Source of the DNA: Escherichia coli
GTDB taxonomy: Bacteria; Pseudomonadota; Gammaproteobacteria; Enterobacterales; Enterobacteriaceae
Assembly: GCF_044324785.1 (NCBI RefSeq)
Contig: NZ_CP172127.1
Reading direction: 5' to 3' (one strand)
Length of the DNA stretch: 64,000 bases
Shown here: piece by piece, positions 1 through 64,000 of the stretch
Position numbering within the stretch: position 1 is the first letter of the stretch
Layout of the letters: the number at the start of each line of letters is the position of its first letter
Notes under the pieces: model-generated
The model's database searches: none
The model's input: the letters and a program-made list of their open reading frames with translations, nothing else
What the model was told of the DNA's origin: nothing
Position numbers and translations under genes: made by a program

Positions 1-821
1 TGAATCAGCATGGATTTTCCCCTTCCCGCTCTGCGCGCGCTATGCGTGGGCAAAGCGATAAAGTGGTCGCCATCATTGTTACCCGTCTGGATTCGTTGTC
101 AGAAAATCTCGCCGTTCAAACCATGCTGCCAGCGTTCTATGAACAAGGTTACGATCCAATCATGATGGAAAGTCAGTTTTCCCCACAATTAGTTGCCGAA
201 CATTTGGGGGTGCTGAAACGGCGTAATATCGACGGCGTAGTGCTGTTCGGTTTTACCGGCATAACAGAAGAAATGTTAGCCCACTGGCAGTCATCGCTGG
301 TTCTGCTGGCGCGTGACGCAAAAGGCTTTGCTTCGGTCTGTTATGACGACGAAGGGGCAATCAAGATCCTGATGCAACGGCTGTATGACCAGGGGCATCG
401 TAATATCAGTTATCTCGGCGTGCCGCATAGTGACGTGACGACCGGTAAGCGACGTCACGAAGCCTACCTGGCGTTCTGCAAAGCGCATAAACTGCATCCC
501 GTTGCCGCTCTGCCAGGCCTTGCTATGAAGCAAGGCTATGAGAACGTAGCAAAAGTGATTACGCCTGAAACTACCGCGTTACTGTGCGCAACCGACACGC
601 TGGCACTTGGTGCAAGTAAATACCTGCAAGAGCAACGCATCGACACCTTGCAACTGGCGAGCGTCGGTAATACACCGTTAATGAAATTCCTCCATCCGGA
701 GATCGTCACCGTAGATCCCGGTTACGCCGAAGCTGGACGCCAGGCGGCCTGCCAGTTGATCGCGCAGGTAACCGGGCGCAGCGAACCGCAACAAATCATC
801 ATCCCCGCCACCCTGTCCTGA
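1..821 (+). CDS. treR: Trehalose operon repressor TreR (LacI/GalR family), 5' end truncated by window edge
   Basis: Frame is open from window start; translation ...NQHGFSPSRSARAMRGQSDKVVAIIVTRLDS... matches the ligand-binding domain of TreR as remembered; followed by treBC. Confidence 0.9.
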   Translation, partial: NQHGFSPSRSARAMRGQSDKVVAIIVTRLDSLSENLAVQTMLPAFYEQGYDPIMMESQFSPQLVAEHLGVLKRRNIDGVVLFGFTGITEEMLAHWQSSLVLLARDAKGFASVCYDDEGAIKILMQRLYDQGHRNISYLGVPHSDVTTGKRRHEAYLAFCKAHKLHPVAALPGLAMKQGYENVAKVITPETTALLCATDTLALGASKYLQEQRIDTLQLASVGNTPLMKFLHPEIVTVDPGYAEAGRQAACQLIAQVTGRSEPQQIIIPATLS

Positions 822-860
822 TCGTTTCCTGAACGATAAATTGTGATCTTCGCTGCGTTT

Positions 861-874
861 CGGGAACGTTCCCG
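861..874. promoter_or_regulatory. Perfect 14-bp palindrome CGGGAACGTTCCCG upstream of treB; candidate TreR operator
   Basis: Palindrome read directly in treR-treB spacer; a second inverted repeat ATCGTT-N5-AACGAT lies at about 821-837. Confidence 0.5.
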
Positions 875-939
875 TTTTTAAATTTTTCCGCGCAATATAT
901 TCTGCAGCCAACCAAAAATGTCATCTGCCATGGGGCTTT

Positions 940-2361
940 ATGATGAGCAAAATAAACCAAACGGATATCGATCGGTTGATTGAACTGGTCGGCGGGCGCG
1001 GCAATATTGCGACGGTGAGCCACTGTATTACTCGTCTGCGCTTTGTCCTCAACCAACCGGCCAATGCCAGACCGAAAGAAATTGAGCAACTCCCCATGGT
1101 GAAAGGCTGTTTCACCAATGCCGGGCAATTTCAGGTGGTGATTGGCACCAACGTGGGTGATTACTATCAAGCACTGATAGCGTCAACCGGACAGGCGCAG
1201 GTTGATAAAGAGCAGGTAAAAAAAGCCGCCCGGCAGAATATGAAATGGCATGAGCAGTTGATCTCTCATTTCGCGGAGATCTTCTTCCCGTTGCTGCCCG
1301 CGTTGATTAGTGGTGGTTTGATCCTCGGTTTTCGCAATGTGATCGGCGATTTGCCCATGAGCAACGGTCAGACGCTGGCGCAAATGTACCCTTCCCTGCA
1401 AACGATCTACGATTTTCTGTGGTTGATCGGTGAAGCGATCTTCTTCTACCTGCCGGTCGGGATTTGCTGGTCAGCGGTGAAAAAAATGGGCGGCACGCCG
1501 ATCCTTGGTATCGTGCTTGGCGTAACGCTGGTTTCTCCACAGCTGATGAACGCTTATCTGCTCGGGCAGCAGCTGCCGGAAGTGTGGGACTTTGGCATGT
1601 TCAGCATCGCCAAAGTGGGCTATCAGGCGCAGGTGATCCCGGCACTGTTAGCCGGGCTGGCGCTGGGCGTTATTGAAACTCGCCTTAAACGCATCGTGCC
1701 GGATTACCTCTATCTGGTGGTGGTGCCCGTCTGTTCGCTGATCCTCGCGGTGTTCCTCGCCCATGCGCTGATTGGTCCGTTTGGTCGCATGATTGGCGAT
1801 GGCGTTGCCTTTGCGGTACGTCACCTGATGACCGGCAGCTTTGCTCCGATTGGCGCGGCATTGTTTGGCTTCCTGTACGCCCCGCTGGTGATCACGGGCG
1901 TACACCAGACCACGCTTGCTATTGATTTGCAGATGATTCAAAGCATGGGTGGCACGCCAGTGTGGCCGCTGATTGCGCTGTCGAATATCGCTCAGGGTTC
2001 CGCCGTGATAGGCATTATCATTTCCAGCCGCAAGCACAATGAACGCGAGATCTCCGTGCCTGCTGCAATCTCCGCCTGGCTTGGGGTCACTGAGCCTGCA
2101 ATGTACGGCATCAACCTGAAATATCGCTTCCCGATGCTGTGCGCGATGATTGGTTCTGGTCTGGCAGGATTGCTTTGCGGCCTGAACGGCGTTATGGCGA
2201 ATGGCATCGGCGTAGGCGGCCTGCCGGGAATTCTCTCGATTCAACCGAGCTACTGGCAGGTGTTTGCGCTGGCAATGGCTATCGCCATCATCATCCCGAT
2301 TGTACTCACCTCGTTTATCTATCAGCGGAAATACCGTCTGGGCACGCTGGACATTGTTTAA
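940..2361 (+). CDS. treB: PTS trehalose-specific EIIBC component
   Basis: 473 aa, N-term MMSKINQTDIDRLIELVGGRGNIATVSHCITRLRF (EIIB Cys motif) then polytopic membrane domain; ATG at 940. Confidence 0.9.
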   Translation: MMSKINQTDIDRLIELVGGRGNIATVSHCITRLRFVLNQPANARPKEIEQLPMVKGCFTNAGQFQVVIGTNVGDYYQALIASTGQAQVDKEQVKKAARQNMKWHEQLISHFAEIFFPLLPALISGGLILGFRNVIGDLPMSNGQTLAQMYPSLQTIYDFLWLIGEAIFFYLPVGICWSAVKKMGGTPILGIVLGVTLVSPQLMNAYLLGQQLPEVWDFGMFSIAKVGYQAQVIPALLAGLALGVIETRLKRIVPDYLYLVVVPVCSLILAVFLAHALIGPFGRMIGDGVAFAVRHLMTGSFAPIGAALFGFLYAPLVITGVHQTTLAIDLQMIQSMGGTPVWPLIALSNIAQGSAVIGIIISSRKHNEREISVPAAISAWLGVTEPAMYGINLKYRFPMLCAMIGSGLAGLLCGLNGVMANGIGVGGLPGILSIQPSYWQVFALAMAIAIIIPIVLTSFIYQRKYRLGTLDIV

Positions 2362-2410
2362 TTTTCTTCGGGGCGCAATTGCGCCCCCTCGCATTTGCAG
2401 GAATAACGTA

Positions 2411-4066
2411 ATGACTAATCTTCCCCACTGGTGGCAAAACGGCGTTATCTACCAGATTTATCCAAAGAGTTTTCAGGACACCACGGGTAGCGGCACCGGC
2501 GATTTACGTGGCGTTATCCAGCGCCTGGACTATCTGCATAAACTGGGCGTTGATGCCATCTGGCTAACCCCCTTTTATGTCTCTCCCCAGGTCGATAACG
2601 GTTACGACGTAGCGAACTATACGGCGATTGATCCCACCTACGGCACACTGGACGATTTTGACGAACTGGTGACACAGGCAAAATCTCGCGGGATTCGTAT
2701 CATTCTCGATATGGTGTTTAACCATACCTCTACCCAACATGCCTGGTTTCGTGAGGCGCTGAACAAAGCAAGCCCTTACCGCCAGTTTTATATCTGGCGC
2801 GATGGAGAACCAGAAACACCACCGAACAACTGGCGTTCAAAATTTGGCGGTAGCGCGTGGCGCTGGCATGCGGAAAGCGAACAGTACTATTTGCATCTCT
2901 TTGCACCAGAACAGGCGGATCTCAACTGGGAGAATCCAGCGGTACGCGCAGAGCTGAAAAAAGTCTGTGAGTTCTGGGCCGATCGTGGGGTCGACGGGTT
3001 GCGCCTGGATGTGGTGAATCTGATCTCCAAAGACCCGCGTTTCCCTGATGACCTGGATGGCGACGGGCGTCGCTTCTACACCGACGGGCCACGAGCACAC
3101 GAGTTTTTGCACGAGATGAACCGCGATGTGTTTACGCCGCGCGGGTTAATGACCGTAGGTGAAATGTCCTCCACCAGCCTTGAGCATTGCCAGCGATATG
3201 CGGCACTGACAGGCAGTGAATTGTCGATGACCTTTAATTTTCATCACCTGAAAGTCGATTATCCCGGTGGTGAAAAATGGACGCTGGCTAAACCTGACTT
3301 TGTGGCGTTGAAAACATTGTTCCGCCACTGGCAACAAGGAATGCACAACGTGGCATGGAATGCCTTGTTCTGGTGTAACCACGATCAGCCGCGCATTGTT
3401 TCTCGCTTTGGTGATGAAGGTGAATACCGCGTGCCTGCGGCAAAAATGCTGGCGATGGTGCTGCATGGCATGCAGGGAACGCCATATATCTACCAGGGCG
3501 AAGAGATTGGCATGACTAACCCACATTTCACGCGCATTACTGACTATCGCGACGTGGAGAGCCTCAATATGTTTGCCGAGCTGCGCAACGATGGGCGTGA
3601 TGCCGACGAGTTATTGGCAATCCTCGCCAGTAAATCCCGTGACAACAGTCGCACACCCATGCAATGGAGCAACGGCGATAATGCCGGGTTTACGGCTGGC
3701 GAACCGTGGATTGGCCTGGGCGATAACTATCAACAAATCAACGTAGAAGCAGCGCTGGCCGATGAGTCCTCGGTGTTTTACACCTACCAAAAGTTAATCG
3801 CACTGCGTAAGCAAGAAGCCGTCCTGACATGGGGCGATTACCAGGATCTGCTGCCAAACAGCCCTGTATTGTGGTGCTATCGCCGTGAGTGGAAGGGGCA
3901 AACCTTGCTGGTCATTGCCAACCTTAGCCGTGAGACCCAACCCTGGCAGCCAGGGAAAATGCTCGGCAACTGGCAGCTTGTGATGCATAACTACGAAGAA
4001 GCCTCACCACAACCCTGTGCCATGACTTTACGGCCTTTTGAGGCTGTCTGGTGGTTACAGAAGTAA
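2411..4066 (+). CDS. treC: Trehalose-6-phosphate hydrolase (GH13 alpha-glucosidase)
   Basis: 551 aa from internal ATG (MTNLPHWWQNGVIYQIYPKSF...), GH13 motifs (DGLRLDVV, FNHT); longer ORF-track start at 2264 overlaps treB and is rejected. Confidence 0.9.
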   Translation: MTNLPHWWQNGVIYQIYPKSFQDTTGSGTGDLRGVIQRLDYLHKLGVDAIWLTPFYVSPQVDNGYDVANYTAIDPTYGTLDDFDELVTQAKSRGIRIILDMVFNHTSTQHAWFREALNKASPYRQFYIWRDGEPETPPNNWRSKFGGSAWRWHAESEQYYLHLFAPEQADLNWENPAVRAELKKVCEFWADRGVDGLRLDVVNLISKDPRFPDDLDGDGRRFYTDGPRAHEFLHEMNRDVFTPRGLMTVGEMSSTSLEHCQRYAALTGSELSMTFNFHHLKVDYPGGEKWTLAKPDFVALKTLFRHWQQGMHNVAWNALFWCNHDQPRIVSRFGDEGEYRVPAAKMLAMVLHGMQGTPYIYQGEEIGMTNPHFTRITDYRDVESLNMFAELRNDGRDADELLAILASKSRDNSRTPMQWSNGDNAGFTAGEPWIGLGDNYQQINVEAALADESSVFYTYQKLIALRKQEAVLTWGDYQDLLPNSPVLWCYRREWKGQTLLVIANLSRETQPWQPGKMLGNWQLVMHNYEEASPQPCAMTLRPFEAVWWLQK

Positions 4067-4078
4067 ATCTTCCCTAAG

Positions 4079-4108
4079 CCCCGGTAATGCCGATCATTCC
4101 GGGGTTTT
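4079..4108 (+). terminator. Rho-independent terminator after treC
   Basis: CCCCGG...CCGGGG stem followed by TTTT immediately after treC stop. Confidence 0.5.
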
Positions 4109-4239
4109 GTCTGTCAGTATGTTGTTTTTGTTGATTTTTCAACCAGCAAATTCATTAAAAAATTTACATAACGCTGTAGCGCCCGTCATCCGTACGCTCT
4201 GCTTTTTACTTTGAGCTACATCAAAAAAAGTTAAAACAT

Positions 4240-4330
4240 CCTTGATGCAAAGCACTATATATAGACTTTAAAATGCGTCCCAACCCAATATGTTGTATTA
4301 ATCGACTATAATTGCTACTACAGCTCCCCA
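4240..4330 (+). promoter_or_regulatory. nrdDG promoter region with two AT-rich near-palindromes (candidate NrdR boxes)
   Basis: cactatatatagac and ccaatatgttgtatt about 30 bp apart upstream of nrdD; assignment by resemblance to NrdR box consensus from memory. Confidence 0.3.
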
Positions 4331-4459
4331 CGAAAAAGGTGCGGCGTTGTGGATAAGCGGATGGCGATTGCGGAAAGCACCGGAAAACGAAACAAAAAAA
4401 CCGGAAAACGCCTTTCCCAATTTCTGTGGATAACCTGTTCTTAAAAATATGGAGCGATC

Positions 4460-6598
4460 ATGACACCGCATGTGATGAAACGAGACGGCTGCAAAGTGCC
4501 GTTTAAATCAGAGCGCATCAAAGAAGCGATTCTGCGTGCAGCTAAAGCAGCGGAAGTCGATGATGCCGATTATTGCGCCACTGTTGCTGCGGTTGTCAGC
4601 GAGCAGATGCAGGGCCGCAACCAGGTGGATATCAATGAGATCCAGACCGCAGTTGAAAACCAGCTGATGTCGGGTCCATACAAACAACTGGCTCGTGCTT
4701 ACATCGAGTACCGTCACGATCGCGACATTGAACGTGAAAAACGCGGTCGCCTGAACCAGGAAATCCGTGGTCTGGTCGAGCAGACCAACTCCTCGTTGCT
4801 CAACGAAAACGCCAACAAAGACAGCAAGGTGATTCCAACCCAGCGCGACCTGCTGGCCGGGATCGTGGCTAAACACTATGCACGCCAGCACCTGCTGCCG
4901 CGTGACGTGGTGCAGGCACATGAGCGTGGCGATATTCACTATCACGATCTCGATTACTCACCGTTCTTCCCGATGTTCAATTGCATGTTGATCGACCTGA
5001 AAGGCATGCTGACCCAGGGCTTTAAGATGGGGAACGCCGAGATTGAACCGCCGAAGTCGATCTCTACGGCAACCGCTGTAACTGCGCAGATTATTGCTCA
5101 GGTCGCCAGCCATATTTATGGCGGCACCACCATTAACCGTATCGATGAAGTGCTGGCACCGTTTGTCACCGCCAGCTACAACAAACATCGCAAGACCGCA
5201 GAAGAGTGGAACATCCCGGACGCCGAAGGCTACGCTAACTCTCGAACCATCAAAGAGTGCTACGATGCCTTCCAGTCGCTGGAGTACGAAGTAAACACCC
5301 TGCACACCGCCAACGGTCAAACACCGTTTGTGACCTTTGGTTTTGGTCTGGGCACCAGCTGGGAGTCGCGCCTGATTCAGGAATCTATCCTGCGTAACCG
5401 TATCGCAGGCCTCGGTAAAAACCGTAAAACTGCGGTGTTCCCGAAACTGGTGTTTGCGATTCGCGATGGCCTAAACCATAAAAAAGGCGATCCGAACTAC
5501 GACATCAAACAGCTGGCGCTGGAGTGCGCAAGCAAGCGCATGTATCCGGATATCCTGAACTACGATCAGGTAGTGAAAGTCACCGGTTCGTTTAAAACCC
5601 CGATGGGCTGCCGCAGCTTCCTCGGCGTGTGGGAAAATGAAAACGGCGAGCAGATCCACGATGGTCGTAACAACCTCGGCGTGATCAGCCTGAACCTGCC
5701 GCGTATTGCTCTGGAGGCAAAAGGCGATGAAGCCACCTTCTGGAAGCTGCTGGATGAACGTCTGGTGCTGGCACGTAAGGCGCTGATGACCCGTATCGCC
5801 CGTCTGGAAGGCGTGAAGGCACGCGTAGCTCCTATCCTCTATATGGAAGGTGCTTGTGGCGTGCGTCTGAATGCTGACGATGATGTTTCTGAAATCTTCA
5901 AAAACGGTCGTGCGTCTATTTCGCTGGGCTACATCGGCATCCACGAAACCATTAACGCGCTGTTCGGCGGCGAGCATGTTTACGACAACGAGCAGCTTCG
6001 CGCGAAAGGTATCGCGATTGTTGAACGTCTGCGTCAGGCGGTGGATCAGTGGAAAGAAGAAACGGGTTATGGTTTCAGTCTCTACAGCACGCCAAGTGAA
6101 AACCTGTGCGACCGCTTCTGCCGTCTCGATACCGCTGAGTTTGGCGTGGTGCCGGGCGTGACCGATAAAGGTTACTACACCAACAGTTTCCACCTTGATG
6201 TGGAGAAAAAGGTGAACCCGTATGACAAGATCGACTTTGAAGCGCCTTACCCGCCGCTGGCGAACGGTGGTTTCATTTGCTACGGCGAGTATCCAAACAT
6301 TCAGCACAACCTGAAGGCGCTGGAAGATGTCTGGGATTACAGCTATCAGCATGTACCGTATTACGGCACCAATACGCCGATCGATGAGTGCTACGAGTGT
6401 GGCTTTACTGGCGAGTTCGAGTGCACCAGCAAAGGCTTCACTTGCCCGAAATGTGGTAACCATGACGCCTCCCGTGTGTCGGTGACTCGCCGCGTGTGCG
6501 GATATTTAGGTAGCCCGGATGCACGTCCGTTTAACGCCGGTAAGCAGGAAGAAGTTAAGCGCCGCGTTAAACATTTGGGAAATGGGCAGATCGGTTAA
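4460..6598 (+). CDS. nrdD: Anaerobic ribonucleoside-triphosphate reductase (class III RNR)
   Basis: 712 aa; ATP-cone N-terminus, C-terminal Zn-ribbon CxxC...CxxC and glycyl-radical region (RVCGYLG). Confidence 0.92.
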   Translation: MTPHVMKRDGCKVPFKSERIKEAILRAAKAAEVDDADYCATVAAVVSEQMQGRNQVDINEIQTAVENQLMSGPYKQLARAYIEYRHDRDIEREKRGRLNQEIRGLVEQTNSSLLNENANKDSKVIPTQRDLLAGIVAKHYARQHLLPRDVVQAHERGDIHYHDLDYSPFFPMFNCMLIDLKGMLTQGFKMGNAEIEPPKSISTATAVTAQIIAQVASHIYGGTTINRIDEVLAPFVTASYNKHRKTAEEWNIPDAEGYANSRTIKECYDAFQSLEYEVNTLHTANGQTPFVTFGFGLGTSWESRLIQESILRNRIAGLGKNRKTAVFPKLVFAIRDGLNHKKGDPNYDIKQLALECASKRMYPDILNYDQVVKVTGSFKTPMGCRSFLGVWENENGEQIHDGRNNLGVISLNLPRIALEAKGDEATFWKLLDERLVLARKALMTRIARLEGVKARVAPILYMEGACGVRLNADDDVSEIFKNGRASISLGYIGIHETINALFGGEHVYDNEQLRAKGIAIVERLRQAVDQWKEETGYGFSLYSTPSENLCDRFCRLDTAEFGVVPGVTDKGYYTNSFHLDVEKKVNPYDKIDFEAPYPPLANGGFICYGEYPNIQHNLKALEDVWDYSYQHVPYYGTNTPIDECYECGFTGEFECTSKGFTCPKCGNHDASRVSVTRRVCGYLGSPDARPFNAGKQEEVKRRVKHLGNGQIG

Positions 6599-6619
6599 TC
6601 TTCACTCTGCGTTAAGCAA

Positions 6620-6746
<127 letters not shown>

Positions 6747-6755
6747 GGCGAAATA

Positions 6756-7220
6756 ATGAATTATCATCAGTACTATCCTGTCGACATCGTCAACGGCCCC
6801 GGCACTCGCTGTACCCTGTTTGTCTCCGGGTGTGTTCATGAATGCCCCGGTTGCTATAACAAAAGCACATGGCGGGTAAATTCTGGTCAGCCATTTACCA
6901 AAGCAATGGAAGACCAGATCATTAACGATCTGAATGACACTCGTATCAAACGCCAGGGGATTTCCCTCTCCGGCGGCGATCCGCTGCATCCGCAAAACGT
7001 GCCGGATATTCTGAAACTGGTACAACGCATCCGCGCCGAGTGTCCGGGTAAAGACATCTGGGTGTGGACAGGCTACAAGCTGGACGAGCTCAACGCCGCA
7101 CAAATGGAAGTGGTCGATCTCATCAACGTGCTGGTCGACGGTAAGTTTGTGCAGGATTTAAAAGACCCTTCCCTGATCTGGCGCGGCAGCAGCAATCAGG
7201 TGGTGCATCATTTGCGATGA
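6756..7220 (+). CDS. nrdG: Anaerobic RNR activating enzyme (radical SAM)
   Basis: 154 aa from internal ATG (MNYHQYYPVDIVNGPGTRCTLFVSGCVHECPGCYNK); Cys cluster typical of glycyl-radical activases. Confidence 0.88.
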   Translation: MNYHQYYPVDIVNGPGTRCTLFVSGCVHECPGCYNKSTWRVNSGQPFTKAMEDQIINDLNDTRIKRQGISLSGGDPLHPQNVPDILKLVQRIRAECPGKDIWVWTGYKLDELNAAQMEVVDLINVLVDGKFVQDLKDPSLIWRGSSNQVVHHLR

Positions 7221-7264
7221 TAAGTTCCCTGTTACCTGAGTGCAGGCAACAGGGAAATAAGGAA

Positions 7265-7654
<390 letters not shown>

Positions 7655-7834
7655 TCACTTCCTTTTTTATTTACACTTCATCCTTCACACTGCCTCATCG
7701 ACGGCTACGCTCATTCGACCGGGTCACCTACTACGAGTACGCTCCCCGGCCCTCATTCACTTTCCGTCTCGATGCAGTGCGAATGATTTTGTGTAATTTT
7801 TTAGTTTATAGCGCGGCAGGTCGCGCCAGTTTTT

Positions 7835-9187
7835 TTACTGCCCGGCGATTTTCATCTCCGGCAACAGCACAGAACCACACTGTATATTACTGCGTGTTTC
7901 AATATCGTTACCGACGGTGACAATATTGCGCCACATATCTTTCAAATTACCTGCGATGGTGATTTCACTAACAGGATACTGAATTTCGCCATTCTCTACC
8001 CAGAAGCCCGCTGCACCACGGGAATAATCACCGGTAATGGCACTCACGCCCTGGCCCATTAGCTCCGTCACCACCAGCCCGGTGCCCATCTCTTTGAGCA
8101 TTTGTTCGAAGCTTAGCCCTTGTCCGGCAATCCGCCAGTTATGAATACCGCCCGCGTGCCCAGTGCTTTTCAGCCCCAGTTTCCGCGCCGAGTAGCTGGT
8201 CAGCAGCCACTGAGTCAGAATGCCATCTTTAATAATATCGCGACGCTCGGTGCGCACACCTTCGCTGTCGAATGGTGTAGATGCCAGCCCTTTCAGCAGA
8301 TGCGGATGTTCTTCAATAGTCAGCCAGTCCGGCAGAATTTGTTTACCGAGCGAGTCGAGCAAGAAGGTCGATTTACGGTAGACCGCACCACCCGCTATCG
8401 CCCCCACCAAATGACCAAACAACCCTGTTGCCACTTCATTGGCAAAAATCACCGGCGCTTTCATGGTAGAAAGTTTACGCGGTGACAGGCGCGATAAAGT
8501 GCGGCGAGCACAGTCGGCCCCGACCCACTCTGGCGTTTGCAGATCGCTCATCGCACGACCAATGGTGTAGGCGTAATCACGCTCCATATCGCCATTTTCT
8601 TCGGCAATTACACAGCTGGAGAGCGAATGACGCGTTGAGCAGTAACCCTGCAACATGCCGTGGCTGTTGCCAAAAACTTTGACACCGTAGTGGCTGTTAA
8701 AGCTGCCACCTTCGGTATTGGTGATGCGTTTATCCGCCTGCAATGCTGCCTGTTCTGCGCGGGCCGCCAGTTCAATGGCTTCATCCGGGGAAACTTCCGC
8801 AGGGTGGAACAAGTCGAGATCCGGTGCGTCAAAGGCCAGCAGCTCTTTGTCTGCCACGCCGGCACAGGGATCTGGCGAGGTATAACGGGCAATATCCAGC
8901 GCCGCCTGTACGGTGCGGGCAATGGCCTGCGGGCTTAAATCGGTAGACGATGCGCTACCTTTGCGGTTCTGGTGATAAACAGTGATCCCCAGCGCGCCAT
9001 CGCTATTAAATTCAACATTCTCCACTTCACCATAGCGCGTGCTTACGCTAATGCCGGTGGTCTTGCTGACGGCAACTTCCGCACCGTCCGATTTGCCTGA
9101 GGCCAACTCCAGCGCAGTGGAAACTGCTTCTTCCAGAATCTTGCGCTGCGCTTCAACTTGAGAGATTACTTTCATTGCAAGTGCCAT
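7835..9187 (-). CDS. pmbA: Metalloprotease PmbA/TldE
   Basis: 450 aa, PmbA/TldD fold; conserved position next to cybC. Confidence 0.9.
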
Positions 9188-9280
9188 AATGTAGAGAGTT
9201 TCTCTGAAGTCTAACAGAGAACCGTTTTTCAGTGCGCATCTTAACTGGTAACATTAGCCTCTTTTTTTAAGGAGCCTGAG

Positions 9281-9832
9281 ATGACTAAGCAGCCCGAAGA
9301 CTGGCTCGACGACGTTCCCGGTGATGACATCGAAGACGAAGACGATGAAATTATCTGGGTCAGTAAAAGTGAAATTAAACGCGATGCCGAGGAGCTAAAA
9401 CGCCTTGGCGCGGAAATTGTTGATCTGGGGAAAAACGCGCTGGATAAGATCCCGTTAGATGCGGATCTGCGCGCGGCTATTGAGCTTGCCCAGCGTATTA
9501 AGATGGAAGGTCGCCGCCGCCAGTTGCAGCTCATCGGCAAGATGCTGCGCCAGCGCGACGTAGAACCTATTCGTCAGGCGCTGGATAAGCTGAAAAACCG
9601 CCACAATCAGCAGGTGGTGCTGTTCCATAAACTGGAAAACCTGCGCGATCGTCTGATCGACCAGGGTGATGATGCCATCGCTGAAGTATTGAATCTGTGG
9701 CCCGATGCCGATCGTCAGCAACTGCGTACTCTGATCCGTAACGCGAAGAAAGAGAAAGAAGGGAATAAGCCACCGAAATCCGCACGCCAGATTTTCCAGT
9801 ATCTGCGCGAGTTAGCAGAGAACGAAGGGTAA
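9281..9832 (+). CDS. yjgA: Ribosome-associated DUF615 protein YjgA
   Basis: 183 aa, acidic N-terminus, strong RBS GGAG 7 nt upstream. Confidence 0.85.
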
Positions 9833-9857
9833 TTTTCGTTGTTGATGTGAGTATGGT

Positions 9858-9890
9858 TTGCCGGATACGGTGTAAACGCCTTATCCGGCA
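9858..9890. repeat. REP element between yjgA and mpl
   Basis: GCCGGATACGGTGTAAACGCCTTATCCGGC palindromic unit. Confidence 0.5.
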
Positions 9891-9914
9891 ATGCTATATC
9901 AGGCTGAGGCCGAA

Positions 9915-11288
9915 TTACTGCGCGGCTTCCGCTTTCTTCGCCAGACCATCCAGCAGTTTCTGATGGATGCCACCAAAACCGCCGTTGCTCATCACCAGAA
10001 TATGGTCGCCAGGCTGAGCGGTTTTCACCACCATATCTGCCAGCGTATCCACATCGCCACTCCAGTGTGCAGGCTGAACGCAGGCTTCTGCCACTTCTGC
10101 CACCTGCCACGGAATATGCGCCGGTTGCAGCAGGAAGACTTCATCGGCACGACCTAATGAAGGTGCCAGATCGTCTTTGCAGATCCCCATTTTCATGGTA
10201 TTCGAGCGCGGTTCCAGCACGGCAATAATGCGCGCCGTACCGCCAACTTTGCCACGCAGCGCCGCCAGCGTTGCCAGAATCGCAGTCGGGTGATGGGCGA
10301 AATCGTCATATACCGTCACGCCATTGGCTTCACCACGCAACTCCAGACGGCGACGAGCATTAATAAACGAACCCAGCGCGTTAGCGGCATCTGCCGGCGC
10401 TACGCCAACATGGCGGGCCGCCGCAATCGCCATCAGGCCATTATGCATATTATGTTCGCCTACCAGCGACCATTTCACTTCGCCCACTTTTTCGCCATCC
10501 AGCAAGACTTCCCATTCGGAAGCATCGGTGGTCAGCTTTTTCGCCTGCCAGTGACCCTGCTCGCCCACCAGCTCCTGCTCGCTCCAGCAGCCCATCGCCA
10601 TGGTCTGTTTCAGGTTGATGTCGTTTTCCGGCCAGATAATACGGCCCTGCCCCGGAACGATACGCACCAGATGGTGGAACTGTTTCTGGATCGCTTTCAG
10701 GTCGTCAAAGATATCGGCGTGATCGAACTCAAGGTTGTTGAGGATCAGCGTACGCGGGCAGTAATGGACAAATTTAGAGCGTTTGTCGAAAAAGGCGCAG
10801 TCGTACTCATCCGCTTCGATAACAAAGAAGTCGCTTTCGCCCAGACGCGCCGAAACCTCAAAGTTCCCCGGCACACCGCCGATCACAAATCCCGGTTTGT
10901 AACCGCACTGTTCCAGAATCCAGGTCGCCATTCCCGCGGTGGTAGTTTTGCCGTGTGTACCGGCAACGGCCAGCACCCAGCGGTCGCGCAGCACAAAATC
11001 GTGCAGCCACTGTGGACCTGACATATAAGGGATGTTTTTTTCCAGTACCGCTTCCACACACGGATTTCCACGGGTCATGGCGTTGCCAATAATCACCAGA
11101 TCCGGCTGCGGGTCGAGCTGGCTGGCATCGTAACCCTGAATCAGTTCAATGCCTTGCTTCTCAAGTAAGGTGCTCATCGGCGGATACACATTGGCGTCCG
11201 AACCCGTTACTTCATGGCCTAACTGGCGCGCCAGCATCGCCAGACCGCCCATAAACGTGCCACAAATTCCTAAAATATGAATGCGCAT
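9915..11288 (-). CDS. mpl: UDP-N-acetylmuramate:L-alanyl-gamma-D-glutamyl-meso-diaminopimelate ligase (murein peptide ligase)
   Basis: 457 aa Mur-ligase family (GTHGKTTT P-loop). Confidence 0.9.
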   Translation of the reverse strand: MRIHILGICGTFMGGLAMLARQLGHEVTGSDANVYPPMSTLLEKQGIELIQGYDASQLDPQPDLVIIGNAMTRGNPCVEAVLEKNIPYMSGPQWLHDFVLRDRWVLAVAGTHGKTTTAGMATWILEQCGYKPGFVIGGVPGNFEVSARLGESDFFVIEADEYDCAFFDKRSKFVHYCPRTLILNNLEFDHADIFDDLKAIQKQFHHLVRIVPGQGRIIWPENDINLKQTMAMGCWSEQELVGEQGHWQAKKLTTDASEWEVLLDGEKVGEVKWSLVGEHNMHNGLMAIAAARHVGVAPADAANALGSFINARRRLELRGEANGVTVYDDFAHHPTAILATLAALRGKVGGTARIIAVLEPRSNTMKMGICKDDLAPSLGRADEVFLLQPAHIPWQVAEVAEACVQPAHWSGDVDTLADMVVKTAQPGDHILVMSNGGFGGIHQKLLDGLAKKAEAAQ

Positions 11289-11463
11289 ACGTCACTATCC
11301 TTTTTTAATCTGGCGCTCATTTTACGCATATGTCGGGCAAGTGAGAAACGCATTTCAGGATAATCCGTAATTTGCTGGCGCGATTCACCTGAGCGCAACA
11401 TTGAGATTATTTGTTAAGATTGTTGCGGTCGCTTTACTCCATAAACATTGCAGGGAAAGTTTT

Positions 11464-12462
11464 ATGAAAACGTTAGGTGAATTTATTGTCGAAAAGCAGC
11501 ACGAGTTTTCTCATGCTACCGGTGAGCTCACTGCTTTGCTGTCGGCAATAAAACTGGGCGCCAAGATTATCCATCGCGATATCAACAAAGCAGGACTGGT
11601 TGATATCCTGGGTGCCAGCGGTGCTGAGAACGTGCAGGGCGAGGTTCAGCAGAAACTCGACTTGTTCGCTAATGAAAAACTGAAAGCCGCACTGAAAGCA
11701 CGCGATATCGTTGCGGGCATTGCCTCTGAAGAAGAAGATGAGATTGTCGTCTTTGAAGGCTGTGAACACGCAAAATACGTGGTGCTGATGGACCCCCTGG
11801 ATGGCTCGTCCAACATCGATGTTAACGTCTCTGTCGGTACCATTTTCTCCATCTACCGCCGCGTTACGCCTGTCGGCACGCCGGTAACGGAAGAAGATTT
11901 CCTCCAGCCTGGTAACAAACAGGTTGCGGCAGGTTACGTGGTATACGGCTCCTCTACCATGCTGGTTTACACCACCGGATGCGGTGTTCACGCCTTTACT
12001 TACGATCCTTCGCTCGGCGTTTTCTGCCTGTGCCAGGAACGGATGCGCTTCCCGGAGAAAGGCAAAACCTACTCCATCAACGAAGGAAACTACATTAAGT
12101 TTCCGAACGGGGTGAAGAAGTACATTAAATTCTGCCAGGAAGAAGATAAGTCCACCAACCGCCCTTATACCTCACGTTATATCGGTTCACTGGTCGCGGA
12201 TTTCCACCGTAACCTGCTGAAAGGCGGTATTTATCTCTACCCAAGCACCGCCAGCCACCCGGACGGTAAACTGCGTTTACTGTATGAGTGCAACCCGATG
12301 GCATTCCTGGCGGAACAAGCGGGCGGTAAAGCGAGCGATGGCAAAGAGCGTATTCTGGATATCATCCCGGAAACCCTGCACCAGCGCCGTTCGTTCTTTG
12401 TCGGCAACGACCATATGGTTGAAGATGTCGAACGCTTTATCCGTGAGTTCCCGGACGCGTAA
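11464..12462 (+). CDS. fbp: Fructose-1,6-bisphosphatase class I
   Basis: 332 aa from internal ATG ([15 protein letters not shown]...); upstream extension of ORF track rejected. Confidence 0.92.
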
Positions 12463-12470
12463 TCTCCTGC

Positions 12471-12497
12471 GCCTCTCCACACGGAGAGGCGTTTTTA
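12471..12497. terminator. Hairpin plus T-run between convergent fbp and yjfF (bidirectional terminator)
   Basis: GCCTCTCC-ACAC-GGAGAGGC followed by TTTTTAT. Confidence 0.5.
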
Positions 12498-13490
12498 TCG
12501 CTGCGCAATGTTGACTCTTGTCACAGGCGAACTCTGACGATTCTCCCACAGCACCGTTAATCCACGCTGTAATGCTATAAAAATAAACAACAAAATACCG
12601 ATGGCGATTTTCGTCCACCATGAGCTCAGCGTGCCATCAAAGTTTATGTAAGTCTGAATCAGTCCCTGAATCGCCACGCCAAAAAGCGTCCCTAATACCG
12701 TTCCAACGCCACCGCTCAAAAGCGTACCGCCAATCACCACTGAGGCGATAGCGTCCAGTTCCACACCTACGCCCGCCAGCGCATATCCGGCCTGGGTATA
12801 AATCGAGAAGACAATCCCCGCCAGCGTTGCCAGTCCGGTGGAAAGCATATAAATGCGAATAGTGGTGCTGCGAGTGGAAATCCCCATCAGGTTTGCCGAC
12901 GTTGCGTTGCCGCCAATGGCGTATACCTGATTACCAAAACGGGTACGATGCGCGAGGAATATGCCGATAACCACCACCGCCAGCATCAGCAGTCCCATCG
13001 CACTTAAGCGACCGCCGCCAGGGATTTTCCACGCAAGGCTTGAGAGCGTGTCATAAACAGGATGGTTTATCGGGATCGACTCTTCCGAAACGAGATAGCT
13101 GACGCCACGCAAAAAGAACATTCCTGCCAAAGTAATGATAAACGCCGGGATCTTCAGGGCGTCGATCAAAAGCCCCATAAATGCGCCGAAGGCACAGCCC
13201 ATCACCAGCACCAGTGGAAACGCCAGCAGCGGCGAGAGGCCGAAATCGCCAATCACTTTTGCCAGAAACACGCCGGTAAAGGCGATCACCGAACCGACGG
13301 AGAGATCGATCCCACCGGAGAGGATCACAAAGGTCATGCCAACGGCAATGATCCCAAGAAAAGCATTATCGGTCAGGATATTGCAGATCACTCTTGTGGA
13401 AGCAAAACCGGGAAACTGCGTCAGACAGTAGAGATAACCCAGCACAAAGACGCCGATGGTGATCATAAGCGGCAGGTTACGTTTTATCAC
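12495..13490 (-). CDS. yjfF: ABC transporter permease (galactofuranose/sugar family)
   Basis: 331 aa polytopic permease; GTG start; overlaps ytfT 3' end by 14 nt. Confidence 0.85.
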   Translation of the reverse strand: MIKRNLPLMITIGVFVLGYLYCLTQFPGFASTRVICNILTDNAFLGIIAVGMTFVILSGGIDLSVGSVIAFTGVFLAKVIGDFGLSPLLAFPLVLVMGCAFGAFMGLLIDALKIPAFIITLAGMFFLRGVSYLVSEESIPINHPVYDTLSSLAWKIPGGGRLSAMGLLMLAVVVIGIFLAHRTRFGNQVYAIGGNATSANLMGISTRSTTIRIYMLSTGLATLAGIVFSIYTQAGYALAGVGVELDAIASVVIGGTLLSGGVGTVLGTLFGVAIQGLIQTYINFDGTLSSWWTKIAIGILLFIFIALQRGLTVLWENRQSSPVTRVNIAQR

Positions 13491-14502
13491 GGCTACGCAC
13501 TCCTTTAATCAGACTGATAAAGCGTTGCGACTGAACAATCAGCACGCAAAGCACCACTACCGCTTTCACCACCTGGTTCATCTCTGGCGGAAAGCCCGAA
13601 AGCAAAATTCCGGTGTTCATCCCCTGAATAATCAGCGCCCCTACCACTGAGAGCAGCAGGTTAAAACGCCCGCCCATCAGCGATCCGCCGCCAATCACCA
13701 CCGCAAGAATGGCGTCCAGCTCCAGCCATAATCCGGCGTTGTTGGCATCGGCACCGCGAATATCCGCCGCCACGATAATGCCCGCAATCGCCGCACACAG
13801 CCCGCTCAACACATAAGTGAGCATGACGATGATTCGTGTGTTGACTCCGGCATTTTTGGCCGCCCGAATGTTGATACCAACGGCTTCGATAAACATCCCC
13901 AGTGCCGTTTTGCGGGTCAACAGCCAGAAGAGGAGAAGCGTCAGTACCGCAATAATGACTGGTGTTGGCAAGAACACCAGCGATCCGCTGCCAAACCATG
14001 AAAGATCCGGCGAGTTAAACGTGACGATCTGTCCGGAGGTGATCAGTTGCGCCACGCCGCGCCCGGCGACCATCAGGATCAGGGTGGCAACAAACGGCTG
14101 AATTTTGAGGATCGCTACCAGTATGCCGTTCCACAATCCCGCCAGGATGCCAGTGCCCAGGGCACTTAACAAAACAATTGGCAGGCTGAATCCCGCGACC
14201 GTCATCGCAGCCGTTGTGGCTCCGGCGATAGCCATCACCGCCCCCACGGAGAGATCAATCCCACCTGTTGCGATCACCAGCGTCATTCCGATAGCCAACA
14301 GCGCAACGGGGGCCGCACGGTTAAGAATGTCGATAGGGCTACCGAACAAACGCCCATCCTGAAGCACCACCTGCCAGAAATGCGGGGCCACCAGACTGTC
14401 GACCAGCAGCACCAGCAATAGCGCTACCAGCTGCGGCATCCCCGTCGGCCAGCAAAAGCGCCTTTTTGGCGTAGTGGTGTCCGGAAGAGATTGAGGCATC
14501 AC
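13477..14502 (-). CDS. ytfT: ABC transporter permease
   Basis: Permease; start placed at GTG (V8 of ORF-track protein) 6 nt after a perfect AAGGAG RBS, giving 341 aa; ORF-track TTG start at 14523 is less likely. Confidence 0.8.
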   Translation of the reverse strand: MMPQSLPDTTTPKRRFCWPTGMPQLVALLLVLLVDSLVAPHFWQVVLQDGRLFGSPIDILNRAAPVALLAIGMTLVIATGGIDLSVGAVMAIAGATTAAMTVAGFSLPIVLLSALGTGILAGLWNGILVAILKIQPFVATLILMVAGRGVAQLITSGQIVTFNSPDLSWFGSGSLVFLPTPVIIAVLTLLLFWLLTRKTALGMFIEAVGINIRAAKNAGVNTRIIVMLTYVLSGLCAAIAGIIVAADIRGADANNAGLWLELDAILAVVIGGGSLMGGRFNLLLSVVGALIIQGMNTGILLSGFPPEMNQVVKAVVVLCVLIVQSQRFISLIKGVRSRDKT

Positions 14503-14512
14503 ACTGTTCTCC

Positions 14513-16015
14513 TTACGCCGCAATGGCGTTCATGATCGCCGGAACGGAAAGCTCTGCCAGCGGGATCTCCGCCACCTGTTTGCGATCGCGCATGATAATC
14601 ACCCGGTCGGCATAGCCCACCAGCTCTTCCAGTTCAGAGGAGATCACCAGCAGTGCCAGACCGTCAGCGCATAGCGTTTCAATCAGGCGGATGATCTCGG
14701 CATGCGCACCAACATCAATGCCGCGGGTTGGCTCATCAAGGATCAAAAATTGCGGTCGGGTCAGTAGCCAACGTGAAAGCAACACTTTTTGCTGATTGCC
14801 GCCGGAGAGAAATTCAATCGGTTGTTCAGTTGAAGGTGTGCGAATGCCAAGCTGGCGGATAAAGCGTTCGGCAATCTCTTGCTGTTCTTTGCGGGAAATC
14901 GGTCGTAACCAGCCGCGCTGGGCCTGGAGAGCGAGGATGATATTTTCCCGCACCGAGGCGGCGGCGATGATGCCATCGGTTTTCCTGTCTTCCGGGCAGA
15001 AGCCGATACCCAGTACCGAAGCCTGATGTGGCGATCGCAGGGTTTGCTGTTTGCCTTTGATCAACGCCGTGCCGCTGTCAGCAGGTTTGATACCGAAGAT
15101 CACTTCGGCGGTTTCGGTACGTCCTGATCCCAGCAAGCCTGCCAAGCCAACGATCTCGCCGGGGCGTACTTCGAGATCAAACGGTGCGATCGTTCCTTTT
15201 TTACCGTAATTTTTGAACGCGGCAACGGGTTTGTCGCTCAGCAATGTTCGTCCGGCACGCTGTAGCGCGTGGGTGTCCAGCTCGCGCCCCAGCATCATTT
15301 TTACCAGTTCGATCTGCGGTAGCTCGCGGGTTTCCCGACAGCCTACGAAACTGCCGTTGCGTAAGACGGTGATCCGATCGCTGACCTGATAGACCTGATC
15401 GAGAAAGTGAGTGACAAAGATCAGGCTGACGCCGCGATCGCGCAACTGGCGCATCAAGCCAAACAGCAACTCTACTTCCTGAGTGTCGAGGCTGGCGGTG
15501 GGTTCATCGAGGATCAGCACTTTGGCGGAGAGATCGATGGCCCGACAAATGGCGACGATTTGCTGCATCGCCACCGATAAACGGTTGAGCGGTTCCCGCA
15601 CGTCGAGGGAGAAACCATACGATGCCATCAGTTCGGTGGCGCGCTTTTCCATCTCTTTGCGGCGTAGAAGGCCGAAACGTTTGGGTTCGCGACCTATGAA
15701 TAGATTATCAGCGACCGACATATTGGGTAGCAGGTTGACTTCCTGATAGACGGTGCCGATGCCGAGTTGTTGTGCGTGGGCGGTATTTTTCGGTGAGATA
15801 GTCTGGCCTTCCAGCCAGATGGTGCCGCGATCGGCGTGGTAGACACCGGTTAATGCTTTGATTAGCGTTGATTTTCCCGCCCCGTTTTCACCGAGCAGCG
15901 CCATGATTTCACCACGGCGCAGGCTGAAATCAACGTTGTCTAACGCTTTGACACCGGGGAAAAATTTACTTAATCCTTCGGTGCGGAGGATTTCCTGGTG
16001 TTGGTTAGTATTCAT
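14513..16015 (-). CDS. ytfR: ABC transporter ATP-binding protein with two ABC domains
   Basis: 500 aa from internal ATG (MNTNQHQEIL...); two Walker A motifs (GENGAGKST, GLLGSGRT). Confidence 0.85.
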   Translation of the reverse strand: MNTNQHQEILRTEGLSKFFPGVKALDNVDFSLRRGEIMALLGENGAGKSTLIKALTGVYHADRGTIWLEGQTISPKNTAHAQQLGIGTVYQEVNLLPNMSVADNLFIGREPKRFGLLRRKEMEKRATELMASYGFSLDVREPLNRLSVAMQQIVAICRAIDLSAKVLILDEPTASLDTQEVELLFGLMRQLRDRGVSLIFVTHFLDQVYQVSDRITVLRNGSFVGCRETRELPQIELVKMMLGRELDTHALQRAGRTLLSDKPVAAFKNYGKKGTIAPFDLEVRPGEIVGLAGLLGSGRTETAEVIFGIKPADSGTALIKGKQQTLRSPHQASVLGIGFCPEDRKTDGIIAAASVRENIILALQAQRGWLRPISRKEQQEIAERFIRQLGIRTPSTEQPIEFLSGGNQQKVLLSRWLLTRPQFLILDEPTRGIDVGAHAEIIRLIETLCADGLALLVISSELEELVGYADRVIIMRDRKQVAEIPLAELSVPAIMNAIAA

Positions 16016-16037
16016 AGTTTCCCCCGTTGTAAAGCGT

Positions 16038-16145
16038 GCGCCAGATAAGACACAACAGCGTCGCATCAGGCATCTCGCACAACCGCCGGATGCGGCGTGA
16101 ATGCCTTATCCGGCGGCCCACAAGTCGGCATCAGGCATTGATGCC
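16038..16145. repeat. REP/BIME cluster between ytfR and ytfQ
   Basis: Multiple GCCGGATGCGGCG.../CGCATCAGGC palindromic units. Confidence 0.55.
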
Positions 16146-16147
16146 CC

Positions 16148-17104
16148 TCAATACCCCATGTTTTTCTTCTTCTCTAACTCTTCTTTTGCGGTATCAGGCA
16201 GGTAAAGGGTGGATTTGGTCAGGGTCAGCTTTTCAGGCATGGTGCCGTCTTTTTTGTATTTCTCCAGCGCGTCAAAAGCGGGTCCCGCCATGTTCGGCGT
16301 CAGTTCAACGCTGGCGTTCGCTTCGCCATCAATCATCGCTTTGTAGATGTCCGGCACGCCGTCGATAGAGCCTGTCAGGATATCTTTGCCCGGTTTCAGG
16401 CCCGCTTCTTTAATTGCCTGAATTGCACCAATCACCATGTCATCGTTATGGGCGTAAACCATGCAGATGTTTTTGCCGTTGTTTTCCGCTTTGATAAAGC
16501 TCTCCATGACTTCTTTGCCTTTACTGCGGGTGAAGTCACCTGACTGCGAGCGGATAATTTTGATATTTGGCGCATTCTTTATGGCTTCGGCAAAGCCTTT
16601 CTTACGGTCAATGGCGACGCTGGCCCCAACGGTGCCCTGCAGCTCCACCACGTTGCATGGTTTGCCATTCACTTCTTTTACCAGCCAGTCACCAATCAAC
16701 TTGCCTTCGAGGATGTTGTCGGCAGTGACGGTGGTCATATAGAGAGACTTGTCTTTCACATCGATGGAACGATCGAGCAAGAAGACCGGGATTTCGGCAT
16801 CTTTCGCCTCTTTTAATACCGGCTCCCAACCGGTCGCTACCACTGGAGCGATAAAGATCGCATCCACCCCTTGCGCGACGAAGGAACGTACCGCTTTAAT
16901 CTGGTTTTCCTGCTTTTGCTGACCATCGGCAATTTTCAACGTAATTCCGCGCTTTTCGGCTTCACTTTTCGCCACATTGGTTTCTGCGGCGCGCCAGCCG
17001 GATTCCGATCCGACCTGCGAAAATCCAACGGTTAATGGAGCGGCCAACGCCATAGACGACATGGCTGCCGAGACTGCAGAGACTACAAGTAAGCGTTTCC
17101 ACAT
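16148..17104 (-). CDS. ytfQ: Periplasmic sugar-binding protein (galactofuranose-binding) of the ytfQRT-yjfF ABC system
   Basis: 318 aa with signal peptide, periplasmic-binding-protein fold. Confidence 0.88.
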   Translation of the reverse strand: MWKRLLVVSAVSAAMSSMALAAPLTVGFSQVGSESGWRAAETNVAKSEAEKRGITLKIADGQQKQENQIKAVRSFVAQGVDAIFIAPVVATGWEPVLKEAKDAEIPVFLLDRSIDVKDKSLYMTTVTADNILEGKLIGDWLVKEVNGKPCNVVELQGTVGASVAIDRKKGFAEAIKNAPNIKIIRSQSGDFTRSKGKEVMESFIKAENNGKNICMVYAHNDDMVIGAIQAIKEAGLKPGKDILTGSIDGVPDIYKAMIDGEANASVELTPNMAGPAFDALEKYKKDGTMPEKLTLTKSTLYLPDTAKEELEKKKNMGY

Positions 17105-17413
17105 AGGGTTGTCCTCGTCGGGGTAATTATTATTGGTGAAAAGATGTTCGCGAAAAAACTATAGACAATTCGTTATGTAACGGATTGCGTTACATCACAC
17201 TTCAAAAAAGTAAATAAAACGTTAATCACAAGTTTGTAATCGCTTTCATCTCACTATGAAAAATGCGGCTACGGTTATGGATTTTCCTGCTCTTTAAACC
17301 ACCTTAAAACTGGCTAAAAAGGAAAATGAAGAAGAAAACAAGCGAAGACATTCGGCGCGAGTTGGCTATAATACTCGGCACTTGTTTGCCACATATTTTT
17401 AAAGGAAACAGAC

Positions 17414-17944
17414 ATGAGCTTACTCAACGTCCCTGCGGGTAAAGATCTGCCGGAAGACATCTACGTTGTTATTGAGATCCCGGCTAACGCAGATCCGATC
17501 AAATACGAAATCGACAAAGAGAGCGGCGCACTGTTCGTTGACCGCTTCATGTCCACCGCGATGTTCTATCCGTGCAACTACGGTTACATCAACCACACCC
17601 TGTCTCTGGACGGTGACCCGGTTGACGTACTGGTCCCGACTCCGTACCCGCTGCAGCCGGGTTCTGTGATCCGTTGCCGTCCTGTTGGCGTTCTGAAAAT
17701 GACCGATGAAGCCGGTGAAGATGCGAAACTGGTTGCGGTTCCGCACAGCAAGCTGAGCAAAGAATACGATCACATTAAAGACGTTAACGATCTGCCTGAA
17801 CTGCTGAAAGCACAGATCGCTCACTTCTTCGAGCACTACAAAGACCTCGAAAAAGGCAAGTGGGTGAAAGTTGAAGGCTGGGAAAACGCAGAAGCCGCTA
17901 AAGCTGAAATCGTTGCCTCCTTCGAGCGCGCAAAGAATAAATAA
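17414..17944 (+). CDS. ppa: Inorganic pyrophosphatase
   Basis: 176 aa, [44 protein letters not shown] signature. Confidence 0.93.
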
Positions 17945-18022
17945 GTTCTTCTAGCGTAATAACCCTGAACGCCGGGCTTCGGTTAGTAGGGGTTTTTTAT
18001 GCCCGCGATAAATAAACACACC

Positions 18023-18373
18023 TTATTCCACCACCGCCTGCAAACGTAATAACGCCTCTTCCACCACCTCACCCGCAGCCAGACCAATACGCTTTGCCAG
18101 CCGGGCGCGTAGATCCATCATCCGCACCTGATTCACCAGCACCACGCCGTGCACATCGCCTTCTTCGCAATGTAAAGGAACGCTAAATCCGGCATAACGG
18201 GCAAAATTTCCGCCCTGCGTAATGGGGGCCACCAGCGTCATTCCCAGTTGATTAAAGGCTTGAACGGAGAGCACAAGCGCAGGTCGACCAGCACCTTGCT
18301 GTTCATGGCCGCTTGCTGGATCAAAGCCAACCAGCACAATGTCTCCCCGTTCAAATTCACTTTTCTTTACCAT
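18023..18373 (-). CDS. chpB: Toxin ChpB (MazF-family mRNA interferase)
   Basis: 116 aa PemK/MazF fold (ERGDIVLVGFDPASGHEQQGAGRPALVLS); overlaps antitoxin gene by 7 nt. Confidence 0.88.
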   Translation of the reverse strand: MVKKSEFERGDIVLVGFDPASGHEQQGAGRPALVLSVQAFNQLGMTLVAPITQGGNFARYAGFSVPLHCEEGDVHGVVLVNQVRMMDLRARLAKRIGLAAGEVVEEALLRLQAVVE

Positions 18374-18618
18374 ATTTCGTCACCCGCAGGGGTGGATTTA
18401 CCCCAGACATCCTGCTCGCTAAGTTCCGTGGCGTTCATGTCACACTGTGCCAGCAGTTCATCAAGCGAGTAGCGCCTGGAGATGGGTGTCAGAATCAGTT
18501 GATTGTTGCTCACTTGCGCCTCCACGCTCTGCCCCGGCCGTAAGTTAAGTTCTTTCATCACAACATTAGGAATGACCATACCTGAACTGTTCCCCCATCT
18601 TTTTATGGTAATACGCAT
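18367..18618 (-). CDS. chpS: Antitoxin ChpS (AbrB/MazE-type)
   Basis: 83 aa from ATG preceded by AAGGAGG RBS (MRITIKRWGNSSGMVIP...). Confidence 0.85.
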   Translation of the reverse strand: MRITIKRWGNSSGMVIPNVVMKELNLRPGQSVEAQVSNNQLILTPISRRYSLDELLAQCDMNATELSEQDVWGKSTPAGDEIW

Positions 18619-18829
18619 CTGCACCTCCTTAAGTTATACAAAGTATAACTCACGGTGCTACAGGAAACGTTTTACCCCTGCGCATTTGTGAACGCCAGCA
18701 GAGTTTTTTATGCGTTAACAGATATGGAAAGCGGCTCGGAGAGAAAAGCAAAAGGTGAGGGAATTACAAAACAGAATGCGAGTCGTCTCGCAAAAAACAA
18801 CGCCACCCGAAGGTGGCGTATGCGTATGG

Positions 18830-19171
18830 TTACTTATCCCTGTCTAACCAGTCGCCGCTTTCAATTAGCTTTAATCCATCGACGGGTCGTTGATAAACGT
18901 ACATCCATGCACTCCCGTACGGCGTCTGAATCAACTGGCGCGCGTATTCACCGCCCCTGGTGCGCAAGGCATCAAGTTCGGCCAGCGTGGCGTTGTCAAT
19001 ACGATAAACTTCACCGTGTACTGTTCCGTTCCCCGGAACTGCGCCTGGATAGTGGCCCAGGCTATACAACTGGTAGTTATCGATACTGAAATCGCCCAGT
19101 AACTGGGCATTGGTCATCCAGTGACTGTTGCCTTGTTTGTGGCGTAAACTGCCGTAGACAAATATTCGCAT
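18830..19171 (-). CDS. ytfP: Gamma-glutamylcyclotransferase-family protein YtfP
   Basis: 113 aa, MRIFVYGSLRHKQGNSHWM... (GGCT/AIG2-like); 2 nt downstream of tamB. Confidence 0.85.
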   Translation of the reverse strand: MRIFVYGSLRHKQGNSHWMTNAQLLGDFSIDNYQLYSLGHYPGAVPGNGTVHGEVYRIDNATLAELDALRTRGGEYARQLIQTPYGSAWMYVYQRPVDGLKLIESGDWLDRDK

Positions 19172-19173
19172 TG

Positions 19174-24725
<5,552 letters not shown>

Positions 24726-24888
24726 TTAAACGGCTTAACAAAAATCCAGTAATATGGATTAAAAAGCAGACTAAACCCCAAATATTTCTTATGTTTTACT
24801 TTAGACCTATTCACGGCGGTTATTGTGTGCAAATACGCCTCTTGTTACAACCTTAACCCCAATGACCGATTTTCGGGAGAGCGATACC

Positions 24889-25527
24889 ATGAGTTTATTT
24901 GATAAAAAGCATCTGGTTTCCCCCGCCGATGCCCTGCCTGGACGTAACACCCCGATGCCCGTAGCCACACTGCATGCGGTCAACGGTCACTCAATGACCA
25001 ATGTACCTGACGGAATGGAGATTGCCATTTTTGCGATGGGTTGTTTCTGGGGTGTGGAGCGTCTGTTCTGGCAGTTACCCGGCGTTTACAGCACCGCCGC
25101 AGGCTATACCGGCGGCTATACGCCAAATCCGACTTATCGGGAAGTGTGTTCCGGTGATACTGGTCATGCCGAAGCGGTACGCATTGTTTACGATCCTTCC
25201 GTCATCAGCTATGAGCAGTTGCTACAGGTATTTTGGGAGAATCACGATCCCGCCCAGGGAATGCGTCAGGGCAATGACCACGGCACGCAGTATCGTTCAG
25301 CGATTTATCCGCTGACCCCAGAACAGGATGCCGCAGCTCGCGCCAGTCTGGAACGTTTTCAGGCGGCGATGCTTGCCGCCGATGACGATCGTCGCATCAC
25401 CACGGAAATCGCGAACGCCACACCGTTTTATTATGCCGAAGATGACCACCAGCAATATCTGCATAAAAACCCGTATGGTTACTGTGGAATTGGCGGAATT
25501 GGCGTCTGTCTGCCGCCGGAAGCATAG
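24889..25527 (+). CDS. msrA: Peptide methionine sulfoxide reductase A
   Basis: 212 aa from internal ATG ([19 protein letters not shown]...), active site GCFWG. Confidence 0.92.
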
Positions 25528-25573
25528 CGTTACGGGTACAAATGTAGATTGTTGATAAAGTGCGTTTTGTTTA

Positions 25574-25672
25574 TGCCGGATGCGACGTAAACGCCTTGCC
25601 AGGCCTACAAAACCCTCCAAATTCAATATATTGCAGGGACTTCGTAGGCCTGATCGGCATAGCGCATCAGGC
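25574..25672. repeat. REP elements between msrA and ytfL
   Basis: GCCGGATGCGACGTAAACGCCTTGCCAGGCCTACA and inverted partner. Confidence 0.5.
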
Positions 25673-25849
25673 AGTTTTTCATTTATCAACAGTCTGAATT
25701 TTAACCCTCTGGCGGCTTTACAGTACCTTACGCTATACTAGCCACTGAAAATGCCGGTTCACTTTCTTCGAATCGGCTTTCAATGTGTATTTCACACAAA
25801 TTAATCAACTTCCCCTTCCGAGGATCTGGCCTGAAAGGTCGGATAAGAT

Positions 25850-27193
25850 ATGTTAAACAGTATTTTAGTCATACTCTGCTTGATCGCTGTAAGTGCGTTC
25901 TTCTCGATGTCCGAGATCTCGCTTGCCGCTTCACGCAAAATCAAACTTAAACTGCTGGCTGATGAAGGCAATATAAATGCCCAACGCGTTCTGAATATGC
26001 AGGAAAATCCCGGCATGTTCTTTACCGTGGTCCAAATCGGTCTGAACGCAGTGGCGATTCTCGGCGGTATCGTCGGTGATGCGGCATTTTCTCCAGCTTT
26101 TCACAGCCTGTTCTCCCGCTATATGTCGGCAGAACTCTCTGAGCAACTGAGCTTTATTCTCTCTTTCTCGTTAGTGACTGGCATGTTTATCCTGTTTGCG
26201 GATTTAACCCCGAAACGCATCGGTATGATTGCGCCAGAAGCTGTGGCTTTGCGTATCATCAACCCGATGCGCTTCTGCCTGTACGTTTGCACCCCGCTGG
26301 TGTGGTTCTTCAACGGACTGGCGAACATGATCTTCCGTATTTTCAAACTGCCAATGGTACGTAAAGATGACATCACTTCTGATGACATCTACGCGGTAGT
26401 GGAAGCCGGTGCGCTGGCGGGCGTGTTACGTAAACAGGAACACGAGCTGATTGAAAACGTCTTTGAGCTGGAATCCCGTACCGTTCCGTCGTCAATGACA
26501 CCGCGTGAAAACGTGATTTGGTTTGATCTCCACGAAGATGAGCAAAGTCTGAAGAATAAGGTGGCGGAACATCCACACTCTAAGTTCCTCGTCTGTAATG
26601 AAGATATTGACCACATCATCGGCTATGTCGATTCTAAAGACCTGCTGAACCGCGTGCTGGCTAACCAAAGCCTGGCACTGAACAGCGGCGTACAAATTCG
26701 CAACACGCTGATTGTGCCGGATACGTTAACCCTTTCAGAGGCGTTGGAAAGTTTTAAAACCGCAGGTGAAGACTTCGCGGTGATCATGAACGAGTACGCG
26801 CTGGTAGTGGGGATCATCACCCTCAACGACGTGATGACCACGCTGATGGGCGATCTGGTCGGTCAGGGGCTGGAAGAGCAGATTGTCGCCCGTGATGAGA
26901 ACTCATGGCTGATTGACGGCGGCACTCCGATTGACGACGTCATGCGCGTGCTGGATATTGACGAGTTCCCGCAGTCGGGCAACTACGAAACCATTGGCGG
27001 CTTTATGATGTTTATGCTGCGTAAGATTCCGAAACGCACCGATTCGGTGAAATTCGCCGGCTACAAATTTGAAGTGGTGGATATCGATAACTACCGCATC
27101 GACCAGCTGCTGGTGACCCGAATCGACAGCAAGGCCACCGCCCTTTCGCCAAAATTGCCTGATGCTAAAGATAAAGAAGAAAGCGTCGCGTAA
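25850..27193 (+). CDS. ytfL: UPF0053/CNNM-family inner membrane protein (DUF21 + CBS pair + CorC_HlyC)
   Basis: 447 aa; N-terminal membrane domain, CBS region, C-terminal transporter-associated domain. Confidence 0.88.
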   Translation: MLNSILVILCLIAVSAFFSMSEISLAASRKIKLKLLADEGNINAQRVLNMQENPGMFFTVVQIGLNAVAILGGIVGDAAFSPAFHSLFSRYMSAELSEQLSFILSFSLVTGMFILFADLTPKRIGMIAPEAVALRIINPMRFCLYVCTPLVWFFNGLANMIFRIFKLPMVRKDDITSDDIYAVVEAGALAGVLRKQEHELIENVFELESRTVPSSMTPRENVIWFDLHEDEQSLKNKVAEHPHSKFLVCNEDIDHIIGYVDSKDLLNRVLANQSLALNSGVQIRNTLIVPDTLTLSEALESFKTAGEDFAVIMNEYALVVGIITLNDVMTTLMGDLVGQGLEEQIVARDENSWLIDGGTPIDDVMRVLDIDEFPQSGNYETIGGFMMFMLRKIPKRTDSVKFAGYKFEVVDIDNYRIDQLLVTRIDSKATALSPKLPDAKDKEESVA

Positions 27194-27209
27194 CCCCCAG
27201 AAACATCAA

Positions 27210-27236
27210 CGGCTCCTGAATCAGGAGCCGTCTTAT
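27210..27236. terminator. Hairpin between convergent ytfL and ytfK
   Basis: CGGCTCCTGA-ATC-AGGAGCCG then TCTTATT. Confidence 0.45.
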
Positions 27237-27254
27237 TACTGCATAGCACTTTGG

Positions 27255-27461
27255 TTAAGCCATCTCTGTTTGCAGACGCATAACCTGACGGTTAACTTCG
27301 GACATCACTGACAAATGCAGCTTATCCTTCACTTTTGGGATAAGAATCTTACCCTTATCAAATTCAAAAGCGCCAACGTCCTTGATGTATAACCGTCCAC
27401 GGAACAGGATCTTTACGTACTTCGCCACCTGAAGTGGGTTGTACCGTTGGAAAATTTTCAT
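27255..27461 (-). CDS. ytfK: Small DUF1107 protein YtfK
   Basis: 68 aa from internal ATG ([43 protein letters not shown]...). Confidence 0.8.
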
Positions 27462-27785
27462 TGTTATCTCCTGCTGAGTATTACGCCTGTGCGGTGCCAC
27501 AATCGGCCCAACTATTATGAGGCGCAAATTTTAATGCTTAGTGACTATAGACTATCCGGGCAATGTTTCCACCGCGTATAACTTTTTTTACCTAAAGGTT
27601 ACAATTATTCAGAATTATCTTTTTACCGAAGCGCGGTCTTCAGTATAAGCATTCATTTTTCATATGATTTGTGCGCTTGACCGCAAACTGGCATCACACT
27701 TGCGGGAAATTCGATAAATAGCACATATGATTAAAACTCAGACCCAAGTGGTCGGATCACCTGCATATCATAAGAAGGAAACACC

Positions 27786-28340
27786 ATGACCCTACGCAAG
27801 ATTCTGGCACTCACCTGCCTGCTGTTGCCGATGATGGCTTCCGCACATCAGTTCGAAACCGGTCAGCGAGTGCCGCCGATTGGCATTACCGATCGTGGCG
27901 AGTTGGTGCTTGATAAAGATCAGTTTAGCTACAAAACCTGGAACAGCGCGCAGTTAGTGGGAAAAGTGCGAGTACTGCAACATATTGCTGGTCGCACCTC
28001 TGCAAAAGAGAAAAATGCGACGCTGATTGAAGCGATTAAATCAGCAAAGTTACCGCACGATCGTTACCAGACCACCACCATTGTTAACACCGACGACGCA
28101 ATTCCGGGTTCCGGCATGTTTGTGCGCAGCAGTCTGGAGAGTAATAAAAAGCTTTATCCCTGGTCGCAGTTTATTGTCGATAGCAATGGCGTCGCGCGCG
28201 GTGCCTGGCAGCTGGATGAAGAAAGTTCCGCTGTAGTGGTGCTGGATAAAGACGGTCGCGTGCAATGGGCCAAAGACGGGGCGCTCACACCGGAAGAGGT
28301 GCAGCAAGTGATGGACCTGCTGCAAAAGTTGCTCAAATAA
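27786..28340 (+). CDS. ytfJ: Periplasmic protein YtfJ
   Basis: 184 aa with signal peptide (MTLRKILALTCLLLPMMASAHQ). Confidence 0.85.
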   Translation: MTLRKILALTCLLLPMMASAHQFETGQRVPPIGITDRGELVLDKDQFSYKTWNSAQLVGKVRVLQHIAGRTSAKEKNATLIEAIKSAKLPHDRYQTTTIVNTDDAIPGSGMFVRSSLESNKKLYPWSQFIVDSNGVARGAWQLDEESSAVVVLDKDGRVQWAKDGALTPEEVQQVMDLLQKLLK

Positions 28341-28373
28341 TGGCAATAACATAAATTCTGCAAAAATAATTTT

Positions 28374-28400
28374 CCCCTATCGTTATCTATGGGATAGGGG
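28374..28400 (-). terminator. Hairpin with downstream T-run on minus strand; terminator of ytfI
   Basis: CCCCTATC...GATAGGGG stem flanked by AAAATAATTTT. Confidence 0.4.
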
Positions 28401-28429
28401 AATTAAGCCTCTGAGTTCTTACGCTGAAC

Positions 28430-29341
28430 TCATACTGGTAACGCTAGTTGCTTTTTTTTAAACGCCTCAATGGTCGATTTATATTTCTCGCAAATCTTTT
28501 CTTCGGTAATATCACTATCTGCGGCCAGATTCGCACTTACTATCGCATCCACTTGTTCGGCTAATTCGACTTGTTGGCAACCTGCATTAACCAGAAAATT
28601 ATAAATAAGAGAGTAATCTTCATCCTCCAAAACAACAGAGGAACCATTACGAAAACGTTCATCCCCTCCATAGATTTTAAGCGCAAAGCCCAAAGATTCT
28701 ATGACTATGGCAAAATTATCATCAATTATTTTTTCGTAAATATACCATCCATCGCATTCTTTAATTCCACCTCCTGGAATTTGGAGGTCAAATTTACCCC
28801 GTTTTAATTTACTTACTATATCATCCAATACAGCATAACCTAAAGACACGTCACCAAACGCCTGGCGAATATAACCTTTAATCCTTTCCGGTATGTCAGA
28901 CTGTTTTTTCTGCAGAATATCCCAGGCATACAATCTTCTGTTTTGTTCTAACGGAAACTCGCGGTTTTTGAAATCCATGAATGAGTTATACTCATTTATT
29001 GTTATGGGAATTTCTTCGTATTCAAATCCACTGCCTCGCAATGTCATTATATATTCGGCACCGTTATCTTTAAGGCTGAAACTGATAAGAAACTTATCCA
29101 TGGCGTTAACAGTTTCATTTTTTGATGAAAGTACCTGATAACTATTTTTATCAATCTGAGTTGCGCAACGAAAGAACTCCCGCAAAGTTAACAGGCTATC
29201 ATAATTCGAAATCCAATCTTTTTTATTAAATGCATGCTGGATATTGTTAAAAAAATTGTTTGAATGTGTTTTTGTATGCGATGATTTTACGAATAACTCC
29301 ACCGCACCAATAAAATTATTGTGTCTGATCCTGGGTAACAT
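28430..29341 (-). CDS. ytfI: Uncharacterised protein YtfI (AT-rich orphan gene)
   Basis: 303 aa, no recognisable motifs, markedly AT-rich relative to flanks; position between ytfJ and cysQ matches ytfI. Confidence 0.7.
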   Translation of the reverse strand: MLPRIRHNNFIGAVELFVKSSHTKTHSNNFFNNIQHAFNKKDWISNYDSLLTLREFFRCATQIDKNSYQVLSSKNETVNAMDKFLISFSLKDNGAEYIMTLRGSGFEYEEIPITINEYNSFMDFKNREFPLEQNRRLYAWDILQKKQSDIPERIKGYIRQAFGDVSLGYAVLDDIVSKLKRGKFDLQIPGGGIKECDGWYIYEKIIDDNFAIVIESLGFALKIYGGDERFRNGSSVVLEDEDYSLIYNFLVNAGCQQVELAEQVDAIVSANLAADSDITEEKICEKYKSTIEAFKKKQLALPV

Positions 29342-29552
29342 ATGGCTACCTTATTTTATTTGGTTATTTTATGTCGCCATTAAATATCTCATTATAGAAG
29401 TAAACTATCAAAAAACGCTCATTATTAAAATGTAACTTATTAGCAATTGAATTTTTGCACTTTAAATACAATCTCTTTTTATTTATAACTTTTTAGGTTG
29501 GGAGAAATCAGGATGGCAGATTCAGGAAATACACTGTTTCTGCCATCTGAAT

Positions 29553-30293
29553 TTAGTAAATAGACACTCTGAATCCCGGATTCAGGAACGACTCGCGCGG
29601 AGTGTAATCCAGCGGTTTACCCTGCCAGTCGTGAACGTGCGCTCCGGCAGCTGCAGCCACAGCATGACCAGCGGCGGTATCCCAAATATTCGTTGGTCCG
29701 AAGCGCGGGTACAGCTGCGCCTGCCCTTCCGCCACCAGGCAGAATTTCAGCGAAGAGCCGATGGACGTGGTCTGATGTTCGCCAAGCTGTTGCAGATACT
29801 CTTTCAGCTCCGCATCTGCATGGGAACGGCTAATAACGACCAATGGCGGGCGCGCATCGCGGACCTGAATCTGCTTGCGCACGCCGCACTCTTCTTTCCA
29901 CGCTTTGCCTTCTGCCGCGCTGTACATTACGTTCATTACCGGCGCATACACCACGCCTAAAATCGGTTTTCCATGGTCAATGAGCGCAATGTTAACGGTG
30001 AATTCGCCATTACGTTTAATAAACTCTTTAGTACCATCCAGTGGGTCTACCAGCCAGTAACGCTGCCAGTGCTGACGGACTTCCCAACCGGGAGGATCTT
30101 CTTCAGAAAGCACCGGAATATCCGGTGTCAGCGTACGTAAACCGTCCATGATAACGGTGTGTGCGGCAATATCCGCTGCCGTTACCGGAGAATTGTCCGC
30201 TTTGCTGACGACGTCCATCGGTTTCGTCCCGTCGTAGACCTGCATAATGGCATCGCCTGCATTCCGTGCAAGCTGGCATACTTGATCTAACAT
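29553..30293 (-). CDS. cysQ: 3'(2'),5'-bisphosphate nucleotidase
   Basis: 246 aa inositol-monophosphatase fold ([17 protein letters not shown]). Confidence 0.92.
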
Positions 30294-30482
30294 TTCTCCA
30301 CCTCGTCTCTGTGAGCGGTGTTAACTTATTGTTTTACTTATACCCTATCGTTAATGAATGCGCCAACTGTGATAGTGTCATCATTTTCAAAGCGTAAAAT
30401 TGTGGCATTCTTCACTGTTCTATAAGTAAGACGTTTATTCTCCCTTTTCTTTCGTATTCCCGATGATAAAAGGATGTCCCTG

Positions 30483-32426
30483 ATGATTAAGTTTAGCGCA
30501 ACGCTCCTGGCCACGCTGATTGCCGCCAGTGTGAATGCAGCGACGGTCGATCTGCGTATCATGGAAACCACTGATCTGCATAGCAACATGATGGATTTCG
30601 ATTATTACAAAGACACCGCCACGGAAAAATTCGGACTGGTACGTACGGCAAGCCTGATTAACGATGCCCGCAATGAAGTGAAAAACAGCGTACTGGTCGA
30701 TAACGGCGATTTGATTCAGGGGAGTCCGCTGGCAGATTACATGTCGGCGAAAGGATTAAAAGCAGGTGATATTCACCCGGTCTATAAGGCATTAAATACG
30801 CTGGACTATACCGTCGGCACGCTTGGCAACCACGAGTTTAACTACGGTCTGGATTATCTGAAAAATGCGCTGGCGGGAGCGAAATTCCCTTATGTAAATG
30901 CCAACGTCATTGACGCCAGAACCAAACAGCCAATGTTTACACCGTATTTAATTAAAGACACCGAAGTGGTCGATAAAGACGGAAAAAAACAGACGCTGAA
31001 GATTGGCTATATTGGCGTCGTCCCGCCACAAATCATGGGCTGGGATAAAGCTAATTTATCCGGGAAAGTGACGGTGAATGATATTACCGAAACCGTGCGC
31101 AAATACGTGCCTGAAATGCGCGAGAAAGGTGCCGATGTCGTTGTCGTTCTGGCGCATTCTGGTCTGTCTGCCGATCCGTATAAAGTGATGGCGGAAAACT
31201 CAGTTTATTACCTCAGTGAAATTCCGGGTGTTAACGCCATTATGTTTGGTCATGCTCACGCCGTTTTCCCGGGTAAAGATTTTGCTGATATCGAAGGGGC
31301 TGATATCGCCAAAGGCACGCTGAATGGTGTTCCGGCGGTAATGCCAGGCATGTGGGGCGATCATCTTGGTGTGGTCGACTTACAACTCAGTAATGACAGC
31401 GGTAAATGGCAGGTGACGCAGGCGAAAGCGGAAGCACGGCCGATTTACGACATCGCGAATAAAAAATCCCTCGCGGCGGAAGACAGCAAGCTGGTAGAAA
31501 CACTCAAAGCCGATCACGATGCCACACGCCAGTTCGTCAGCAAGCCAATCGGTAAATCTGCCGACAATATGTATAGCTATCTGGCGCTTGTGCAGGACGA
31601 TCCGACCGTGCAGGTGGTGAACAACGCGCAAAAAGCGTATGTCGAGCATTACATTCAGGGCGATCCGGATCTGGCAAAACTGCCGGTGCTTTCAGCTGCC
31701 GCACCGTTTAAAGTTGGTGGTCGCAAAAATGACCCGGCAAGCTATGTGGAGGTGGAAAAAGGTCAGCTGACTTTCCGTAATGCCGCCGATCTTTATCTCT
31801 ATCCCAATACGCTGATTGTGGTGAAAGCCAGCGGTAAAGAGGTGAAAGAGTGGCTGGAGTGCTCCGCCGGACAGTTTAACCAGATTGATCCTAACAGCAC
31901 GAAACCACAGTCACTCATCAACTGGGATGGTTTCCGCACTTATAACTTTGATGTTATTGATGGTGTGAATTATCAGATTGATGTTACCCAACCCGCCCGC
32001 TATGACGGTGAATGTCAGGTGGTTAATGCCAATGCAGAGCGGATTAAGAACCTGACCTTTAACGGTAAGCCGATTGATCCGAACGCCATGTTCCTCGTTG
32101 CCACCAATAACTATCGCGCTTACGGCGGCAAATTTGCCGGTACGGGCGACAGCCATATCGCTTTTGCTTCACCGGATGAGAACCGCTCGGTGCTGGCAGC
32201 GTGGATTGCTGAAGAGTCGAACCGTGCGGGGGAAATTCACCCGGCGGCAGATAACAACTGGCGTTTAGCACCGATAACTGGCGATAAGAAACTGGATATC
32301 CGTTTCGAAACCTCTCCGTCAGATAAAGCCGCAGCGTTCATTAAAGAGAAAGGGCAATATCCGATGAATAAAGTCGCGACCGATGATATCGGGTTTGCGA
32401 TTTATCAGGTGGATTTGAGTAAGTAA
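30483..32426 (+). CDS. cpdB: 2',3'-cyclic-nucleotide 2'-phosphodiesterase/3'-nucleotidase
   Basis: 647 aa from internal ATG ([34 protein letters not shown]...), calcineurin-like phosphoesterase plus 5'-nucleotidase C-domain. Confidence 0.9.
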
Positions 32427-32440
32427 TACACTTCTTTTTC

Positions 32441-32552
32441 GGCCTATAAATCATCAACCGCATCCGGCACTTTTGTCGGATGCGATGCTGGCGCATCTTA
32501 TCCGTCCTACAAGCCATGCACCGTTGGCCGGATAAGCGCAGCGCATCCGGCA
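32441..32552. repeat. REP/BIME cluster between cpdB and ytfH
   Basis: Repeated GCATCCGGCA / GCCGGATAAGCGCAGCGCATCCGGCA units. Confidence 0.5.
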
Positions 32553-32553
32553 G

Positions 32554-32934
32554 TTATGCCGCACGTTCATCCCGCACCGCTAACACCTCGGGCAAATTCA
32601 ACTCAATCCAGTCCGCCAGTGCAGCAACCTTTTCGCTCACCTGCTCGCCCAGCGGCGTGAGGCTATATTCCACATGCGGTGGCACCACCGGATACGCGAT
32701 ACGGTTAAGAAAACCATCCTGCTCTAGCGCCTGTAACGACTGCGCAAGCATCTTTTCACTCACCCCCCCGATTTTGCGCCGCAGGTCGCTAAAGCGATGA
32801 GTACCTTCGCGTAGCGCCACCAGAATCAATACCCCCCAACGGCTGGTGACGTGTTTTAACACCTCACGCGACGGGCACTGTTCCGCAAAGAGATTTCCCT
32901 CTTTCAGTTGTTGCGACAGGCTAACCTGACTCAT
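32554..32934 (-). CDS. ytfH: HxlR-family transcriptional regulator
   Basis: 126 aa from internal ATG (MSQVSLSQQLKEGNLFAEQCPSREVLKHVTSRWGVLILVAL...). Confidence 0.8.
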   Translation of the reverse strand: MSQVSLSQQLKEGNLFAEQCPSREVLKHVTSRWGVLILVALREGTHRFSDLRRKIGGVSEKMLAQSLQALEQDGFLNRIAYPVVPPHVEYSLTPLGEQVSEKVAALADWIELNLPEVLAVRDERAA

Positions 32935-33022
32935 TTCATACTTACCTTTTTGTATGTACTTACTAAAAGTAAGTTTAGGTGGTAGCGTATTTAAACACAA
33001 GACAAAACGATGGAGGCTTCCC

Positions 33023-33883
33023 ATGATCGCTATTACTGGTGCCACTGGCCAACTTGGTCATTATGTTATTAACTCCTTACTGAAAACCGTTCCTGCCAGC
33101 CAAATAGTGGCTATCGCACGTAACCCGGCAAAAGCGCAGGCATTGAGCGCGCAAGGCATTACTGTACGTCAGGCTGACTACGGCGATGAGGCCGCACTGA
33201 CATCTGCGCTTCAGGGAGTGGAAAAACTGCTACTGATCTCTTCCAGCGAAGTGGGGCAACGTGCCCCGCAGCATCGAAATGTTATTAATGCCGCTAAGGC
33301 GGCGGGCGTGAAACTTATCGCTTATACCAGCCTGCTACATGCAGATACCTCCCCGCTCGGCCTCGCCGATGAGCACATCGAGACGGAGAAAATGCTGGCT
33401 GATTCTGGCATCGTTTACACCCTGCTGCGCAACGGCTGGTACAGCGAAAACTACCTCGCCAGCGCCCCGGCAGCACTGGAACACGGCGTATTTATCGGTG
33501 CCGCGGGCGATGGCAAAATCGCCTCAGCAACGCGGGCAGATTATGCGGCAGCTGCGGCACGCGTGATTAGCGAAGCCGGTCACGAAGGCAAGGTTTACGA
33601 ACTGGCGGGCGATAGTGCCTGGACGTTGACACAGTTAGCGGCAGAGCTGACCAAACAGAGCGGAAAATCCGTTACCTATCAAAATCTGAGCGAAGCCGAT
33701 TTCGCCGCGGCACTGAAAAGCGTCGGACTGCCCGACGGACTGGCGGATATTCTGGCGGATTCCGACGTTGGCGCATCGAAAGGTGGTCTGTTTGATAACA
33801 GCAAAACGCTTAGCAAATTGATTGGCCGCCCAACGACAACATTAGCCGAGAGCGTAAGCCATCTTTTTAATGTTAATAACTAG
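33023..33883 (+). CDS. qorB: NAD(P)H:quinone oxidoreductase (NmrA-like)
   Basis: 286 aa from internal ATG (MIAITGATGQLGHYVINSLL...), divergent from ytfH; K-12 synonym ytfG. Confidence 0.85.
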   Translation: MIAITGATGQLGHYVINSLLKTVPASQIVAIARNPAKAQALSAQGITVRQADYGDEAALTSALQGVEKLLLISSSEVGQRAPQHRNVINAAKAAGVKLIAYTSLLHADTSPLGLADEHIETEKMLADSGIVYTLLRNGWYSENYLASAPAALEHGVFIGAAGDGKIASATRADYAAAAARVISEAGHEGKVYELAGDSAWTLTQLAAELTKQSGKSVTYQNLSEADFAAALKSVGLPDGLADILADSDVGASKGGLFDNSKTLSKLIGRPTTTLAESVSHLFNVNN

Positions 33884-33990
33884 TTAATTAAAGTGGCATC
33901 CTCCCGTATCCTCTCTGATAATGACGGGATGCGGGGAGCAATCATGTCTGCTTCCTGAACTTTCTTCTGACAGATCAATGGATGCCAGTA

Positions 33991-34956
33991 ATGATTAGCG
34001 GCGTGCTGTACGCCCTGTTAGCAGGGTTGATGTGGGGGCTTATTTTTGTCGGGCCGTTGATCGTGCCGGAATACCCGGCGATGTTGCAGTCTATGGGGCG
34101 TTATCTGGCGTTAGGGTTAATTGCGCTGCCCATTGCCTGGCTGGGACGCGTGCGTCTGCGTCAGTTGGCGCGTCGCGACTGGCTTACCGCCTTGATGCTC
34201 ACCATGATGGGCAACCTCATCTATTACTTCTGCCTTGCCAGTGCCATTCAACGTACTGGCGCGCCTGTTTCCACGATGATTATTGGCACCCTGCCGGTGG
34301 TGATACCTGTCTTTGCCAATCTGCTTTATAGCCAGCGCGACGGCAAACTCGCGTGGGGAAAACTCGCCCCGGCGCTGGTTTGTATTGGCATCGGCCTGGC
34401 GAGTGTGAATATTGCTGAGTTAAACCACGGACTCCCCGATTTTGACTGGGCACGTTATACCTCTGGCATCGTGCTGGCGTTAGTTTCCGTGGTCTGCTGG
34501 GCGTGGTATGCCCTGCGCAACGCCCGCTGGCTGCGGGAAAATCCCGACAAACATCCAATGATGTGGGCAACAGCGCAGGCGCTGGTCACGCTGCCGGTTT
34601 CTCTCATCGGCTATCTCGTCGCCTGTTACTGGCTGAATATACAAACGCCGGACTTCTCCTTACCTTTTGGCCCCCGTCCGCTGGTGTTTATTAGTCTGAT
34701 GGTTGCGATAGCCGTGCTTTGCTCATGGGTTGGCGCACTCTGCTGGAACGTCGCCAGCCAGCGATTACCGACAGTGATTCTCGGGCCGCTGATTGTTTTC
34801 GAAACGCTGGCAGGTTTGCTGTACACCTTTTTACTCCGCCAGCAAATGCCGCCGCTAATGACGCTGAGCGGTATCGCGCTGTTAGTGATTGGCGTGGTCA
34901 TCGCGGTCAGAGCAAAACCAGAAAAACCTTTAACTGAATCTGTCTCAGAAAGTTGA
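33991..34956 (+). CDS. ytfF: EamA/DMT-family inner membrane protein
   Basis: About 321 aa, 10 predicted TM helices; start ambiguous (ATG at 33982 or 33991). Confidence 0.8.
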   Translation: MISGVLYALLAGLMWGLIFVGPLIVPEYPAMLQSMGRYLALGLIALPIAWLGRVRLRQLARRDWLTALMLTMMGNLIYYFCLASAIQRTGAPVSTMIIGTLPVVIPVFANLLYSQRDGKLAWGKLAPALVCIGIGLASVNIAELNHGLPDFDWARYTSGIVLALVSVVCWAWYALRNARWLRENPDKHPMMWATAQALVTLPVSLIGYLVACYWLNIQTPDFSLPFGPRPLVFISLMVAIAVLCSWVGALCWNVASQRLPTVILGPLIVFETLAGLLYTFLLRQQMPPLMTLSGIALLVIGVVIAVRAKPEKPLTESVSES

Positions 34957-35024
34957 CACGCTGGCAGTGAGTTAAATAAGCCTCTGCTACGTAAGGGTTA
35001 TAGCATTTGCCTTAAAGATGCATT

Positions 35025-35047
35025 TAAAATGCACCTTATATTATTAA
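35025..35047. promoter_or_regulatory. Candidate NsrR operator upstream of ytfE
   Basis: AAGATGCATTTAAAATGCACCTT, an AT-rich inverted repeat about 17 bp upstream of the ytfE start, resembling the NsrR consensus as remembered. Confidence 0.5.
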
Positions 35048-35063
35048 GAATGAGGTATCAGCT

Positions 35064-35726
35064 ATGGCTTATCGCGACCAACCTTTAGGTGAACTGGCGC
35101 TCTCTATTCCTCGCGCTTCGGCTCTGTTTCGTAAATATGATATGGATTACTGCTGCGGCGGTAAGCAGACGCTGGCGCGCGCGGCGGCACGTAAGGAGCT
35201 GGATGTTGACGTCATTGAAGCCGAACTGGCAAAGCTTGCTGAACAACCGATTGAGAAAGACTGGCGTAGCGCCCCGCTGGCTGAAATCATCGACCATATC
35301 ATCGTGCGCTACCACGATCGCCACCGCGAGCAGCTGCCGGAGCTGATCCTGCAAGCGACTAAAGTCGAGCGCGTTCACGCCGACAAACCGAGCGTGCCAA
35401 AAGGGCTGACAAAATACCTGACTATGCTGCATGAAGAGCTTTCCAGCCACATGATGAAAGAAGAGCAGATCCTCTTCCCGATGATCAAACAAGGCATGGG
35501 TAGCCAGGCGATGGGGCCAATCAGCGTAATGGAAAGCGAGCACGATGAAGCGGGCGAACTGCTGGAAGTGATCAAACACACTACCAATAACGTCACACCG
35601 CCGCCAGAAGCCTGCACCACCTGGAAAGCGATGTATAACGGCATTAATGAACTGATTGATGACCTGATGGATCACATCAGTCTGGAAAACAATGTGCTGT
35701 TCCCACGCGCGCTGGCGGGTGAGTGA
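35064..35726 (+). CDS. ytfE: Iron-sulfur cluster repair di-iron protein (RIC)
   Basis: 220 aa, ScdA N-domain plus hemerythrin-like His/Glu ligands. Confidence 0.92.
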
Positions 35727-35733
35727 TCTAAAA

Positions 35734-35758
35734 GCTGGATGGCATTGCGCCATCCAGC
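35734..35758. terminator. Bidirectional hairpin between convergent ytfE and cycA
   Basis: GCTGGATGGC-ATTGC-GCCATCCAGC. Confidence 0.5.
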
Positions 35759-35770
35759 ATGATAATGCGG

Positions 35771-37183
35771 TTATTTCCGCAGTTCAGCAGCCCGCTTCTT
35801 ACCAATAAACAGCCAGCCCAGCCCCAGTGCGATAAACCACAGCGGGGTAACCAGCAGCGCCTGGCGAGTGTCATCTTCCAGTGTCAGCAACACGACCACG
35901 AACACAAAGAACGCCATACATACCCAGCACATCAGCTTGCCGAGCGGCATCTTGTAGATCGACTTCTCATGCAGATGAGGACGCTGTTTGCGGTACACCA
36001 GGTACGAGCAAAGGATAATCGTCCAGACGAACATAAACAGAATCGCGGAAACGGTTGTAATCATCGTGAACGCGCCAATCACGCTGGGATTCACATACAA
36101 CATCACCACGCCGCCGAGCAGACAGATACAAGAGAAGGTCAGCCCTTTCGCGGGTACTGCGCGCTTAGAGAGTTTAGCGAACGCTTTCGGTGCCACACCT
36201 TCCTGCGCCAGACCAAACAGCATACGACTGGTAGAGAAGACGCCGCTGTTAGCGGAAGACGCCGCAGAGGTCAGCACCACAAAGTTAATCACGCTGGCGG
36301 CAGCAGGCAGCCCTACCAACACAAACAGTTCAACGAACGGACTTTTCTCCGGGACTACCGAACTCCACGGCGTCACGGACATAATCACAATCAGCGCGAA
36401 GACGTAGAACATAATGATACGGATCGGAATGGAGTTAATCGCGCGTGGCAGTGATTTCTCTGGATCTTTGGTTTCCGCAGCTGTTGTACCTACCAGCTCA
36501 ATCCCTACGAAAGCGAAAACCGCTATCTGGAATCCGGCAAAGAAGCCACTTAAACCTTTCGGGAACCAGCCGCCATCATTCCACAAATGCGCGAATGACG
36601 CTTCTACACCGGTCGGTGACTGAAAGTGCATCGCCACCATGACCAGGCCGACGACTATCAGCGACACAATGGCGACGATTTTGATCATCGCAAACCAGAA
36701 CTCCATCTCACCGAACATTTTCACGGTGGCGAGGTTGAGCGTCAGCAGCAGCACTATCACCGCCAGCGAGGCGACCCAGTCGGAGAGATCGGGGAACCAG
36801 AACTGAGCATAAGCCGTGATCGCCACCACGTCTGCCATACCGGTTACAACCCAGCAGAACCAGTAAGTCCAGCCGGTGAAATATCCTGCCCACGGCCCGA
36901 GTAAATCGGAAGCGAAGTCACTAAAAGATTTGTATTCCAGATTCGAAAGCAGCAATTCCCCCATTGCCCGCATCACGAAAAAGAGCATAAAACCAATGAT
37001 CATATAAACAAAAATGATCGACGGTCCGGCAAGACTGATTGTTTTACCGGACCCCATAAACAACCCAGTACCAATGGCACCGCCAATGGCAATAAGCTGA
37101 ATATGTCGGTTTGTGAGATTGCGCCGTAGCGACTGTTCAGCCGGAGCCTGATCATCGGCAACGACTTTTACCTGATCTACCAT
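35771..37183 (-). CDS. cycA: D-serine/D-alanine/glycine APC-family transporter
   Basis: 470 aa amino-acid permease (12 TM). Confidence 0.92.
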   Translation of the reverse strand: MVDQVKVVADDQAPAEQSLRRNLTNRHIQLIAIGGAIGTGLFMGSGKTISLAGPSIIFVYMIIGFMLFFVMRAMGELLLSNLEYKSFSDFASDLLGPWAGYFTGWTYWFCWVVTGMADVVAITAYAQFWFPDLSDWVASLAVIVLLLTLNLATVKMFGEMEFWFAMIKIVAIVSLIVVGLVMVAMHFQSPTGVEASFAHLWNDGGWFPKGLSGFFAGFQIAVFAFVGIELVGTTAAETKDPEKSLPRAINSIPIRIIMFYVFALIVIMSVTPWSSVVPEKSPFVELFVLVGLPAAASVINFVVLTSAASSANSGVFSTSRMLFGLAQEGVAPKAFAKLSKRAVPAKGLTFSCICLLGGVVMLYVNPSVIGAFTMITTVSAILFMFVWTIILCSYLVYRKQRPHLHEKSIYKMPLGKLMCWVCMAFFVFVVVLLTLEDDTRQALLVTPLWFIALGLGWLFIGKKRAAELRK

Positions 37184-37491
37184 GTTTTTTTCTTCCTGTA
37201 CCTGTCTGTGTTGTTCAGGCTCTACGGCCTTTAGTCAGTCTATGATACGACGAATCTGTATCGGGACTCATCGATATTAGGTAACAATACGCGGGATGAA
37301 TACTAAGATTTAGATCTAATGTTAATTTTATGTTTAAAGTGAGTGTCATATCACGGTGATAACGCGAAACAGCTCACAAAAATACACGCTTACGGGGTCT
37401 TTGCAACACAAAATAGCGCCGTTTGGCAAACTGAAGGGTTTATTGCTGAATGTCTGCTCCCCTCTGGTTCGAGGGGAACAGAATGCGCTGC

Positions 37492-38112
37492 TTAGAGGAT
37501 TTCCAGCAGTTCGACTTCAAACACCAGGGTGCTGAACGGAGGGATGGACGCGCCAGCGCCGCGCTCGCCATATGCCAGTTCCTGCGGGATAGTCAGTTCC
37601 CATTTAGAACCTACCGGCATCAGAGTCAGTGCTTCAATCCAGCCAGGGATCACGCCGTTAACCGGGAATTCAGCTGGCTCGCCGCGAGCAACGGAGCTGT
37701 CAAACACGGTGCCGTCGATCAGTTTTCCGGTGTAATGAACACGAACGCGGTCGGTACGTGCCGGAATTGCGCCTTCGCCCTGGTTGATCACGCGGAATTG
37801 CAGGCCAGATTCGGTGCTATTTACACCTTCTTTTTTGGCGTTTTCTTCCAGGTATTTCACACCTTCAGCAGCCATCGCCTGGAAACGCTGACGACGAACG
37901 GCATCGGCGCGTTCGTGGATTTCACGCAGCGCGCGGTGCACCACATCAACCGGAACAGCCGGATGTTTGCCTTCCAGCGCATCAGCAATGCCTGCAACCA
38001 GTGCTTCTGGCAGCAGCCCTTCCAGGCCAGATTCACTCAGTTGTTGCCCTACCTGCAAACCAATGCCGTAGCTTGCTTGCGCTTCGATGGTGTCAAAAGT
38101 TGGGGTGGTCAT
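37492..38112 (-). CDS. fklB: FKBP-type peptidyl-prolyl cis-trans isomerase
   Basis: 206 aa from internal ATG ([20 protein letters not shown]...), FKBP C-domain. Confidence 0.9.
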
Positions 38113-38329
38113 CGTATTTCCTTTCTTAGGGTATAAAGTAGCGGGCAGCATATCAGCCACACTTCTTTGGGTAAAACTTTGTCGCGGGAATGATGACAAA
38201 TCACGGGGAAAAAGAAACAATAGCAATATCCCGTATGAATATAATAAAGGCGGGTTTACCACGGACATCATAGCGTTAGCTTATTCATAGGCTATGATTG
38301 AGGAACAAGACGCGGAGCAGGAGGAAACC

Positions 38330-38968
38330 ATGCCCGGGCGCTTTGAACTAAAACCAACCCTGGAGAAAGTCTGGCACGCGCCGGACAATTTTCGCTTCAT
38401 GGACCCGCTGCCGCCGATGCATCGTCGGGGGATCATTATTGCCGCCATTGTATTGGTGGTCGGATTTCTGCTTCCATCTGATGATACGCCCAACGCGCCG
38501 GTGGTGACGCGTGAAGCGCAGTTAGATATTCAGTCGCAATCACAACCGCCGACAGAAGAACAGCTGCGGGCGCAATTAGTCACCCCACAAAATGATCCTG
38601 ATCAGGTGGCTCCGGTCGCTCCAGAACCTATACAGGAAGGCCAGCCAGAAGAGCAGCCGCAAACCACCCAAACGCAACCATTCCAGCCAGATAGCGGAAT
38701 TGATAATCAATGGCGCTCTTACCGTGTCGAACCCGGTAAAACGATGGCGCAGCTGTTCCGCGACCACGGACTGCCCGCTACCGATGTCTATGCAATGGCG
38801 CAGGTAGAAGGCGCGGGTAAGCCGCTGAGTAATTTGCAAAACGGGCAGATGGTGAAAATCCGCCAGAACGCCAGCGGCGTGGTGACGGGCTTAACCATTG
38901 ATACGGGGAATAATCAACAGGTCCTGTTTACCCGCCAGCCGGATGGCAGTTTTATTCGTGCGCGGTAG
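38330..38968 (+). CDS. ytfB: OapA/LysM-like cell-division-associated protein
   Basis: 212 aa from internal ATG ([23 protein letters not shown]...), membrane anchor, Pro/Gln-rich linker. Confidence 0.8.
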
Positions 38969-39599
38969 ATGAAGGATCAACCAAAAGCCAGCTAAGGAGC
39001 GTCTCTTTGATGACCTTACGTCTGGCTTCCAGTGCCTGGGGGGAAACCATACTGATATGATAAACTAGGCCAAGCGTATGCTGGTTGATCAAATAATATC
39101 CCCCAAGCGCAGCAATATTAATATTCACCTGCAATGGGTCGATATCTGGCTTAAAAATATTGTGTTTCTTCCCTTCATCCAATAAGGATTCCATTAACTG
39201 CAAGTGCGCATGGTTAATTTCTAAGAGACGCTGTGATTTTGCATAATGCACACCTTTACTTTGATTTTCACTATGCACAATTTTTAAAAACCAGGGGTTA
39301 GCAATATAATAATCCCATGTAAAATCAATAATTTTCTCAATGGCTTTTTGTGGCGGAAGATCTGAGAAATCAAGGGCCTTTTCTTTTTGTCGAATATCGT
39401 TCCAGGTATATTCCAGTACTTCAATAAATAAATTTTCTTTATTACCAAAGTGATGATAAACCGTCTGTTTACTACACCCCGCAGCCTTAACAATATTATC
39501 GACCCTGGCCCCTTCATAACCATATTCGGCAAATTCATTAACCGCGCATAACAGCAGCTTTTCCTTCAGGCTCTGTACGTTGCTGGTATCAAGATACAT
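38952..39599 (-). CDS. TetR/AcrR-family transcriptional regulator, divergent from the accessory operon (possibly the intact form of K-12 ytfA)
   Basis: 215 aa from ATG at 39599; N-terminal HTH ([23 protein letters not shown]); 3' end overlaps ytfB by about 17 nt. Confidence 0.8.
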
Positions 39600-39721
39600 A
39601 ACGCTTCCCCACGACCTCTTCAAGACAACTATCTTAACCCGATTAATTAGAAGCTCCAGTAAAAAGGATAAAAACTTGTACTTTCATCAAGTTATCAAAT
39701 GTCCTGTGATCACTATCGCAT

Positions 39722-39743
39722 ATCAACCAACCAGATGGTTGAT
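39722..39743. promoter_or_regulatory. Perfect inverted repeat ATCAACCA-N6-TGGTTGAT in divergent promoter region; candidate operator of the TetR regulator
   Basis: Verified against ORF-track translation of this region; a second repeat CTTGCG-N6-CGCAAG lies at about 39748-39765. Confidence 0.4.
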
Positions 39744-39809
39744 CTTTCTTGCGGCACGTCGCAAGCTAATTGTCACTTAGAAACAATATTCAAAAAAGAG
39801 AGCTATTGT

Positions 39810-40601
39810 ATGAAATCCACTCGTCCTGTTGCCGTGATTACCGGAGCCGCTCGTGGTATTGGAAAGGGCTGTGCGCTGGAGCTTGCTCGTGGCGGATTTA
39901 ACCTGCTGATTAACGATCGCCCCGATGATGACAGCGTAGAAAAATTACATGCCACGCAACAGGAATGTCTGGCAGAAGGTGTGGAAGTGATTTGCTTCCC
40001 TGCCGATGTCGGCGATCTCTCCTTGCATGAAGAGATGCTCGACGCGGCACAAAACCAGTGGGGACGTCTGGACTGCCTGCTCAACAACGCAGGCATTTCA
40101 GTGAAAAAACGCGGTGACCTTCTCGACCTCGAACCAGACAGCTTCGACCAAAATATTGCCATTAACACCCGCGCACCGTTCTTCCTCGCTCAGGCATTCA
40201 GTAAGCGCTTACTGGCACAGCCGAAACCGGAAGCAGAACTGCCGCACCGCTCGATTATTTTTGTCAGTTCCATCAACGCCATCATGCTGGCGATGAATCG
40301 CGGCGAATATACCATTGCCAAAACTGCCGTCTCTGCCGCTGCTCGTCTGTTTGCTGCTCGGCTTTGTAATGAACAAATTGGCGTTTATGAAGTGCGTCCT
40401 GGTCTCATCAAAACCGATATGACTATTCCGGCAACGGCCTATTACGACGAACTGATTGCCAAAGGTCTGGTGCCGTGGGGACGTTGGGGTTATCCGGCTG
40501 ATATTGCTTCCACTGTCCGCGCGATGGCGGAAGGTAAACTGATTTACACCTGTGGTCAGGCGGTTGCCATTGACGGCGGCTTAAGTATGCCGCGTTTCTG
40601 A
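39810..40601 (+). CDS. Short-chain dehydrogenase/reductase (classical SDR, FabG-like)
   Basis: 263 aa; TGAARGIGKG cofactor motif, NNAG, catalytic Y-x3-K (YTIAK); RBS AAAGAGAG upstream. Confidence 0.8.
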   Translation: MKSTRPVAVITGAARGIGKGCALELARGGFNLLINDRPDDDSVEKLHATQQECLAEGVEVICFPADVGDLSLHEEMLDAAQNQWGRLDCLLNNAGISVKKRGDLLDLEPDSFDQNIAINTRAPFFLAQAFSKRLLAQPKPEAELPHRSIIFVSSINAIMLAMNRGEYTIAKTAVSAAARLFAARLCNEQIGVYEVRPGLIKTDMTIPATAYYDELIAKGLVPWGRWGYPADIASTVRAMAEGKLIYTCGQAVAIDGGLSMPRF

Positions 40602-40610
40602 GGCTGAATC

Positions 40611-41453
40611 ATGAGAGATCTGTTACAACGCCCGGATTTATTCAGTATCAATACCGCGACACTGGGCTATAAAACGCCGCTTCCCGCCATTATTGATGCC
40701 TGCGCCGCACGCGGTATTGGCGCAATTGCCCCCTGGCGCAGGGAGTTGCAGGGTGAAGATCTCCAGCAAATCGCCCGCCAGCTTGCCGCCAGTAAGATGA
40801 ACGTTTCCGGTTTGTGCCGTAGCACTTACTACACCGCGCCGACACTGGCGGAACGCAAACTGGCGATTGATGATAACCGCCGGGCGCTGGACGACGCAGC
40901 GGTGCTTAACGCCGCCTGTTATATGCAGGTGGTTGGCGGGTTACCGCAGGGAACAAAAGATTTGTACGAAGCGCGGGAACAAGTAAAACAAGGGATTCGC
41001 CAGTTGCTGCCACATTCGAAAGATGTCGGCGTGCCAATTGCGCTGGAGCCGCTGCACCCGATGACTGCTGCCGACCGCTCTTGCCTGTGCACGTTACGTC
41101 AGGCGCTGGACTGGTGTGATGAACTCGATCCCGATGGTGAGTTTGGCCTCGGCGTAGCGGTAGATGTCTACCATGTCTGGTGGGACCCGGATCTCGCCAG
41201 CCAACTCCAGCGCGCCGGAAAACGCATCCTCGCGTTTCATGTTTCCGACTGGTTAGTACCAACCACCGATCTGGTCAATGACCGTGGAATGCCGGGAGAT
41301 GGCGTCATCAATATTCCGTCAATTCGTCGGCTGGTTGAAAACGCCGGATTTAATGGCGCTATTGAACTGGAAATATTCTCGCCGTACTGGTGGCAAAAAG
41401 ATATTAACAGCACGCTGGATATTAGCGTCGATCGCATCGCGCATTATTGCTAA
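40611..41453 (+). CDS. Xylose-isomerase-like TIM-barrel enzyme (sugar-phosphate isomerase/epimerase or dehydratase superfamily)
   Basis: 280 aa; conserved metal-ligand-like positions (LEPLHP, HVSDW, ELEIFS); starts 9 nt after SDR stop. Confidence 0.75.
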   Translation: MRDLLQRPDLFSINTATLGYKTPLPAIIDACAARGIGAIAPWRRELQGEDLQQIARQLAASKMNVSGLCRSTYYTAPTLAERKLAIDDNRRALDDAAVLNAACYMQVVGGLPQGTKDLYEAREQVKQGIRQLLPHSKDVGVPIALEPLHPMTAADRSCLCTLRQALDWCDELDPDGEFGLGVAVDVYHVWWDPDLASQLQRAGKRILAFHVSDWLVPTTDLVNDRGMPGDGVINIPSIRRLVENAGFNGAIELEIFSPYWWQKDINSTLDISVDRIAHYC

Positions 41454-41462
41454 GGAATGATT

Positions 41463-42239
41463 ATGAGTGACCAACCCGTTCTGTTCAGCAGAGCGGCGGC
41501 TTCCTGCCGTCTGACATTGAACCGTGAAGATAAATGTCATGCTATTAATGAAGAGATGATTGAATCTCTCGATCATTATTTAAATGAAATTGAAAACGAC
41601 ACCACATTACGATTAGTCGAATTAACGGCAACCGGCGATAAATTCTTTTGTGCGGGCGGCGATATTAAATCGTGGTCAGCCTATTCGCCATTAGATATGG
41701 GCAGAAAATGGATTAAACGCGGTAATGACGTTTTTAATCGCCTGCGCAACTTACCCCAATTAACCGTTGCAAATCTCAACGGTCATACCATCGGCGGTGG
41801 TATTGAACTTGCTTTGTGCTGCGATATTCGTATTGCCCGTCCCGGCGCGAAATTCTCTAACCCGGAAGTGATGCTCGGCATGGTGCCTGGCTGGATGGGC
41901 ATTGAACGTGTGCTTAATCAGGTCGGTCCGGTGGTCGGTCGCCAGATGCTGATGCTGGGTAAACGCCTGACGGCGCGGGAAGCTCAGGCGGCGAATTTAA
42001 TTGATGAAGTGGTAGAAAAAGAACAGGTGGAAAGCTGGATGGCGAACCAGTTAGCGCAGCTGGAAAAATGTGGTCCGGTGGCGCTCGCACATATCAAGCA
42101 ACTGATTCTGGCACTGGAAAATAAACATGCCGATTACCCGCACCAGCTACTGGCTGGATTAATGTCCGCCACTCAGGATTGCCAGCAGGCGACGCGCGCG
42201 TTTGCCGAAAAAAGTAGCGTGAGCTTCCACAATCAATAA
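41463..42239 (+). CDS. Enoyl-CoA hydratase/isomerase (crotonase fold)
   Basis: 258 aa; oxyanion-hole segments FCAGGDIKSW and NGHTIGGGIELALCCDIRIA; start taken at second ATG, 6 nt after AAGGA. Confidence 0.8.
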   Translation: MSDQPVLFSRAAASCRLTLNREDKCHAINEEMIESLDHYLNEIENDTTLRLVELTATGDKFFCAGGDIKSWSAYSPLDMGRKWIKRGNDVFNRLRNLPQLTVANLNGHTIGGGIELALCCDIRIARPGAKFSNPEVMLGMVPGWMGIERVLNQVGPVVGRQMLMLGKRLTAREAQAANLIDEVVEKEQVESWMANQLAQLEKCGPVALAHIKQLILALENKHADYPHQLLAGLMSATQDCQQATRAFAEKSSVSFHNQ

Positions 42240-42248
42240 GGAAATTGT

Positions 42249-43790
42249 ATGCGTAAGATAACAACCGCCGAGGCACTGGCGGCGCAAATTCAGGACGGCG
42301 CAACCATTGCCATTAGCGGTAACGGCGGCGGCATGGTGGAAGCTGACCATATTATGGCCGCCATTGAAGCGCGTTTCCTGCAAACCGGACACCCTCGCGA
42401 TCTGACATTGATCCACTCGCTGGGTATTGGCGATCGCGACAGCAAAGGCACTAACCGTTTTGCTCACGCCGAAATGCTCAAACGCATTATTGCCGGACAT
42501 TTTACCTGGTCGCCCAAGATGCAGGAACTGGTGAAAAGCAATGCTATTGAAGCCTACTGTTTCCCTGGTGGCGTGATTCAGGCGTTGCTACGGGAGATCG
42601 GTGCCGGACGTCCGGGGCTTTTTACCCACGTTGGGCTGGGATCGTTTGTTGATCCACGCAATGGCGGCGGTAAGTCGAATGAATGCACTACCGACGACCT
42701 GGTAGAACTGATTGAAATCGACGGTGAGACCAAACTTCGTTATCGCCCTTTCAAAGTGGATTACGCGATTTTGCGTGGCACTTATGCCGATCCACGAGGC
42801 AACGTTAGCCTCGAAGAAGAAGCGATTGATATGGATAGCTATTCGATGGCGCTGGCAGCACACAACAGCGGTGGCAAAGTGTTCGTACAGGTACGCGATG
42901 TGCTGGAAGCAGGTGCCATTGAACCACGCCGGGTTAAATTACCGGGGATTCTGGTTGATGGCATCGTTGAACACCGCGAACAGCCACAAACCTATCTTGG
43001 CAGTTACGACCTGACCATCAGCGGCCAACATCGCCGTCTGAGTTCTAACGACGCTATTGAGCTGGTTAGTCATCCGGTGCGTCGCCTGATTGCCCGTCGG
43101 GCAGCGCGGGAACTGGTGGCAGGCGCTTCAACCAACTTTGGCTTTGGTATTCCCGGCGGCATTCCAGGAGTAGCGCTGCGCGAAGGCGTGCCTTACCAAA
43201 GTTTATGGCTGAGCGTCGAGCAAGGCGTGCATAACGGTATGATGCTGGATGATGCGTTTTTCGGCTGCGCCCGCAACGCCGATGCCATTATTCCATCACT
43301 CGATCAATTTGAGTTCTACAGTGGTGGAGGGATCGATATCACCTTCCTCGGCATGGGAGAGATGGATCAGTACGGTAACGTCAACGTATCCCATCTCAAT
43401 GGCAATCTGATTGGCCCCGGCGGATTTCTCGAAATTGCGCAAAATGCCCGTAAAGTGGTGTTCTGCGGCACGTTCGACGCTAAAGGCAGCAAAATCGATA
43501 TAACGCCAGATGGCTTGCATATCGCCCAGTCAGGTCAAATCCCTAAACTGGTTACCCAGGTGGAAAAAATCACTTTTAGCGCCGCCTACGCACAGCAAAG
43601 TGGTCAGGAAGTGTTGTATATCACTGAGCGCGCAGTATTCCAGTTAACGGCAGAAGGCGTTGAATTAATTGAAATCGCGCCGGGTGTAGAGATTGAGCGC
43701 GACATTCTGCCGTTCATGGCTTTCCGTCCAATTATCAAGCACCCACGCCTGATGGAAAGTAGCCTGTTTACGCCGATGGAGGATGCATGA
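42249..43790 (+). CDS. Family-I CoA-transferase, fused alpha/beta subunits (YdiF / propionate-CoA-transferase-like)
   Basis: 513 aa; N-terminal ISGNGGG and later SGGGIDITFLGMGEMDQYGNVNVS segments typical of 3-oxoacid CoA-transferases. Confidence 0.75.
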   Translation: MRKITTAEALAAQIQDGATIAISGNGGGMVEADHIMAAIEARFLQTGHPRDLTLIHSLGIGDRDSKGTNRFAHAEMLKRIIAGHFTWSPKMQELVKSNAIEAYCFPGGVIQALLREIGAGRPGLFTHVGLGSFVDPRNGGGKSNECTTDDLVELIEIDGETKLRYRPFKVDYAILRGTYADPRGNVSLEEEAIDMDSYSMALAAHNSGGKVFVQVRDVLEAGAIEPRRVKLPGILVDGIVEHREQPQTYLGSYDLTISGQHRRLSSNDAIELVSHPVRRLIARRAARELVAGASTNFGFGIPGGIPGVALREGVPYQSLWLSVEQGVHNGMMLDDAFFGCARNADAIIPSLDQFEFYSGGGIDITFLGMGEMDQYGNVNVSHLNGNLIGPGGFLEIAQNARKVVFCGTFDAKGSKIDITPDGLHIAQSGQIPKLVTQVEKITFSAAYAQQSGQEVLYITERAVFQLTAEGVELIEIAPGVEIERDILPFMAFRPIIKHPRLMESSLFTPMEDA

Positions 43791-45859
43791 GTCAGCTTGA
43801 TGACACCATCCTTGATGCGCTGACGCACGTCACTTTCCCAAAGGGGTTTGTGTCAGCAGAGCCAACGTCAATTGTCACCGTTGAGGATGTTGATTACCCG
43901 ATCTGGCAAGTTGATGCGCTGGTCGTTGGTAGCGGCGCAGCAGGATTACGTGCGGCAGTTGAACTTAAACGCCGCCAGCAAAATGTGCTGATCGCCACCG
44001 CCGGGTTATATATGGGGACGTCGGCATGTTCTGGTTCCGATAAACAGACGTTGTTTACCGCCGCTACCGCGGGCAACGGCGACAACTTCGCCAAACTGGC
44101 AGAGGCACTTGCGAGCGGTGGGGCGATGGATCACGACACCGCTTATGTCGAAGCGGTAGGTTCTCTGCACACTCTTGGCGGGTTGCAATATCTTGGTCTG
44201 GAATTACCGGAAGATCGCTATGGCGCGATTCTTCGTTATCAAACCGACCATGACGAAGCCGGGCGTGCAACCTCGTGTGGGCCGCGTACCTCAAGGTTAA
44301 TGGTGAAAGTGCTGCTGGAAGAAGTACAGCGTCTTGCTATCCCAATGTTGACCAGTGCAACAGTGATTAAACTGCTGCATCAGCGTGACGAAAACGGCGA
44401 AGACCGCGTGGCGGGGGCTATCCTCGCGACCGGTCATCGCGCCCATAACCCATGGGGGCTGGCAATTGTGATTGCGCCCAATGTGGTACTGGCAACAGGA
44501 GGGCCTGGCGAGCTTTATCGCGACAGTGTGTACCCACACAAATGTTTCGGCTCGCTGGGTCTGGCGCTGGAGGAAGGTCTGACGCTAACGAATCTGACTG
44601 AAAGCCAGTTTGGTATAGGCACACCGCGCAGCACGTTTCCGTGGAATTTGTCCGGGACTTATGTACAGGTGATCCCATATATCTATTCCGTGGATGCTGA
44701 GGGTAACGAGTATAACTTCCTCGCGGATTACTATCGCACCACCCAGGAGCTGGCTTCAAACATTTTCCGTAAAGGCTATCAGTGGCCGTTCCACGCCACT
44801 CGGGTGATGGATTTTGGCTCCAGCTTGTTAGATATGGCAGTAGCGCAAGAGCAGCAATCAGGGCGTCAGGTATTTATGGATTTCAATCGCAATCCTGAAG
44901 CGGTGCCGGGTGACCTGCCCTTCTCATTAGATCGACTGGACGACGACGTTCGCGCGTATCTGGAAAATAACGACGCTCTGGCACCATCGCCCATCGAACG
45001 GCTGCAACGAATGAATCCGCTGTCTATCTCGCTGTATAAGATGCACGGTTACGATCTCACCACACAGCCATTGCAGTTTGCCATGAATAATCAGCATATG
45101 AATGGCGGCATTGAAGTCGATATCTGGGGACAAACATCTCTACCCGGTTGTTTTGCAGTGGGGGAAGTTGCTGGCACACACGGCGTCACCCGACCTGGCG
45201 GCGCGGCATTGAATGCCGGGCAGGTTTTTGCTGTTCGTCTGGCACGTTTTATTGGTTGCACGCAAAAGCGGAATATTGATGGAGATATAGCACAGCTGGC
45301 AGCTCCGGCACTGGCTTCTATAAGAGAGATCATTACTCAGGCGCACGATAACGGGACCGGGATGCCGTTGTCGGTTGTGAGAGAAAAAATTCAGGCACGA
45401 ATGTCTGACCATGCGGGATTTATTTGTCATGCCGATAAAGTCCGACGCGCCACTCGTGATGCCCTGCTATTGAACGAATTTGTCCAACGGCATGGATTGG
45501 CAATCAAACATGTGGGTGAAGTTTCCGAGCTGTTTATGTGGCGGCATATGGCGCTGACTTCTGCCGCGGTATTAACACAATTAACGCATTATATTGATGC
45601 TGGTGGCGGCAGTCGTGGGGCGCGGATGGTTATTGATCCACAAGGCAAATGCCTACCACAAACTCGTCGCGGCGTAAAAGAAGAATGGCGTTTTCGCTCT
45701 GAACTCGCTGAAGATAAAAATCACAAATTAACAATTCAATATTCGCAAGGTTCTTTTATTACCGAAGTAAAGTCTTTACGTATGCAACCGTGTATTAACG
45801 GTATTTACTTTGAAAAAAACTGGCCAGACTTTTTAAAGGGAGACATTTACACACAATAA
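43787..45859 (+). CDS. FAD-binding oxidoreductase of the fumarate-reductase/succinate-dehydrogenase flavoprotein superfamily
   Basis: 690 aa; dinucleotide fold VVGSGAAGLRAA, later GEVAGTHGVTRPGGAALNAGQVFAVRLARF; ATGA overlap with upstream gene. Confidence 0.75.
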   Translation: MSQLDDTILDALTHVTFPKGFVSAEPTSIVTVEDVDYPIWQVDALVVGSGAAGLRAAVELKRRQQNVLIATAGLYMGTSACSGSDKQTLFTAATAGNGDNFAKLAEALASGGAMDHDTAYVEAVGSLHTLGGLQYLGLELPEDRYGAILRYQTDHDEAGRATSCGPRTSRLMVKVLLEEVQRLAIPMLTSATVIKLLHQRDENGEDRVAGAILATGHRAHNPWGLAIVIAPNVVLATGGPGELYRDSVYPHKCFGSLGLALEEGLTLTNLTESQFGIGTPRSTFPWNLSGTYVQVIPYIYSVDAEGNEYNFLADYYRTTQELASNIFRKGYQWPFHATRVMDFGSSLLDMAVAQEQQSGRQVFMDFNRNPEAVPGDLPFSLDRLDDDVRAYLENNDALAPSPIERLQRMNPLSISLYKMHGYDLTTQPLQFAMNNQHMNGGIEVDIWGQTSLPGCFAVGEVAGTHGVTRPGGAALNAGQVFAVRLARFIGCTQKRNIDGDIAQLAAPALASIREIITQAHDNGTGMPLSVVREKIQARMSDHAGFICHADKVRRATRDALLLNEFVQRHGLAIKHVGEVSELFMWRHMALTSAAVLTQLTHYIDAGGGSRGARMVIDPQGKCLPQTRRGVKEEWRFRSELAEDKNHKLTIQYSQGSFITEVKSLRMQPCINGIYFEKNWPDFLKGDIYTQ

Positions 45860-45951
45860 TTTTCAATATTTCCTCTGTACCTGATTTTTATTGCCTATTA
45901 CATGGAAATACCAACAACCAGGGTTTATTAATATAATTAAAAGGTTTAAAA

Positions 45952-47229
45952 ATGAATAAAATAAAGAATTATCGATGGCATATGATTGCCCTCGTATGCT
46001 TTATCACTGTAATCAATTATCTGGACAGAACGGCGTTAGGTATTGCGGCTCCAACGATTATGGAGACAACCGGAATAACTAAAGAGCAATATTCATGGAT
46101 TGTCAGTGCATTCCAGTTGGCCTATACATTAGGGCAACCGGTAATGGGCTTCTTTATTGATACCGTGGGTCTGAAGTTAAGTTTTGCGATATGTGCCGCA
46201 ATTTGGGGCCTGGCGACAATGGGCCATGCACTAACCGGAACGTGGTCTGGTCTGGCATTTATGCGCGCCCTGATGGGTTTCAGCGAAGCGTCGGCAATTC
46301 CGGCGGGTGTAAAAACCGCATCAACATGGTTCCCGGCAAAAGAGCGTGGCGTGGCGACAGGTGTTTTCAATATGGGCACCTCACTCGGCGCGATGCTTGC
46401 TCCACCGTTGATTGCCTGGTGCATTATGTTTCATAGCTGGCAATTTGCGTTTATTGTTTCAGGTAGCCTTGCTTTGCTCGCGGCTTTATTTTGGTTCTTT
46501 TGTTATAAAGATCCGAAAGATGCCAAACGCCTTTCTGATGAAGAGCGCCACTATATTGAATCAGGGCAAGAACAGCATCTTAAAACAGATAAGAAAGAAA
46601 AAACGTCAATCAAGCATATCCTCAGCCAACGTAATTTCTGGGGGATTGGCATCGCGCGTTTTCTCGCAGACCCGGCATGGGGAACCATTAACTTCTGGGT
46701 GCCGATTTTCTTCGTCGAAACGCTGCATTTTAGCCTGAAAGAAATTGCCATGTTCGTCTGGCTGCCTTTCCTGCTGGGCGATCTCGGCTGTTTAGCCAGT
46801 GGTTTTGTCGCGAAGTTCTTCCACGATCGCGGCGTGAGTTTAATTAACTCACGAAGAATTACCTTCACTATTGCAGCCGTCATTATGATGACGATTGGCC
46901 TGGTGAGTATTGTCGAAAATCCCTACATTGCCGTATTACTGATTAGTATTGGCGCGTTCTCGCATCAATGTCTTTCTACTGTAGCAGCAACTCTGGGTGG
47001 CGATCTGTTCAAAAAAGACGAAGTAGCTACCGCAGTGGGTATGGCAGGAGCCTGTGCGTGGAGCGGTCAGTTGATTTTCAACCTGTTCATCGGGGCATTC
47101 GTTCACATTATCGGCTTCGCGCCGTTCTTTATTGCCCTGGCTTTCTTTGACATTATTGGTGCTATTGCGTTGTGGACGCTTATCAAAGTTAAAGATGAAG
47201 AACCGCAAGTACAGCTAGCTACCCATTAA
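45952..47229 (+). CDS. MFS transporter, anion:cation symporter (ACS) family, ExuT/DgoT-like
   Basis: 425 aa; N-terminus NYRWHMIALVCFITVINYLDRTALGIAAPTIME and FPAKERG loop resemble hexuronate/aldonate transporters. Confidence 0.85.
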   Translation: MNKIKNYRWHMIALVCFITVINYLDRTALGIAAPTIMETTGITKEQYSWIVSAFQLAYTLGQPVMGFFIDTVGLKLSFAICAAIWGLATMGHALTGTWSGLAFMRALMGFSEASAIPAGVKTASTWFPAKERGVATGVFNMGTSLGAMLAPPLIAWCIMFHSWQFAFIVSGSLALLAALFWFFCYKDPKDAKRLSDEERHYIESGQEQHLKTDKKEKTSIKHILSQRNFWGIGIARFLADPAWGTINFWVPIFFVETLHFSLKEIAMFVWLPFLLGDLGCLASGFVAKFFHDRGVSLINSRRITFTIAAVIMMTIGLVSIVENPYIAVLLISIGAFSHQCLSTVAATLGGDLFKKDEVATAVGMAGACAWSGQLIFNLFIGAFVHIIGFAPFFIALAFFDIIGAIALWTLIKVKDEEPQVQLATH

Positions 47230-47242
47230 TTATTTTAAATAA

Positions 47243-47272
47243 AAACGCTATAATTGAGGTTATGGCGTTTTT
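47243..47272 (+). terminator. Probable rho-independent terminator after the MFS transporter gene
   Basis: AAACGCTATAA...TTATGGCGTTT stem (one G-U pair) followed by T-run. Confidence 0.4.
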
Positions 47273-47499
47273 AAAGAAGCTTGAGTTATCGAACCTCGCT
47301 TACCAACGCGTTGTCAATCATATCCCCCCTCCCTGCTGCATCGTTATATCCACAATGAGCGATTTTTGATATTAATATCTTTCACCATCCGCTATTTTCA
47401 CTACTTCAGAAAACAAACTTATTTTTATTAATATCGATTCTTTATTCTGTAAACATTCAGCTGAGATATTTATAAAAACATTAAACAGGCAACGATACA

Positions 47500-48294
47500 A
47501 TGACATTACCAACCACTATTTATTCATTTCCTGCATATTCACCCCGTTTTTCGTCCACCGACAAACCAGTAAAATTAAAATTTCATCAATACGCACGCGC
47601 TACATTACTTTCAAATCGTGGAAGAGATCATAATTGCGATGGCAGACATACTGTTGAGATCCACAAACTAGATCTCTCAGACTGGCAAGCATTCAATAAA
47701 CTAGCGATGGCGTGTAATGCTTACGATGGAATAACAATGAATGGTGATAATTCTTTTGGATGGAACCATGAAGCTACATTAGATAATATTCACGCCCAGA
47801 AATACAATAAAGCTTACGCGGGTGCGAGGTTAACCGCAGAACTGAAATATTTATTGCAAGATGTCGAATCCTTCGAACCCAACAGTAAATACACAATACA
47901 CGAGGTTGTTTTGGGTCCAGGTTATGGTACTCCAGACTATACCGGCCAAACGATAGGATACGTTGTAACCCTTCCTGCCCAAATGCCTAATTGCTGGTCA
48001 TCTGAACTACCAACAATCGATCTTTATATCGACCAACTTCGCACTGTTACAGGCGTTTCTAATGCCCTCGGATTCATCATTGCTGCATTGCTAAACGCGT
48101 ATTCTGATTTACCCCATGATTTGAAAATTGGTCTGCGTTCCTTATCAAGTTCAGCAGCAATCTACTCGGGTTTGGGTTTCGAGCGAGTGCCGCAGGGCCG
48201 AGACATAAGGTGCGATCATATGCATCTAACGCCAGCAAACCATCCTGAATTATGGACACAAGAGAATGGTGAATGGATCTACTTGCGAAACTAA
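47500..48294 (+). CDS. yjfZ: Uncharacterised DUF2686-like protein YjfZ (AT-rich gene)
   Basis: 264 aa, no motifs recognised, preceded by 270-bp AT-rich spacer; position next to rplI matches yjfZ. Confidence 0.7.
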   Translation: MTLPTTIYSFPAYSPRFSSTDKPVKLKFHQYARATLLSNRGRDHNCDGRHTVEIHKLDLSDWQAFNKLAMACNAYDGITMNGDNSFGWNHEATLDNIHAQKYNKAYAGARLTAELKYLLQDVESFEPNSKYTIHEVVLGPGYGTPDYTGQTIGYVVTLPAQMPNCWSSELPTIDLYIDQLRTVTGVSNALGFIIAALLNAYSDLPHDLKIGLRSLSSSAAIYSGLGFERVPQGRDIRCDHMHLTPANHPELWTQENGEWIYLRN

Positions 48295-48317
48295 TACCTG
48301 ACGAAAAATAGAAAGCA

Positions 48318-48345
48318 AAACGCCGACCACTGGTCGGCGTTTTTA
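48318..48345. terminator. Bidirectional terminator between yjfZ and rplI
   Basis: ACGCCGACC-ACTG-GTCGGCGT followed by TTTT. Confidence 0.55.
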
Positions 48346-48364
48346 CGTCTCGTTGAATAACGAA

Positions 48365-48826
<462 letters not shown>

Positions 48827-48855
48827 TCAAAGTCGTATTAATGGACCGTGACCGA

Positions 48856-49402
<547 letters not shown>

Positions 49403-49408
49403 CAGAAA

Positions 49409-49822
<414 letters not shown>

Positions 49823-50130
49823 TTATTCAGCCTCCTGTCTGGGTCAGCCGAATCCCGGGGAGGCAAGGAACGTGTTAAAGGTCGGCTGAAAAATGACGCG
49901 TTATAGTACTGACATACCCCGCTAAACTCAAGGCCAGCCGACAAATAAATCTCATCTTTCACCAAATCGTACTAACACACTGATTTGAAGTTCATCACAC
50001 ATCATCATGGTGTTTTTTTGAACAACTGCATCAGAAATGGTCACCATCAACTTCTTTATCATTGATTAAAATTAAATCAGAAGATCATCACAAAGGAGAG
50101 CACACAAAGTCAGCCGTCGAGGAGGTATCT

Positions 50131-50406
50131 ATGTTCAGTCGTGTTTTAGCCCTTCTGGCTGTGCTTTTGCTAAGTGCAAATACATGGGCAGCCATTGAAA
50201 TTAATAACCACCAGGCCAGAAATATGGACGATGTGCAAAGCTTAGGCGTGATTTATATCAACCATAACTTCGCCACTGAAAGTGAAGCACGTCAGGCATT
50301 AAATGAAGAGACAGATGCGCAGGGCGCAACGTACTACCACGTGATTCTGATGCGGGAACCGGGGAGTAACGGCAATATGCACGCCAGCGCGGATATTTAT
50401 CGCTAG
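50131..50406 (+). CDS. yjfY: Small periplasmic DUF1471 (YdgH/BhsA/McbA-family) protein
   Basis: 91 aa from internal ATG after GAGGAG RBS; signal peptide; C-terminal Y-x-hydrophobic...IYR motif. Confidence 0.8.
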   Translation: MFSRVLALLAVLLLSANTWAAIEINNHQARNMDDVQSLGVIYINHNFATESEARQALNEETDAQGATYYHVILMREPGSNGNMHASADIYR

Positions 50407-50446
50407 CACCAGGTATAACCAACGAAACATTGCCATAGTTTGCTTT

Positions 50447-50471
50447 GCCCCCTTCGCAGGGGGCTTTTTTT
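50447..50471 (+). terminator. Rho-independent terminator after yjfY
   Basis: GCCCCC-TTCGCA-GGGGGC followed by TTTTTTT. Confidence 0.55.
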
Positions 50472-50534
50472 GAAAAACGGCTGCGGAATTAGACCAGTTA
50501 TCTCCCGAGGAAGGAAATTTCCGCAGCGCGTGTT

Positions 50535-51221
50535 TTACTTCTGCCCGTAATAAGCGTTGGGACCATGCTTACGCATGAAGTGTTTATTCATCAGGAAGCT
50601 GTCGATGTGATTCAGTTGTGGGTTAATGCCGCGGGCAATCCACGCCATTTTCGCCACTTCTTCCATCACCACCGCATTATGCACCGCATCGTGAGCATCT
50701 TTCCCCCAGGCGAACGGCCCGTGCTGATACACCACAATCCCCGGTGTATGCAGCGGCTCGGCGTTGCCCAGCGTTTCGATAATTACTTTGCCGGTGTTCA
50801 GTTCGTACTCGCCCTGCACCTCTTCTTCGCTTAATCCGCGCGTACACGGGATATCGCCAAAGAAGTAGTCGGCGTGCGTGGTGCCTAACGCCGGGATCGC
50901 CAGCCCCGCCTGCGCCCATGCGGTAGCATGAGTGGAGTGGGTATGGACAATGCCACCAAGCGACGGATAACGACGGTAGAGTTCGAGATGCGTCGCAGTA
51001 TCGGAAGACGGGCGATACGCCCCTTCCACCACCTTGCCGCTCATATCGACCACCACCATATCGCCTGCTTTCATGGTTTCGTAGGCGACGCCGCTGGGCT
51101 TGATCACCACCAGCCCGCGTTCGCGGTCGATGGCGCTGACGTTGCCCCAGGTAAAGGTCACCAGCCCGTAACGCGGCAGATCCATGTTGGCTTCAAATAC
51201 CTGCTGTTTCAGCTTTTGCAT
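50535..51221 (-). CDS. ulaF: L-ribulose-5-phosphate 4-epimerase (ascorbate utilisation)
   Basis: 228 aa from internal ATG ([21 protein letters not shown]...), class II aldolase/adducin fold. Confidence 0.9.
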
Positions 51222-52075
51222 TATGCCGCCTCCACCATGCCAGCTTTGGCCATGCGCGCTTTCACCCAATCACGCGCTTTCGCCACTTCCGCCGCCGGGT
51301 CTTCCGCCGTTTCGCTCCACATCTCAATCAGGTACGGCCCGCAATAGCCACTCTGTTTGAGCGTTTCGAAGCAACGTTCGAAATCCACTACGCCTTCGCC
51401 AAACGGCACATTTTTGAAGACGCCTGGTTTGGTGTCTTTCACATGCACCGCGACGATATGCCCAATTCCGGCCTGCAATTCCATCTGCACGTCGTTGTCC
51501 CACGCCGACAGGTTGCCGATATCCGGATAGAGCTGGAACCACGGGTTGTTGAGATAGTGCGCATAGCCCAGCGCCTTGCTGATGGAGTTCATCAATGGAT
51601 AATCCATGATCTCCATTGCCAGCGTCACCTGCGCGCGGCTTGCCATCTCAACGCTCTCTTTCAGGCCGTCACGGAAACGACGACGCGTTTCGTTATTGGC
51701 TTCCTGATAGTAAACGTCATAGCCCGCCAGTTGGATCACGCGAATGCCAACGTCCTGGGCGAACTGGATAGCTTTACGCATAATCTCCAGCCCCTGCGCC
51801 CGCACCGCGTCATCTTCGCTACCCAGCGGGAAACGACGATGAGCAGAAAGGCACATAGACGGTACACGCACGCCGGTTTCAACAATCGCATTCACCAGCG
51901 CCAGACGCTGCTCGCGGCTCCAGTCGAGGCGCGACAGGCGATCGTCAGTTTCATCTACCGACATCTCGACAAAATCGAAGCCTAACGTTTTTGCCAGTTG
52001 CAGCCGTTCCAGCCAGCACTCCCCGGCGGGGAGCGCTTTTTCATAGATGCCAAGCGGGATTTGTTTGGACAACAT
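51221..52075 (-). CDS. ulaE: L-ribulose-5-phosphate 3-epimerase
   Basis: 284 aa xylose-isomerase-like TIM barrel. Confidence 0.9.
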
Positions 52076-52084
52076 ATCCGCTCC

Positions 52085-52735
52085 TTAGCCCCACAGTTCG
52101 GCGATGGAACGTTTGAACTGACGCGCAGCTTCAACCGGAGAAGCGGCATCACGGATACTGCGACCAGCGATAAACACATGAATCGGAATGCCTTTGAACA
52201 GCGGCAGATCTTCCAGCGCTAGGCCACCGGTGACGGTCACTTTAAAGCCCATATCGGACAGACGTTTGATCGCGGTAATGTCAGCTTCGCCCCACGCCAC
52301 GCCTGCGGCCTGCGCGTCACGGCTGCGGTGATAAACCACCTGCTGAATACCTGCGTCGCGCCACTGTTGCGCCTGTTCCCAGGTCCAGTAGCCAGTCAGT
52401 TCGATCTGCACGTCGCCGTTAAACTCTTTTGCCACGTCCAGCGCGCCCTTGGCGGTGTTGATATCCGCACAGCAAATTACGGTCACCCAGTCAGCGTTGG
52501 CTTCGAAGCACATACGAGAAAGGATTTTGCCCGCATCGGCAATTTTGGCGTCTGCCAGTACGATTTTGTGCGGGTAAAGCGCTTTCAGGTCACGAACTGC
52601 ACGCACGCCTTCGCCTACGCACAGAATGGTGCCCACTTCGATAATGTCGACTTCTTCGGCAATCAGGCGAGTGGTTTCGTAGGCGCTATCCATAGTCTGG
52701 TTGTCCAGCGCGACTTGCAACATTGGTAATGACAT
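52085..52735 (-). CDS. ulaD: 3-keto-L-gulonate-6-phosphate decarboxylase
   Basis: 216 aa from internal ATG ([20 protein letters not shown]...), OMP-decarboxylase-like. Confidence 0.9.
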
Positions 52736-52748
52736 GTTCAATTCCTTC

Positions 52749-53213
52749 TTAAGCTGCCGCGTTGGTGCGGTCAATGAGATCCAGTACTTCCTGCTCGGTA
52801 CGGCAGGCACGTAAACGGTCGAAATTCTCTTCATCTTCAAACAGATTGACGATCTGCATGATGCCCACTTCCTGGTGAGTGTTGGCATCGACCGCCGCCA
52901 TGGTGATGAGGATATCCACCGGATCGTTATCTTCGTGGTTGAACTCCAGCGGCTTTTTCAGCGTCACCAGCGCAAAACCGGTTTTCTTAACGCCCTCTTC
53001 CGGGCGACCGTGCGGCATTGCCAGGCCTGGTGCGAGCACAAAGTACGGACCGTGCTGTTCAACCGCATCCAGAATCGCCTGGTAGTAACGCGGCTCGACA
53101 ACATCCGCCGCCACCAGCAGGTCAACGCCGATTTTCACTGCGTCCTGCCATGTCTCAGCTTCAGCCTGCAGGCGGATGGATTTATTCTCCGCCAGCGAAT
53201 CACGTAATTTCAT
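52749..53213 (-). CDS. ulaC: PTS ascorbate-specific EIIA component
   Basis: 154 aa PTS EIIA-2 fold. Confidence 0.9.
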
Positions 53214-53222
53214 GGCGCGTCC

Positions 53223-53528
53223 TTACTTCACGTCCTGCGGGAAATGCTCTTTGATCACTTCCAGCAGTTTCGGGCCAAAGTCGGCAGGAGAGAGCATGTT
53301 GCGCACACCAACCACGTATTTGTTGCCGGTCACGGTGATTTCGCCCGCAATGTGCGTAGAAGCGATGATGATATCCGCGCCGCTCAACTCGCTTTTGTAT
53401 TCGCCAACCGCGCAGCTGTTTACCGTGTGGTCAATGTTTGATTGGGTTAAAAACTGGTCCACTTTCATCTTCATGATCATGGAACTGCCTTGTCCGTTGC
53501 CACACACAGCCAGAATACGTACGGTCAT
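53223..53528 (-). CDS. ulaB: PTS ascorbate-specific EIIB component
   Basis: 101 aa from internal ATG ([20 protein letters not shown]...), active-site Cys. Confidence 0.9.
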
Positions 53529-53543
53529 AATCAAAACTCCTTA

Positions 53544-55295
<1,752 letters not shown>

Positions 55296-56360
55296 ATGAG
55301 TAAAGTGAAAAGTATCACCCGAGAATCCTGGATCCTGAGCACTTTCCCGGAGTGGGGTAGCTGGCTGAATGAAGAAATTGAACAAGAGCAGGTCGCCCCT
55401 GGCACATTTGCGATGTGGTGGCTAGGCTGCACCGGGATCTGGCTGAAATCAGAAGGTGGCACCAACGTTTGCGTTGATTTCTGGTGCGGCACTGGCAAAC
55501 AAAGTCACGGTAACCCGTTAATGAAACAGGGTCACCAGATGCAGCGCATGGCTGGCGTGAAAAAACTGCAGCCAAACCTGCGCACCACCCCGTTTGTTCT
55601 TGATCCGTTTGCGATTCGCCAGATCGACGCGGTACTGGCGACTCACGATCACAACGATCATATCGACGTTAACGTCGCTGCTGCCGTGATGCAGAACTGT
55701 GCTGATGACGTACCGTTCATTGGACCGAAAACCTGCGTTGATTTGTGGATTGGCTGGGGCGTACCGAAAGAGCGTTGCATCGTGGTCAAACCTGGCGATG
55801 TTGTAAAAGTGAAAGACATTGAAATTCATGCGCTTGACGCTTTCGACCGTACTGCACTGATCACCCTGCCTGCCGATCAAAAAGCGGCTGGCGTACTGCC
55901 AGATGGCATGGACGATCGCGCAGTAAACTACCTGTTCAAAACCCCTGGCGGTTCCCTGTATCACAGTGGCGATTCCCACTACTCTAACTATTATGCGAAG
56001 CACGGTAACGAACATCAGATCGATGTGGCGTTAGGATCGTATGGTGAGAACCCGCGCGGTATTACCGACAAAATGACCAGCGCCGATATGCTGCGTATGG
56101 GTGAAGCCCTGAATGCGAAAGTGGTTATCCCGTTCCACCACGACATCTGGTCAAACTTCCAGGCCGATCCGCAAGAAATCCGCGTGCTGTGGGAGATGAA
56201 AAAAGATCGTCTGAAGTATGGCTTCAAGCCGTTTATCTGGCAGGTGGGCGGCAAATTTACCTGGCCGTTGGATAAAGACAACTTCGAGTACCACTATCCG
56301 CGTGGTTTCGATGATTGCTTCACTATTGAACCGGATCTGCCGTTCAAGTCATTCCTGTAA
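55296..56360 (+). CDS. ulaG: L-ascorbate-6-phosphate lactonase (metallo-beta-lactamase fold)
   Basis: 354 aa from internal ATG ([20 protein letters not shown]...), HDHNDH-type metal motif. Confidence 0.9.
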
Positions 56361-56383
56361 TCTGTCGTTTATACCGGATAGCG

Positions 56384-56414
56384 TGGAGTAGTTCGCGCTA
56401 TCCGGCGTAGTATT
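56384..56414. repeat. Palindromic hairpin after ulaG (REP-like or terminator)
   Basis: CCGGATAGCG...CGCTATCCGG inverted repeat. Confidence 0.35.
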
Positions 56415-56467
56415 TCCTGGCTATTTCAAATATCATCTAAAAAAATCAAATTTTATCGGAATAGCTC

Positions 56468-57223
56468 ATGACTGAAGCACAAAGACATCAAATCCTCCTG
56501 GAAATGCTCGCACAATTGGGCTTTGTGACCGTTGAGAAAGTCGTTGAGCGTCTGGGAATTTCGCCTGCCACTGCGCGACGCGATATCAATAAACTTGACG
56601 AAAGCGGCAAACTGAAAAAAGTGCGCAATGGCGCAGAAGCTATTACCCAACAGCGCCCACGCTGGACGCCGATGAATCTGCATCAGGCGCAGAATCACGA
56701 TGAAAAAGTACGTATTGCTAAAGCGGCCTCGCAGCTGGTTAATCCGGGCGAAAGCGTAGTCATCAACTGCGGCTCCACCGCGTTTCTGCTTGGGCGGGAA
56801 ATGTGTGGCAAGCCAGTGCAAATCATCACTAATTATCTACCGCTGGCAAATTACCTGATCGATCAGGAGCATGACAGCGTGATCATTATGGGCGGACAGT
56901 ACAACAAAAGTCAGTCCATCACTTTAAGCCCGCAAGGCAGCGAAAACAGTCTCTATGCCGGGCACTGGATGTTTACCAGCGGCAAAGGGCTGACAGCAGA
57001 AGGGTTGTATAAAACCGATATGTTGACGGCAATGGCAGAGCAGAAGATGCTGAGCGTGGTAGGGAAATTGGTGGTACTGGTTGATAGCAGTAAGATTGGC
57101 GAACGCGCGGGAATGCTTTTTAGCCGTGCCGATCAAATCGATATGCTGATCACCGGCAAAAATGCTAACCCGGAAATCCTGCAACAACTGGAAGCGCAAG
57201 GGGTCAGCATTCTGCGTGTTTAA
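56468..57223 (+). CDS. ulaR: DeoR-family repressor of the ula regulon
   Basis: 251 aa, N-terminal HTH, C-terminal sugar-phosphate-binding domain. Confidence 0.9.
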
Positions 57224-57969
57224 AGATGCTGGCGGAAAAATGTCACGGCAGCATCTAACGCCTCAGGCGTAATGCGGTGACGCACGCCTGGCTGCCATGA
57301 ACAGGTTAGCAGTTTATCCCGTCCCGTCTCGCTTAAGGCCTGCTGCAAACGTAGTGATTCGTCGGCAGGCACGACGTCATCGTCAAGGCCATGCCACAGC
57401 AGTAGAGGTCTGTCAGCAAGTTGTTCCAGGTGGTTTGTCGCTTCCCACTCTGCCAGCGGCGCGACAATGTTATTGAATTCATTCTGCTGTGCTGCCGTTT
57501 CAGGTATCAGCGGTGGAAACAGTGAACGGGCGAGTGATGTAAAATAGCCCGATCCCATCATGCTGGCGGTACATTTCACCGTGGGGTGGCGAGCGGTAAT
57601 TCCCAGTGCCGTCATCGCGCCCATCGACGCGCCACCGACTGCCAGACGGTCAGCAAGCAGCCAGTTTTCTTCGGCTATTGCCGCACGTAACGTAGTGAAT
57701 TCCTGCATACTTTGTAGCAAAATTTGCCAAAATTGATTTAACCGCCGCGCTGCGTCGCCCCTAAAACGGCTACCGTGATCGGGCGCATCCGGCATGATCA
57801 CTCGCAAACCAGCCTGCGCCAGCGCAACGGCAAAATAGCTATACACCAGACTGGACGAAGTAAAGCCGTGATAAAAAATCACGCACGGTAATGGGGTATC
57901 TTTTTGCCCGACAGGATAAGCATGAAGAACGGGAATATCTGCCAGCTCGCGTGATTCTATTTCAATCAT
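57220..57969 (-). CDS. yjfP: Alpha/beta-hydrolase esterase
   Basis: 249 aa, nucleophile elbow GGASMG; convergent with ulaR, stop codons overlap. Confidence 0.85.
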
Positions 57970-58150
57970 CTGTCTCTCCTTTTTGTCTGGTATGACATGA
58001 AGAAATCCTTAGCACAAGTTTCTGCTGGCGGTATTAGTTCATAATGTTGAGATGTGGGTTACGCTTTCATCACGTTTTCATTCGAAAATCGCGTACCAGG
58101 TAACAATTCGGGAACATTCCCCCAAAGTTAAATTAATAAGGCACTACACT

Positions 58151-58480
58151 ATGGTTAGCAGGAAACGTAATAGCGTTATTTACCGGTTTGCCAGTTTATT
58201 ATTGGTGTTGATGTTAAGTGCCTGTAGCGCACTGCAAGGTACGCCACAGCCAGCACCGCCAGTAACGGACCATCCGCAAGAGATTCGCCGCGACCAGACG
58301 CAAGGGTTACAGCGAATAGGTAGCGTAAGCACGATGGTTCGGGGTTCTCCGGATGACGCATTAGCAGAAATCAGAGCGAAAGCTGTCGCGGCAAAAGCTG
58401 ATTATTACGTTGTCGTCATGGTGGACGAAACCATCGTGACAGGACAGTGGTATTCACAAGCCATTTTGTACCGTAAATAA
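58151..58480 (+). CDS. bsmA: Lipoprotein BsmA (biofilm/stress), DUF1471-like
   Basis: 109 aa from internal ATG (MVSRKRNSVIYRFASLLLVLMLSAC lipobox); C-terminal YYVVVM...ILYRK. Confidence 0.8.
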   Translation: MVSRKRNSVIYRFASLLLVLMLSACSALQGTPQPAPPVTDHPQEIRRDQTQGLQRIGSVSTMVRGSPDDALAEIRAKAVAAKADYYVVVMVDETIVTGQWYSQAILYRK

Positions 58481-58628
58481 ATCAGACAACTTACATAGTC
58501 AGCTTTACATTGCTTTGCGTCCCTATGCGTTTACCTGTGCACAATAAATTACCGGCTGGAAGCCTGGGCGTTTATTACCGCGATGGAATGCCCTGCAACA
58601 TGTGGGGAAACGAAAAATGGAGCTGACG

Positions 58629-58904
58629 ATGAAACAATTACTTGCCTCACCCTCGCTGCAATTAGTGACTTATCCTGCGAGCGCCACGGCACAGTCTGCA
58701 GAATTCGCCAGTGCTGACTGCGTGACAGGCCTGAATGAAATAGGTCAGATCTCAGTTAGCAATATTTCAGGGGATCCGCAGGACGTGGAACGTATCGTGG
58801 CGTTAAAGGCTGATGAACAAGGTGCGTCATGGTACCGCATTATTACCATGTACGAAGACCAGCAGCCTGATAACTGGCGCGTACAGGCGATCCTGTATGC
58901 GTGA
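58629..58904 (+). CDS. yjfN: Small periplasmic DUF1471 protein
   Basis: 91 aa from internal ATG (MKQLLASPSLQLVTYPASATAQS...); C-terminal WYRIITM...ILYA. Confidence 0.75.
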   Translation: MKQLLASPSLQLVTYPASATAQSAEFASADCVTGLNEIGQISVSNISGDPQDVERIVALKADEQGASWYRIITMYEDQQPDNWRVQAILYA

Positions 58905-58928
58905 GTGTCATCTACAGCAAATGAACAA

Positions 58929-58959
58929 TGCCGGATGCGGCGCGAGCGCCTTGTCCGGC
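58929..58959. repeat. REP element after yjfN
   Basis: GCCGGATGCGGCGCGAGCGCCTTGTCCGGCC. Confidence 0.5.
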
Positions 58960-59011
58960 CAACAATTTTCACATATTTCATATAGTTAATCGAAACCAGC
59001 GTCGTATACGC

Positions 59012-60637
59012 TTACAAACACACTCCTCCCGTCGCCCGCAGCAATAAATCATTCTGGATCTGCTCTGACAACCGTACGCCGCCGCGCGTATCTAACATCA
59101 CCTGACACCACGCCTGCGCCATTGGCGGAGAGGCATATTTCAACATTTGCGCACCGCAGCCCAGCAGGAATAGCTGATGAGTAATCTCTCGCCCCAGTTC
59201 TTCAGCTGGCTTACGCAGCTGCTGCTGTAAACGACGAACCGCGCGATCAAAATAGCGCTCCTGCCCTTTCACTTCCACAAATGCTTCCGACAATAAGTCG
59301 TATACGCCCGCTTGCTTATTGAGAACGCGCAGCACATCCAGGCACATAATATTGCCGGAACCTTCCCAGATACTGTTTACCGGCATCTCCCGGTAAAGCC
59401 GCGGCAGCTCGCTCTCCTCGCAATAACCAATGCCGCCCAGCACCTCCATCGCTTCGGCCACAAACGGCATACCTCGTTTGCAGATCACAAATTTCGCCGC
59501 AGGCGTAAATAAACGCGCCCACAGGGCTTCTTTGGCATCGGCACGCCGGTCCCACGCTCGCGCAAGACGAAACAGCAACGCCGTTTGCCCTTCAAGCTGA
59601 AGTGCCATGCGACTTAAGACATGACGCATAAGGGGCTGTTGGATCAATGGATTACCAAAAACATGGCGTTGATGTGCATGATAAATCGCCAGCGAAAATG
59701 CACGGCGCATCATGGCATGGCTACCCAGGGCGCAATCAAAACGCGTCATCCCACCCATTTTCAGGATCAGACGAATTCCTTCCCCTTCCTGCCCCAACAA
59801 CCAGCCAATGGCATCCTGAAACTCCACTTCGCAGCTGGCGTTAGAGCGATTACCCAGCTTATCTTTCAGCCGCTCGAGGCGAATCGCGTTGCGTTGCCCG
59901 TCAGGCAAAAAGCGCGGCACAAAAAAGCAGGACAAACCGCCCGTAGTCTGCGCCAGCACCAGATGCGCATCGCTTTGCGGCACCGAGAAAAACCATTTAT
60001 GCCCCACCAGCCGATAAGAGCCATCTTCCAGGCGCTCTGCGCGGGTGGTGTTGCTCATGACATCGGAACCGCCCTGCTTTTCCGTCATTCCCATGCCAAT
60101 CAACAAACCGCGTTTTTGTCCACCTGGCAATAAGTGAGAATCGTAGCGATCGCTCAGCAGCGGGGTGGTCCAGTCCTGAAACAGCGCGGGTAACATCTGT
60201 AACAGCAATGGCGTGGCGGCAAAGGTCATGGTTATCGGACATAACGACCCTGCCTCAACCTGTGCGTGCAACATAAAACGCGCCGCGCGCGCCACAAATG
60301 CGCCAGAGCGAGCGTCTTCTTCCCAGGCCAGATTATGTACCCGATTGGTACATAGCGCCTGCATCAGCAGGTGCCAGGCGGGGTGAAAACGCACATCGTC
60401 CAGACGGCGTCCTTGCGCATCGTAGCGCAATAATTCAGGCGGATTCACATTCGCCAGACGCCCCAGTTCAAGGGATTCAGCCGTTCCTAACTGCTGACCA
60501 ATACTGGCTAGAAAATCGCTATCCCAGCCAGCACCTTCACGCGTTACCGCTTCGCAGAGCGCGCCATCAGACAGGTATAAGTTGCTGTTATTTAATGGTA
60601 TAGGTTGATTAAAAACGGTGTGAGTTTGCCAGTGCAC
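59012..60637 (-). CDS. aidB: AidB, acyl-CoA-dehydrogenase-like adaptive-response protein
   Basis: 541 aa with non-ATG (GTG) start at V7 of ORF-track protein (..HWQTHTVFNQPIPLNNSNLY..), ACAD fold. Confidence 0.9.
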   Translation of the reverse strand: MHWQTHTVFNQPIPLNNSNLYLSDGALCEAVTREGAGWDSDFLASIGQQLGTAESLELGRLANVNPPELLRYDAQGRRLDDVRFHPAWHLLMQALCTNRVHNLAWEEDARSGAFVARAARFMLHAQVEAGSLCPITMTFAATPLLLQMLPALFQDWTTPLLSDRYDSHLLPGGQKRGLLIGMGMTEKQGGSDVMSNTTRAERLEDGSYRLVGHKWFFSVPQSDAHLVLAQTTGGLSCFFVPRFLPDGQRNAIRLERLKDKLGNRSNASCEVEFQDAIGWLLGQEGEGIRLILKMGGMTRFDCALGSHAMMRRAFSLAIYHAHQRHVFGNPLIQQPLMRHVLSRMALQLEGQTALLFRLARAWDRRADAKEALWARLFTPAAKFVICKRGMPFVAEAMEVLGGIGYCEESELPRLYREMPVNSIWEGSGNIMCLDVLRVLNKQAGVYDLLSEAFVEVKGQERYFDRAVRRLQQQLRKPAEELGREITHQLFLLGCGAQMLKYASPPMAQAWCQVMLDTRGGVRLSEQIQNDLLLRATGGVCL

Positions 60638-60720
60638 TGTGTCTCCCTCCATCAATGGCAGTCACCCTTAGTATGGTCACTGCCATGGATTCATGACAGA
60701 AAGAGATTGCTAAAACATTC

Positions 60721-61884
60721 TTATCCAGCAATGTAATGCGGAACGAAACGTGAGGTGTCTTTGGTGATCAGCGTGTTATCTTCACGGATCCCCATTCCGC
60801 ACGCTTCATCATCGACAATCCAGCTACCGATGAGTGTGTAGCTATCGCCAAATCGCGGCAGAGGTTGAAACGCCTGGTAGATCATCGGTTCATCGGCGTA
60901 ATCACCATCAGCGTGGTCAACGACGTTATTCTGACCGTCGAAAATGGTGACGTTTCCGCCTTCGCGTGAGTAGATCGGTTTACGCACATAGCTTTCGCCA
61001 GCGGCAATCTGCGGTTTTTCGCCCTCAAACCAGGATGCAAGAAGGTTAGGATGACCAGGAAAGAAGCGCCAAAGCAGCGGCATTAACCCTTTGTTGCTCA
61101 AGATACTTTTCCATAACGGCTCCACCCATTGCTCGCGGCGCTTGCGCAGCAGCGGACCGTTATCGTCACGCATCATCCACTCCAGCGGATACAGCTTAAA
61201 TGCACGCTGGATGACATTATCATCAAGATCGGTCAGCACACCGCCGACGCCCAAACCGAGATCTTCAATGTAGATAAACCGCGACTCCTGCCCAGCCTGC
61301 TGGGCGCAGTCCTGCAAGTACAGCACGGTACTCCTGTCTTCATCGGTGTCCTGACAGCAGCAAAAATAAAACGGGTCCCGACTGTAAAGCTCACTAAAGC
61401 GCGAAATCAGGCGTTCCTGAATGGCATTGTACTGATCGGCATCACGCGGAATAATGCCGCTGCGCCGGGCATCTTCCAGCCACAGCCACTGGAAATAAGC
61501 CGATTCATACAACGAGGTTGGCGTATCGGCGTTGTACTCCAGCAGCTTCACCGGCGCATTGCCACACCAGGCAAAATCCATCCGGCCATACAGCGAAGGA
61601 TCGCGTGCGCGCCAGCTTTCGGCGATCACATCCCAGTACAACGGAGGGATCGCCAGTTGCGTCAGGATTTCTTCGTCTTTAACCACGCGATCCACCACCT
61701 CAAGGCACATCTGATGCAGTTCCGCAGTTGGTTTTTCGATCTGCTCTTCAATCTGGCGCAGGGTAAAGCGGTAAGCCCGACTCTCATCCCAATAGATTTC
61801 ATTGTCGATGATATGAAAGTCGAAACCGTTGTCAGCGGCGATCTGGTCCAGATCCCGCCGTACAGGAACGTTGTGTCTCAGCAT
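60721..61884 (-). CDS. yjfC: Glutathionylspermidine-synthase-like ATP-grasp protein
   Basis: 387 aa from internal ATG (MLRHNVPVRRDLDQIAADNGFDF...), GspS pre-ATP-grasp family. Confidence 0.8.
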   Translation of the reverse strand: MLRHNVPVRRDLDQIAADNGFDFHIIDNEIYWDESRAYRFTLRQIEEQIEKPTAELHQMCLEVVDRVVKDEEILTQLAIPPLYWDVIAESWRARDPSLYGRMDFAWCGNAPVKLLEYNADTPTSLYESAYFQWLWLEDARRSGIIPRDADQYNAIQERLISRFSELYSRDPFYFCCCQDTDEDRSTVLYLQDCAQQAGQESRFIYIEDLGLGVGGVLTDLDDNVIQRAFKLYPLEWMMRDDNGPLLRKRREQWVEPLWKSILSNKGLMPLLWRFFPGHPNLLASWFEGEKPQIAAGESYVRKPIYSREGGNVTIFDGQNNVVDHADGDYADEPMIYQAFQPLPRFGDSYTLIGSWIVDDEACGMGIREDNTLITKDTSRFVPHYIAG

Positions 61885-61886
61885 GA

Positions 61887-62525
61887 TTAGCCTCCCCAAT
61901 GCCCACGGGCGCTGGAAGAACGACCATAGCCGCCGCGAGAAACGGTTGACGCTTTTTTGGTGGTAAAGCCGCCCGAAGAATAAGACTCTTTTTTGCCAGA
62001 ACCGGAGCGCCAGGAGTAATCACCGGAAGTGTTGCGCCAGACGGGGCGCGAAGCAAAAGAGGAACCGCCGCTGTTATAAACAAACTGCTCATCGCGATCT
62101 TTACGAATAACCCGGCTTAACAAAAATCCAGAAACAACCGGGATCCAACTCTGTTCAACGTTGTCGTAGTAACAATTTTCATACTTAGACTGACAATTCT
62201 GCTGAGTCATATTCTTCGGAACATCGGCATAAAATGCCGCTTTGGCATTGTTCCAGCCACGCGCGCAAATGTCTGCATTATTACCGTCATCAATACAATC
62301 CTGCACTGTCGAGTAAAACGTTCCGTCGCCGTCGTTATCGACATCGCTACTTTCACTCCATCCTTTGACTATTAAAAAAGCAGCACCGCCCATTAGCGCC
62401 AACGTTAAGTATTTTTGTGCGTAGCGATTGCGGCGCGGCTCAAAAGGATTATGCGGTCTTCCAATGCGACTGATTGCCCCATGTCCGATATTTTTGTTAT
62501 TTCTGGATTTGCGTTTTCTGGCCAT
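61887..62525 (-). CDS. yjfM: DUF1190 protein, Gly/Ser-rich C-terminus
   Basis: 212 aa, basic N-terminus, one TM segment, C-terminal GGSSFASRP...SSARGHWGG low-complexity tail. Confidence 0.75.
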   Translation of the reverse strand: MARKRKSRNNKNIGHGAISRIGRPHNPFEPRRNRYAQKYLTLALMGGAAFLIVKGWSESSDVDNDGDGTFYSTVQDCIDDGNNADICARGWNNAKAAFYADVPKNMTQQNCQSKYENCYYDNVEQSWIPVVSGFLLSRVIRKDRDEQFVYNSGGSSFASRPVWRNTSGDYSWRSGSGKKESYSSGGFTTKKASTVSRGGYGRSSSARGHWGG

Positions 62526-62534
62526 GATCGTCCA

Positions 62535-62933
62535 TTACCATGTCATACAAGCTGCGTTAAAAATACCGCCAGCCAGCGCGGCGGTTCCCATAAACATTCC
62601 TGCTGCGGTATTGTGATTAATAATTTTTTCGCTTAATGAGGGCATATAAAGTCTGACACCAGCAAAAACGAGTAACTGAATCACCAGTGCAATCCCGCCC
62701 CAGGCGAAATAGTCTGGAATACTCACCGCATTGATTGCCGCACTGGATAACGGGATCACGTACCCCAACAATGTTCCGCTGAACGCCAGTGACGCCGCGG
62801 TATTATTGTTTTTGATTAACTGCCATTCGTTGTGCGGTGTAATTTTGGAGTAGATAAACAGAAAAATAATCACCATCGCCACGCCAATAAAAAAATAGGC
62901 GCTAAAGGCAAGAAGTGAATCCAGTATATGCAT
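62535..62933 (-). CDS. yjfL: DUF350 inner membrane protein
   Basis: 132 aa from internal ATG (MHILDSLLAFSAYFFIGVAMVIIFLFIYS...), 4 TM. Confidence 0.75.
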   Translation of the reverse strand: MHILDSLLAFSAYFFIGVAMVIIFLFIYSKITPHNEWQLIKNNNTAASLAFSGTLLGYVIPLSSAAINAVSIPDYFAWGGIALVIQLLVFAGVRLYMPSLSEKIINHNTAAGMFMGTAALAGGIFNAACMTW

Positions 62934-62950
62934 TGTAAACGTCCTTGTAA

Positions 62951-63610
62951 TTAACCAATAATATGAAGTGATGTCAGCGGGATATCGACACCCAGCGCGC
63001 GCGAAAATAACCACTCCGGCTCGCCGAGATCGTTAAAAGATTCCTCACCATTTAACAGCAAATATTCGTAAGTATCTCCGGTCACCTGCCGTTGGTAGCC
63101 CATGCTAAAATTATGGACCTCCCATTTGGCATGGTTTTGATTTTCTACTTTTTCCAGCATGTAGACAGGTTCGATATTTCCTGGTTCTTCGCTGTTAAAA
63201 AATCGCTGCCAGCGTTTTTCCTGCCAGTTTAAGGTCATTGCCCCCATCGCTTTGGCGTTGATCGCCTCGCGCCAGTGACTCTCTTTACTGATACCGTAGC
63301 TCTCTTCATAGACAAAGAGCTTGATATCATCAATGTCATCAATATCTTCGCCGCCGGTGGTATTGATTTGCAGAAATTCATCGCCCGAAGTGTAGTAGCG
63401 GAAAATCTGGCTACCGCCGCCCAGATCGATGCGGCTGACGGCGGCTACCGTAAATTCCTCACCCGGCAGCGCAATCAGCAATTCATCTTCCAGCAAACGA
63501 AACGCTAACGTGTCGAGCGTAAAGCCACTATTGAGATGCAGACCCAGCGGACCGCGAGCGATAGCAGGCTTATTATCCTTGCCAAACAGACGCTGGAAAA
63601 AACCAGACAT
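62951..63610 (-). CDS. yjfK: DUF2491 protein
   Basis: 219 aa soluble protein in yjfJ-yjfC cluster. Confidence 0.75.
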   Translation of the reverse strand: MSGFFQRLFGKDNKPAIARGPLGLHLNSGFTLDTLAFRLLEDELLIALPGEEFTVAAVSRIDLGGGSQIFRYYTSGDEFLQINTTGGEDIDDIDDIKLFVYEESYGISKESHWREAINAKAMGAMTLNWQEKRWQRFFNSEEPGNIEPVYMLEKVENQNHAKWEVHNFSMGYQRQVTGDTYEYLLLNGEESFNDLGEPEWLFSRALGVDIPLTSLHIIG

Positions 63611-63659
63611 ATTTTATCCTTAAAATAGTTGCCAGCCTTTTAGCGAGGCTGGCAAAAAA

Positions 63660-64000
63660 TTACTCGCCCTGTTGGCGTTGCAGTCTTGCTAATACATCCT
63701 GGGCGCTACTTTTATTGCTACCGCCAATTCCGGCTTCCGCCAGCTTTTCATCAAGATCGCGACCGTCTGCGACTTTTTCCAACTGTGCGGCAGCATCCAG
63801 GCGAGCCTGACGTTCGGCCTGACGCGTTTGCAGGCGTTTTAAGGATTCTGCCGCTGTCGAAACGCTGGAAGATGCGCCAACGGTAGAGGTCGTTACAGCC
63901 TGTTGTGCACGCTGCATGGCTTCAGTAGCTTTAACGACTTCCATTTGCTGCTCAAACTGAGCGATACGCTGCGCTGTCGCTGTAACTGCTTTTTCCACAC
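63660..64000 (-). CDS. yjfJ: PspA/IM30-family protein, C-terminal part only (gene continues beyond window end)
   Basis: Coiled-coil rich C-terminus (...QRIAQFEQQMEVVKATEAMQRAQQ...); frame open to window edge. Confidence 0.75.
   Translation of the reverse strand, partial: VEKAVTATAQRIAQFEQQMEVVKATEAMQRAQQAVTTSTVGASSSVSTAAESLKRLQTRQAERQARLDAAAQLEKVADGRDLDEKLAEAGIGGSNKSSAQDVLARLQRQQGE

Follow-up and report, generated by a model that had tools for sequence, protein, structure and literature searches.

The convergent genes ytfB and ytfA of Escherichia coli overlap tail to tail by exactly 17 nt, and this overlap most likely arose neutrally, as a structural side effect of a displaced stop codon where the two genes meet very closely. 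We favour a neutral origin because the junction is found in three states within one species, because K-12-type genomes have lost the promoter and the N-terminus of ytfA, and because the overlapping tail of the regulator appears unconstrained and stop displacement is the accepted origin of convergent overlaps. PMC2478687 cites Rogozin et al. (2002) for stop loss as that origin, and 75 convergent overlapping pairs have been counted in the E. coli reference genome (Huvet and Stumpf 2014, PMC4161906). As a member of a common and well-described class, the overlap is of small importance. It offers a clean example of how a convergent overlap may arise and then be held by the codons of the partner gene. 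It also shows that, when genera are compared, the ytfA operon block has its edge at the ytfB stop codon, with the caution that within E. coli the presence/absence boundary of the block lies inside ytfA and not at the overlap.

The two genes and the distribution of their overlap

In the window, which is the whole 64,000-nt stretch of E. coli DNA analysed, ytfB occupies 38330..38968 on the plus strand and encodes an OapA-family LysM-like cell-division protein of 212 aa, with its TAG stop at 38966-38968 (ORF, Pfam and the mapped PGAP coordinates of strain N3). On the minus strand, ytfA occupies 38952..39599 and encodes a TetR/AcrR-family regulator of 215 aa, with its TAA stop, tta on the plus strand, at 38952-38954 (ORF, Pfam and PGAP). 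The shared segment, 38952..38968 on both strands, reads as YtfB ...(F)IRAR* on plus and as TetR ...(S)TAHE* on minus. In the list of open reading frames the two genes run from 38294 to 38968 (+) and from 38952 to 39623 (-); the RefSeq/PGAP starts are shorter and leave the overlap unchanged at 17 nt. Uncertainty in the start codons is irrelevant here, since a convergent overlap depends on stop codons only. The preliminary description had claimed a convergent overlap of about 17 nt between ytfB and a TetR regulator gene. Both stops, read directly from the sequence, bear out the overlap, which stands after the stop positions were rechecked as a possible refutation, and the Pfam matches and PGAP annotation agree with the identities given to the two genes.

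YtfB matches OapA_N (PF08525, 1.8e-08) and LysM_OapA (PF04225, 5.9e-35), the latter over positions 1-84 of the 85 in the profile and reaching the last residues of the protein; an OapA_N motif followed by a C-terminal LysM_OapA domain points to membership of the OapA/YtfB LysM-like family. The regulator matches TetR_N (PF00440, 2e-14) and TetR_C_29 (PF17938, 7.5e-30), and its closest solved structure is PDB 3npi, aligned over residues 14-207. It combines the N-terminal TetR helix-turn-helix and the all-helical C-terminal ligand domain of the TetR/AcrR family. In the literature the gene is named ytfA and is variably present in E. coli (PMC6790063), and its K-12 copy is listed at 108 aa (PMC3614548). 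RefSeq calls ytfA of the K-12-type strain S17-1 a pseudogene, 'missing N-terminus'. The divergent intergenic region between ytfA and the first gene of the neighbouring operon, 39600..39809, is the presumed promoter/operator, judging from the gene layout.

The junction is widespread. A query covering 38200-39800 matched 5416 of 5426 complete E. coli genomes, and the 199-nt junction at 38860-39058 is at least 95% identical in 5026 of the 5426, so sequencing error is excluded. Stop coordinates themselves were sampled in about a dozen records, as against the 5426 genomes matched by sequence. RefSeq/PGAP annotates the identical 17-nt overlap in N3 (ytfB at 9131..9769 (+), the TetR/AcrR gene at 9753..10400 (-)), S17-1, O104:H4 and FDAARGOS_1298. 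The overlap is therefore already known, being visible in the RefSeq coordinates of the E. coli records examined, and it is not new in kind. The protein cluster of the 215-aa regulator has thousands of members. A script locating both stops in each locus found the 17-nt overlap in five species-level representatives of Escherichia (E. coli, E. albertii, E. whittamii, Escherichia sp. E1V33 and one further).

The same overlap is present in other genera. Gene calls around close homologues of the regulator placed a TetR gene at 9001..9648 and an OapA-family gene at 9632..10267 in Salmonella enterica, again overlapping by 17 nt, and one Citrobacter lineage and the P0047 lineage have the same layout and the same overlap. 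Salmonella and Citrobacter keep the 17 nt despite about 13% protein divergence. The overlap is most likely older than the split of Escherichia, Salmonella and Citrobacter, as judged from these sequences.

Probable codon constraint and the proposed displacement of the ytfA stop

The 3' end of ytfB reads AGT TTT ATT CGT GCG CGG TAG, that is, S F I R A R stop. Read in antisense, bases 2-3 of the Phe codon TTT together with base 1 of the Ile codon ATT give the TAA of the regulator. A TTC variant of the Phe codon, followed as here by a codon starting with A, would yield antisense TGA, which is also a stop. Because the regulator's stop is the antisense of conserved Phe-Ile codons of YtfB, the length of 17 nt is fixed. 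The YtfB end ...FIRAR is constant in Escherichia, Salmonella and Citrobacter, and among loci with the 17-nt overlap FIRAQ in the P0047 lineage (L057) is the single exception. It recurs, with some conservative substitutions, in genera without the regulator, and ...SFIRAR* is common to most genomes that have no neighbouring block. Selection acting on YtfB and on nothing else would be enough to explain why the stop stays where it is. The length is also unremarkable, since of the three overlaps open to antisense frames entering ytfB without a stop of their own (17, 55 or 78 nt) the actual one is the shortest.

The regulator side of the overlap behaves differently. Among the 17-nt-overlap loci the tail reads TAHE, TARE, TARG, IWRE or TGRE, and all of these differences but that of L057 are synonymous in ytfB. 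The TetR_C_29 match stops 15 residues short of the C-terminus. Since the overlapping codons of ytfA lie beyond both the Pfam domain and the 3npi alignment and vary freely, they would form an unconstrained tail outside the conserved TetR fold.

Junctions without overlap exist as well. In about 389 E. coli genomes, including ETEC E24377A, the TGA of ytfB abuts the TTA (TAA) of the regulator in a 0-nt junction, and the regulator has 212 aa and ends in ...NPARG. In the alignment, what distinguishes this allele from the 17-nt allele is an indel of 8 bp directly downstream of the ytfB stop, at approximately 38969..38972, the exact placement being alignment-dependent. E. coli EC05 has a 12-nt gap and a regulator of 211 aa ending in ...NPRM, and it matches the metagenomic lineage P0056. 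The overlap is therefore not obligatory, as the pair occurs in E. coli with a 17-nt overlap, with 0 nt and with a 12-nt gap. The 0-nt and 12-nt alleles of E. coli are imported or divergent haplotypes and not in-situ mutants of the 17-nt allele.

Farther away, an Entomohabitans-type locus has the same synteny with a 15-nt gap and a regulator of 209 aa ending in ...SWLLVAK. In Leminorella the operon lies elsewhere, beside a LacI-type gene, and the regulator has 208 aa and ends in ...SWLLQK*. Remoter homologues of 207 aa end two or three residues past the conserved Trp. Whereas the regulator has 215 aa in the window, it has 208-212 aa in non-overlapping contexts, and the C-terminus of YtfB is unchanged. 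The short C-terminus is likely ancestral and the 215-aa form a derived extension of 6-7 residues, on the basis of outgroup tails and parsimony and not of a formal phylogeny.

Two of the non-overlapping E. coli alleles carry further marks of their own. In the about 389 genomes, E24377A and an O113:H21 strain among them, a patch of about 1.7 kb, which corresponds to window about 38250-40100 and spans ytfB, ytfA and the promoter region of the operon, has only 72-85% identity to the window, as against 96-100% in its flanks. The patch looks like an imported or very old haplotype. Its YtfB is about 85% identical and bears the PGAP name 'LysM-like peptidoglycan-binding domain-containing protein' and not YtfB. 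In EC05 (L059 4080-4170), similarity to the window allele ends at the ytfB stop (window 38967/38968). Past it come a third ytfA allele of 211 aa with 82% protein identity and an operon interrupted by a copy of IS5. A recombination breakpoint in EC05 appears to coincide with the gene junction.

These observations suggest the following course of events. The seven-gene block lies immediately next to the 3' end of ytfB, a core gene, and its regulator would first have ended about 208-209 residues in (...SWLLxx*), with a stop of its own followed by roughly a dozen spacer bases. The regulator stop may then have been removed, or the frame shifted, by small indels at the junction, so that translation of ytfA would enter ytfB in antisense up to the first in-frame TAA. 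Selection on the Phe-Ile codons of YtfB would pin that TAA and keep the overlap at 17 nt across genera, with the extra residues of the TetR protein as an unconstrained tail. As a side effect, there would be no terminator between the genes, and the transcripts would be complementary at their 3' ends. We infer that this complementarity is of little or no regulatory importance. The retention of exactly 17 nt across three genera could also be read as selection on the overlap itself.

The pair resembles the short convergent overlapping pairs described earlier (PMC2478687; PMC4161906) and differs from them in nothing essential. The two genes lie on opposite strands and have their last codons in common, one of them is longer at its 3' end than its orthologues, and the overlap is short (17 nt) and kept among related species. 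Genuine genes, mutual stops, a 3' extension and conservation across species are the features examined by which stop-displacement pairs are recognised, and all are found here. What ytfB/ytfA adds to this class is the presence of three junction states in one species and a substitute stop held by the Phe-Ile codons of the partner.

Transcription across the junction

A scan of 38200-39800 found no terminator-like site between the two stops or just beyond them. On the minus strand the sole terminator candidate, a weak stem of 5 bp, lies about 190 nt into ytfB, and a plus-strand hairpin at about 38985-39027 has no U run after it. Both 3' regions fold no better than shuffled sequences (z = -1.1 and -1.25). 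As to base composition suited to Rho loading, neither stop is followed by a clear C-rich, G-poor tract. With no terminator between the genes, the mRNAs of both, when transcribed, must be complementary over at least their last codons, as read from the sequence, and each transcript probably runs some way into the partner gene.

Rfam gave nothing credible on 37000-41000 at a permissive threshold, and at the gathering threshold all matches in the whole window lay far from the junction. The SMRT-Cappable-seq supplements (PMC6131387) mention none of ytfB, ytfA and yjfZ, and a search of the Term-seq literature returned no usable data on the junction. K-12 is unsuited to junction transcript data because its ytfA promoter is deleted. 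The Rfam matches elsewhere in the window are naRNA4, ES036, STnc450, ES239 and the RpsF leader, all of them features to be expected in E. coli and unrelated to the junction; in coordinate order the five matches lie at 16039-16115 (-), 25609-25651 (+), 25731-25788 (+), 30360-30482 (-) and 49802-49886 (-).

A junction of this kind might be a coupling device, in which polymerase collision or RNA duplexes at the 3' ends link the expression of ytfB and ytfA in the manner of an excludon or a convergent-transcription switch. The lack of an intrinsic terminator between or shortly past the stops makes read-through plausible, the arrangement is kept across Escherichia, Salmonella and one Citrobacter lineage, and PMC10349824 reports transcriptional interference to be frequent in bacteria. 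We nevertheless consider a coupling function unlikely, and the transcriptional interference that the preliminary description had suggested as a possibility would probably be of little consequence. The same gene pair is found with 0-nt and 12-nt-gap junctions in E. coli and with a 15-nt gap in the Entomohabitans-type locus. Full coverage of ytfA is missing from about 42% of E. coli genomes (2,270/5,416), and at the loci examined in which the promoter and N-terminus of ytfA are deleted, the end of ytfB is unchanged. The conserved length is accounted for by the codon constraint of YtfB, and no structured or conserved RNA element is present. Furthermore, since the 0-nt, 12-nt and 15-nt junctions are equally without room for a terminator, complementarity is equally true of them, and the overlap of the coding sequences contributes nothing of its own to interference. 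Less probable still is an elaborated form of this reading, in which the terminator-less junction may couple the YtfB cell-division/adhesion protein to the catabolic operon repressed by YtfA and the three E. coli junction alleles would represent different coupling settings.

Known regulatory systems with convergent genes provide a measure of the difference. Listeria excludons are an example of convergent regulation by long antisense RNA, and prgQ/prgX of Enterococcus faecalis is reported to form a convergent-transcription switch (Chatterjee et al. 2011, cited in PMC10349824). The likeness to ytfB/ytfA consists in convergent neighbours, possibly complementary RNAs and possible polymerase collision. 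However, the antisense overlaps of those systems extend over hundreds of nucleotides or more and often span a promoter or a whole gene, and their reciprocal regulation has been demonstrated, whereas ytfB/ytfA has a documented coding overlap of 17 nt only, which is dispensable in natural alleles. In an excludon-type pair the overlap should be retained wherever the pair is retained, which the 0-nt, 12-nt and 15-nt junctions contradict. Bidirectional intrinsic terminators also occur between convergent genes, an arrangement reportedly treated by Ju, Li and Liu in 2019. The empty site in other genera, with ytfB, a GC-rich hairpin and an EamA gene, looks alike; the ytfB/ytfA junction of the window, in contrast, is without any such hairpin, and in Salmonella a similar one is found at the far edge of the block.

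The edge of the accessory block

The operon carried along with ytfA comprises six genes at 39810..47229 on the plus strand (PGAP of N3 mapped to the window, Pfam and NCBIfam). They encode an SDR protein, a xylose-isomerase-like TIM barrel, an enoyl-CoA hydratase, a FadX-like CoA-transferase, a 690-aa FAD-binding flavoprotein and a D-galactonate-transporter-like MFS protein; against NCBIfam the operon genes returned generic names only and no specific family. Escherichia, Salmonella and Citrobacter have the whole operon as a conserved unit; the Entomohabitans-type locus and Leminorella have at least part of it. The GC content of ytfA is about 37.5%, as compared with 48-59% in most of the operon, which is like its surroundings, so that only ytfA is clearly AT-rich. 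The annotation shows neither an integrase or transposase nor a tRNA within the intact block or next to it.

Enterobacter, Lelliottia, Leclercia, Yokenella, Silvania, Pseudocitrobacter and several Citrobacter have an empty site, with the order fklB, ytfB, a convergent EamA-family gene and rplI and no TetR gene; at a few Enterobacter/Lelliottia loci there is no EamA match and rplI directly follows ytfB. In the empty-site genomes a GC-rich hairpin lies within a few bases of the ytfB stop and is followed by the EamA stop, and the ytfB stop codon is exactly where similarity to the window breaks off. In Salmonella a comparable hairpin (GTCCCGGTA taa TACCGGGAC) separates the MFS gene from EamA at the block's far edge. 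The position of this hairpin, together with the end of similarity at the ytfB stop, places the seven-gene block between that stop and the hairpin. Compared between genera, the block, that is ytfA and its six-gene operon, thus abuts core DNA at the ytfB stop. At this far edge (window 47100-48300), Escherichia has yjfZ (DUF2686) in an AT-rich stretch of 37-41% GC, and the position of yjfZ is taken by an EamA-family transporter gene in Salmonella, in Citrobacter and in the empty-site genera.

The edge within E. coli is another one. A full regulator is present in 3146 of 5426 E. coli genomes. In the K-12-type deletion, which runs from 39354 to about 47331 (blastn of the S17-1, O104:H4 and Escherichia sp. 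E1V33 loci against the window), the left breakpoint falls inside ytfA and leaves a pseudogene remnant, with the ytfB end unchanged in the loci examined. In O104:H4 2011C-3493 the remnant is itself split at about 39059 by IS609, with tnpA and an InsQ/TnpB-family gene (L003 6860-8600). Both events leave the 17-nt overlap intact. The suggestion in the preliminary description that the junction is where the accessory block meets core DNA, which was to be checked by alignment with genomes lacking the block, therefore holds between genera, where the edge at the ytfB stop is sharp. It fails within E. coli, where the edge lies inside ytfA, and the overlap was rejected as an island edge in this species on account of the breakpoints at 39354 and about 39059.

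Several minor features accompany these breakpoints. DETEC-P793 and the other hits that cover 54% of the 38200-39800 query break at the same point as the IS609 insertion. At the scar of the K-12-type deletion (L002 7155-7261), the ytfA remnant and yjfZ are separated by a fragment of about 100 nt with only 79% identity to window 39899-40000, a segment close to the 5' end of the SDR gene. Escherichia sp. E1V33 (L009) has the same left breakpoint and the SDR-derived fragment, and it has no yjfZ.

That the K-12-type deletion and the IS609 insertion both spare the 3' end of ytfA along with the overlap might suggest that the overlap is selectively kept as an anchor, such that deletions of the whole block would damage the core gene ytfB. 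This is very improbable. Selection would act against deletions that reach into ytfB whether or not the genes overlap, the deletion observed abolishes the function of the block anyway and so protects nothing, and non-overlapping alleles retain the block equally well. Least probable of all is an artefact, either a frameshift or sequencing error at the regulator 3' end or a mis-called ORF, which might be suspected since many long convergent overlaps in databases are 3'-extension misannotations (PMC2478687) but which we reject on conservation across genomes and genera, with strong family matches for both ORFs, unambiguous stops, the near-identical junction and the populous 215-aa cluster in complete genomes and databases, and the same 17 nt in Salmonella and Citrobacter. 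Neutral displacement of the ytfA stop remains our preferred reading.

Matches to ytfB were also found in assemblies of unrelated Firmicutes. A 267-bp contig labelled Alkalicoccobacillus porphyridii (L048) carries residues 1-77 of a ytfB 99% identical to that of E. coli, and a contig labelled as a Thermoanaerobacteraceae MAG (L036) carries an enterobacterial ytfB with 74% identity over residues 6-212. Both are likely the result of contamination or mis-binning.

Follow-up and report, generated by a model that had tools for sequence, protein, structure and literature searches.

A probable TetR-family operator and a CRP site at a single predicted promoter of a CoA-dependent operon in Escherichia coli

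Background

TetR-family repressors of catabolic and CoA-dependent operons, such as KstR and KstR2, PaaR, and the FadR protein of Bacillus, bind palindromic operators of 14-16 bp that lie next to divergently oriented targets, and some of these proteins, for example, KstR2, Bacillus FadR and PaaR, sense acyl-CoAs. In class I promoters of the lac type, CRP is centred at -61.5, the core promoter is weak, and a specific repressor is part of the arrangement. A third mode of regulation is represented by the IR1 site of QacR, which is 28 bp long, and by the CprB operators, where two TetR dimers sit on one long dyad.

Here we analyze the spacer between the TetR-family gene ytfA and a divergent operon within a 64,000-nucleotide stretch of the Escherichia coli chromosome (hereafter, the window). 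YtfA resembles the KstR/PaaR/FadR type of regulators in that it combines an N-terminal TetR helix-turn-helix with an all-helical effector domain, that its putative operator is a short dyad next to the divergent target, and that the target operon uses CoA thioesters. Unlike these regulators, YtfA falls below the cut-off of every curated NCBIfam family (best scores of 47 bits against cut-offs of 200-250), and its putative operator lies away from the predicted promoter of its own gene; 'KstR2' is the automatic name of the YtfA orthologue in some Salmonella records. The operon promoter is similar to the lac type, with CRP at a predicted -61.5, a poor -10 element, and a pathway-specific repressor as the second condition. 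However, the YtfA site would lie between CRP and the -35 element (-52 to -31), whereas a lac-type repressor site is downstream of the start, which, in our case, is a predicted one, and YtfA would get in the way of sigma region 4 and of the alpha C-terminal domain instead of acting at or after the start. As with QacR and CprB, the putative operator, a 22-bp near-palindrome with two nested registers, exceeds the length of a site for one dimer; in contrast to those systems, a 16-bp unit alone seems to suffice in several alphaproteobacterial relatives. The closest solved relative, PDB 3NPI (YtfA residues 14-207, E = 3e-16), is a structural-genomics protein named only TetR family regulatory protein and, as such, is of no help with the mechanism of YtfA.

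Results

The locus and its distribution

The 210-bp spacer (positions 39600-39809) separates the ATG of ytfA, read leftwards from 39599, from the ATG of the first operon gene at 39810, which bears out the view of an earlier note that this is a divergent regulatory region, with a TetR-family gene on one side and an operon on the other. The genes are as follows.

38952-39599, minus strand: full-length ytfA, TetR-family regulator, 215 aa including the stop codon (from the list of open reading frames)
39810-47229, plus strand: target operon of six genes, with the gene order kept in all orthologous loci
39810-40601, plus strand: operon gene 1, SDR
40611-41453, plus strand: operon gene 2, xylose-isomerase-like TIM barrel
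41463-42239, plus strand: operon gene 3, enoyl-CoA hydratase
42249-43790, plus strand: operon gene 4, fused CoA-transferase
43787-45859, plus strand: operon gene 5, fumarate-reductase-like flavoprotein, 690 aa
45952-47229, plus strand: operon gene 6, MFS transporter

The region 38900-40700 is 99.7% identical to that of strain N3, where the RefSeq name for the ytfA open reading frame is 'TetR/AcrR family transcriptional regulator'. In agreement with this name, YtfA contains an N-terminal TetR-type helix-turn-helix (Pfam TetR_N, PF00440, residues 19-61, E = 3e-14) followed by an all-helical C-terminal effector/dimerisation domain (TetR_C_29, PF17938, residues 83-200, E = 1e-29). By enzyme annotation, the pathway encoded in the operon is based on CoA thioesters. 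NCBIfam yields generic names only for the operon proteins, with the exception of the SDR, which scores 421 bits against the curated cut-off of 250 for NF009386 ('3-ketoacyl-ACP reductase'), an assignment that does not pin down the substrate. Searches of the PDB gave no match at 1e-10 for the flavoprotein and, for the TIM-barrel protein, solely uncharacterised 'sugar isomerase' entries that are of no help with the substrate either. No functional study of either YtfA or the operon came up in literature searches with ytfA, the operator string and ETEC_4555-4558; the string CAACCA..TGGTTG occurs in no searchable paper in this context, the one paper that contains it being an unrelated zebrafish study. 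The CRP site discussed below has been published already, and the putative YtfA operator, the function of the regulator and the operon are described in no searchable paper.

The locus, at 80% or more of the query, is carried by 3139 of the 5426 complete E. coli genomes (58%). K-12-like genomes retain a ytfA remnant that lacks the N-terminus and adjoins yjfZ, the spacer and the six-gene operon being deleted (window 39355-47499, compared with locus L095). A divergent E. coli allele, that of isolate ECCNB12-2 (87% identical), has three TRAP transporter genes in place of the MFS gene at the operon end (L002 15997-18841 compared with window 45952-47229), a swap that suggests a carboxylate substrate. 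The same isolate has two additional hypothetical genes between ytfE and cycA (L002 3073-5756). Beyond the operon, between the converging genes yjfZ and rplI, the window contains a perfect inverted repeat with 13-nt arms, AAAACGCCGACCACTGGTCGGCGTTTT (48317-48343), which looks like a bidirectional intrinsic terminator.

Palindromes in the spacer

The earlier note had pointed out three palindromes in the spacer, two of them as candidate operators of the TetR-family regulator. All three are located exactly where it had placed them.

39706-39713, no strand: GTGATCAC
39722-39743, no strand: IR1, ATCAACCA-N6-TGGTTGAT, probable YtfA operator, register a, centre 39732.5
39748-39765, no strand: IR2, CTTGCG-N6-CGCAAG, allele-specific palindrome, left arm in the promoter spacer, right arm over the predicted -10

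IR1, with its 8-nt arms and 6-nt spacer, is a short dyad in the region adjoining the regulator gene, and it is separated by 4 bp from IR2; both are perfect palindromes in the window allele. As a test of chance, we produced 5000 dinucleotide shuffles of the 210-bp spacer and counted perfect inverted repeats with spacers of up to 12 nt. Repeats with arms of at least 8 nt, the class of IR1, were present in 3.4% of the shuffles, and those with arms of at least 6 nt, the class of IR2, in 43%; judged by these frequencies only, IR1 is mildly unusual, in contrast to IR2.

Comparison across alleles and lineages is far more telling. The spacer was aligned among six E. coli alleles, among eight lineages that include E. 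whittamii, E. albertii, Klebsiella spallanzanii and Entomohabitans (alignment A2), and among twelve sequences that include Salmonella, Leminorella, and five metagenomic or Salmonella orthologues in which the regulator is 58-67% identical (alignment A4); the arrangement of regulator, SDR, TIM-barrel protein, hydratase and CoA-transferase is common to all aligned loci. In A2, IR1 is invariant at 19 of the 22 positions, and the core 39724-39744 at 20 of the 21, counts that, the lineages being mutually related, overstate the number of independent observations. The same alignment shows no invariant position among the six of the IR2 left arm, one of six in its loop, three of six in its right arm, and four of 42 in the 42 bp downstream. 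The segments AACCAAC (39725-39731), GGTTG (39737-39741) and TC (39743-39744) are invariant in all 12 sequences of A4, with TetR identity down to 58%. Within the species, the 34-mer of IR1 has two variants that differ by a C or T in its spacer, and these occur in 1516 and 1263 complete E. coli genomes, respectively; the IR2 34-mer of the window allele occurs in 1301 of the 3139 locus-carrying ones (~41%).

Judging from these alignments, IR2 is an allele-specific coincidence, not a conserved element, and it is not a conserved dyad related to the site of the regulator. Its right arm, CGCAAG, is constrained because it overlaps the predicted -10 element (see below), whereas the left arm falls in unconstrained promoter spacer.

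Several other repeats were considered and set aside. A further 6-nt-arm repeat, AACTTG-N9-CAAGTT (39673-39693), is not conserved across the aligned alleles and lineages. Inspection by eye gave no match of IR1 to FNR-type (TTGAT-N4-ATCAA) or GntR/ExuR-type (TGGT..ACCA) sites, the half-site order or the spacing being wrong. Far from the spacer, in what reads by eye as the fbp coding sequence, there is an inverted repeat with 9-nt arms, GATATCAAC-N12-GTTGATATC (11578-11607), with half-sites resembling those of the putative operator (ATCAAC/GTTGAT); its spacing is different, and we judge it a coincidence.

A CRP site includes one of the palindromes

The shortest of the three palindromes belongs to a longer element.

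39705-39720, no strand: CRP site TGTGATCACTATCGCA, centre 39712.5, includes GTGATCAC as its left half

This sequence differs from TGTGA-N6-TCACA by one mismatch, and only two such matches exist in the 64 kb of the window. In the CRP ChIP-seq study of the enterotoxigenic strain ETEC H10407 (Haycocks et al. 2015; PMC4287617), the identical 16-mer is the motif under the peak ETEC_4557/ytfA, with a FAT value of 4, the same as for the galP and mlc peaks (PMC4287617). The locus is confirmed as the same, the H10407 spacer being 99% identical to that of the window, and the published data thus establish CRP occupancy of this site in vivo (PMC4287617). The peak coordinates in Table 1 and S3 of PMC4287617 are 190-197 bp lower than those of RefSeq NC_017633.1, as checked at two sites, that of TGTGATCACTATCGCA and that of yjfY/rpsF; because of this shift, the peak centre falls on the CRP site, and any reuse of the table calls for coordinate correction. 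Besides TGTGATCACTATCGCA, the window contains a single near-consensus CRP match, TTTGAAGTTCATCACA at 49984-49999, the reverse complement of which, TGTGATGAACTTCAAA, is the yjfY/rpsF CRP ChIP-seq site (PMC4287617).

The placement of the CRP site is conserved: a CRP-like site with 0-2 mismatches is found 21-22 bp from the operator centre in 15 of 15 lineages. Its half-sites vary yet keep the match, for example, TGTGATTCAACTCACA in Leminorella, and GTGATCAC is replaced by GTGATCGC or GTGATCAT in several lineages, with the loss of palindromy. Accordingly, GTGATCAC is not an operator but one half of the site at which ChIP-seq had already detected CRP.

Two GATC (Dam) sites, one within the CRP site (39708-39711) and one at the boundary of the operator and the -35 element (39741-39744), are 33 bp apart. 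The latter is kept in 14 of the 15 lineages, and the former in the closer lineages; protein occupancy could leave both undermethylated.

Promoters and spacing

A scan with a strict sigma-70 consensus detected no promoter in the region. The elements below were predicted by a position weight matrix (PWM) scan combined with conservation.

39631-39636, minus strand: candidate -10 of the ytfA promoter, TAAGAT, from the PWM scan and conserved columns in A4
39739-39744, plus strand: predicted -35 of the operon promoter, TTGATC, first five bases within the right arm of the putative operator
39762-39767, plus strand: predicted weak -10 of the operon promoter, CAAGCT, A39763 (-11 A) and T39767 (-7 T) invariant in 12 (A4)
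39774-39775, plus strand: predicted transcription start, CA dinucleotide invariant in A2, 34-48 nt leader

The -35 element is TTGATC in 14 of the 15 lineages and TTGTTC in the remaining one, always 17 bp from the -10. The predicted -10 of the window allele, CAAGCT, matches the consensus at 2 of 6 positions only, and the other lineages have CATTTT, CATCTT, CATCGT, CATGTT or TAAGTT. With the predicted start as the reference, the same layout is found in all 15 lineages, namely, CRP (-61.5 or -60.5), the operator (approximately from -52 to -31), TTGATC, 17 bp, and [C/T]A[A/T]nnT. The class I spacing, with the CRP centre at -61.5, derives from the predicted -10 and start; an alternative -10, AACAAT (39782-39787), which is less well conserved, would put CRP near -81.5. 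A literature search found no mapped start, crp-mutant expression data or H10407 start-site data set.

The candidate -10 of ytfA lies 32-39 nt upstream of the regulator ATG, with the putative operator about 100 bp further upstream; it is TATGAT in other close lineages and TATAGT, following TGn, in the 58-67% group. The start of ytfA transcription is predicted at ~39624. Another minus-strand promoter, which pairs a -35 located in the IR1 left arm (TTGATA) with the -10 GACATT, scores well in E. coli and was rejected, the -10 not being conserved (GGCATT in E. albertii).

Across the 15 lineages, the operator is 73-87 bp from the operon ATG, whereas anything from 124 to 344 bp separates it from the TetR ATG, with an insertion of ~213 bp in Entomohabitans. 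Because the distance is fixed with respect to the operon and variable with respect to the regulator, the operator appears to be tied to the operon promoter, and autoregulation is not supported. A pair of the TetR/TetA style, where the operator covers both promoters, does not match this arrangement, in which both promoters are predicted. In Entomohabitans teleogrylli, the spacer is 423 bp (L012 3578-4000) as opposed to ~210 bp, and the additional ~213 bp are located between the regulator start and the block of CRP site and operator.

These findings bear directly on the proposal that a single TetR regulator exerts cooperative or dual control through adjacent operators, namely, IR1 and IR2 and perhaps GTGATCAC as well. 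In favour of the proposal, the two perfect palindromes are 4 bp apart in the window allele, and a real second copy of the motif does exist in one metagenomic orthologue (L093). That copy, however, is elsewhere. IR2 itself has no sequence in common with IR1, its left arm, with 0 of 6 positions invariant, differs in most lineages, a 6-nt-arm repeat is found in 43% of the shuffles, and the allele is present in ~41% of the locus-carrying E. coli genomes; moreover, GTGATCAC is accounted for by the CRP site, and dual control of regulator and operon is at odds with both the unconserved distance between the operator and the TetR gene and the conserved -10 candidate of that gene some 100 bp away. We regard adjacent operators as highly improbable. 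The second site in L093, CCAACCGAATGGTTGG, has CCAAC-N6-GTTGG half-sites and has its centre 41 bp ahead of the operon ATG, on the downstream side of the predicted -10; it is additional to the operator at the conserved position. From the sequences compared, promoter versions with two candidate operators exist, but not in E. coli, nor at the position of IR2.

The conserved palindrome travels with the regulator

Scanning a single genome for each species, we identified twelve full-length YtfA homologues with 34-40% identity, mostly from Alphaproteobacteria. The 4 kb around each of these 12 distant homologues contain no gene for any of the operon enzymes; in three annotated loci (L015, L016 and L018), the neighbours are binding-protein genes of the SsuA/TauA type and permease genes, that is, those of an ABC transporter. 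The motif CAAC-N6-GTTG, which is exact in 15 of 15 operon-linked lineages, with its centre 73-87 bp from the operon ATG, is nevertheless present, with at most one mismatch, upstream of nine of the 12 homologues (six exact), versus six of 58 distant TetR loci (none exact). Directly upstream of start codons in the homologue loci, we find CTATCAACCAACCAAATGGTTGGATAG (Belnapia, reverse complement), TCAACTATTTGGTTGA (Oceanibaculum) and GATCAAACATTCGGTTGATC, sites that are similar to TCAACCAAATGGTTGA. Thus, the motif of IR1 accompanies orthologues and homologues of the regulator in different taxa, irrespective of the genes nearby.

The proteins show a matching pattern. The DNA-binding region of YtfA, residues 10-60, is 53-61% identical to that of the motif-bearing alphaproteobacterial homologues, compared with 27-33% for the remainder of the protein, and a 12-residue stretch is identical in the motif-bearing homologues, whereas two homologues without the motif (L013 and L023) have KR[ML][IL]YHHF. 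In one of the latter, from an Albidovulum MAG (L013, ~3840-3860), CAAC-N6-GTTG is absent, but an everted palindrome, GTTGATCAAC, is found upstream, and the recognition helix reads NKRMIYHHF as against NKQLVYHHF; in this case, the recognition helix and the operator may have changed together.

Because the regulator homologue is the sole element common to all motif-bearing loci, IR1 is most likely the operator of YtfA, and together with its near-invariance, this co-occurrence makes the corresponding part of the earlier proposal very probable. Could IR1 be bound, instead, by some other transcription factor, with YtfA acting elsewhere? The link between YtfA and IR1 comes from sequence comparison, and the conservation of the right arm may stem, in part, from its role as the -35 hexamer of the promoter, which leaves some room for such a factor. 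It would have to be reconciled, however, with the observations that the TetR homologue is the only gene shared by the enteric and the motif-bearing alphaproteobacterial loci, that homologues with an altered recognition helix lack the motif, and that no other motif-like site was found in the E. coli spacer. Involvement of a different factor therefore seems improbable, if somewhat less so than adjacent operators.

Another possibility is that IR1 is not a protein-binding DNA site at all but rather an RNA hairpin, that is, a terminator, an attenuator or a 5' leader structure. A terminator scan did flag IR1, with an 8-bp stem followed by CTTTCTTGCG, and the predicted folds, at -9 kcal/mol for the plus strand and -12.4 kcal/mol for the minus strand, have z-scores of -2.8 and -3.2, respectively. 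An intrinsic terminator or attenuator has a G+C-rich stem and an uninterrupted U tract and lies downstream of a transcribed unit, whereas in IR1, 3 of the 8 stem pairs are G-C, the T tract is interrupted (tail CUUUCUUG), the site is upstream of the predicted operon start, and no plus-strand gene ends nearby. Furthermore, the loop is conserved as much as the stem, with no compensatory changes, the same sequence is found beside TetR homologues in unrelated gene contexts, and a search of Rfam at E <= 1 over 39450-39950 returned no match. A role of IR1 as an RNA hairpin is the least probable of the explanations that we considered.

Two registers of the dyad

The operator of YtfA, which we take IR1 most likely to be, can be read in two overlapping registers, the palindrome listed above (register a) and a second, shorter unit.

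39727-39742, no strand: register b unit nCAAC-N6-GTTGn (cCAACCAGATGGTTGA), centre 39734.5, overlapping IR1, exact in 15 of 15 operon-linked lineages

Among these lineages, register a (centre 39732.5) retains 7-10 of 11 complementary pairs, with 10 of 11 in the common T variant ATCAACCAaCTAGaTGGTTGAT, and register b retains 5-7 of 8. Four alphaproteobacterial lineages have register b alone, register a being reduced to 2-5 of 11 pairs, which is about random; another sequence stands in place of the outer ATC of the IR1 left arm in the 58-67% group, where the element reads TTAACCAAC or TAAACCAAC. Given this retention of register b alone and the loss of the outer ATC, the universal unit appears to be the 16-bp register b, to which ATCAAC is added on the side of the regulator gene in the enteric sequences, Belnapia and Tistrella.

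It is tempting to consider a composite operator, on which two YtfA dimers would be bound in overlapping registers a and b, in the manner of QacR and CprB. Both dyads, 2 bp apart, score well in the enteric lineages (7-10 of 11 pairs for a and 5-7 of 8 for b), the invariance extends leftwards past the 16-bp unit to the AA at 39725-39726, and the ATCAAC on the TetR-gene side is common to Escherichia, Belnapia and Tistrella. Four alphaproteobacterial lineages, on the other hand, have the 16-bp unit only, the partner half-site for the shifted dimer (GATGG, 39734-39738) matches poorly, and the repetitive CAACCAAC yields a second dyad automatically; stoichiometry, in any case, is beyond what sequence can tell. 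On balance, we view the binding of two dimers as a tentative possibility, and an unlikely one.

Discussion

The observations presented here converge on a comparatively simple reading of the spacer, which we consider probable: a single promoter, that of the operon, is served by one operator for a repressor and one site for an activator. The earlier interpretation stands with respect to the presence of one operator in a divergent spacer; the second operator and dual control do not stand, and the promoter elements and catabolite control had been overlooked. The three palindromes picked by eye thus come down to, in all likelihood, one operator, half of a CRP site, and noise, and footprinting across lineages sufficed to sort them.

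Under the mechanism that we propose, a YtfA dimer, or possibly two, would bind at 39722-39744 and cover the -35 element TTGATC along with the space in which the alpha C-terminal domain and CRP make contact, and such occlusion would keep the six-gene CoA-dependent catabolic operon off. CRP-cAMP, bound at TGTGATCACTATCGCA, at approximately -61.5 in class I geometry, would recruit RNA polymerase to the weak core promoter; it is because of the weak -10, CAAGCT, that CRP is expected to be needed. The operon would then be on only when a preferred sugar is absent and YtfA is released by an inducer, probably either the carboxylate that is transported or a CoA thioester derived from it. A CoA ester is a reasonable candidate because the pathway proceeds through CoA thioesters and because acyl-CoAs are sensed by some TetR relatives. 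The regulator gene, with its own predicted promoter ~100 bp away, is probably outside the control of the operator.

A more elaborate scenario, which we advance as speculation and deem unlikely, is that the operator is a conserved, asymmetric composite, made up of the 16-bp unit and the extra ATCAAC half-site and bound cooperatively by two YtfA dimers, and that this pairing of helix-turn-helix and operator has persisted in Alphaproteobacteria and Enterobacteriaceae alike, with both the effector domain and the target genes exchanged along the way. The exchange of targets, an ABC transporter in one group and a CoA-dependent operon in the other, would be part of the same scenario and is conjectured with the same reserve. 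If this is true, the helix-turn-helix-operator pair could be used to find the inducer and, hence, the substrate of an orphan pathway that 58% of the complete E. coli genomes (3139 of 5426) encode.

The regulatory wiring of the operon is ordinary, a TetR operator at a catabolite-controlled promoter, with a regulator that is so far unstudied. The six-gene operon itself is largely unstudied because it is deleted in K-12. The operator of 16-22 bp, the CRP site validated by ChIP-seq and the predicted promoter provide practical handles on this pathway. A reporter built on the control region should respond only in the absence of glucose and in the presence of the inducer, and the purified regulator could be used for ligand screening.

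Follow-up and report, generated by a model that had tools for sequence, protein, structure and literature searches.

A conserved seven-gene operon of Escherichia coli, lost from K-12, with a predicted role in the CoA-linked use of a glucuronate-like sugar acid

Gene content of the locus

Five intact enzyme genes occupy the plus strand of the window (the whole analyzed stretch of 64,000 nucleotides) at 39810–45859, as originally predicted, and the RefSeq CDSs in E. coli CE10 and N3 correspond to the same five genes. The SDR, TIM-barrel, crotonase, CoA-transferase and flavoprotein genes are separated by 9, 9, 9 and -4 nt and are thus packed as an operon, the start of the flavoprotein gene overlapping the stop of the CoA-transferase gene (ATGA). 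The whole unit proved to be larger than these five genes: it spans 38952–47229 and includes a divergent gene of a TetR-type regulator, whose CDS has an equal length in RefSeq CE10 and N3, and a downstream gene of an MFS transporter (Table 1). The seven genes make up a genuine, conserved operon that has so far gone unstudied. The full-text literature search returned no mention of it, and no matching characterized pathway was found, in agreement with the original prediction; the NCBIfam names are generic, and the nearest structural matches come from structural-genomics projects and have no known function.

Table 1. Features of the operon and its surroundings (window coordinates).
Feature	Position	Strand	Evidence
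TetR/AcrR-family regulator, 215 aa	38952..39599	-	TetR_N + TetR_C_29; ORF/translation; Pfam domains of orthologs
Divergent control region	39600..39809	.	Sequence, inverted repeat, conservation across copies
Classical SDR oxidoreductase, 263 aa	39810..40601	+	NCBIfam PRK12745, 420 bits
Xylose-isomerase-like TIM-barrel protein, 280 aa	40611..41453	+	PF01261, 1.7e-37
Crotonase-fold enoyl-CoA hydratase/dehydratase, 258 aa	41463..42239 (ORF opens 41457)	+	NCBIfam models
Fused family-I (YdiF/Pct-type) CoA-transferase, 513 aa	42249..43790	+	YdiF structure 2AHU
Orphan SdhA/FrdA-fold flavoprotein, 690 aa	43787..45859	+	PF00890; AlphaFold model
MFS transporter, 425 aa, ExuT paralog	45952..47229	+	47% identity to K-12 ExuT
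Segment absent from E. coli K-12, ~8 kb	39355..47330	.	blastn vs K-12 yjfZ-ytfB interval

Profile and structure matches bore out the five enzyme families named beforehand. Beyond its NCBIfam model, the SDR showed generic similarity only (KduD at about 115 bits); its translation contains the TGxxxGIG, NNAG and S...YxxxK motifs, and its best structural matches, 4ONE and 4DA9, are both of unknown function. The TIM barrel matched the structures of S. meliloti SMc04130 (3JU2/3QC0, function unknown; E 7e-85), and its weak NCBIfam matches were all isomerases or epimerases (IolO, hydroxypyruvate isomerase, fructoselysine 3-epimerase and 2-oxo-tetronate isomerase); it is probably a metal-dependent keto/aldo isomerase or epimerase. 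The crotonase scored about 150 bits against NCBIfam enoyl-CoA hydratase models, with both catalytic glutamates present (read in GGGIE-LALCCD and NPE-VMLG), and the CoA-transferase matched the YdiF structure 2AHU (E 5e-115) and the Staphylococcus FadX model (385 bits), its Glu in SVEQG being invariant in an alignment of seven sequences with 41–75% identity. The flavoprotein matched PF00890 (1.5e-27), and its AlphaFold model (pLDDT 91.6) gave a full-length match to the FrdA/SDHA fold at 17–18% identity. Of the FrdA residues, H355 and R390 are retained as H437 and R469, whereas G, G and S stand in place of H44, H232 and R287; by this comparison the flavoprotein has the carboxylate-binding His/Arg pair but not the fumarate proton-transfer residues. 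No FrdB-like partner is present in the operon.

Control region

The divergent control region contains a CRP-like site, TGTGATCACTATCGCA (39705–39720), and a palindrome found by inverted-repeat search, ATCAACCA-N6-TGGTTGAT (39722–39743), which overlaps the -35-like hexamer TTGATC and the conserved block AACCAACnAGATGGTTGATC (39725–39744). The palindrome block was invariant or nearly so in six chromosomal copies from Escherichia, E. albertii, Klebsiella and Salmonella, all of which also kept GTGA-N6-TC(A/G)CA, and a plasmid copy still has the right half-site and a largely preserved palindrome. Within the window, the 20-mer block occurs only once (0.03 matches expected), while the CRP-like pattern by itself is not rare (1.14 matches expected in the window). 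The palindrome is a probable TetR operator and, together with the CRP-like site, suggests an inducible carbon-source operon, whose six-gene transcript is probably under the joint control of the TetR repressor and cAMP-CRP. No FNR-type site was seen by inspection of the control region. With the CRP-like site conserved, this makes carbon catabolism more likely than a purely anaerobic electron sink, which had been proposed as the reductive alternative.

Distribution and variant arrangements

The CoA-transferase and flavoprotein genes were found in 3121 of 5426 complete E. coli genomes (about 58%), and the same ytfB|rplI locus houses the operon in Klebsiella, Salmonella and E. albertii. The blastn match between the K-12 yjfZ–ytfB interval and the window ends at 39354 and restarts at 47331: the K-12 deletion spans from the inside of the TetR gene to just beyond the MFS gene, and the remaining pseudogene ytfA is the 3' remnant of the TetR gene. 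The unit, first regarded as an island, is thus not a rare one: it is common in the species, syntenic in sister genera and lost from K-12.

The five enzyme families occurred together in five settings with differing gene orders or places: the chromosome of Escherichia, Klebsiella and Salmonella, a Salmonella IncFII plasmid contig, a different locus in Leminorella richardii, and two low-G+C contig types, one from human-gut metagenomes and the other a MAG. A grouping that recurs in this way is not due to chance, and it strongly indicates that the five enzymes form one functional unit, as had been proposed. The SDR, TIM barrel and flavoprotein make up the core that is constant across the relatives. 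The CoA-transferase and crotonase genes, which in relatives always adjoin each other, form a variable module missing in Brenneria, Pseudescherichia, Phytobacter and PVC bacteria. CoA-thioester handling stands as the natural reading of a Pct/YdiF-type transferase traveling with a crotonase that retains both catalytic glutamates, but the predicted beta-oxidation-like core with an added TIM barrel does not: the TIM barrel belongs to the constant part and the CoA enzymes vary, while thiolase and lyase are absent from all five arrangements, so that no beta-oxidation cycle is encoded.

The flavoprotein belongs to an uncharacterized family of 420 clusters (50% identity, E<1e-30). [quoted passage not shown] Both observations support KDG as the end product of the route proposed below.

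Transporters and substrate class

The MFS transporter is 47% identical to K-12 ExuT (425 bits), compared with 24–28% for GudP, DgoT and LgoT. Its counterparts in Klebsiella, Salmonella and the plasmid are about 50% diverged from it and still 47–48% identical to ExuT. In about 1446 E. coli genomes a TRAP DctQMP module stands at this place instead, with a binding protein that is structurally closest to the glucuronate/galacturonate binders 4OVR, 4X8R, 4N8Y and 4N15. The ligands of the latter three are confirmed by published work (PMC7660916, PMC11668362). The binding protein of the gut contig scored 296 bits against the D-glucuronate-specific Apre_1383 (4N91; about 52% identity by hand count from the alignment), and motif inspection without residue mapping suggests that its N-Q, R, R and N blocks are conserved; the same contig carries a KdgF-like cupin (5FPX/5FPZ, E 1e-21) beside the TIM-barrel, crotonase and CoA-transferase genes. 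The three uptake systems (two ExuT paralogs and TRAP) point to a hexuronate-like sugar acid, a substrate class absent from the original prediction. Most likely, the operon products import a glucuronate-like sugar acid and handle it partly as a CoA thioester, which is an unusual treatment for such a compound.

Possible function of the operon

Tentatively, we favor an inducible operon for the use of a hexuronate-class sugar acid as a carbon source, with conversion of the acid to KDG via CoA-linked elimination of the 4-OH. Entry probably proceeds by the ExuT-like symporter or, in the alternative E. coli form, by the TRAP system with its glucuronate/galacturonate-type binding protein. The YdiF/Pct-type transferase would load CoA on the uronate carboxyl, giving a uronyl-CoA, that is, a 2,3-dihydroxyacyl-CoA, from which the crotonase by its normal chemistry could eliminate the beta hydroxyl at C4 (or a 4-O substituent) together with the alpha proton at C5, forming 4,5-unsaturated uronyl-CoA. 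After the CoA is handed to the next substrate molecule, the ene would open to 4-deoxy-5-keto-uronate (DKI), the TIM barrel would isomerize its aldehyde/2-OH end, and the SDR would reduce the product to KDG, which could enter central metabolism via the chromosomal kdgK and eda. The flavoprotein may act on the C4=C5 enoate or enoyl-CoA, either as a reductase or as a reduced-flavin-dependent hydratase linearizing the ene; this is the least certain step. The adjoining or fused OYE-like modules and the flavodoxin gene of the plasmid copy, described below, accord with such a role, but if the transferase and crotonase already give DKI, no redox role is strictly needed for the flavoprotein. Two further observations count against the proposed route: the gut contig holds both the KdgF-like cupin and the flavoprotein, and a related cluster has an AcrC-like acyl-CoA dehydrogenase and DUF993 in place of the flavoprotein and crotonase, a composition more suggestive of enoyl-CoA reduction than of a mere dehydration.

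A reductive CoA-cycling electron sink of the carnitine/acrylate type, in which a hydroxy acid is converted to its CoA ester and dehydrated by the crotonase, the flavoprotein reduces the enoyl-CoA, and the deoxygenated acid is released or metabolized further, is unlikely. It accords with the Pct/YdiF type of the transferase, and enoate reduction is the typical activity of soluble FrdA-like flavoproteins, as in the enzymes of Shewanella, Vibrio and Klebsiella. Moreover, OYE-like NAD(P)H modules adjoin the flavoprotein in Phycisphaerae and other phyla or are naturally fused to it (family member P0150), a flavodoxin gene lies downstream of the plasmid copy, and variant clusters hold EtfAB and an acyl-CoA dehydrogenase best matching the acryloyl-CoA reductase AcrC. 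However, the chromosomal operon lacks an electron-donor gene, the FrdA proton donor Arg287 and His232 are absent from the flavoprotein, the TIM barrel and SDR would be left without a role, and the control region argues for carbon catabolism, as does the frequent occurrence of the flavoprotein family in aerobic Rhizobium and Rhodobacteraceae with KDG kinase and Eda as neighbors, which indicates carbon assimilation.

It is rather improbable that the operon serves keto-isomerization or epimerization of an aldonate or uronate. Here, the flavoprotein, in the manner of L-aspartate oxidase, would oxidize an alpha-hydroxy acid (e.g., L-gulonate to 2-keto-L-gulonate, or a uronate at C5), the TIM barrel would shift the keto group by a logic like that of OtnI/IolO, and the SDR would reduce it to a stereoisomer accepted by standard pathways, with the CoA module as a side branch. 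The weak matches of the TIM barrel to IolO, hydroxypyruvate isomerase and 2-oxo-tetronate isomerase, the NadB-like His/Arg carboxylate clamp, the invariance of the three-enzyme core with or without the CoA enzymes, and a GhrB-like D-2-hydroxyacid dehydrogenase adjoining the flavoprotein in Coraliomargarita, a planctomycete and an Armatimonadetes MAG are consistent with this. Yet the related loci with KDG kinase and Eda contain no dehydratase, so that an epimerized aldonate could not reach KDG there; the crotonase and the overlapping transferase–flavoprotein gene pair stay unexplained, and the OYE fusion suggests that electrons flow into the flavin rather than out of it.

Equally improbable is the main original reading, a beta-oxidation-like oxidation of a deoxy- or hydroxy-acid CoA ester with the flavoprotein in place of acyl-CoA dehydrogenase and the SDR as 3-hydroxyacyl-CoA dehydrogenase. 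The enzyme set does resemble a series of transferase, dehydrogenase, hydratase and 3-hydroxyacyl-CoA dehydrogenase, and a true acyl-CoA dehydrogenase replaces the flavoprotein in related clusters. Deoxyribonate catabolism in Klebsiella michiganensis provides a precedent for sugar-acid CoA esters, but its genes belong to other families (CoA synthetase, thiolase and glycerate kinase; PMC6365646). Besides the missing thiolase and lyase, the flavoprotein family is mostly found without any CoA enzyme, clusters L013 and L065 hold both an acyl-CoA dehydrogenase and the flavoprotein, and the transporters indicate fully hydroxylated uronates.

The transporters of Brenneria and Pseudescherichia, which have the closest SDR and TIM barrel, are not of the ExuT but of the aromatic-acid (PcaK) MFS type; this counts against hexuronates and for hydroaromatic acids such as quinate and shikimate, whose ring hydroxyls would be handled by SDR/Gfo dehydrogenases and a TIM-barrel dehydratase, the flavoprotein reducing a cyclohexene carboxylate and the CoA enzymes following a logic like that from shikimate to cyclohexanecarboxyl-CoA. 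Such a function is very improbable. In its favor, uronate-type binding proteins could accommodate quinate and shikimate as carbocyclic look-alikes of pyranuronates, cyclohexanecarboxyl-CoA dehydrogenases are also matched by the linked acyl-CoA dehydrogenases (309 bits), and K-12 ydiF adjoins ydiB and aroD. Against it, the ExuT paralogy, glucuronate-type binding motifs and KdgF-like cupin indicate uronates, KDG kinase and Eda adjoin flavoprotein-family members, and the TIM barrel matches isomerase/epimerase models, not those of 3-dehydroshikimate or inosose dehydratases.

E. coli already turns glucuronate, galacturonate and DKI into KDG, so the benefit of the proposed hexuronate route would rest on another substrate. 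Because the configuration at C4 and C5 is lost along this route, it could be open to uronates beyond the reach of UxaC, and L-iduronate, mannuronate/guluronate and 4-O-methyl-glucuronate would be candidates. The searched literature contained no precedent for a uronyl-CoA. The 4,5-ene of the proposed crotonase product is the same as that produced by polysaccharide lyases, and the subsequent TIM-barrel and SDR steps would correspond to the roles of KduI and KduD in the known pathway; with the SDR only 29% identical to K-12 KduD, and the TIM barrel unrelated to KduI, which is a cupin, the correspondence would be one of analogy, not homology.

Gene content and enzyme families

The window covers an unremarkable part of the Escherichia chromosome, from treR to yjfJ, with a compact gene set placed between ytfB and yjfZ. 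The five enzyme genes and their families, as named in the original prediction, were borne out by NCBIfam, Pfam and structure matches, but the unit had been drawn too small, since a TetR regulator and an MFS transporter also belong to the operon.

Features of the operon and their positions in the window
Feature	Position	Strand	Matches and remarks
TetR-family gene	38952-39599	-	
Control region			210 bp, between the TetR gene and the SDR gene
SDR	39810-40601	+	NCBIfam PRK12745, 420 bits
Xylose-isomerase-like TIM barrel	40611-41453	+	PF01261, 1.7e-37
Crotonase	41463-42239	+	NCBIfam enoyl-CoA hydratase models, ~150 bits
Fused family-I CoA-transferase	42249-43790	+	Staphylococcus FadX, 385 bits; YdiF structure 2AHU, E 5e-115
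Flavoprotein, 690 aa	43787-45859	+	PF00890, 1.5e-27; start overlaps the transferase stop
MFS transporter	45952-47229	+	

The CoA-transferase belongs to family I (YdiF/Pct/SCOT type): its match to YdiF spans residues 6-508, its orthologs carry PF01144 (fused alpha/beta CoA_trans architecture), and the Glu of SVEQG, assigned by the beta-half motif (S)E(N/Q)G, was invariant in seven sequences of 41-75% identity. The crotonase is predicted to be of the true hydratase/dehydratase type, both catalytic glutamates (equivalents of E144 and E164 of rat ECH) being recognized, by motif only, in GGGIE and NPE. Judged from its translation (TGAARGIGKG, NNAG, S...YTIAK), the SDR is of the classical type, with the cofactor motif and the Ser/Tyr/Lys catalytic residues; its nearest structures, 4DA9 and 4ONE, have no assigned function. 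The same holds for the nearest relatives of the TIM barrel (3JU2/3QC0 and 7VPF), which contains the PF01261 (AP_endonuc_2) domain and matched NCBIfam isomerase/epimerase models weakly. A role of the TIM barrel as 3-dehydroshikimate or inosose dehydratase was downgraded, because isomerase/epimerase models alone, and none for such dehydratases, were matched.

Distribution, loss and mobility

Of 5426 complete E. coli genomes, 3121 had the CoA-transferase and flavoprotein genes, the type strain among them. The form of the window, with the MFS gene and yjfZ, accounted for about 1654 genomes, and about 1446 had a TRAP DctQ-DctM-DctP module after the flavoprotein gene in place of the MFS. One operon is thus found with two uptake modules within one species (window 45952-48294 versus 12103-14946 of the fetched locus L006), the TRAP module of the latter running directly into rplI with yjfZ absent.

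Klebsiella oxytoca, Salmonella and E. albertii have the operon at the same ytfB/rplI site. K-12 is devoid of window positions 39355-47330 and retains the 3' end of the TetR gene as the pseudogene ytfA. A recently acquired island was rejected on the grounds of this synteny in Klebsiella and Salmonella and of the K-12 deletion scar; the locus is old, with repeated loss and some mobility. In Leminorella richardii the operon lies at another locus. A Salmonella enterica plasmid-type contig with IncFII repA carries a paralog of the whole operon, from TetR to MFS; the protein identities are 65-80%, a range that widens to 48-80% over the complete set of TetR, the five enzymes and MFS. An fldB-like flavodoxin gene comes after this copy and, farther on, genes for a Tn3 resolvase and a transposase. 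In Shigella-type genomes the operon has decayed through IS elements: in a Shigella boydii-type chromosome TetR, SDR and a truncated TIM-barrel gene (207 aa) adjoin several copies of an IS (DDE_3), and the gene order around the decayed operon was rearranged.

Overall, over half of the sequenced E. coli carry the operon, and it also occurs in strains of the Klebsiella oxytoca group, in many Salmonella, on a plasmid and in further gut bacteria. Being absent from K-12, the operon was missed by the classical genetics of hexuronate metabolism.

Two observations concern the surroundings. The ula operon for L-ascorbate (ulaF to ulaR, window ~49800-56500) lies only about 3 kb past the operon, likewise in Klebsiella and Salmonella; it is also a 3-keto-L-gulonate/sugar-acid system and includes a xylose-isomerase-like TIM barrel, UlaE. 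In strain N3, the closest complete genome, the galactofuranose ABC permease gene yjfF (window equivalent 12495-13489) is annotated as frameshifted.

Constant core and exchangeable module

The neighborhood comparison was based on 80 genome loci fetched with the flavoprotein alignment; for several flavoprotein representatives the contigs were too short to show any gene context. The five enzymes form a functional unit, as judged from two low-G+C contig types (from human-gut metagenomes and a MAG) with the arrangement TIM-crotonase-transferase / TetR / SDR-flavoprotein-SDR-TRAP, whose proteins were 72% (transferase), 57-58% (crotonase and TIM barrel) and 45% (flavoprotein) identical to those of E. 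coli.

The constant core consists of the SDR and the TIM barrel (plus the flavoprotein), and the CoA enzymes are a recurrent, exchangeable module, since relatives keep the core either without CoA genes or with other ones. The closest non-Escherichia relatives among the 80 loci retained TetR, SDR, TIM barrel and flavoprotein and had no CoA genes, in the order TetR / SDR-TIM-flavoprotein-MFS in Brenneria and TetR / SDR-Gfo/Idh/MocA-TIM-MFS-flavoprotein in Pseudescherichia, Phytobacter and Mangrovibacter; the order in PVC bacteria was TIM-Gfo-SDR-flavoprotein. A sister cluster on two metagenome contigs (60-69% G+C) was arranged as TetR / CoA-transferase / acyl-CoA dehydrogenase-SDR-DUF993-TIM(-Gfo/Idh/MocA), with 56% identical TIM-barrel homologs and a 53% identical CoA-transferase. 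Its acyl-CoA dehydrogenase had the acryloyl-CoA reductase AcrC as best match and was 68-70% identical to dehydrogenases adjoining the flavoprotein in other loci, while its DUF993 protein matched a single structure, 4DNH, with no assigned function. The TIM barrel SMc04130 of S. meliloti (3JU2) is suspected to lie in a cluster of this sister type. In another fetched copy (L106), two upstream genes gave no Pfam or NCBIfam match.

The flavoprotein family

The AlphaFold model of the flavoprotein (pLDDT 91.6) matched E. coli FrdA and SDHA across four domains at 17-18% identity, with a target-normalised TM of at most 0.81 among the top Foldseek matches; the protein has the FAD_binding_2 domain and the four-domain FrdA fold. 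The catalytic set of fumarate reductase, succinate dehydrogenase and NadB (H232, T244/E245, R248, R287, H355 and R390) was examined in an alignment of the family with K-12 FrdA and NadB. His44, which binds FAD covalently, and His232 were replaced by Gly and the proton donor Arg287 by Ser, all three replacements being invariant in the family; the positions of Glu245 and Arg248 were unconserved, and the equivalents of His355 and Arg390 were kept (H437 and R469) as a carboxylate clamp near the flavin. Complex II is further defined by the covalent-FAD His44 and an FrdB/SdhB partner, and no gene for an Fe-S subunit (FrdB) was present in the operon. A function as fumarate reductase, succinate dehydrogenase or L-aspartate oxidase was rejected on account of the lost catalytic residues His232 and Arg287 and the lost covalent His. 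The motifs GSDKQT, KGYQWPF and GGGSRG are invariant in, and peculiar to, this family, which comprises at least 420 clusters at 50% identity (E<1e-30).

[quoted passage not shown] A conserved alpha-proteobacterial cluster (L022-L070; Rhizobium, Devosia, Rhodobacteraceae) combines a CUT1 ABC transporter, an aldehyde dehydrogenase, two GMC oxidoreductases, a Dabb protein, LacI, a levoglucosan-dehydrogenase-like Gfo, the flavoprotein and KDG kinase (and Eda); in a Devosia MAG, a crotonase and a CoA-transferase take the place of the two GMC genes. Phycisphaerae and other anaerobes have OYE(-GltD), SDR, Eda, BNR_4, flavoprotein and KDG kinase. No homologs of UxaC, UxuA/B, UxaA or KduI were found in the 80 flavoprotein-family loci, and therefore the flavoprotein together with one NAD(P) dehydrogenase must supply the kinase substrate there.

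In MAGs of Phycisphaerae, Aminicenantes and Bacteroidia the flavoprotein gene has free-standing OYE or OYE-GltD genes as neighbors, and one protein from the representative search (P0150, 1084 aa) is a natural fusion of an OYE-like domain (~31-440) with a flavoprotein-family part (444-1030) that shares 41% identity with its E. coli counterpart. This architecture is that of the soluble NADH:enoate reductases, which by analogy implies that the flavin of the family would be fed with electrons.

Transporters and substrate class

The MFS protein of the window was 47% identical to K-12 ExuT (425 bits), compared to 24-28% (120-152 bits) for GudP, DgoT and LgoT. Its counterparts from Klebsiella, Salmonella and the plasmid, about 50% identical to it, were still 47-48% identical to ExuT. 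The transporter is thus predicted to be an ExuT-type hexuronate:H+ symporter of the ACS family, closer to ExuT than to the others.

For the TRAP form of E. coli, the binding protein had 4OVR, 4X8R, 4N8Y and 4N15 as its best structural relatives, with an identity of only about 40%. The receptor encoded after SDR-flavoprotein-SDR on the low-G+C gut contig was closer to Apre_1383 (4N91), with 296 bits and about 52% identity counted from the alignment; the N-Q, R, R and N blocks were aligned at the level of motifs. All top structural relatives of the TRAP receptors fell into the glucuronate/galacturonate-receptor group. A cluster of hexuronate-binding TRAP solute receptors was reportedly recognized by Vetting et al. 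in 2015, and we take 4OVR to bind galacturonate. The ligands are D-glucuronate in 4N91, glucuronate/galacturonate in 4MHF, galacturonate in 4N8Y and glucuronate in 4X8R, and STM3169, a glucuronate binder, was modeled on 4N15 (PMC7660916, PMC11668362).

On the gut contig, a 107-aa cupin gene divergent from the TIM gene matched KdgF (5FPX/5FPZ, E 1e-21). KdgF is the enzyme linearising 4,5-unsaturated uronates. Three independent uptake systems appear to point to a hexuronate-like substrate.

Control region

The control region contains a perfect palindrome, ATCAACCA-N6-TGGTTGAT, whose core block is unique in the window. Six chromosomal copies, from Escherichia, Klebsiella and Salmonella, have this block in an invariant or nearly invariant form, and the plasmid copy has it nearly unchanged; the flanks diverge among the compared copies. 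As it overlaps a TTGATC -35-like hexamer, the AACCAACnAGATGGTTGATC palindrome fits a putative TetR operator. A terminator scan marked the palindrome, at 39722-39743 upstream of the SDR start, as a terminator-like hairpin with a T-rich run; should the transcript begin before the palindrome, an additional role in the RNA would be conceivable.

Just upstream of the palindrome, TGTGATCACTATCGCA is a plausible candidate CRP site, because it is kept as GTGA-N6-TCACA in Klebsiella and Salmonella; the pattern by itself is not statistically rare in the window, and its weight comes from position and conservation. No FNR-type site was seen in the control region by inspection. The putative operator and the CRP-like site, with no FNR-type site seen, would favor an inducible carbon-source operon.

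Proposed mechanism and alternatives

From enzyme families, gene context and transporter similarity, a route through CoA thioesters can be proposed. Since a uronyl-CoA is a 2,3-dihydroxyacyl-CoA, a canonical crotonase would remove the C5-H and the 4-OH, giving the same 4,5-ene as made by lyases. The transferase would recycle the CoA and the ene would open to 4-deoxy-5-keto-uronate (DKI), which the TIM barrel, acting as an aldose/ketose isomerase, and the SDR, acting as a reductase, would turn into KDG, to be taken by KdgK and Eda. Such a mechanism would give roles to four enzymes and would explain the CoA requirement, because CoA makes the C5-H acidic.

For the flavoprotein two options are considered: it may reduce an enoate or enoyl-CoA, or its reduced flavin may hydrate the enol ether, by analogy with 2-haloacrylate hydratase. 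Either option would be compatible with OYE and flavodoxin as partners. In the loci with only flavoprotein, dehydrogenase, kinase and aldolase, the stoichiometry favors a redox-neutral step from a uronate or unsaturated uronate. That the operon is the first case of a CoA-dependent uronate 4,5-dehydratase route and that the flavoprotein family is, at the same time, a new reduced-flavin-dependent enzyme processing 4,5-unsaturated uronate is a joint proposal rather unlikely to hold in full. If it does, the transferase and crotonase would do intracellularly what polysaccharide lyases do extracellularly, the flavoprotein would act on the 4,5-unsaturated uronate by hydration, linearisation or some other conversion, and L-iduronate, guluronate/mannuronate or 4-O-methyl-glucuronate would be opened to E. 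coli and many other bacteria. Sugar-acid CoA thioesters would be added to carbohydrate biochemistry, and a first function would be given to a large orphan branch of SdhA/FrdA flavoproteins, as well as to the structural-genomics proteins 3JU2, 4DA9 and, from the sister cluster, 4DNH. With a host- or diet-derived uronate beyond the Ashwell pathway as substrate, the operon could help to determine the niche of individual strains in the gut or the urinary tract.

A reductive electron sink of the carnitine/acrylate kind is also rather unlikely. The carnitine system (CaiB/CaiD/CaiA) shares the recycling of CoA from product to substrate by a transferase, followed by a crotonase-type dehydration of a hydroxyacyl-CoA; the acrylate pathway (Pct, lactoyl-CoA dehydratase, AcrABC) employs a transferase of the same Pct/YdiF family, and clusters related to the operon carry an AcrC-like dehydrogenase and Etf. 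However, both systems use a redox enzyme of the acyl-CoA dehydrogenase fold in contrast to the SdhA/FrdA fold of the operon, they have no counterpart to its SDR and TIM barrel, FNR-type control was not seen in its control region, and its proposed substrate is a polyhydroxylated sugar acid. Two other routes are decidedly unlikely, namely the oxidation of an alpha-hydroxy acid with keto-isomerisation, and the beta-oxidation-like core of the original prediction; the latter does not make up a cycle, as neither a thiolase nor an acyl-CoA dehydrogenase fold was found in the operon or in four other arrangements. Brenneria and the Pseudescherichia-type clusters are exceptional in using an aromatic-acid (PcaK) type MFS. 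A hydroaromatic-acid route is very improbable.

Comparison with known systems

The earlier statement that the enzyme set matches no characterized E. coli pathway held up against families, structures and literature. Full-text searches of the published literature found nothing on the operon, SMc04130, ytfA/yjfZ, uronyl-, glucuronyl- or galacturonyl-CoA, DUF993/PF06187 or 7VPF/3JU2/3QC0.

The OYE-like plus FAD_binding_2 soluble NADH:enoate reductases include fumarate, acrylate, cinnamate and urocanate reductases. With these and with SdhA/FrdA/NadB the operon flavoprotein shares the four-domain fold, the His/Arg carboxylate clamp and the pairing or fusion with OYE-like proteins; in contrast to them, it has neither the covalent-FAD His, H232 and R287 nor an FrdB partner or signal peptide, and it has motifs of its own. 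The 2-haloacrylate hydratase, reportedly characterized by Mowafy et al. in 2010, is said to perform a reduced-FAD-dependent, redox-neutral hydration of an alpha-substituted acrylate, a motif shared by the 4,5-unsaturated uronate. It provides a precedent, as a mechanistic analogy only, for a flavoprotein that needs a reductant and yet hydrates the alpha carbon.

The deoxyribonate pathway of Klebsiella michiganensis, with proposed acyl-CoA intermediates and clustered with MFS transporters (Price et al. 2019, PMC6365646), appears to be the only enterobacterial sugar-acid route via CoA esters described in the literature that we found. Identity of the operon with it was rejected: its genes for CoA synthetase, beta-hydroxyacyl-CoA dehydrogenase, thiolase and glycerate kinase belong to different families, and a flavoprotein, a TIM barrel and a crotonase are all absent from it (PMC6365646).

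The KdgF/KduI/KduD pathway of pectin, alginate and glycosaminoglycan breakdown shares the proposed intermediates 4,5-ene, DKI, DKII and KDG, and a KdgF homolog adjoins the gut-contig copy. The proposed TIM barrel and SDR roles mirror KduI and KduD as a functional analogy, not as membership: KduI is a cupin, to which the TIM barrel is not homologous and which has no homolog in any fetched locus, and the SDR is no KduD ortholog, its 29% identity to the K-12 protein being at the generic SDR level. In that pathway the ene comes from a polysaccharide lyase, whereas in the model proposed here it would arise intracellularly from a saturated monomer via its CoA ester.

The Ashwell system (ExuT, UxaC, UxuB/UxuA, UxaB/UxaA, KdgK, Eda) resembles the operon in its transporter, of which that of the operon is a 47% identical paralog, in the likely substrate class and likely end product KDG, and probably in the CRP-dependent, repressor-controlled catabolism of sugar acids. 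In contrast, the operon has no homologs of the isomerase, the mannonate/altronate oxidoreductases or the dehydratases, its regulator is of the TetR type and not of the GntR type as ExuR/UxuR, and its CoA-transferase, crotonase and SdhA-like flavoprotein have no counterpart there. With only the ExuT-like transporter homologous, the operon stands outside both the Ashwell and the KduID systems. By analogy, we infer that it works like a hexuronate/unsaturated-uronate pathway, in which the catabolism of a sugar acid would be familiar and the orphan enzyme family and the CoA logic unusual.

What the first reader, a model, noticed from the sequence alone, without database searches (positions are those of the whole stretch)
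40611..41453. Sugar-type TIM-barrel enzyme embedded in a CoA-ester operon
Xylose-isomerase-like TIM barrels (isomerases, epimerases, dehydratases such as IolE or dehydroshikimate dehydratase) normally act on sugars or cyclitols, not acyl-CoAs. Finding one translationally packed between an SDR and a crotonase suggests a cyclitol/sugar-acid-like moiety, or recruitment of this fold to a new reaction.
Basis: inference. Interest (0 to 1): 0.5.

Follow-up and report, generated by a model that had tools for sequence, protein, structure and literature searches.

The report
Uncharacterised sugar-type enzyme in CoA operon
The gene is real and well conserved: a metal-dependent "xylose-isomerase-like" barrel enzyme of unknown function inside an unstudied seven-gene operon for breaking down an acid, which is present in over half of E. 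coli genomes but deleted from the laboratory strain K-12.

Summary
Window 40611-41453(+) encodes a 280-aa PF01261 TIM-barrel protein, packed between an SDR and a crotonase in a TetR-controlled operon: SDR, TIM, crotonase, YdiF-like CoA-transferase, NadB/Frd-like flavoprotein, anion-type MFS.

The window is E. coli. The operon occurs in 3150 of 5426 complete genomes, at the same site in Klebsiella oxytoca and on a Salmonella IncFII plasmid. K-12 keeps only the ytfA pseudogene.

The protein is not an orthologue of any characterised enzyme. It belongs to the SMc04130 family (PDB 3QC0, function unknown). The Glu-Asp-His-Glu metal tetrad is invariant and dN/dS is about 0.05.

Across about 90 related loci the family splits into two subtypes. 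The E. coli subtype (G19, S71-T72) always has an SDR neighbour and has a CoA-transferase in 16 of 19 well-flanked loci. The sister subtype pairs with a Gfo/Idh/MocA dehydrogenase and DUF993, and had no CoA-transferase within 7 kb in the 37 well-flanked census loci; one plasmid locus outside that census (L091) does carry one. In two loci a shikimate-dehydrogenase-family protein takes the SDR's place.

Best reading: a keto-enol enzyme (isomerase, epimerase or dehydratase) acting on the ketone that the SDR makes on a polyhydroxylated carboxylic acid, probably held as a CoA thioester. The substrate is unknown.

The parts
38952..39599 (-). TetR/AcrR-family regulator (TetR_N + TetR_C_29), divergently transcribed. 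Its 3' remnant is the K-12 pseudogene ytfA.
   Evidence: RefSeq CDS in the 100%-identical record. NCBIfam gives only weak TetR-family hits. A TetR gene is found next to the cluster in most related loci. K-12 keeps only the ytfA pseudogene here.
39722..39743 (.). Perfect palindrome ATCAACCA-N6-TGGTTGAT in the divergent intergenic region. Candidate TetR operator (inference).
   Evidence: It is the only inverted repeat found in 39600-39830 and was also picked up by the hairpin scan. No binding was tested.
39810..40601 (+). SDR-family NAD(P) oxidoreductase, 263 aa from the RefSeq start. The mechanical ORF starts at 39699, but that extension covers the palindrome.
   Evidence: NCBIfam PRK12745 at 421 bits, a legacy model with no tested function. 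The closest PDB entries, 4ONE and 4DA9, are uncharacterised. An SDR is present next to every subtype-1 TIM with adequate flanks, 19 of 19.
40611..41453 (+). The finding: a 280-aa xylose-isomerase-like TIM-barrel protein of the SMc04130 family, subtype 1 (G19, S71-T72). The predicted metal ligands are E146, D185, H210 and E254.
41463..42239 (+). Crotonase-family enoyl-CoA hydratase / 3-hydroxyacyl-CoA dehydratase with both catalytic glutamates (GGGIELAL, NPEVMLG).
   Evidence: The NCBIfam hits are short-chain enoyl-CoA hydratase families. The closest solved homologue is 3-hydroxypropionyl-CoA dehydratase 5ZAI at E=2.5e-40, with both Glu motifs aligned.
42249..43790 (+). Single-chain family-I CoA-transferase (YdiF/FadX/Pct type).
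   Evidence: PDB YdiF 2AHU at E=5e-115 and 39% identity to K-12 YdiF. NCBIfam FadX scores 385 bits, below its cut-off.
43787..45859 (+). 690-aa FAD_binding_2 flavoprotein, distantly related to L-aspartate oxidase and the fumarate reductase/succinate dehydrogenase flavoprotein. Its start overlaps the CoA-transferase stop (ATGA).
   Evidence: NCBIfam hits to TfrA, NadB and SdhA are all far below their cut-offs, and PDB E-values are 1e-8 or weaker. The flavin-domain His ('NQHMNGG') and Arg ('HGVTRPGG') are kept, but the 'QFHPT' His is replaced by 'SQFGIG'. This protein and DUF993 never occur together in related loci.
45952..47229 (+). MFS transporter of the anion:cation symporter type (D-galactonate-transporter subfamily). 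Presumed importer of the acid substrate.
   Evidence: NCBIfam TIGR00893 scores 315 bits, below its 395-bit cut-off. In related clusters it is replaced by TRAP, TTT or aromatic-acid/H+ symporter-type carboxylate transporters.

Best explanation
The ORF encodes a functional, divalent-metal-dependent enzyme of the xylose-isomerase-like TIM-barrel superfamily. It belongs to an uncharacterised family whose solved member is SMc04130 (PDB 3QC0).

Like every characterised member of the fold that acts on small molecules, it most likely removes a proton next to a carbonyl through a metal-stabilised enediolate. The outcome would be a ketol isomerisation, an epimerisation, or a beta-elimination of water.

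Its substrate is most likely the keto compound that the upstream SDR makes by oxidising a secondary alcohol on a polyhydroxylated carboxylic acid of the cyclitol/hydroaromatic or sugar-acid type.

In the E. coli operon I infer the following. The MFS transporter imports the acid. The YdiF-like transferase converts it to a CoA thioester. It is then processed with CoA as a handle: the crotonase adds or removes water across C2-C3, the SDR makes a ketone, the TIM barrel isomerises or dehydrates next to that ketone, and the NadB/Frd-like flavoprotein makes or reduces a C=C bond.

No thiolase is encoded, so this is not ordinary beta-oxidation.

Shown here: the fold, the metal tetrad, purifying selection, the conserved gene linkage and the lack of any characterised orthologue. 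Inferred: the reaction type, the order of steps, the CoA-bound state of the TIM substrate and the substrate class.
For: - **Selection.** dN/dS is 0.05-0.06.
- **Dehydrogenase partner.** Every subtype-1 locus with adequate flanks has the SDR (19 of 19). The sister subtype has a Gfo/Idh/MocA dehydrogenase in 36 of 37.
- **CoA linkage.** A CoA-transferase lies within 7 kb in 16 of 19 subtype-1 loci and in 0 of 37 census subtype-2 loci. In an alignment-based count, 20 of 25 G19-type sequences have a CoA-transferase nearby, against 1 of 64 others. The hosts span Enterobacterales, Rhodocyclaceae, Burkholderiaceae, Pseudomonas and metagenomic lineages.
- **Subtype residues.** The subtype-defining residues 19 and 71-72 lie just after beta-strands 1 and 3, on the catalytic face of the barrel.
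- **Gene grouping.** In locus L087 the TIM barrel travels with the crotonase and CoA-transferase, separated from the SDR and flavoprotein.
- **Substrate class.** All transporters are carboxylate types. A shikimate-dehydrogenase-family protein takes the SDR's place in L091 and L099. It keeps the catalytic Lys/Asp but has Val and Phe where YdiB has the first Ser of its 'HSLSP' motif and the Thr of 'NTDG'; from my own knowledge of AroE/YdiB structures these positions lie by the substrate carboxylate.
- **Precedent.** A sugar acid handled as a CoA ester is known from Klebsiella deoxyribonate catabolism (PMC6365646).
Against:
- Two loci have a subtype-1 TIM with SDR, flavoprotein and MFS but no CoA gene within reach. 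These are Brenneria L066 and an IS-flanked Salmonella unit L086, with TIM barrels 70% and 61% identical to the E. coli protein. CoA activation is therefore not always encoded with it.
- The Rhizobium and S. meliloti pSymA clusters have ACAD, SDR, DUF993, TIM and ETF with a sugar ABC transporter and no CoA-transferase.
- One subtype-2 TIM (L091) does sit with a CoA-transferase, so residues 19/71/72 track the dehydrogenase partner at least as well as they track CoA.
- The CoA-transferase, the crotonase (closest to 3-hydroxypropionyl-CoA dehydratase) and the ACAD of related clusters (closest to acryloyl-CoA reductase) look like short-chain enzymes. That fits a small downstream fragment as well as a bulky CoA-tethered polyol.
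- The linkage counts are not phylogenetically independent.
- I could not inspect model coordinates, so placing residues on the 'active-site face' rests on strand positions only.
Confidence: 0.5

Rival explanations
1. The TIM barrel acts on a free (not CoA-bound) keto sugar acid or cyclitol made by the SDR. The CoA-transferase, crotonase and flavoprotein only dispose of a small downstream product, such as a C3-C4 3-hydroxy or enoyl acid, in the manner of a 3-hydroxypropionate/acrylate/propionate module.
For: The sister subtype works with no CoA-transferase within 7 kb in 0 of 37 census loci, yet shares about 50% identity and all catalytic residues. The Brenneria and Salmonella units lack CoA genes. 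The crotonase's closest solved relative is 3-hydroxypropionyl-CoA dehydratase. The related ACADs are closest to acryloyl-CoA reductase. The CoA-transferase is of the YdiF/Pct short-chain type. The Erwinia cluster lies next to glycerate kinase, and DUF993 carries a DHDPS/NAL-like 'GIK' lysine motif, which suggests aldol cleavage of a keto-deoxy sugar acid.
Against: CoA genes are linked specifically to the subtype-1 TIM across distant taxa. TIM, crotonase and CoA-transferase form a separate block in L087. The shikimate-dehydrogenase-like proteins are translationally coupled to CoA-transferases and have an altered carboxylate pocket. The E. coli operon encodes no aldolase, thiolase or kinase to finish a sugar-acid pathway.
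Confidence: 0.3
2. A specific version of the best explanation. The operon handles a hydroaromatic acid of the quinate/shikimate type as its CoA ester. The TIM barrel is the counterpart of dehydroshikimate dehydratase or IolE, eliminating a ring hydroxyl next to the SDR-made ketone. The flavoprotein and crotonase reduce or hydrate ring double bonds. The result is either aromatisation or reductive dehydroxylation towards cyclohexanecarboxylate.
For: A shikimate-dehydrogenase-family protein replaces the SDR in two independent TIM clusters (L091 and L099). Such a protein is also fused in register with CoA-transferases in Caballeronia NK8. All characterised members of that family use shikimate, quinate or close analogues (established knowledge). 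The nearest characterised relative of the TIM barrel is the cyclitol enzyme IolI, and dehydroshikimate dehydratases share the fold. PcaK-like aromatic-acid transporters are present in Brenneria. K-12 has the arrangement ydiN-ydiB-aroD-ydiF-ydiO: transporter, quinate/shikimate dehydrogenase, dehydroquinase, the closest homologue of this CoA-transferase, and an ACAD. The related ACADs score second-best to cyclohexane-1-carbonyl-CoA dehydrogenase. A flavodoxin follows the operon in Sodalis and on the Salmonella plasmid.
Against: Only 2 of about 95 loci carry the shikimate-dehydrogenase-like gene. Those proteins score below every NCBIfam equivalog cut-off. The CoA enzymes look short-chain. Glycerate kinase and sugar ABC transporters in sister clusters point to open-chain sugars. 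No ring-cleaving hydrolase or aromatic-ring enzyme is encoded nearby.
Confidence: 0.25
3. The gene is an orthologue of an already characterised enzyme (IolI, IolE, hydroxypyruvate isomerase, 5-keto-L-gluconate epimerase IolO, fructoselysine 3-epimerase, ketose 3-epimerase, or endonuclease IV) and lies next to CoA genes by accident.
For: There are weak profile hits to IolO, Hyi and FrlC (E=1e-7 to 5e-6) and to IolI (E=1.7e-6). The fold is shared.
Confidence: 0.03

Closest known systems
SMc04130 of Sinorhizobium meliloti (PDB 3QC0 / 3JU2), a structural-genomics 'sugar isomerase' of unknown function
   Different: It is the other subtype, with R19 and G71-G72 (alignment). Its subtype pairs with a 385-aa Gfo/Idh/MocA oxidoreductase (PDB 3OQB type) and DUF993 (PDB 4DNH type), and had no CoA-transferase within 7 kb in the census. 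It has no known function, so it does not explain the E. coli gene.
IolI, inosose (2-keto-myo-inositol) isomerase of Bacillus subtilis (PDB 1I60 / 1I6N)
   Different: Identity is only 16%. There is no iol gene context. IolI's substrate is a neutral cyclitol, not an acid or a CoA ester. The E. coli protein matches no NCBIfam model that would name it as IolI.
3-dehydroshikimate dehydratases AsbF / QuiC1 and inosose dehydratase IolE
   Different: Identity is 12-18% and there is no orthology. Those enzymes use free acids or cyclitols and are not found with CoA enzymes.
Hydroxypyruvate isomerase Hyi, 2-oxo-tetronate isomerase OtnI and 5-keto-L-gluconate epimerase IolO: small keto-acid enzymes of the same fold
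   Same: These are the weak best NCBIfam hits. They show that keto sugar acids are ordinary substrates for this fold.
   Different: The scores are about a tenth of the curated cut-offs. Their pathways use kinases and aldolases, not CoA.
Operon-level analogues: the E. coli cai operon (carnitine), the Clostridium bai operon (bile acids) and the Klebsiella michiganensis deoxyribonate cluster
   Same: Each has a transporter, a CoA-transferase or ligase, a crotonase or dehydratase, a flavoprotein and/or an SDR, and works on a hydroxylated acid held as a CoA thioester without full beta-oxidation. For deoxyribonate see PMC6365646. The cai and bai comparisons rest on established knowledge.
   Different: None of them contains a XI-like TIM barrel. 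The CoA-transferases of cai and bai are family III, whereas this one is family I. The Klebsiella cluster has a thiolase and a glycerate kinase, which this operon lacks.
K-12 ydiN-ydiB-aroD-ydiF-ydiO
   Same: The layout is similar: transporter, quinate/shikimate dehydrogenase, class-I-aldolase-fold dehydratase, the closest solved homologue of this CoA-transferase (39% identity), and an ACAD.
   Different: There is no TIM barrel of this family. aroD is a biosynthetic gene, and the functional unity of that region is itself unproven.

Membership tests
Xylose isomerase-like TIM barrel superfamily (Pfam PF01261, AP_endonuc_2) | Significant match to the family profile over the whole domain | tested here: met
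   E=1.7e-37, residues 28-265 matching model positions 1-243 of 249.
Xylose isomerase-like TIM barrel superfamily (Pfam PF01261, AP_endonuc_2) | (beta/alpha)8 barrel fold | tested here: met
Xylose isomerase-like TIM barrel superfamily (Pfam PF01261, AP_endonuc_2) | Glu-Asp-His-Glu metal-binding tetrad at the C-terminal ends of the strands | tested here: met
   E146, D185, H210 and E254 are at least 97% conserved in 89 homologues. D185, H210 and E254 align with the IolI ligands, and the 'GVPIALEP' strand matches IolI 'GVKIALEF'. Metal binding itself was not tested.
SMc04130 / 3QC0 family (uncharacterised) | High full-length similarity and shared invariant residues (N14, R43, C69-R70, EPLHPM, DVYHVWWD, HxxDW, DRGMxGDG) | tested here: met
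SMc04130 / 3QC0 family (uncharacterised) | Same subtype and gene context as SMc04130 (R19, G71-G72; Gfo/Idh/MocA + DUF993 neighbours) | tested here: not met
   The E. coli protein has G19 and S71-T72, with SDR, CoA-transferase and flavoprotein neighbours.
IolI inosose isomerase | Orthology-level similarity and iol operon context | tested here: not met
   16% identity, E=1.7e-6. No iol genes lie within 20 kb.
IolO / Hyi / FrlC equivalogs (NCBIfam) | Score above the curated whole-protein cut-off | tested here: not met
   31.1, 27.5 and 26.1 bits against cut-offs of 300, 353 and 305.
3-dehydroshikimate dehydratase (AsbF/QuiC) and IolE dehydratase | Dehydratase activity on a ring ketone; family-specific catalytic residues | not testable with these tools
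Endonuclease IV (Nfo) | Closest structural and sequence relation to Nfo; trinuclear Zn site | tested here: not met
Complete beta-oxidation operon | Activation, acyl-CoA dehydrogenase, hydratase, 3-hydroxyacyl-CoA dehydrogenase and thiolase | tested here: not met
   No thiolase is present in the E. coli operon or in any related locus inspected. The dehydrogenase slot is filled by a NadB/Frd-like flavoprotein rather than an ACAD in E. coli.
Enzyme acting on an acyl-CoA substrate (the claim that the TIM barrel works on a CoA thioester) | Direct binding or turnover of a CoA thioester | not testable with these tools
   The evidence is only indirect: the gene linkage of 16 of 19 against 0 of 37 and the subtype residues.

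The most novel reading that the evidence does not exclude
The subtype-1 TIM barrel is the first xylose-isomerase-fold enzyme that works directly on a CoA thioester. It would isomerise or dehydrate a keto-hydroxy acyl-CoA. Candidates are a 3-dehydroshikimoyl- or quinoyl-type CoA ester, or a 3-keto-4-hydroxyacyl-CoA whose alpha-hydroxyketone resembles a ketose. This would happen in a thiolase-free, CoA-handle pathway that lets E. coli, Klebsiella and Salmonella use or reductively dehydroxylate a dietary or host-derived polyhydroxy acid. One candidate role is the conversion of shikimate/quinate to cyclohexanecarboxylate by gut microbes, which from my own recollection of the older literature has not been assigned to genes; I could not check this with the tools.
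Probability: 0.3. Interest if true: 0.8.

Novelty: new variant of a known kind. Interest (0 to 1): 0.6.

Why it matters
The operon is in about 58% of complete E. coli genomes, in Klebsiella oxytoca and on Salmonella plasmids. It has probably escaped study because K-12 deleted it.

It links an enzyme fold known only from sugars, cyclitols and DNA repair with CoA-thioester enzymes. The link is conserved across proteobacterial orders.

Working out its substrate would do four things:
- Assign a function to three structural-genomics families solved without one: the 3QC0 TIM barrel, the 4DNH DUF993 protein and the 3OQB oxidoreductase.
- Assign a function to a new branch of NadB/Frd-like flavoproteins.
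- Possibly reveal a new way of degrading or dehydroxylating polyhydroxy acids in the gut.
- Add a strain-variable metabolic trait to E. coli ecology.

Tried and rejected
- **Literature.** I used all ten full-text searches: PDB codes 7VPF, 3QC0, 3JU2, 4DNH and 3OQB; SMc04130; DUF993; ytfA, yjfZ and ytfB; and combinations of enzyme names with shikimate, quinate and gut. None found anything on this family or operon. One search failed on a syntax error.
- **Deoxyribonate pathway.** I checked whether the operon is the Klebsiella michiganensis deoxyribonate CoA pathway. It is not: that cluster has a CoA-synthetase, a thiolase and a glycerate kinase, and no TIM barrel.
- **Known-enzyme orthology.** Orthology to IolI, IolE, AsbF, ketose epimerases, Hyi and endonuclease IV is rejected on scores.
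- **Residue 19 as a CoA marker.** I considered that R19 versus G19 reads out 'free carboxylate versus CoA ester'. This is weakened by L091 (R19 type with a CoA-transferase) and by L066 and L086 (G19 type without one).
- **Flavoprotein as KstD-like desaturase.** No KstD appears among its PDB sequence hits. It is nearer to NadB and Sdh, with only part of their substrate-binding residues.
- **Fusion proteins.** I looked for fusions that would tie the TIM barrel to a partner. None appears among the 150 best representatives, all 381 aa or shorter.
- **Paraburkholderia cluster L101.** Its 590-aa FAD protein, next to a shikimate-dehydrogenase-like gene, is unrelated to the operon's flavoprotein.
- **S. 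meliloti pSymA.** The record carried no annotation, so I could not connect the cluster to published transporter-induction data.
- **Gene calling.** My first greedy ORF caller failed on high-GC loci and was replaced by a GC3-aware one.
Full report
**1. What is there**

The window is E. coli chromosome. Bases 39600-42300 are 100% identical to strain N3 and 90-99% identical to 3150 of 5426 complete E. coli genomes.

The ORF at 40611-41453(+) is annotated there as 'sugar phosphate isomerase/epimerase family protein'. It matches Pfam PF01261 at E=1.7e-37.

It is the second gene of a tightly packed operon:
- SDR, 39810-40601
- TIM barrel, 40611-41453
- crotonase, 41463-42239
- single-chain family-I CoA-transferase, 42249-43790
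- 690-aa FAD_binding_2 flavoprotein, 43787-45859, with a 4-nt overlap on the CoA-transferase
- anion-type MFS transporter, 45952-47229

A divergent TetR gene lies at 38952-39599. A perfect 8-6-8 palindrome at 39722-39743 sits in the intergenic region.

The island lies between ytfB and yjfZ. K-12 has only the 402-nt ytfA pseudogene at that place. Klebsiella oxytoca has the same operon at the same site. In Shigella it is broken by IS elements. A Salmonella IncFII plasmid carries a 74%-identical copy followed by a FldB-type flavodoxin and flanked by Tn3 genes.

**2. The protein**

It is under strong purifying selection. dN/dS is 0.059 against E. albertii and 0.052 against K. oxytoca.

Sequence searches agree:
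- 3QC0/3JU2 match at E=7e-85.
- 7VPF, deposited as 'xylose isomerase', matches at 7e-61. I found no paper for it.
- IolI matches at 1.7e-6.
- The best NCBIfam equivalogs (IolO, Hyi, FrlC) score 26-31 bits against cut-offs of 300 or more.

So there is no orthology to a characterised enzyme.

In 89 homologues, E146, D185, H210 and E254 are at least 97% conserved. The same holds for H188, R43, C69-R70, H149, R156, D213-W214 and the loop DRGMxGDG. D185, H210 and E254 align with IolI's metal ligands, and the strand 'GVPIALEP' matches IolI 'GVKIALEF'.

The family has 248 clusters (50%-identity representatives) at E<=1e-30. None of the 150 best is a fusion protein.

**3. Gene context across the family**

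I fetched about 95 loci: a genome scan, look-ups by exact protein and annotated plasmids. I classified the neighbours by BLAST against reference proteins.

The most frequent neighbours were not CoA enzymes:
- DUF993 was the commonest. PGAP calls it 'dihydrodipicolinate synthase family'. Its solved representative is PDB 4DNH, uncharacterised.
- Next was a 385-aa Gfo/Idh/MocA oxidoreductase, represented by PDB 3OQB, also uncharacterised. Its best profile hits are inositol 2-dehydrogenase and levoglucosan dehydrogenase.

The family splits into two subtypes at positions that follow beta-strands 1 and 3:
- Subtype 1: G19 and S71-T72 ('INTATLGY...CRSTYY'). This is the E. coli type.
- Subtype 2: R/K19 and G71-G72 ('INTATVRKQW...CRGG'). 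This includes 3QC0.

Counts for loci with at least 5 kb on both sides:

| Neighbour within 7 kb | Subtype 1 (n=19) | Subtype 2 (n=37) |
|---|---|---|
| SDR | 19 | 2 |
| CoA-transferase | 16 | 0 |
| Flavoprotein | 7 | 2 |
| DUF993 | 11 | 33 |
| Crotonase | 8 | not found |
| ACAD | 9 | not found |
| 385-aa Gfo/Idh/MocA | 0 | 36 |

The flavoprotein and DUF993 never occur in the same locus.

The architectures seen are:
- SDR-TIM-ECH-CoAT-FAD-transporter: E. coli, Klebsiella, Sodalis, Salmonella plasmid, Rhodocyclaceae.
- CoAT | ACAD-SDR-DUF993-TIM-Gfo, often with a choline-dehydrogenase-like GMC oxidase and an aldehyde dehydrogenase upstream: Caballeronia, Paraburkholderia, Pseudomonas.
- MFS-ECH-CoAT | TetR-SDR-DUF993-TIM.
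- SDR-TIM-FAD-MFS without CoA genes: Brenneria, and an IS-flanked Salmonella unit.
- TetR-Gfo-DUF993-TIM with TTT, ABC or MFS transporters. This is the majority.

No locus encodes a thiolase.

It is not universal for the family, and it is not absolute within the subtype.

**4. Clues to the substrate**

- All the transporters are carboxylate types: anion:cation symporter MFS, TRAP, TTT, and PcaK-like aromatic-acid/H+ symporters.
- In a Paraburkholderia caribensis plasmid, the gene between the CoA-transferase and DUF993-TIM is annotated 'ThiF family'. It is in fact a shikimate-dehydrogenase-family protein (NCBIfam 1e-53, Pfam Shikimate_dh_N 6.6e-19).
- In a metagenomic contig whose TIM (54% identical by BLAST), CoA-transferase (60% identical) and flavoprotein (57% identical) match the E. 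coli operon, the SDR is again replaced by a Shikimate_dh_N protein.
- A third such protein overlaps a CoA-transferase gene in Caballeronia NK8.
- These three keep the catalytic Lys and Asp of YdiB. They have Val and Phe where YdiB has the first Ser of 'HSLSP' and the Thr of 'NTDG'. From my own knowledge of AroE/YdiB structures these positions lie by the substrate carboxylate. I read the change as compatible with a thioester in place of a free carboxylate. That is an inference.
- K-12 has ydiN-ydiB-aroD-ydiF-ydiO side by side. YdiF is the closest solved homologue of the operon's CoA-transferase.
- Pointing the other way, an Erwinia cluster lies next to glycerate kinase. A Rhizobium / S. meliloti pSymA cluster has a carbohydrate ABC transporter with ACAD, ETF and ETF-QO. 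DUF993 has an invariant 'DGIK' motif like the Schiff-base lysine of DHDPS/NAL aldolases (inference).
- The crotonase is closest to 3-hydroxypropionyl-CoA dehydratase and has both catalytic Glu residues. The related ACADs are closest to acryloyl-CoA reductase and then to cyclohexane-1-carbonyl-CoA dehydrogenase, all below their cut-offs.
- The flavoprotein keeps the flavin-domain His and Arg of NadB/FrdA. It lacks the 'QFHPT' His.

**5. Interpretation**

The step I regard as best supported is this. A dehydrogenase makes a ketone on a hydroxylated acid, and the TIM barrel then uses its metal site to remove a proton next to that ketone. Three things support it. The dehydrogenase is the SDR in E. 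coli, and a Gfo/Idh/MocA or shikimate-dehydrogenase-like enzyme elsewhere. Such a dehydrogenase is the one partner always present. And this is the chemistry of all characterised small-molecule members of the fold.

Whether the outcome is isomerisation, epimerisation or dehydration cannot be told from sequence.

The mutually exclusive flavoprotein and DUF993 would then be two ways of carrying out the following step. One would introduce or reduce a double bond. The other would act through a Schiff base, as a dehydratase or an aldolase. This is an inference.

For the E. coli subtype I think a CoA-bound substrate is more likely than not, at roughly even odds. The reasons are the subtype-specific linkage, the TIM-crotonase-CoA-transferase block in L087, and the CoA-transferase-coupled shikimate-dehydrogenase-like proteins. 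The CoA-free Brenneria and Salmonella units and the short-chain look of the CoA enzymes keep the 'free acid first, small CoA fragment later' model alive.

I could not decide between a hydroaromatic substrate of the quinate/shikimate type and an open-chain sugar-acid or gamma-hydroxy-acid substrate.

**6. Comparison and novelty**

The fold and the probable chemistry are known. The family, its subtype, the operon and the flavoprotein branch are uncharacterised in everything I could search.

The nearest analogues at operon level are the cai, bai and Klebsiella deoxyribonate systems, which modify a hydroxylated acid on a CoA handle. None of them uses a TIM barrel of this fold (established knowledge).

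I rate this a new variant of a known kind. Interest is moderately high because the operon is common in E. coli, absent from K-12, mobile, and joins two kinds of enzyme chemistry not known to meet.

**7. Limits**

- No experiment exists.
- The locus sample is biased towards Proteobacteria, and the counts are not phylogenetically independent.
- The motif-based subtype calls left 19 sequences unclassified. The alignment-based table covers all 89 sequences then available.
- Model coordinates could not be inspected.

Noticed in passing
window 38952-47229, compared with K-12 (L098 4695-5096): The whole 7.6-kb operon is missing from E. coli K-12. Only a 402-nt TetR remnant, the annotated pseudogene ytfA, remains between yjfZ and ytfB. 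This probably explains why the operon is unstudied.
   Followed up: yes
window 39722-39743: A perfect palindrome ATCAACCA-N6-TGGTTGAT lies between the divergent TetR and SDR genes and is a candidate operator. The mechanical 300-aa SDR ORF starting at 39699 runs across it, whereas RefSeq starts the SDR at 39810.
   Followed up: partly
L090 (Salmonella contig, 7348-16186) and L085 (Sodalis ligni): A 74-75%-identical copy of the whole operon, followed by a FldB-type flavodoxin gene, lies on a Salmonella contig that carries an IncFII replicon and is flanked by Tn3 resolvase and transposase genes. Sodalis ligni has the same extra flavodoxin. The flavodoxin may be a redox partner of the flavoprotein.
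   Followed up: partly
L086 (Salmonella, 4638-10778): A four-gene unit, TetR | SDR-TIM-flavoprotein-MFS, without the crotonase or the CoA-transferase, is bracketed by transposase genes like a composite transposon.
   Followed up: partly
L089 (Shigella boydii, 7341-10928): In Shigella the island is decayed. The TIM gene is truncated to 207 aa by an IS630-type element, and the downstream genes are replaced by IS copies and unrelated genes.
   Followed up: partly
L091 8936-9760 (Paraburkholderia caribensis plasmid), L092 8007-8810, L099 8933-9745: A protein that PGAP annotates as 'ThiF family adenylyltransferase' is really a shikimate-dehydrogenase-family member. A small group of such proteins is translationally coupled to YdiF-type CoA-transferases, and their carboxylate-binding positions are changed to Val and Phe.
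   Followed up: partly
L016 7546-10879, L013 7621-10867, L095 6827-11340 and about 50 other loci: A three-gene cassette of Gfo/Idh/MocA (3OQB type), DUF993 (4DNH type) and TIM (3QC0 type) is widespread in Alpha- and Betaproteobacteria. All three proteins have structural-genomics structures and no assigned function. In Erwinia the cassette lies next to glycerate kinase.
   Followed up: partly
L025 (Caballeronia humi, 4107-20068): Two paralogous clusters sit back to back, one with ACAD and Gfo and one with crotonase and MFS. This suggests two related substrates feeding the same SDR-DUF993-TIM chemistry.
   Followed up: no
window 51221-52075 (-): A second, unrelated PF01261 TIM-barrel gene lies 10 kb downstream in the ascorbate (ula) operon: ulaE, L-ribulose-5-phosphate 3-epimerase.
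   Followed up: no
proteins P0126 and P0149: Some E. coli assemblies carry roughly 1040-1080-aa products that join the CoA-transferase and the flavoprotein. The two genes overlap by ATGA in the window, so these are probably frameshifts or sequencing artefacts, but a natural fusion is not excluded.
   Followed up: no
identity bands: The operon occurs in two allele classes in E. coli, at 95-99% identity (1620 genomes) and 90-95% identity (1524 genomes) to the window. This is more divergence than is usual for core genes of the species.
   Followed up: no

Follow-up and report, generated by a model that had tools for sequence, protein, structure and literature searches.

Does the uneven base composition of a metabolic gene block in Escherichia coli record foreign DNA, and if so, in which of its parts? 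The block lies between ytfB and rplI in a window of 64,000 nt (the whole stretch of DNA analysed, overall GC 0.513). It would form the 3' two-thirds of an operon in the order tetR | SDR, TIM-barrel, crotonase, CoA-transferase, SdhA/FrdA-like flavoprotein and transporter (Table 1). A first-pass annotation, made by eye, had judged the SDR and CoA-transferase genes host-like, and the first part of the crotonase gene, the 3' end of the flavoprotein gene, the MFS gene and its downstream spacer A+T-rich with frequent TTA, AGA and ATA codons. It had suggested either an older foreign acquisition, partly ameliorated, or assembly from segments of different origin.

Table 1. Features of the operon and its surroundings, in positions of the window (strand left empty where none applies).
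Feature	Position	Strand	Remarks
tetR, TetR-family regulator, 215 aa	38952..39599	-	Pfam TetR_N + TetR_C_29; annotation in strain N3; GC 0.40
Perfect palindrome ATCAACCAACCAGATGGTTGAT	39722..39743		tetR-SDR divergent intergenic region
SDR oxidoreductase, 263 aa	39810..40601	+	Pfam adh_short; NCBIfam PRK12745; GC 0.53, host-like
Xylose-isomerase-like TIM-barrel gene ("sugar phosphate isomerase/epimerase"), 280 aa	40611..41453	+	Pfam AP_endonuc_2; GC 0.553
Conserved A+T-rich patch over TIM/crotonase junction	41370..41640	+	Peak synonymous-site conservation of the operon
Crotonase/enoyl-CoA hydratase gene (ECH), 258 aa	41463..42239	+	Pfam ECH_1
Fused family-I CoA-transferase, YdiF/FadX-like, 513 aa	42249..43790	+	Pfam CoA_trans; GC 0.53, host-like
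Flavoprotein (FAD), conserved FAD-binding + capping part, codons 1-470	43787..45196	+	Pfam FAD_binding_2, residues 43-475
Flavoprotein, C-terminal helical + beta domain, codons 471-690	45197..45859	+	Hypervariable, low codon adaptation
Segment replaced in TRAP-form E. coli	45592..48311		Flavoprotein tail, spacer, MFS, terminator, spacer, yjfZ; 2720 nt, GC 0.428
Flavoprotein-MFS spacer, 92 nt	45860..45951		GC 0.26
MFS transporter "MFS-A", anion:cation symporter type, 425 aa	45952..47229	+	Pfam MFS_1, TIGR00893; GC 0.469
Hairpin, then T-run, after MFS stop (putative terminator)	47240..47273	+	Inverted repeat I25, 14-nt arms, 93% complementary
A+T-rich spacer + yjfZ (47500-48294, GC 0.42)	47274..48311	+	Separate presence/absence unit

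The tetR and ytfB genes overlap by 17 nt at their 3' ends. The palindrome occurs as a single exact copy in the 64-kb stretch, and its core (CAACCAACyAGATGGTTGAT) is invariant in seven loci of five genera, the remaining tetR-SDR spacer being about 49% identical; it is probably a TetR operator. The layout is that of a TetR-repressed divergent operon (HTH and ligand domains, divergent transcription and a palindrome in the spacer), and TetR control of the operon is predicted. All gene junctions upstream of the flavoprotein-MFS spacer are 9 nt long or overlapping, as at the 4-nt overlap (ATGA) of the CoA-transferase end with the flavoprotein start. The CoA-transferase scored 385 bits against the NCBIfam FadX-like model, which is below its cut-off.

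As a baseline, 868 windows of 100 codons from 39 core genes of the same stretch were used (GC mean 0.541, sd 0.030, minimum 0.450; summed TTA, AGA and ATA count with a mean of 0.9 and a maximum of 7). In 300-nt windows, GC dips to 0.41-0.42 at 41350-41800, 0.30-0.42 at 45550-46150 and 0.33-0.34 at 47200-47650, and is 0.50-0.58 in the SDR, TIM-barrel and CoA-transferase genes. The 100-codon windows of these three genes fall between the 7th and 92nd GC percentiles of the core windows (19-54 for SDR), in agreement with the host-like character given to two of them, and flavoprotein codons 1-450 also have core-gene composition. The GC of three other windows is lower than in every core window: the first 100 codons of the crotonase gene (41463-41762; GC 0.427, GC3 0.41), the last 100 of the flavoprotein gene (45557-45856; GC 0.410, GC3 0.30) and the first 100 of the MFS gene (GC 0.44). 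The frequent TTA, AGA and ATA codons were confirmed too, with nine in the crotonase window, more than in any core window, and seven in the MFS window. Within the crotonase gene, GC is 0.44 up to about codon 120 and a host-like 0.54 in the rest. Neither sliding-window GC nor the codon-adaptation index was uniform across the block, the latter lying at the 0-2.5 percentile of the core windows from 44987 onward in the flavoprotein gene. The A+T-richness ascribed to the MFS gene holds for its first 100 codons, but over the whole gene it is only moderate and patchy (bins 0.37-0.57; 0.443 at 46402-46701), while the spacer downstream, between MFS and yjfZ, is A+T-rich as described (GC 0.326). The lowest-GC gene of the module is tetR, which lies outside the block first annotated.

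The dips mostly reflect synonymous codon choice rather than amino-acid content: the GC shortfall divides into synonymous and amino-acid effects of -0.086 and -0.012 in crotonase codons 1-120, and of -0.101 and -0.029 in flavoprotein codons 601-690. The A+T-rich last 35 or so codons of the TIM-barrel gene, whose low-GC 3' bin is also kept in Brenneria and P. vulneris relatives, owe theirs chiefly to amino acids (-0.069 vs. -0.021 for synonymous choice in codons 246-280). This tail would suit a reading of the whole pattern as within-gene noise or an amino-acid by-product devoid of evolutionary meaning, as would a flavoprotein tail rich in Lys, Asn, Ile, Phe and Tyr in all relatives and the mostly intergenic position of the other low-GC segments of the window. 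The core-window and codon-decomposition results largely refute that reading, and the 3' dip moreover coincides with a mapped replacement junction (see below), which leaves it very improbable.

The ytfB-rplI site is occupied by the module in Klebsiella, Salmonella, Citrobacter, E. marmotae and E. albertii as well, and K. oxytoca, Salmonella, E. marmotae, C. tructae and Klebsiella sp. share the gene order and the 17-nt ytfB/tetR overlap. Compared with Klebsiella and Salmonella, the module enzymes have 0.87-0.94 amino-acid and 0.50-0.60 third-position identity, and the flanking ytfE, cycA and fklB 0.89-0.96 and 0.57-0.63; by this measure, the enzymes are as diverged as flanking core genes. In K-12, homology to tetR, about 99% identical up to there, ends at 39354. 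The K-12 pseudogene ytfA corresponds to the 3' part of the module's tetR, and an SDR relic of about 100 decayed nt remains as well; gone are the 5' part that encodes the HTH, the promoter and the whole operon. Judged from this alignment, ytfA is a remnant of that tetR and the lack of the module in K-12 a deletion. The operon would thus already have been at this site before the split of Escherichia, Salmonella, Klebsiella and Citrobacter, and would have been deleted frequently. A recent genomic island was rejected as an explanation, given the core-range GC of much of the insert, the presence in sister genera and the absence of mobility signatures: there are no tRNA genes at 30000-56000, no flanking repeats were found at the module, and there are no mobility genes, every ORF being metabolic, regulatory or transport. 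IS609 turned up solely in genomes with the module already deleted. At greater depth, the crotonase-CoA-transferase pair resembles an insertion into an SDR-TIM-flavoprotein core, which favors the suggested assembly from segments of different origin.

The older acquisition proposed at first would be a single horizontal transfer in which a low-GC donor supplied the whole module, with the A+T-rich patches as parts lagging in amelioration. It would account for the slightly negative synonymous GC residuals of all module genes against core genes (-0.014 to -0.10), for an enzyme GC3 that follows each host (0.50-0.59 in E. coli, 0.63-0.66 in Klebsiella), and for the closest relative lacking the crotonase-CoA-transferase pair, in Brenneria, being A+T-rich throughout (0.40-0.43). 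However, GC changes in sharp steps inside the crotonase (codon ~120) and flavoprotein genes (codons ~450 and ~600), and amelioration acts on all synonymous sites alike and therefore cannot leave such steps. The same GC relief, with patches at the same positions, recurs in every genus compared. Synteny at one site in four genera, divergence equal to that of the flanking core genes and the K-12 deletion also speak against it, as do the coincidence of the 3' patches with demonstrated allelic replacement and a synonymous conservation of the crotonase patch that is higher, not lower (both below). As stated, the acquisition is unsupported, and we regard it as improbable.

The 3' third of the operon is variable in content. 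Across genera, the slot after the flavoprotein gene holds MFS-A, MFS-B or a TRAP transporter (DctQMP), all A+T-rich; in a Klebsiella locus, TRAP genes of GC 0.40-0.48 adjoin enzymes at 0.57-0.58. MFS-A is only 50-51% identical to the MFS-B of K. oxytoca and Salmonella in the same slot, compared with about 90% for the neighboring enzymes; it is 80-85% identical to MFS genes adjoining uxaC/uxuB/uxuA in Providencia and Gilliamella, and 47% to K-12 ExuT. One Salmonella lineage has a MaoC hydratase and no crotonase. Among 5426 complete E. coli genomes, the crotonase and CoA-transferase genes were found in 3141, the MFS gene in 1692 and TRAP in 1446, so that the MFS form of the window makes up 31%, the TRAP form 27% and the deletion 42% of what is a sampling-biased collection of sequenced genomes.

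Junctions were located by sliding identity and pairwise substitution rates. Identity to the TRAP form falls from 95 to 60% at 45592, the megablast matches of about 27% of the genomes end at query position 6720 (45619 in the window), and homology resumes at 48312. By these profiles, the flavoprotein gene itself contains the MFS/TRAP junction, close to 45592 and coincident with the fall in GC. The alternative segment of strain ST540, a tail with DctQ/M/P, measures 3199 nt (GC 0.437). The hairpin behind the MFS gene is likely a terminator and the right edge of the MFS cassette; homology to Nissle 1917 stops exactly at 47273. In Nissle, hipBA-like genes take the place of the spacer and yjfZ beyond this hairpin; ST540 and E. 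marmotae lack the unit, and K-12 keeps it.

The flavoprotein itself is split by this variation. Its codons 1-470 share 87-89% amino-acid identity with the Klebsiella, Salmonella and Citrobacter orthologues at a dN/dS of 0.03-0.05, whereas codons 471-690 share 51-65% between genera and 69-85% between differing E. coli alleles at a dN/dS of 0.14-0.22, which shows relaxed constraint on the C-terminal domain. This domain holds a recombination block X (~45200-45590) and a tail (45592-45859), the variable blocks being flanked by the conserved motifs ...RLAR[FY] and GGGSRGAR. Local dS in codons 471-690 reaches 0.95 between the window and N3, 2.4 between the window and ST540, and 1.5-2.3 between K. 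oxytoca and Klebsiella sp. (values above ~1 are saturated and approximate), compared with 0.1-0.8 next to the divergent blocks. Overall, the divergence of the swapped parts is discordant with that of their neighbors, with amino-acid identities of 50-65% vs. 87-94% and dS of 0.95-2.4 vs. 0.1-0.8. Nevertheless, the flavoprotein 3' end is A+T-rich in every form (last bin 26-40% GC) and also in distant relatives (26% in Brenneria; 56% vs. 64-70% in P. vulneris), and is therefore in part a property of the protein family itself and to that extent no sign of exchange.

The tail is linked to transporter type in E. coli, but only weakly across genera (52% for TRAP-TRAP vs. 48% for TRAP-MFS). The two E. 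coli 3' ends, each transporter with its own last ~90 flavoprotein residues (GC 0.41 in the window) and at comparable frequency, might represent a balanced polymorphism, each tail being co-adapted to its uptake system or substrate and the MFS and TRAP forms taking up different acids for use, and the TIM/crotonase patch might separately be an undescribed intra-operon regulatory element; we hold this extended scenario to be improbable.

The A+T-rich start of the crotonase gene calls for a different explanation. The dip is found in all genera compared, and over 41370-41640 third-position pairwise identity is 0.72-0.85 compared with an operon mean of 0.57, with long invariant runs across five genera. 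The crotonase 5' patch has 90-96% amino-acid identity across genera and a dN/dS of 0.03; its dS is raised in no clean comparison and is lower in four unsaturated pairs (window-E. marmotae, window-C. tructae, K. oxytoca-Klebsiella sp. and Salmonella-K. oxytoca). A junction of differently derived DNA was thus rejected here in every lineage sampled. The patch is rather an old conserved feature under strong constraint, synonymous sites included, and the constraint is probably caused by a function at the nucleotide level. A search of the patch revealed no conserved antisense ORF.

Such conservation raises the question of whether selection maintains all the A+T-rich patches as DNA or RNA elements that act in cis, be it for nucleating the H-NS-type silencing of a seldom needed operon, as internal promoters (e.g., for the transporter) or for tuning crotonase translation. 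H-NS prefers A+T-rich DNA, and the patches, with GC of 0.26-0.44 in a stretch of 0.513, have the A+T-richness of a candidate H-NS tract. They keep their place in all genera despite near-saturated synonymous divergence, nowhere in the operon are synonymous sites better conserved than at 41370-41640, and a weak promoter-like match (45832-45860, 9/12) precedes the MFS gene together with its A+T-rich spacer. On the other hand, there is no plus-strand promoter-like site at 41350-41800, promoter-like sites are fewer in the region than in shuffles (8 vs. 13.5), the TIM/crotonase patch has neither compensatory base pairs nor an Rfam match, and the flavoprotein-MFS spacer is conserved within Escherichia only. 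Selection for cis-acting elements is thus possible but unlikely as the general explanation.

The most probable explanation, in our opinion, is an old and often-deleted operon with enzyme genes passed on as part of the chromosome, an A+T-rich, recombining transporter slot and a separate conserved crotonase patch. The slot would begin near codon 470 of the flavoprotein gene and reach as far as the rplI terminator, and within it the A+T-rich cassettes MFS-A, MFS-B and TRAP, with diverged flavoprotein C-termini, would have replaced one another. We infer homologous recombination as the mechanism, with possible left-hand anchors behind ...RLAR[FY] and behind GGGSRGAR and a right-hand one at the rplI terminator; the transporter cassettes may be of low-GC origin. 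Weaker purifying selection would act on the slot as well, and its A+T-richness and poor codon adaptation would result from both. Of the proposed assembly from segments of different origin, the 3' third (flavoprotein C-terminal region, transporter and spacer) therefore stands, as swappable cassettes with an intragenic junction, and the crotonase dip does not.

The locus illustrates that composition alone misleads both ways, since A+T-rich DNA may be vertically inherited (tetR, crotonase 5' end) and a dispensable module may consist of host-like DNA. In E. coli, three states of the locus are documented (MFS form, TRAP form and deletion scar). About 58% of sequenced E. coli, Nissle 1917 among them, have the operon, and its alternative anion importers offer a handle for finding the substrate. 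Current views of operon evolution stand, and evolution of this sort is ordinary for bacterial gene clusters.

A survey of synteny among Escherichia genomes listed CFT073 c5298-c5303 as an uncharacterized colinear set of six genes for "3-ketoacid metabolism," found in UPEC and many other, but not all, E. coli (PMC2831201). Tag range, gene count and label make it very probable that this set and the present module are one; the survey gives presence and absence alone, and nothing on composition, the MFS/TRAP alternative, the K-12 scar or synteny across genera.

The flavoprotein resembles the SdhA/FrdA/NadB type in its FAD_binding_2 match (E 1.5e-27) and its fold over the full length. Its AlphaFold2 model is confident (pLDDT 87, pTM 0.91), and the top Foldseek matches are SdhA/FrdA chains (~670-700 alignment columns, E ~1e-28; TM-scores 0.61-0.79, depending on normalization), so that domain and predicted four-domain fold point to an SdhA/FrdA-type protein. 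It differs from the solved members in being 13-19% identical to them, in its 690-aa length and in its hypervariable C-terminal domain, and the operon has no gene for an iron-sulfur partner (Fer2/Fer4-type) or membrane anchor.

Lawrence and Ochman are said to have modeled the amelioration of horizontally acquired genes. Like ameliorating genes, the module enzymes have a GC3 near but slightly under that of the host core, and the Klebsiella TRAP genes are far under their host; unlike them, the module is as old at its site as the genera, and that model predicts neither intragenic steps nor a conserved crotonase patch.

Mosaic operons, reportedly described by Omelchenko et al. in Genome Biology in 2003, are said to arise via horizontal transfer and in situ gene displacement. 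The present operon shares with them a conserved frame with one slot for non-orthologous or distant genes (MFS-A, MFS-B and TRAP), a hydratase that is either a crotonase or a MaoC protein, and a divergence discordant with neighbors. It departs from that concept in that the alternatives are common within one species and that the left junction is intragenic, part of an enzyme being swapped along with the transporter.

The base composition of the module is uneven, as the first-pass annotation had noticed by eye for 41463-47229. The GC content in 300-nt windows fell to 0.41-0.42 at 41350-41800, 0.30-0.42 at 45550-46150 and 0.33-0.34 at 47200-47650, and ranged from 0.50 to 0.58 in the SDR, TIM-barrel and CoA-transferase genes. 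A null local to the window, not genome-wide, was drawn from its 39 core genes (868 windows of 100 codons; mean GC 0.541, minimum 0.450; mean of 0.9 and maximum of 7 TTA, AGA and ATA codons). Codons 1-100 of the crotonase gene (GC 0.427, nine such codons), the final 100 codons of the flavoprotein gene (GC 0.410, GC3 0.30) and codons 1-100 of the MFS gene (GC 0.44) fell outside this entire distribution, and the codon-adaptation index of the flavoprotein gene from 44987 onward lay in its 0-2.5 percentile. Windows of the SDR, TIM-barrel and CoA-transferase genes occupied the 7th-92nd percentile, which bears out the host-like GC claimed for the SDR and CoA-transferase genes. When each GC deviation was split into synonymous and amino-acid components, these were -0.086 and -0.012 for crotonase codons 1-120 and -0.101 and -0.029 for flavoprotein codons 601-690. 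The dips are chiefly synonymous, the TIM-barrel tail being the sole one that stems mainly from amino-acid content. Chance or amino-acid content as the source of the pattern is excluded, as it is contradicted by the core-gene null and by this split. Within the module, tetR has the lowest GC of all genes (0.40); it lies just beyond the region first singled out. Two orphan-like genes with strongly negative synonymous GC residuals, ytfI (28430-29341, GC 0.36; no Pfam match) and yjfZ (47500-48294, GC 0.42; the uninformative DUF2686), are compositionally more aberrant than any module gene.

The window spans the E. coli chromosome from treR to the ula operon and is colinear with strain N3, to which the block is 97.8% identical. 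The module comprises seven genes between ytfB and yjfZ/rplI; junctions from the SDR through the flavoprotein gene are 9-nt gaps or a 4-nt overlap, and the MFS gene lies behind a 92-nt spacer. In a few E. coli records the CoA-transferase and flavoprotein are fused into proteins of 1043-1078 aa (P0006 and P0029), which is plausible given the ATGA overlap at 43787-43790; these could alternatively be frameshift or annotation artefacts. A promoter and terminator scan of 38900-48400 found promoter-like sites to be rarer than in shuffles; its one useful yield was the hairpins of the MFS and rplI terminators.

Features of the module and its left neighbour (window positions)
Feature	Position	Remark
ytfB	38330-38968	left neighbour of the module
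tetR	38952-39599	minus strand
SDR gene	39810-40601	
Xylose-isomerase-like TIM-barrel gene	40611-41453	
Crotonase gene	41463-42239	
Fused family-I CoA-transferase gene	42249-43790	
FAD_binding_2 flavoprotein gene	43787-45859	690 aa
MFS transporter gene	45952-47229	anion:cation-symporter type
Hairpin terminator	47240-47273	after the MFS gene

The spacer between tetR and the SDR gene holds a perfect 22-nt palindrome, ATCAACCAACCAGATGGTTGAT (39722-39743), whose core is unchanged in seven loci of five genera within an otherwise poorly conserved spacer and which is likely the TetR operator. A search for a second operator within the A+T-rich patches returned best matches with three mismatches, a chance level. 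The longest SDR reading frame begins at 39699, and every annotated orthologue begins at the ATG corresponding to 39810; the extension (39699-39809), which would cross the operator region, is unlikely to be translated.

The ytfB-rplI interval has the same gene order in K. oxytoca, Salmonella enterica, E. marmotae, Citrobacter tructae and Klebsiella sp., and in all five loci ytfB and tetR overlap tail to tail by 17 nt. The enzyme gene order recurs in E. albertii, for which the comparison covers the enzyme genes up to the end of the contig within the flavoprotein gene. When E. coli is compared with Klebsiella or Salmonella, amino-acid identity of the regulator and enzymes is 87-94% and their third-position identity at conserved codons 0.50-0.60; the corresponding values for the flanking ytfE, cycA and fklB are 89-96% and 0.57-0.63. 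Neither a tRNA gene, a flanking repeat nor a mobility gene was found at the module. The proposal of an older, partly ameliorated foreign acquisition is not supported in that form, since the module is syntenic across genera and as diverged as the flanking core genes; moreover, pure amelioration cannot account for the pattern because it yields no intragenic steps. Rather than a newcomer that has partly ameliorated, the module is a long-established resident of this site that has often been deleted.

In K-12, the 3' part of tetR is kept up to window position 39354 as the annotated pseudogene ytfA, the ytfA-yjfZ interval (3088-3194 of the K-12 locus, L003) contains a relic of the SDR gene of about 100 nt (79% identical; window 39896-39995), and homology restarts at about 47325, within the spacer after the MFS gene, so that the scar is two-part. 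These remnants and the restart point show that the K-12 state was derived by deletion from the form with MFS and yjfZ. Many module-less E. coli (H39-H54), O157:H7 strains included, carry the IS200/IS605-family element IS609 (tnpA and tnpB) inside the scar, where it divides the tetR remnant into two.

Among 5426 complete E. coli genomes, 3141 possess the crotonase and CoA-transferase genes; the window's MFS gene is present in 1692, a DctQ/DctM/DctP TRAP transporter takes its place in 1446, and the remaining genomes have the scar, in which an IS200/IS605-type element is often present, these frequencies mirroring what has been sequenced. Megablast matches to TRAP-form genomes end at about 45619. 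Against ST540, a TRAP-form E. coli, identity in 100-nt steps drops from 95% to 60% at 45592, after the invariant motif GGGSRGAR in the protein, and is regained at 48312, just inside the rplI terminator. The exchanged segments measure 2.7 kb (GC 0.428) in the MFS form versus 3.2 kb (GC 0.437) in the TRAP form. A further independent unit is yjfZ, missing from ST540 and E. marmotae and replaced in Nissle 1917 by hipBA-like genes, homology stopping there exactly at the MFS terminator. The Nissle segment between this terminator and rplI (locus L005, 11475-13238) contains a hipA-like toxin gene with a frameshift, together with an HTH gene. At the CoA-transferase/flavoprotein overlap, 200 nt (43792-43991) that are 77-83% identical to ST540 and Nissle and 99-100% to N3 form another diverged allelic block; between genera, too, the N-terminal part of the flavoprotein is least conserved in residues 1-50.

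From the SDR through flavoprotein codon 470, amino-acid identity across genera is about 87-95%; it is 51-65% in the C-terminal 220 residues of the flavoprotein, with dN/dS (Nei-Gojobori) of 0.14-0.22 in codons 471-690 versus 0.03-0.05 upstream. The dS between the window and N3 reaches 0.95 in codons 471-600 (neighbours 0.14), that between the window and ST540 2.4 in codons 601-690 (neighbours 0.1-0.2), and that between K. oxytoca and Klebsiella sp. locally 1.5-2.3 (neighbours 0.5-0.8), values above 1 being saturated. Relaxed constraint alone does not produce such local dS, which points to deeply diverged alleles moved by recombination; from sliding identity and pairwise rates, the C-terminal blocks appear to be recombined deep alleles under weaker purifying selection. 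The AlphaFold2 model of the flavoprotein (pLDDT 87, pTM 0.91) is SdhA/FrdA-like along its full length, and the variable region corresponds to its confidently folded C-terminal helical and beta part; searched alone, the 220 residues had no Pfam match, and the fold search identified the region as the SdhA/FrdA-type C-terminal part. The operon encodes no iron-sulfur partner for the flavoprotein, which might explain the weaker constraint.

As for the transporter, the MFS protein of K. oxytoca and Salmonella (MFS-B) is 50% identical to that of the window (MFS-A), and both MFS and TRAP forms occur in Klebsiella and in Escherichia. C. tructae has a 90% identical MFS-A, yet its flavoprotein C-terminus is just 54% identical. 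Co-transfer of the flavoprotein tail with transporter type across genera was rejected, the association being weak (52% vs 48%). All cassettes of this slot are A+T-rich, the TRAP genes having a GC of 0.40-0.48 even in a Klebsiella locus with enzymes at 0.57-0.58. In every form, as in distant relatives, the flavoprotein gene has an A+T-rich last bin, so part of its 3' dip is intrinsic to the family. Overall, the 3' third reads as an A+T-rich cassette slot that recombines and is under relaxed constraint. MFS genes beside uxaC/uxuB/uxuA in Providencia (L012, 5481-11296) and Gilliamella (L013, 4767-11260) are 80-85% identical to MFS-A (81-82% pairwise, 83-85% by local BLASTP), and their uxa/uxu neighbours hint that MFS-A may carry a hexuronate-like sugar acid. 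Edwardsiella, Yersinia rohdei and Pantoea have relatives of MFS-A that are about as close. It is not a copy of E. coli exuT, K-12 ExuT being merely 47% identical.

The 5' part of the crotonase gene shows 90-96% amino-acid identity between genera and a dN/dS of 0.03, and its identity matrix agrees with that of the CoA-transferase. No clean comparison gives a raised dS for this part, and in the four unsaturated pairs (window-E. marmotae, window-C. tructae, K. oxytoca-Klebsiella sp. and Salmonella-K. oxytoca) its dS is below that of its neighbours. The GC dip is present in every genus compared, the first 300 nt having 41-44% in E. coli (53-55% in the rest of the gene), 48-52% in K. oxytoca (57-61%) and 46-52% in Salmonella (49-59%). 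Moreover, 41370-41640, across the TIM-barrel/crotonase junction, is the operon's peak of synonymous-site conservation (0.72-0.85 vs a mean of 0.57), with long invariant runs. Taken together, these observations show a conserved, A+T-rich patch that is vertically inherited and constrained, and not a seam between foreign segments. Assembly from differently derived segments is supported for the 3' third and not for the crotonase patch. The patches may have a cis-regulatory or H-NS role, compatible with this explanation. RNA structure was rejected for 41370-41640 (39 RNAalifold pairs, zero compensatory changes), as was an overlapping antisense gene (41319-41576), interrupted by stop codons in other genera. 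The patch had no plus-strand promoter-like site and no Rfam family at E<=1, the sole match being at chance level near rplI.

Assembly from parts finds support at greater depth. Flavoprotein relatives, found in Brenneria, Pseudescherichia, Phytobacter, Rhizobium, Rhodobacteraceae, Planctomycetota and Lentisphaerota, among others, adjoin SDR and TIM-barrel homologues in Enterobacterales and several other phyla; many Rhizobium and Rhodobacteraceae loci have no such neighbours. Crotonase and CoA-transferase are absent from both Brenneria (tetR, then SDR-TIM-FAD-MFS) and Pseudescherichia (tetR, then SDR-Gfo/Idh/MocA-TIM-MFS-FAD), and a CoA-transferase with a hydratase (crotonase or MaoC) lies near the flavoprotein in a few distant genomes, arranged otherwise. 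One Salmonella lineage (S. enterica SRR5711988; L009, 6540-13004) has the CoA-transferase and no crotonase, and its MFS gene is followed by one for a MaoC-type hydratase; its module is divergent (75-80% nucleotide identity, GC 0.36-0.51), with an A+T-rich 77-nt spacer between TIM-barrel and CoA-transferase genes. From the Brenneria, Pseudescherichia and distant layouts, the enterobacterial operon looks like an SDR-TIM-flavoprotein core into which crotonase and CoA-transferase were inserted before these genera split. Such an insertion would leave the GC step within the crotonase gene unexplained.

Searching the literature by gene name, locus tag and gene content returned no functional study, only a 2010 synteny survey in which CFT073 c5298-c5303 is listed, uncharacterised, under '3-ketoacid metabolism' (PMC2831201), and a TetR census that records variable presence of ytfA among E. 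coli (PMC6790063). The case adds one more example of mosaic-operon evolution.
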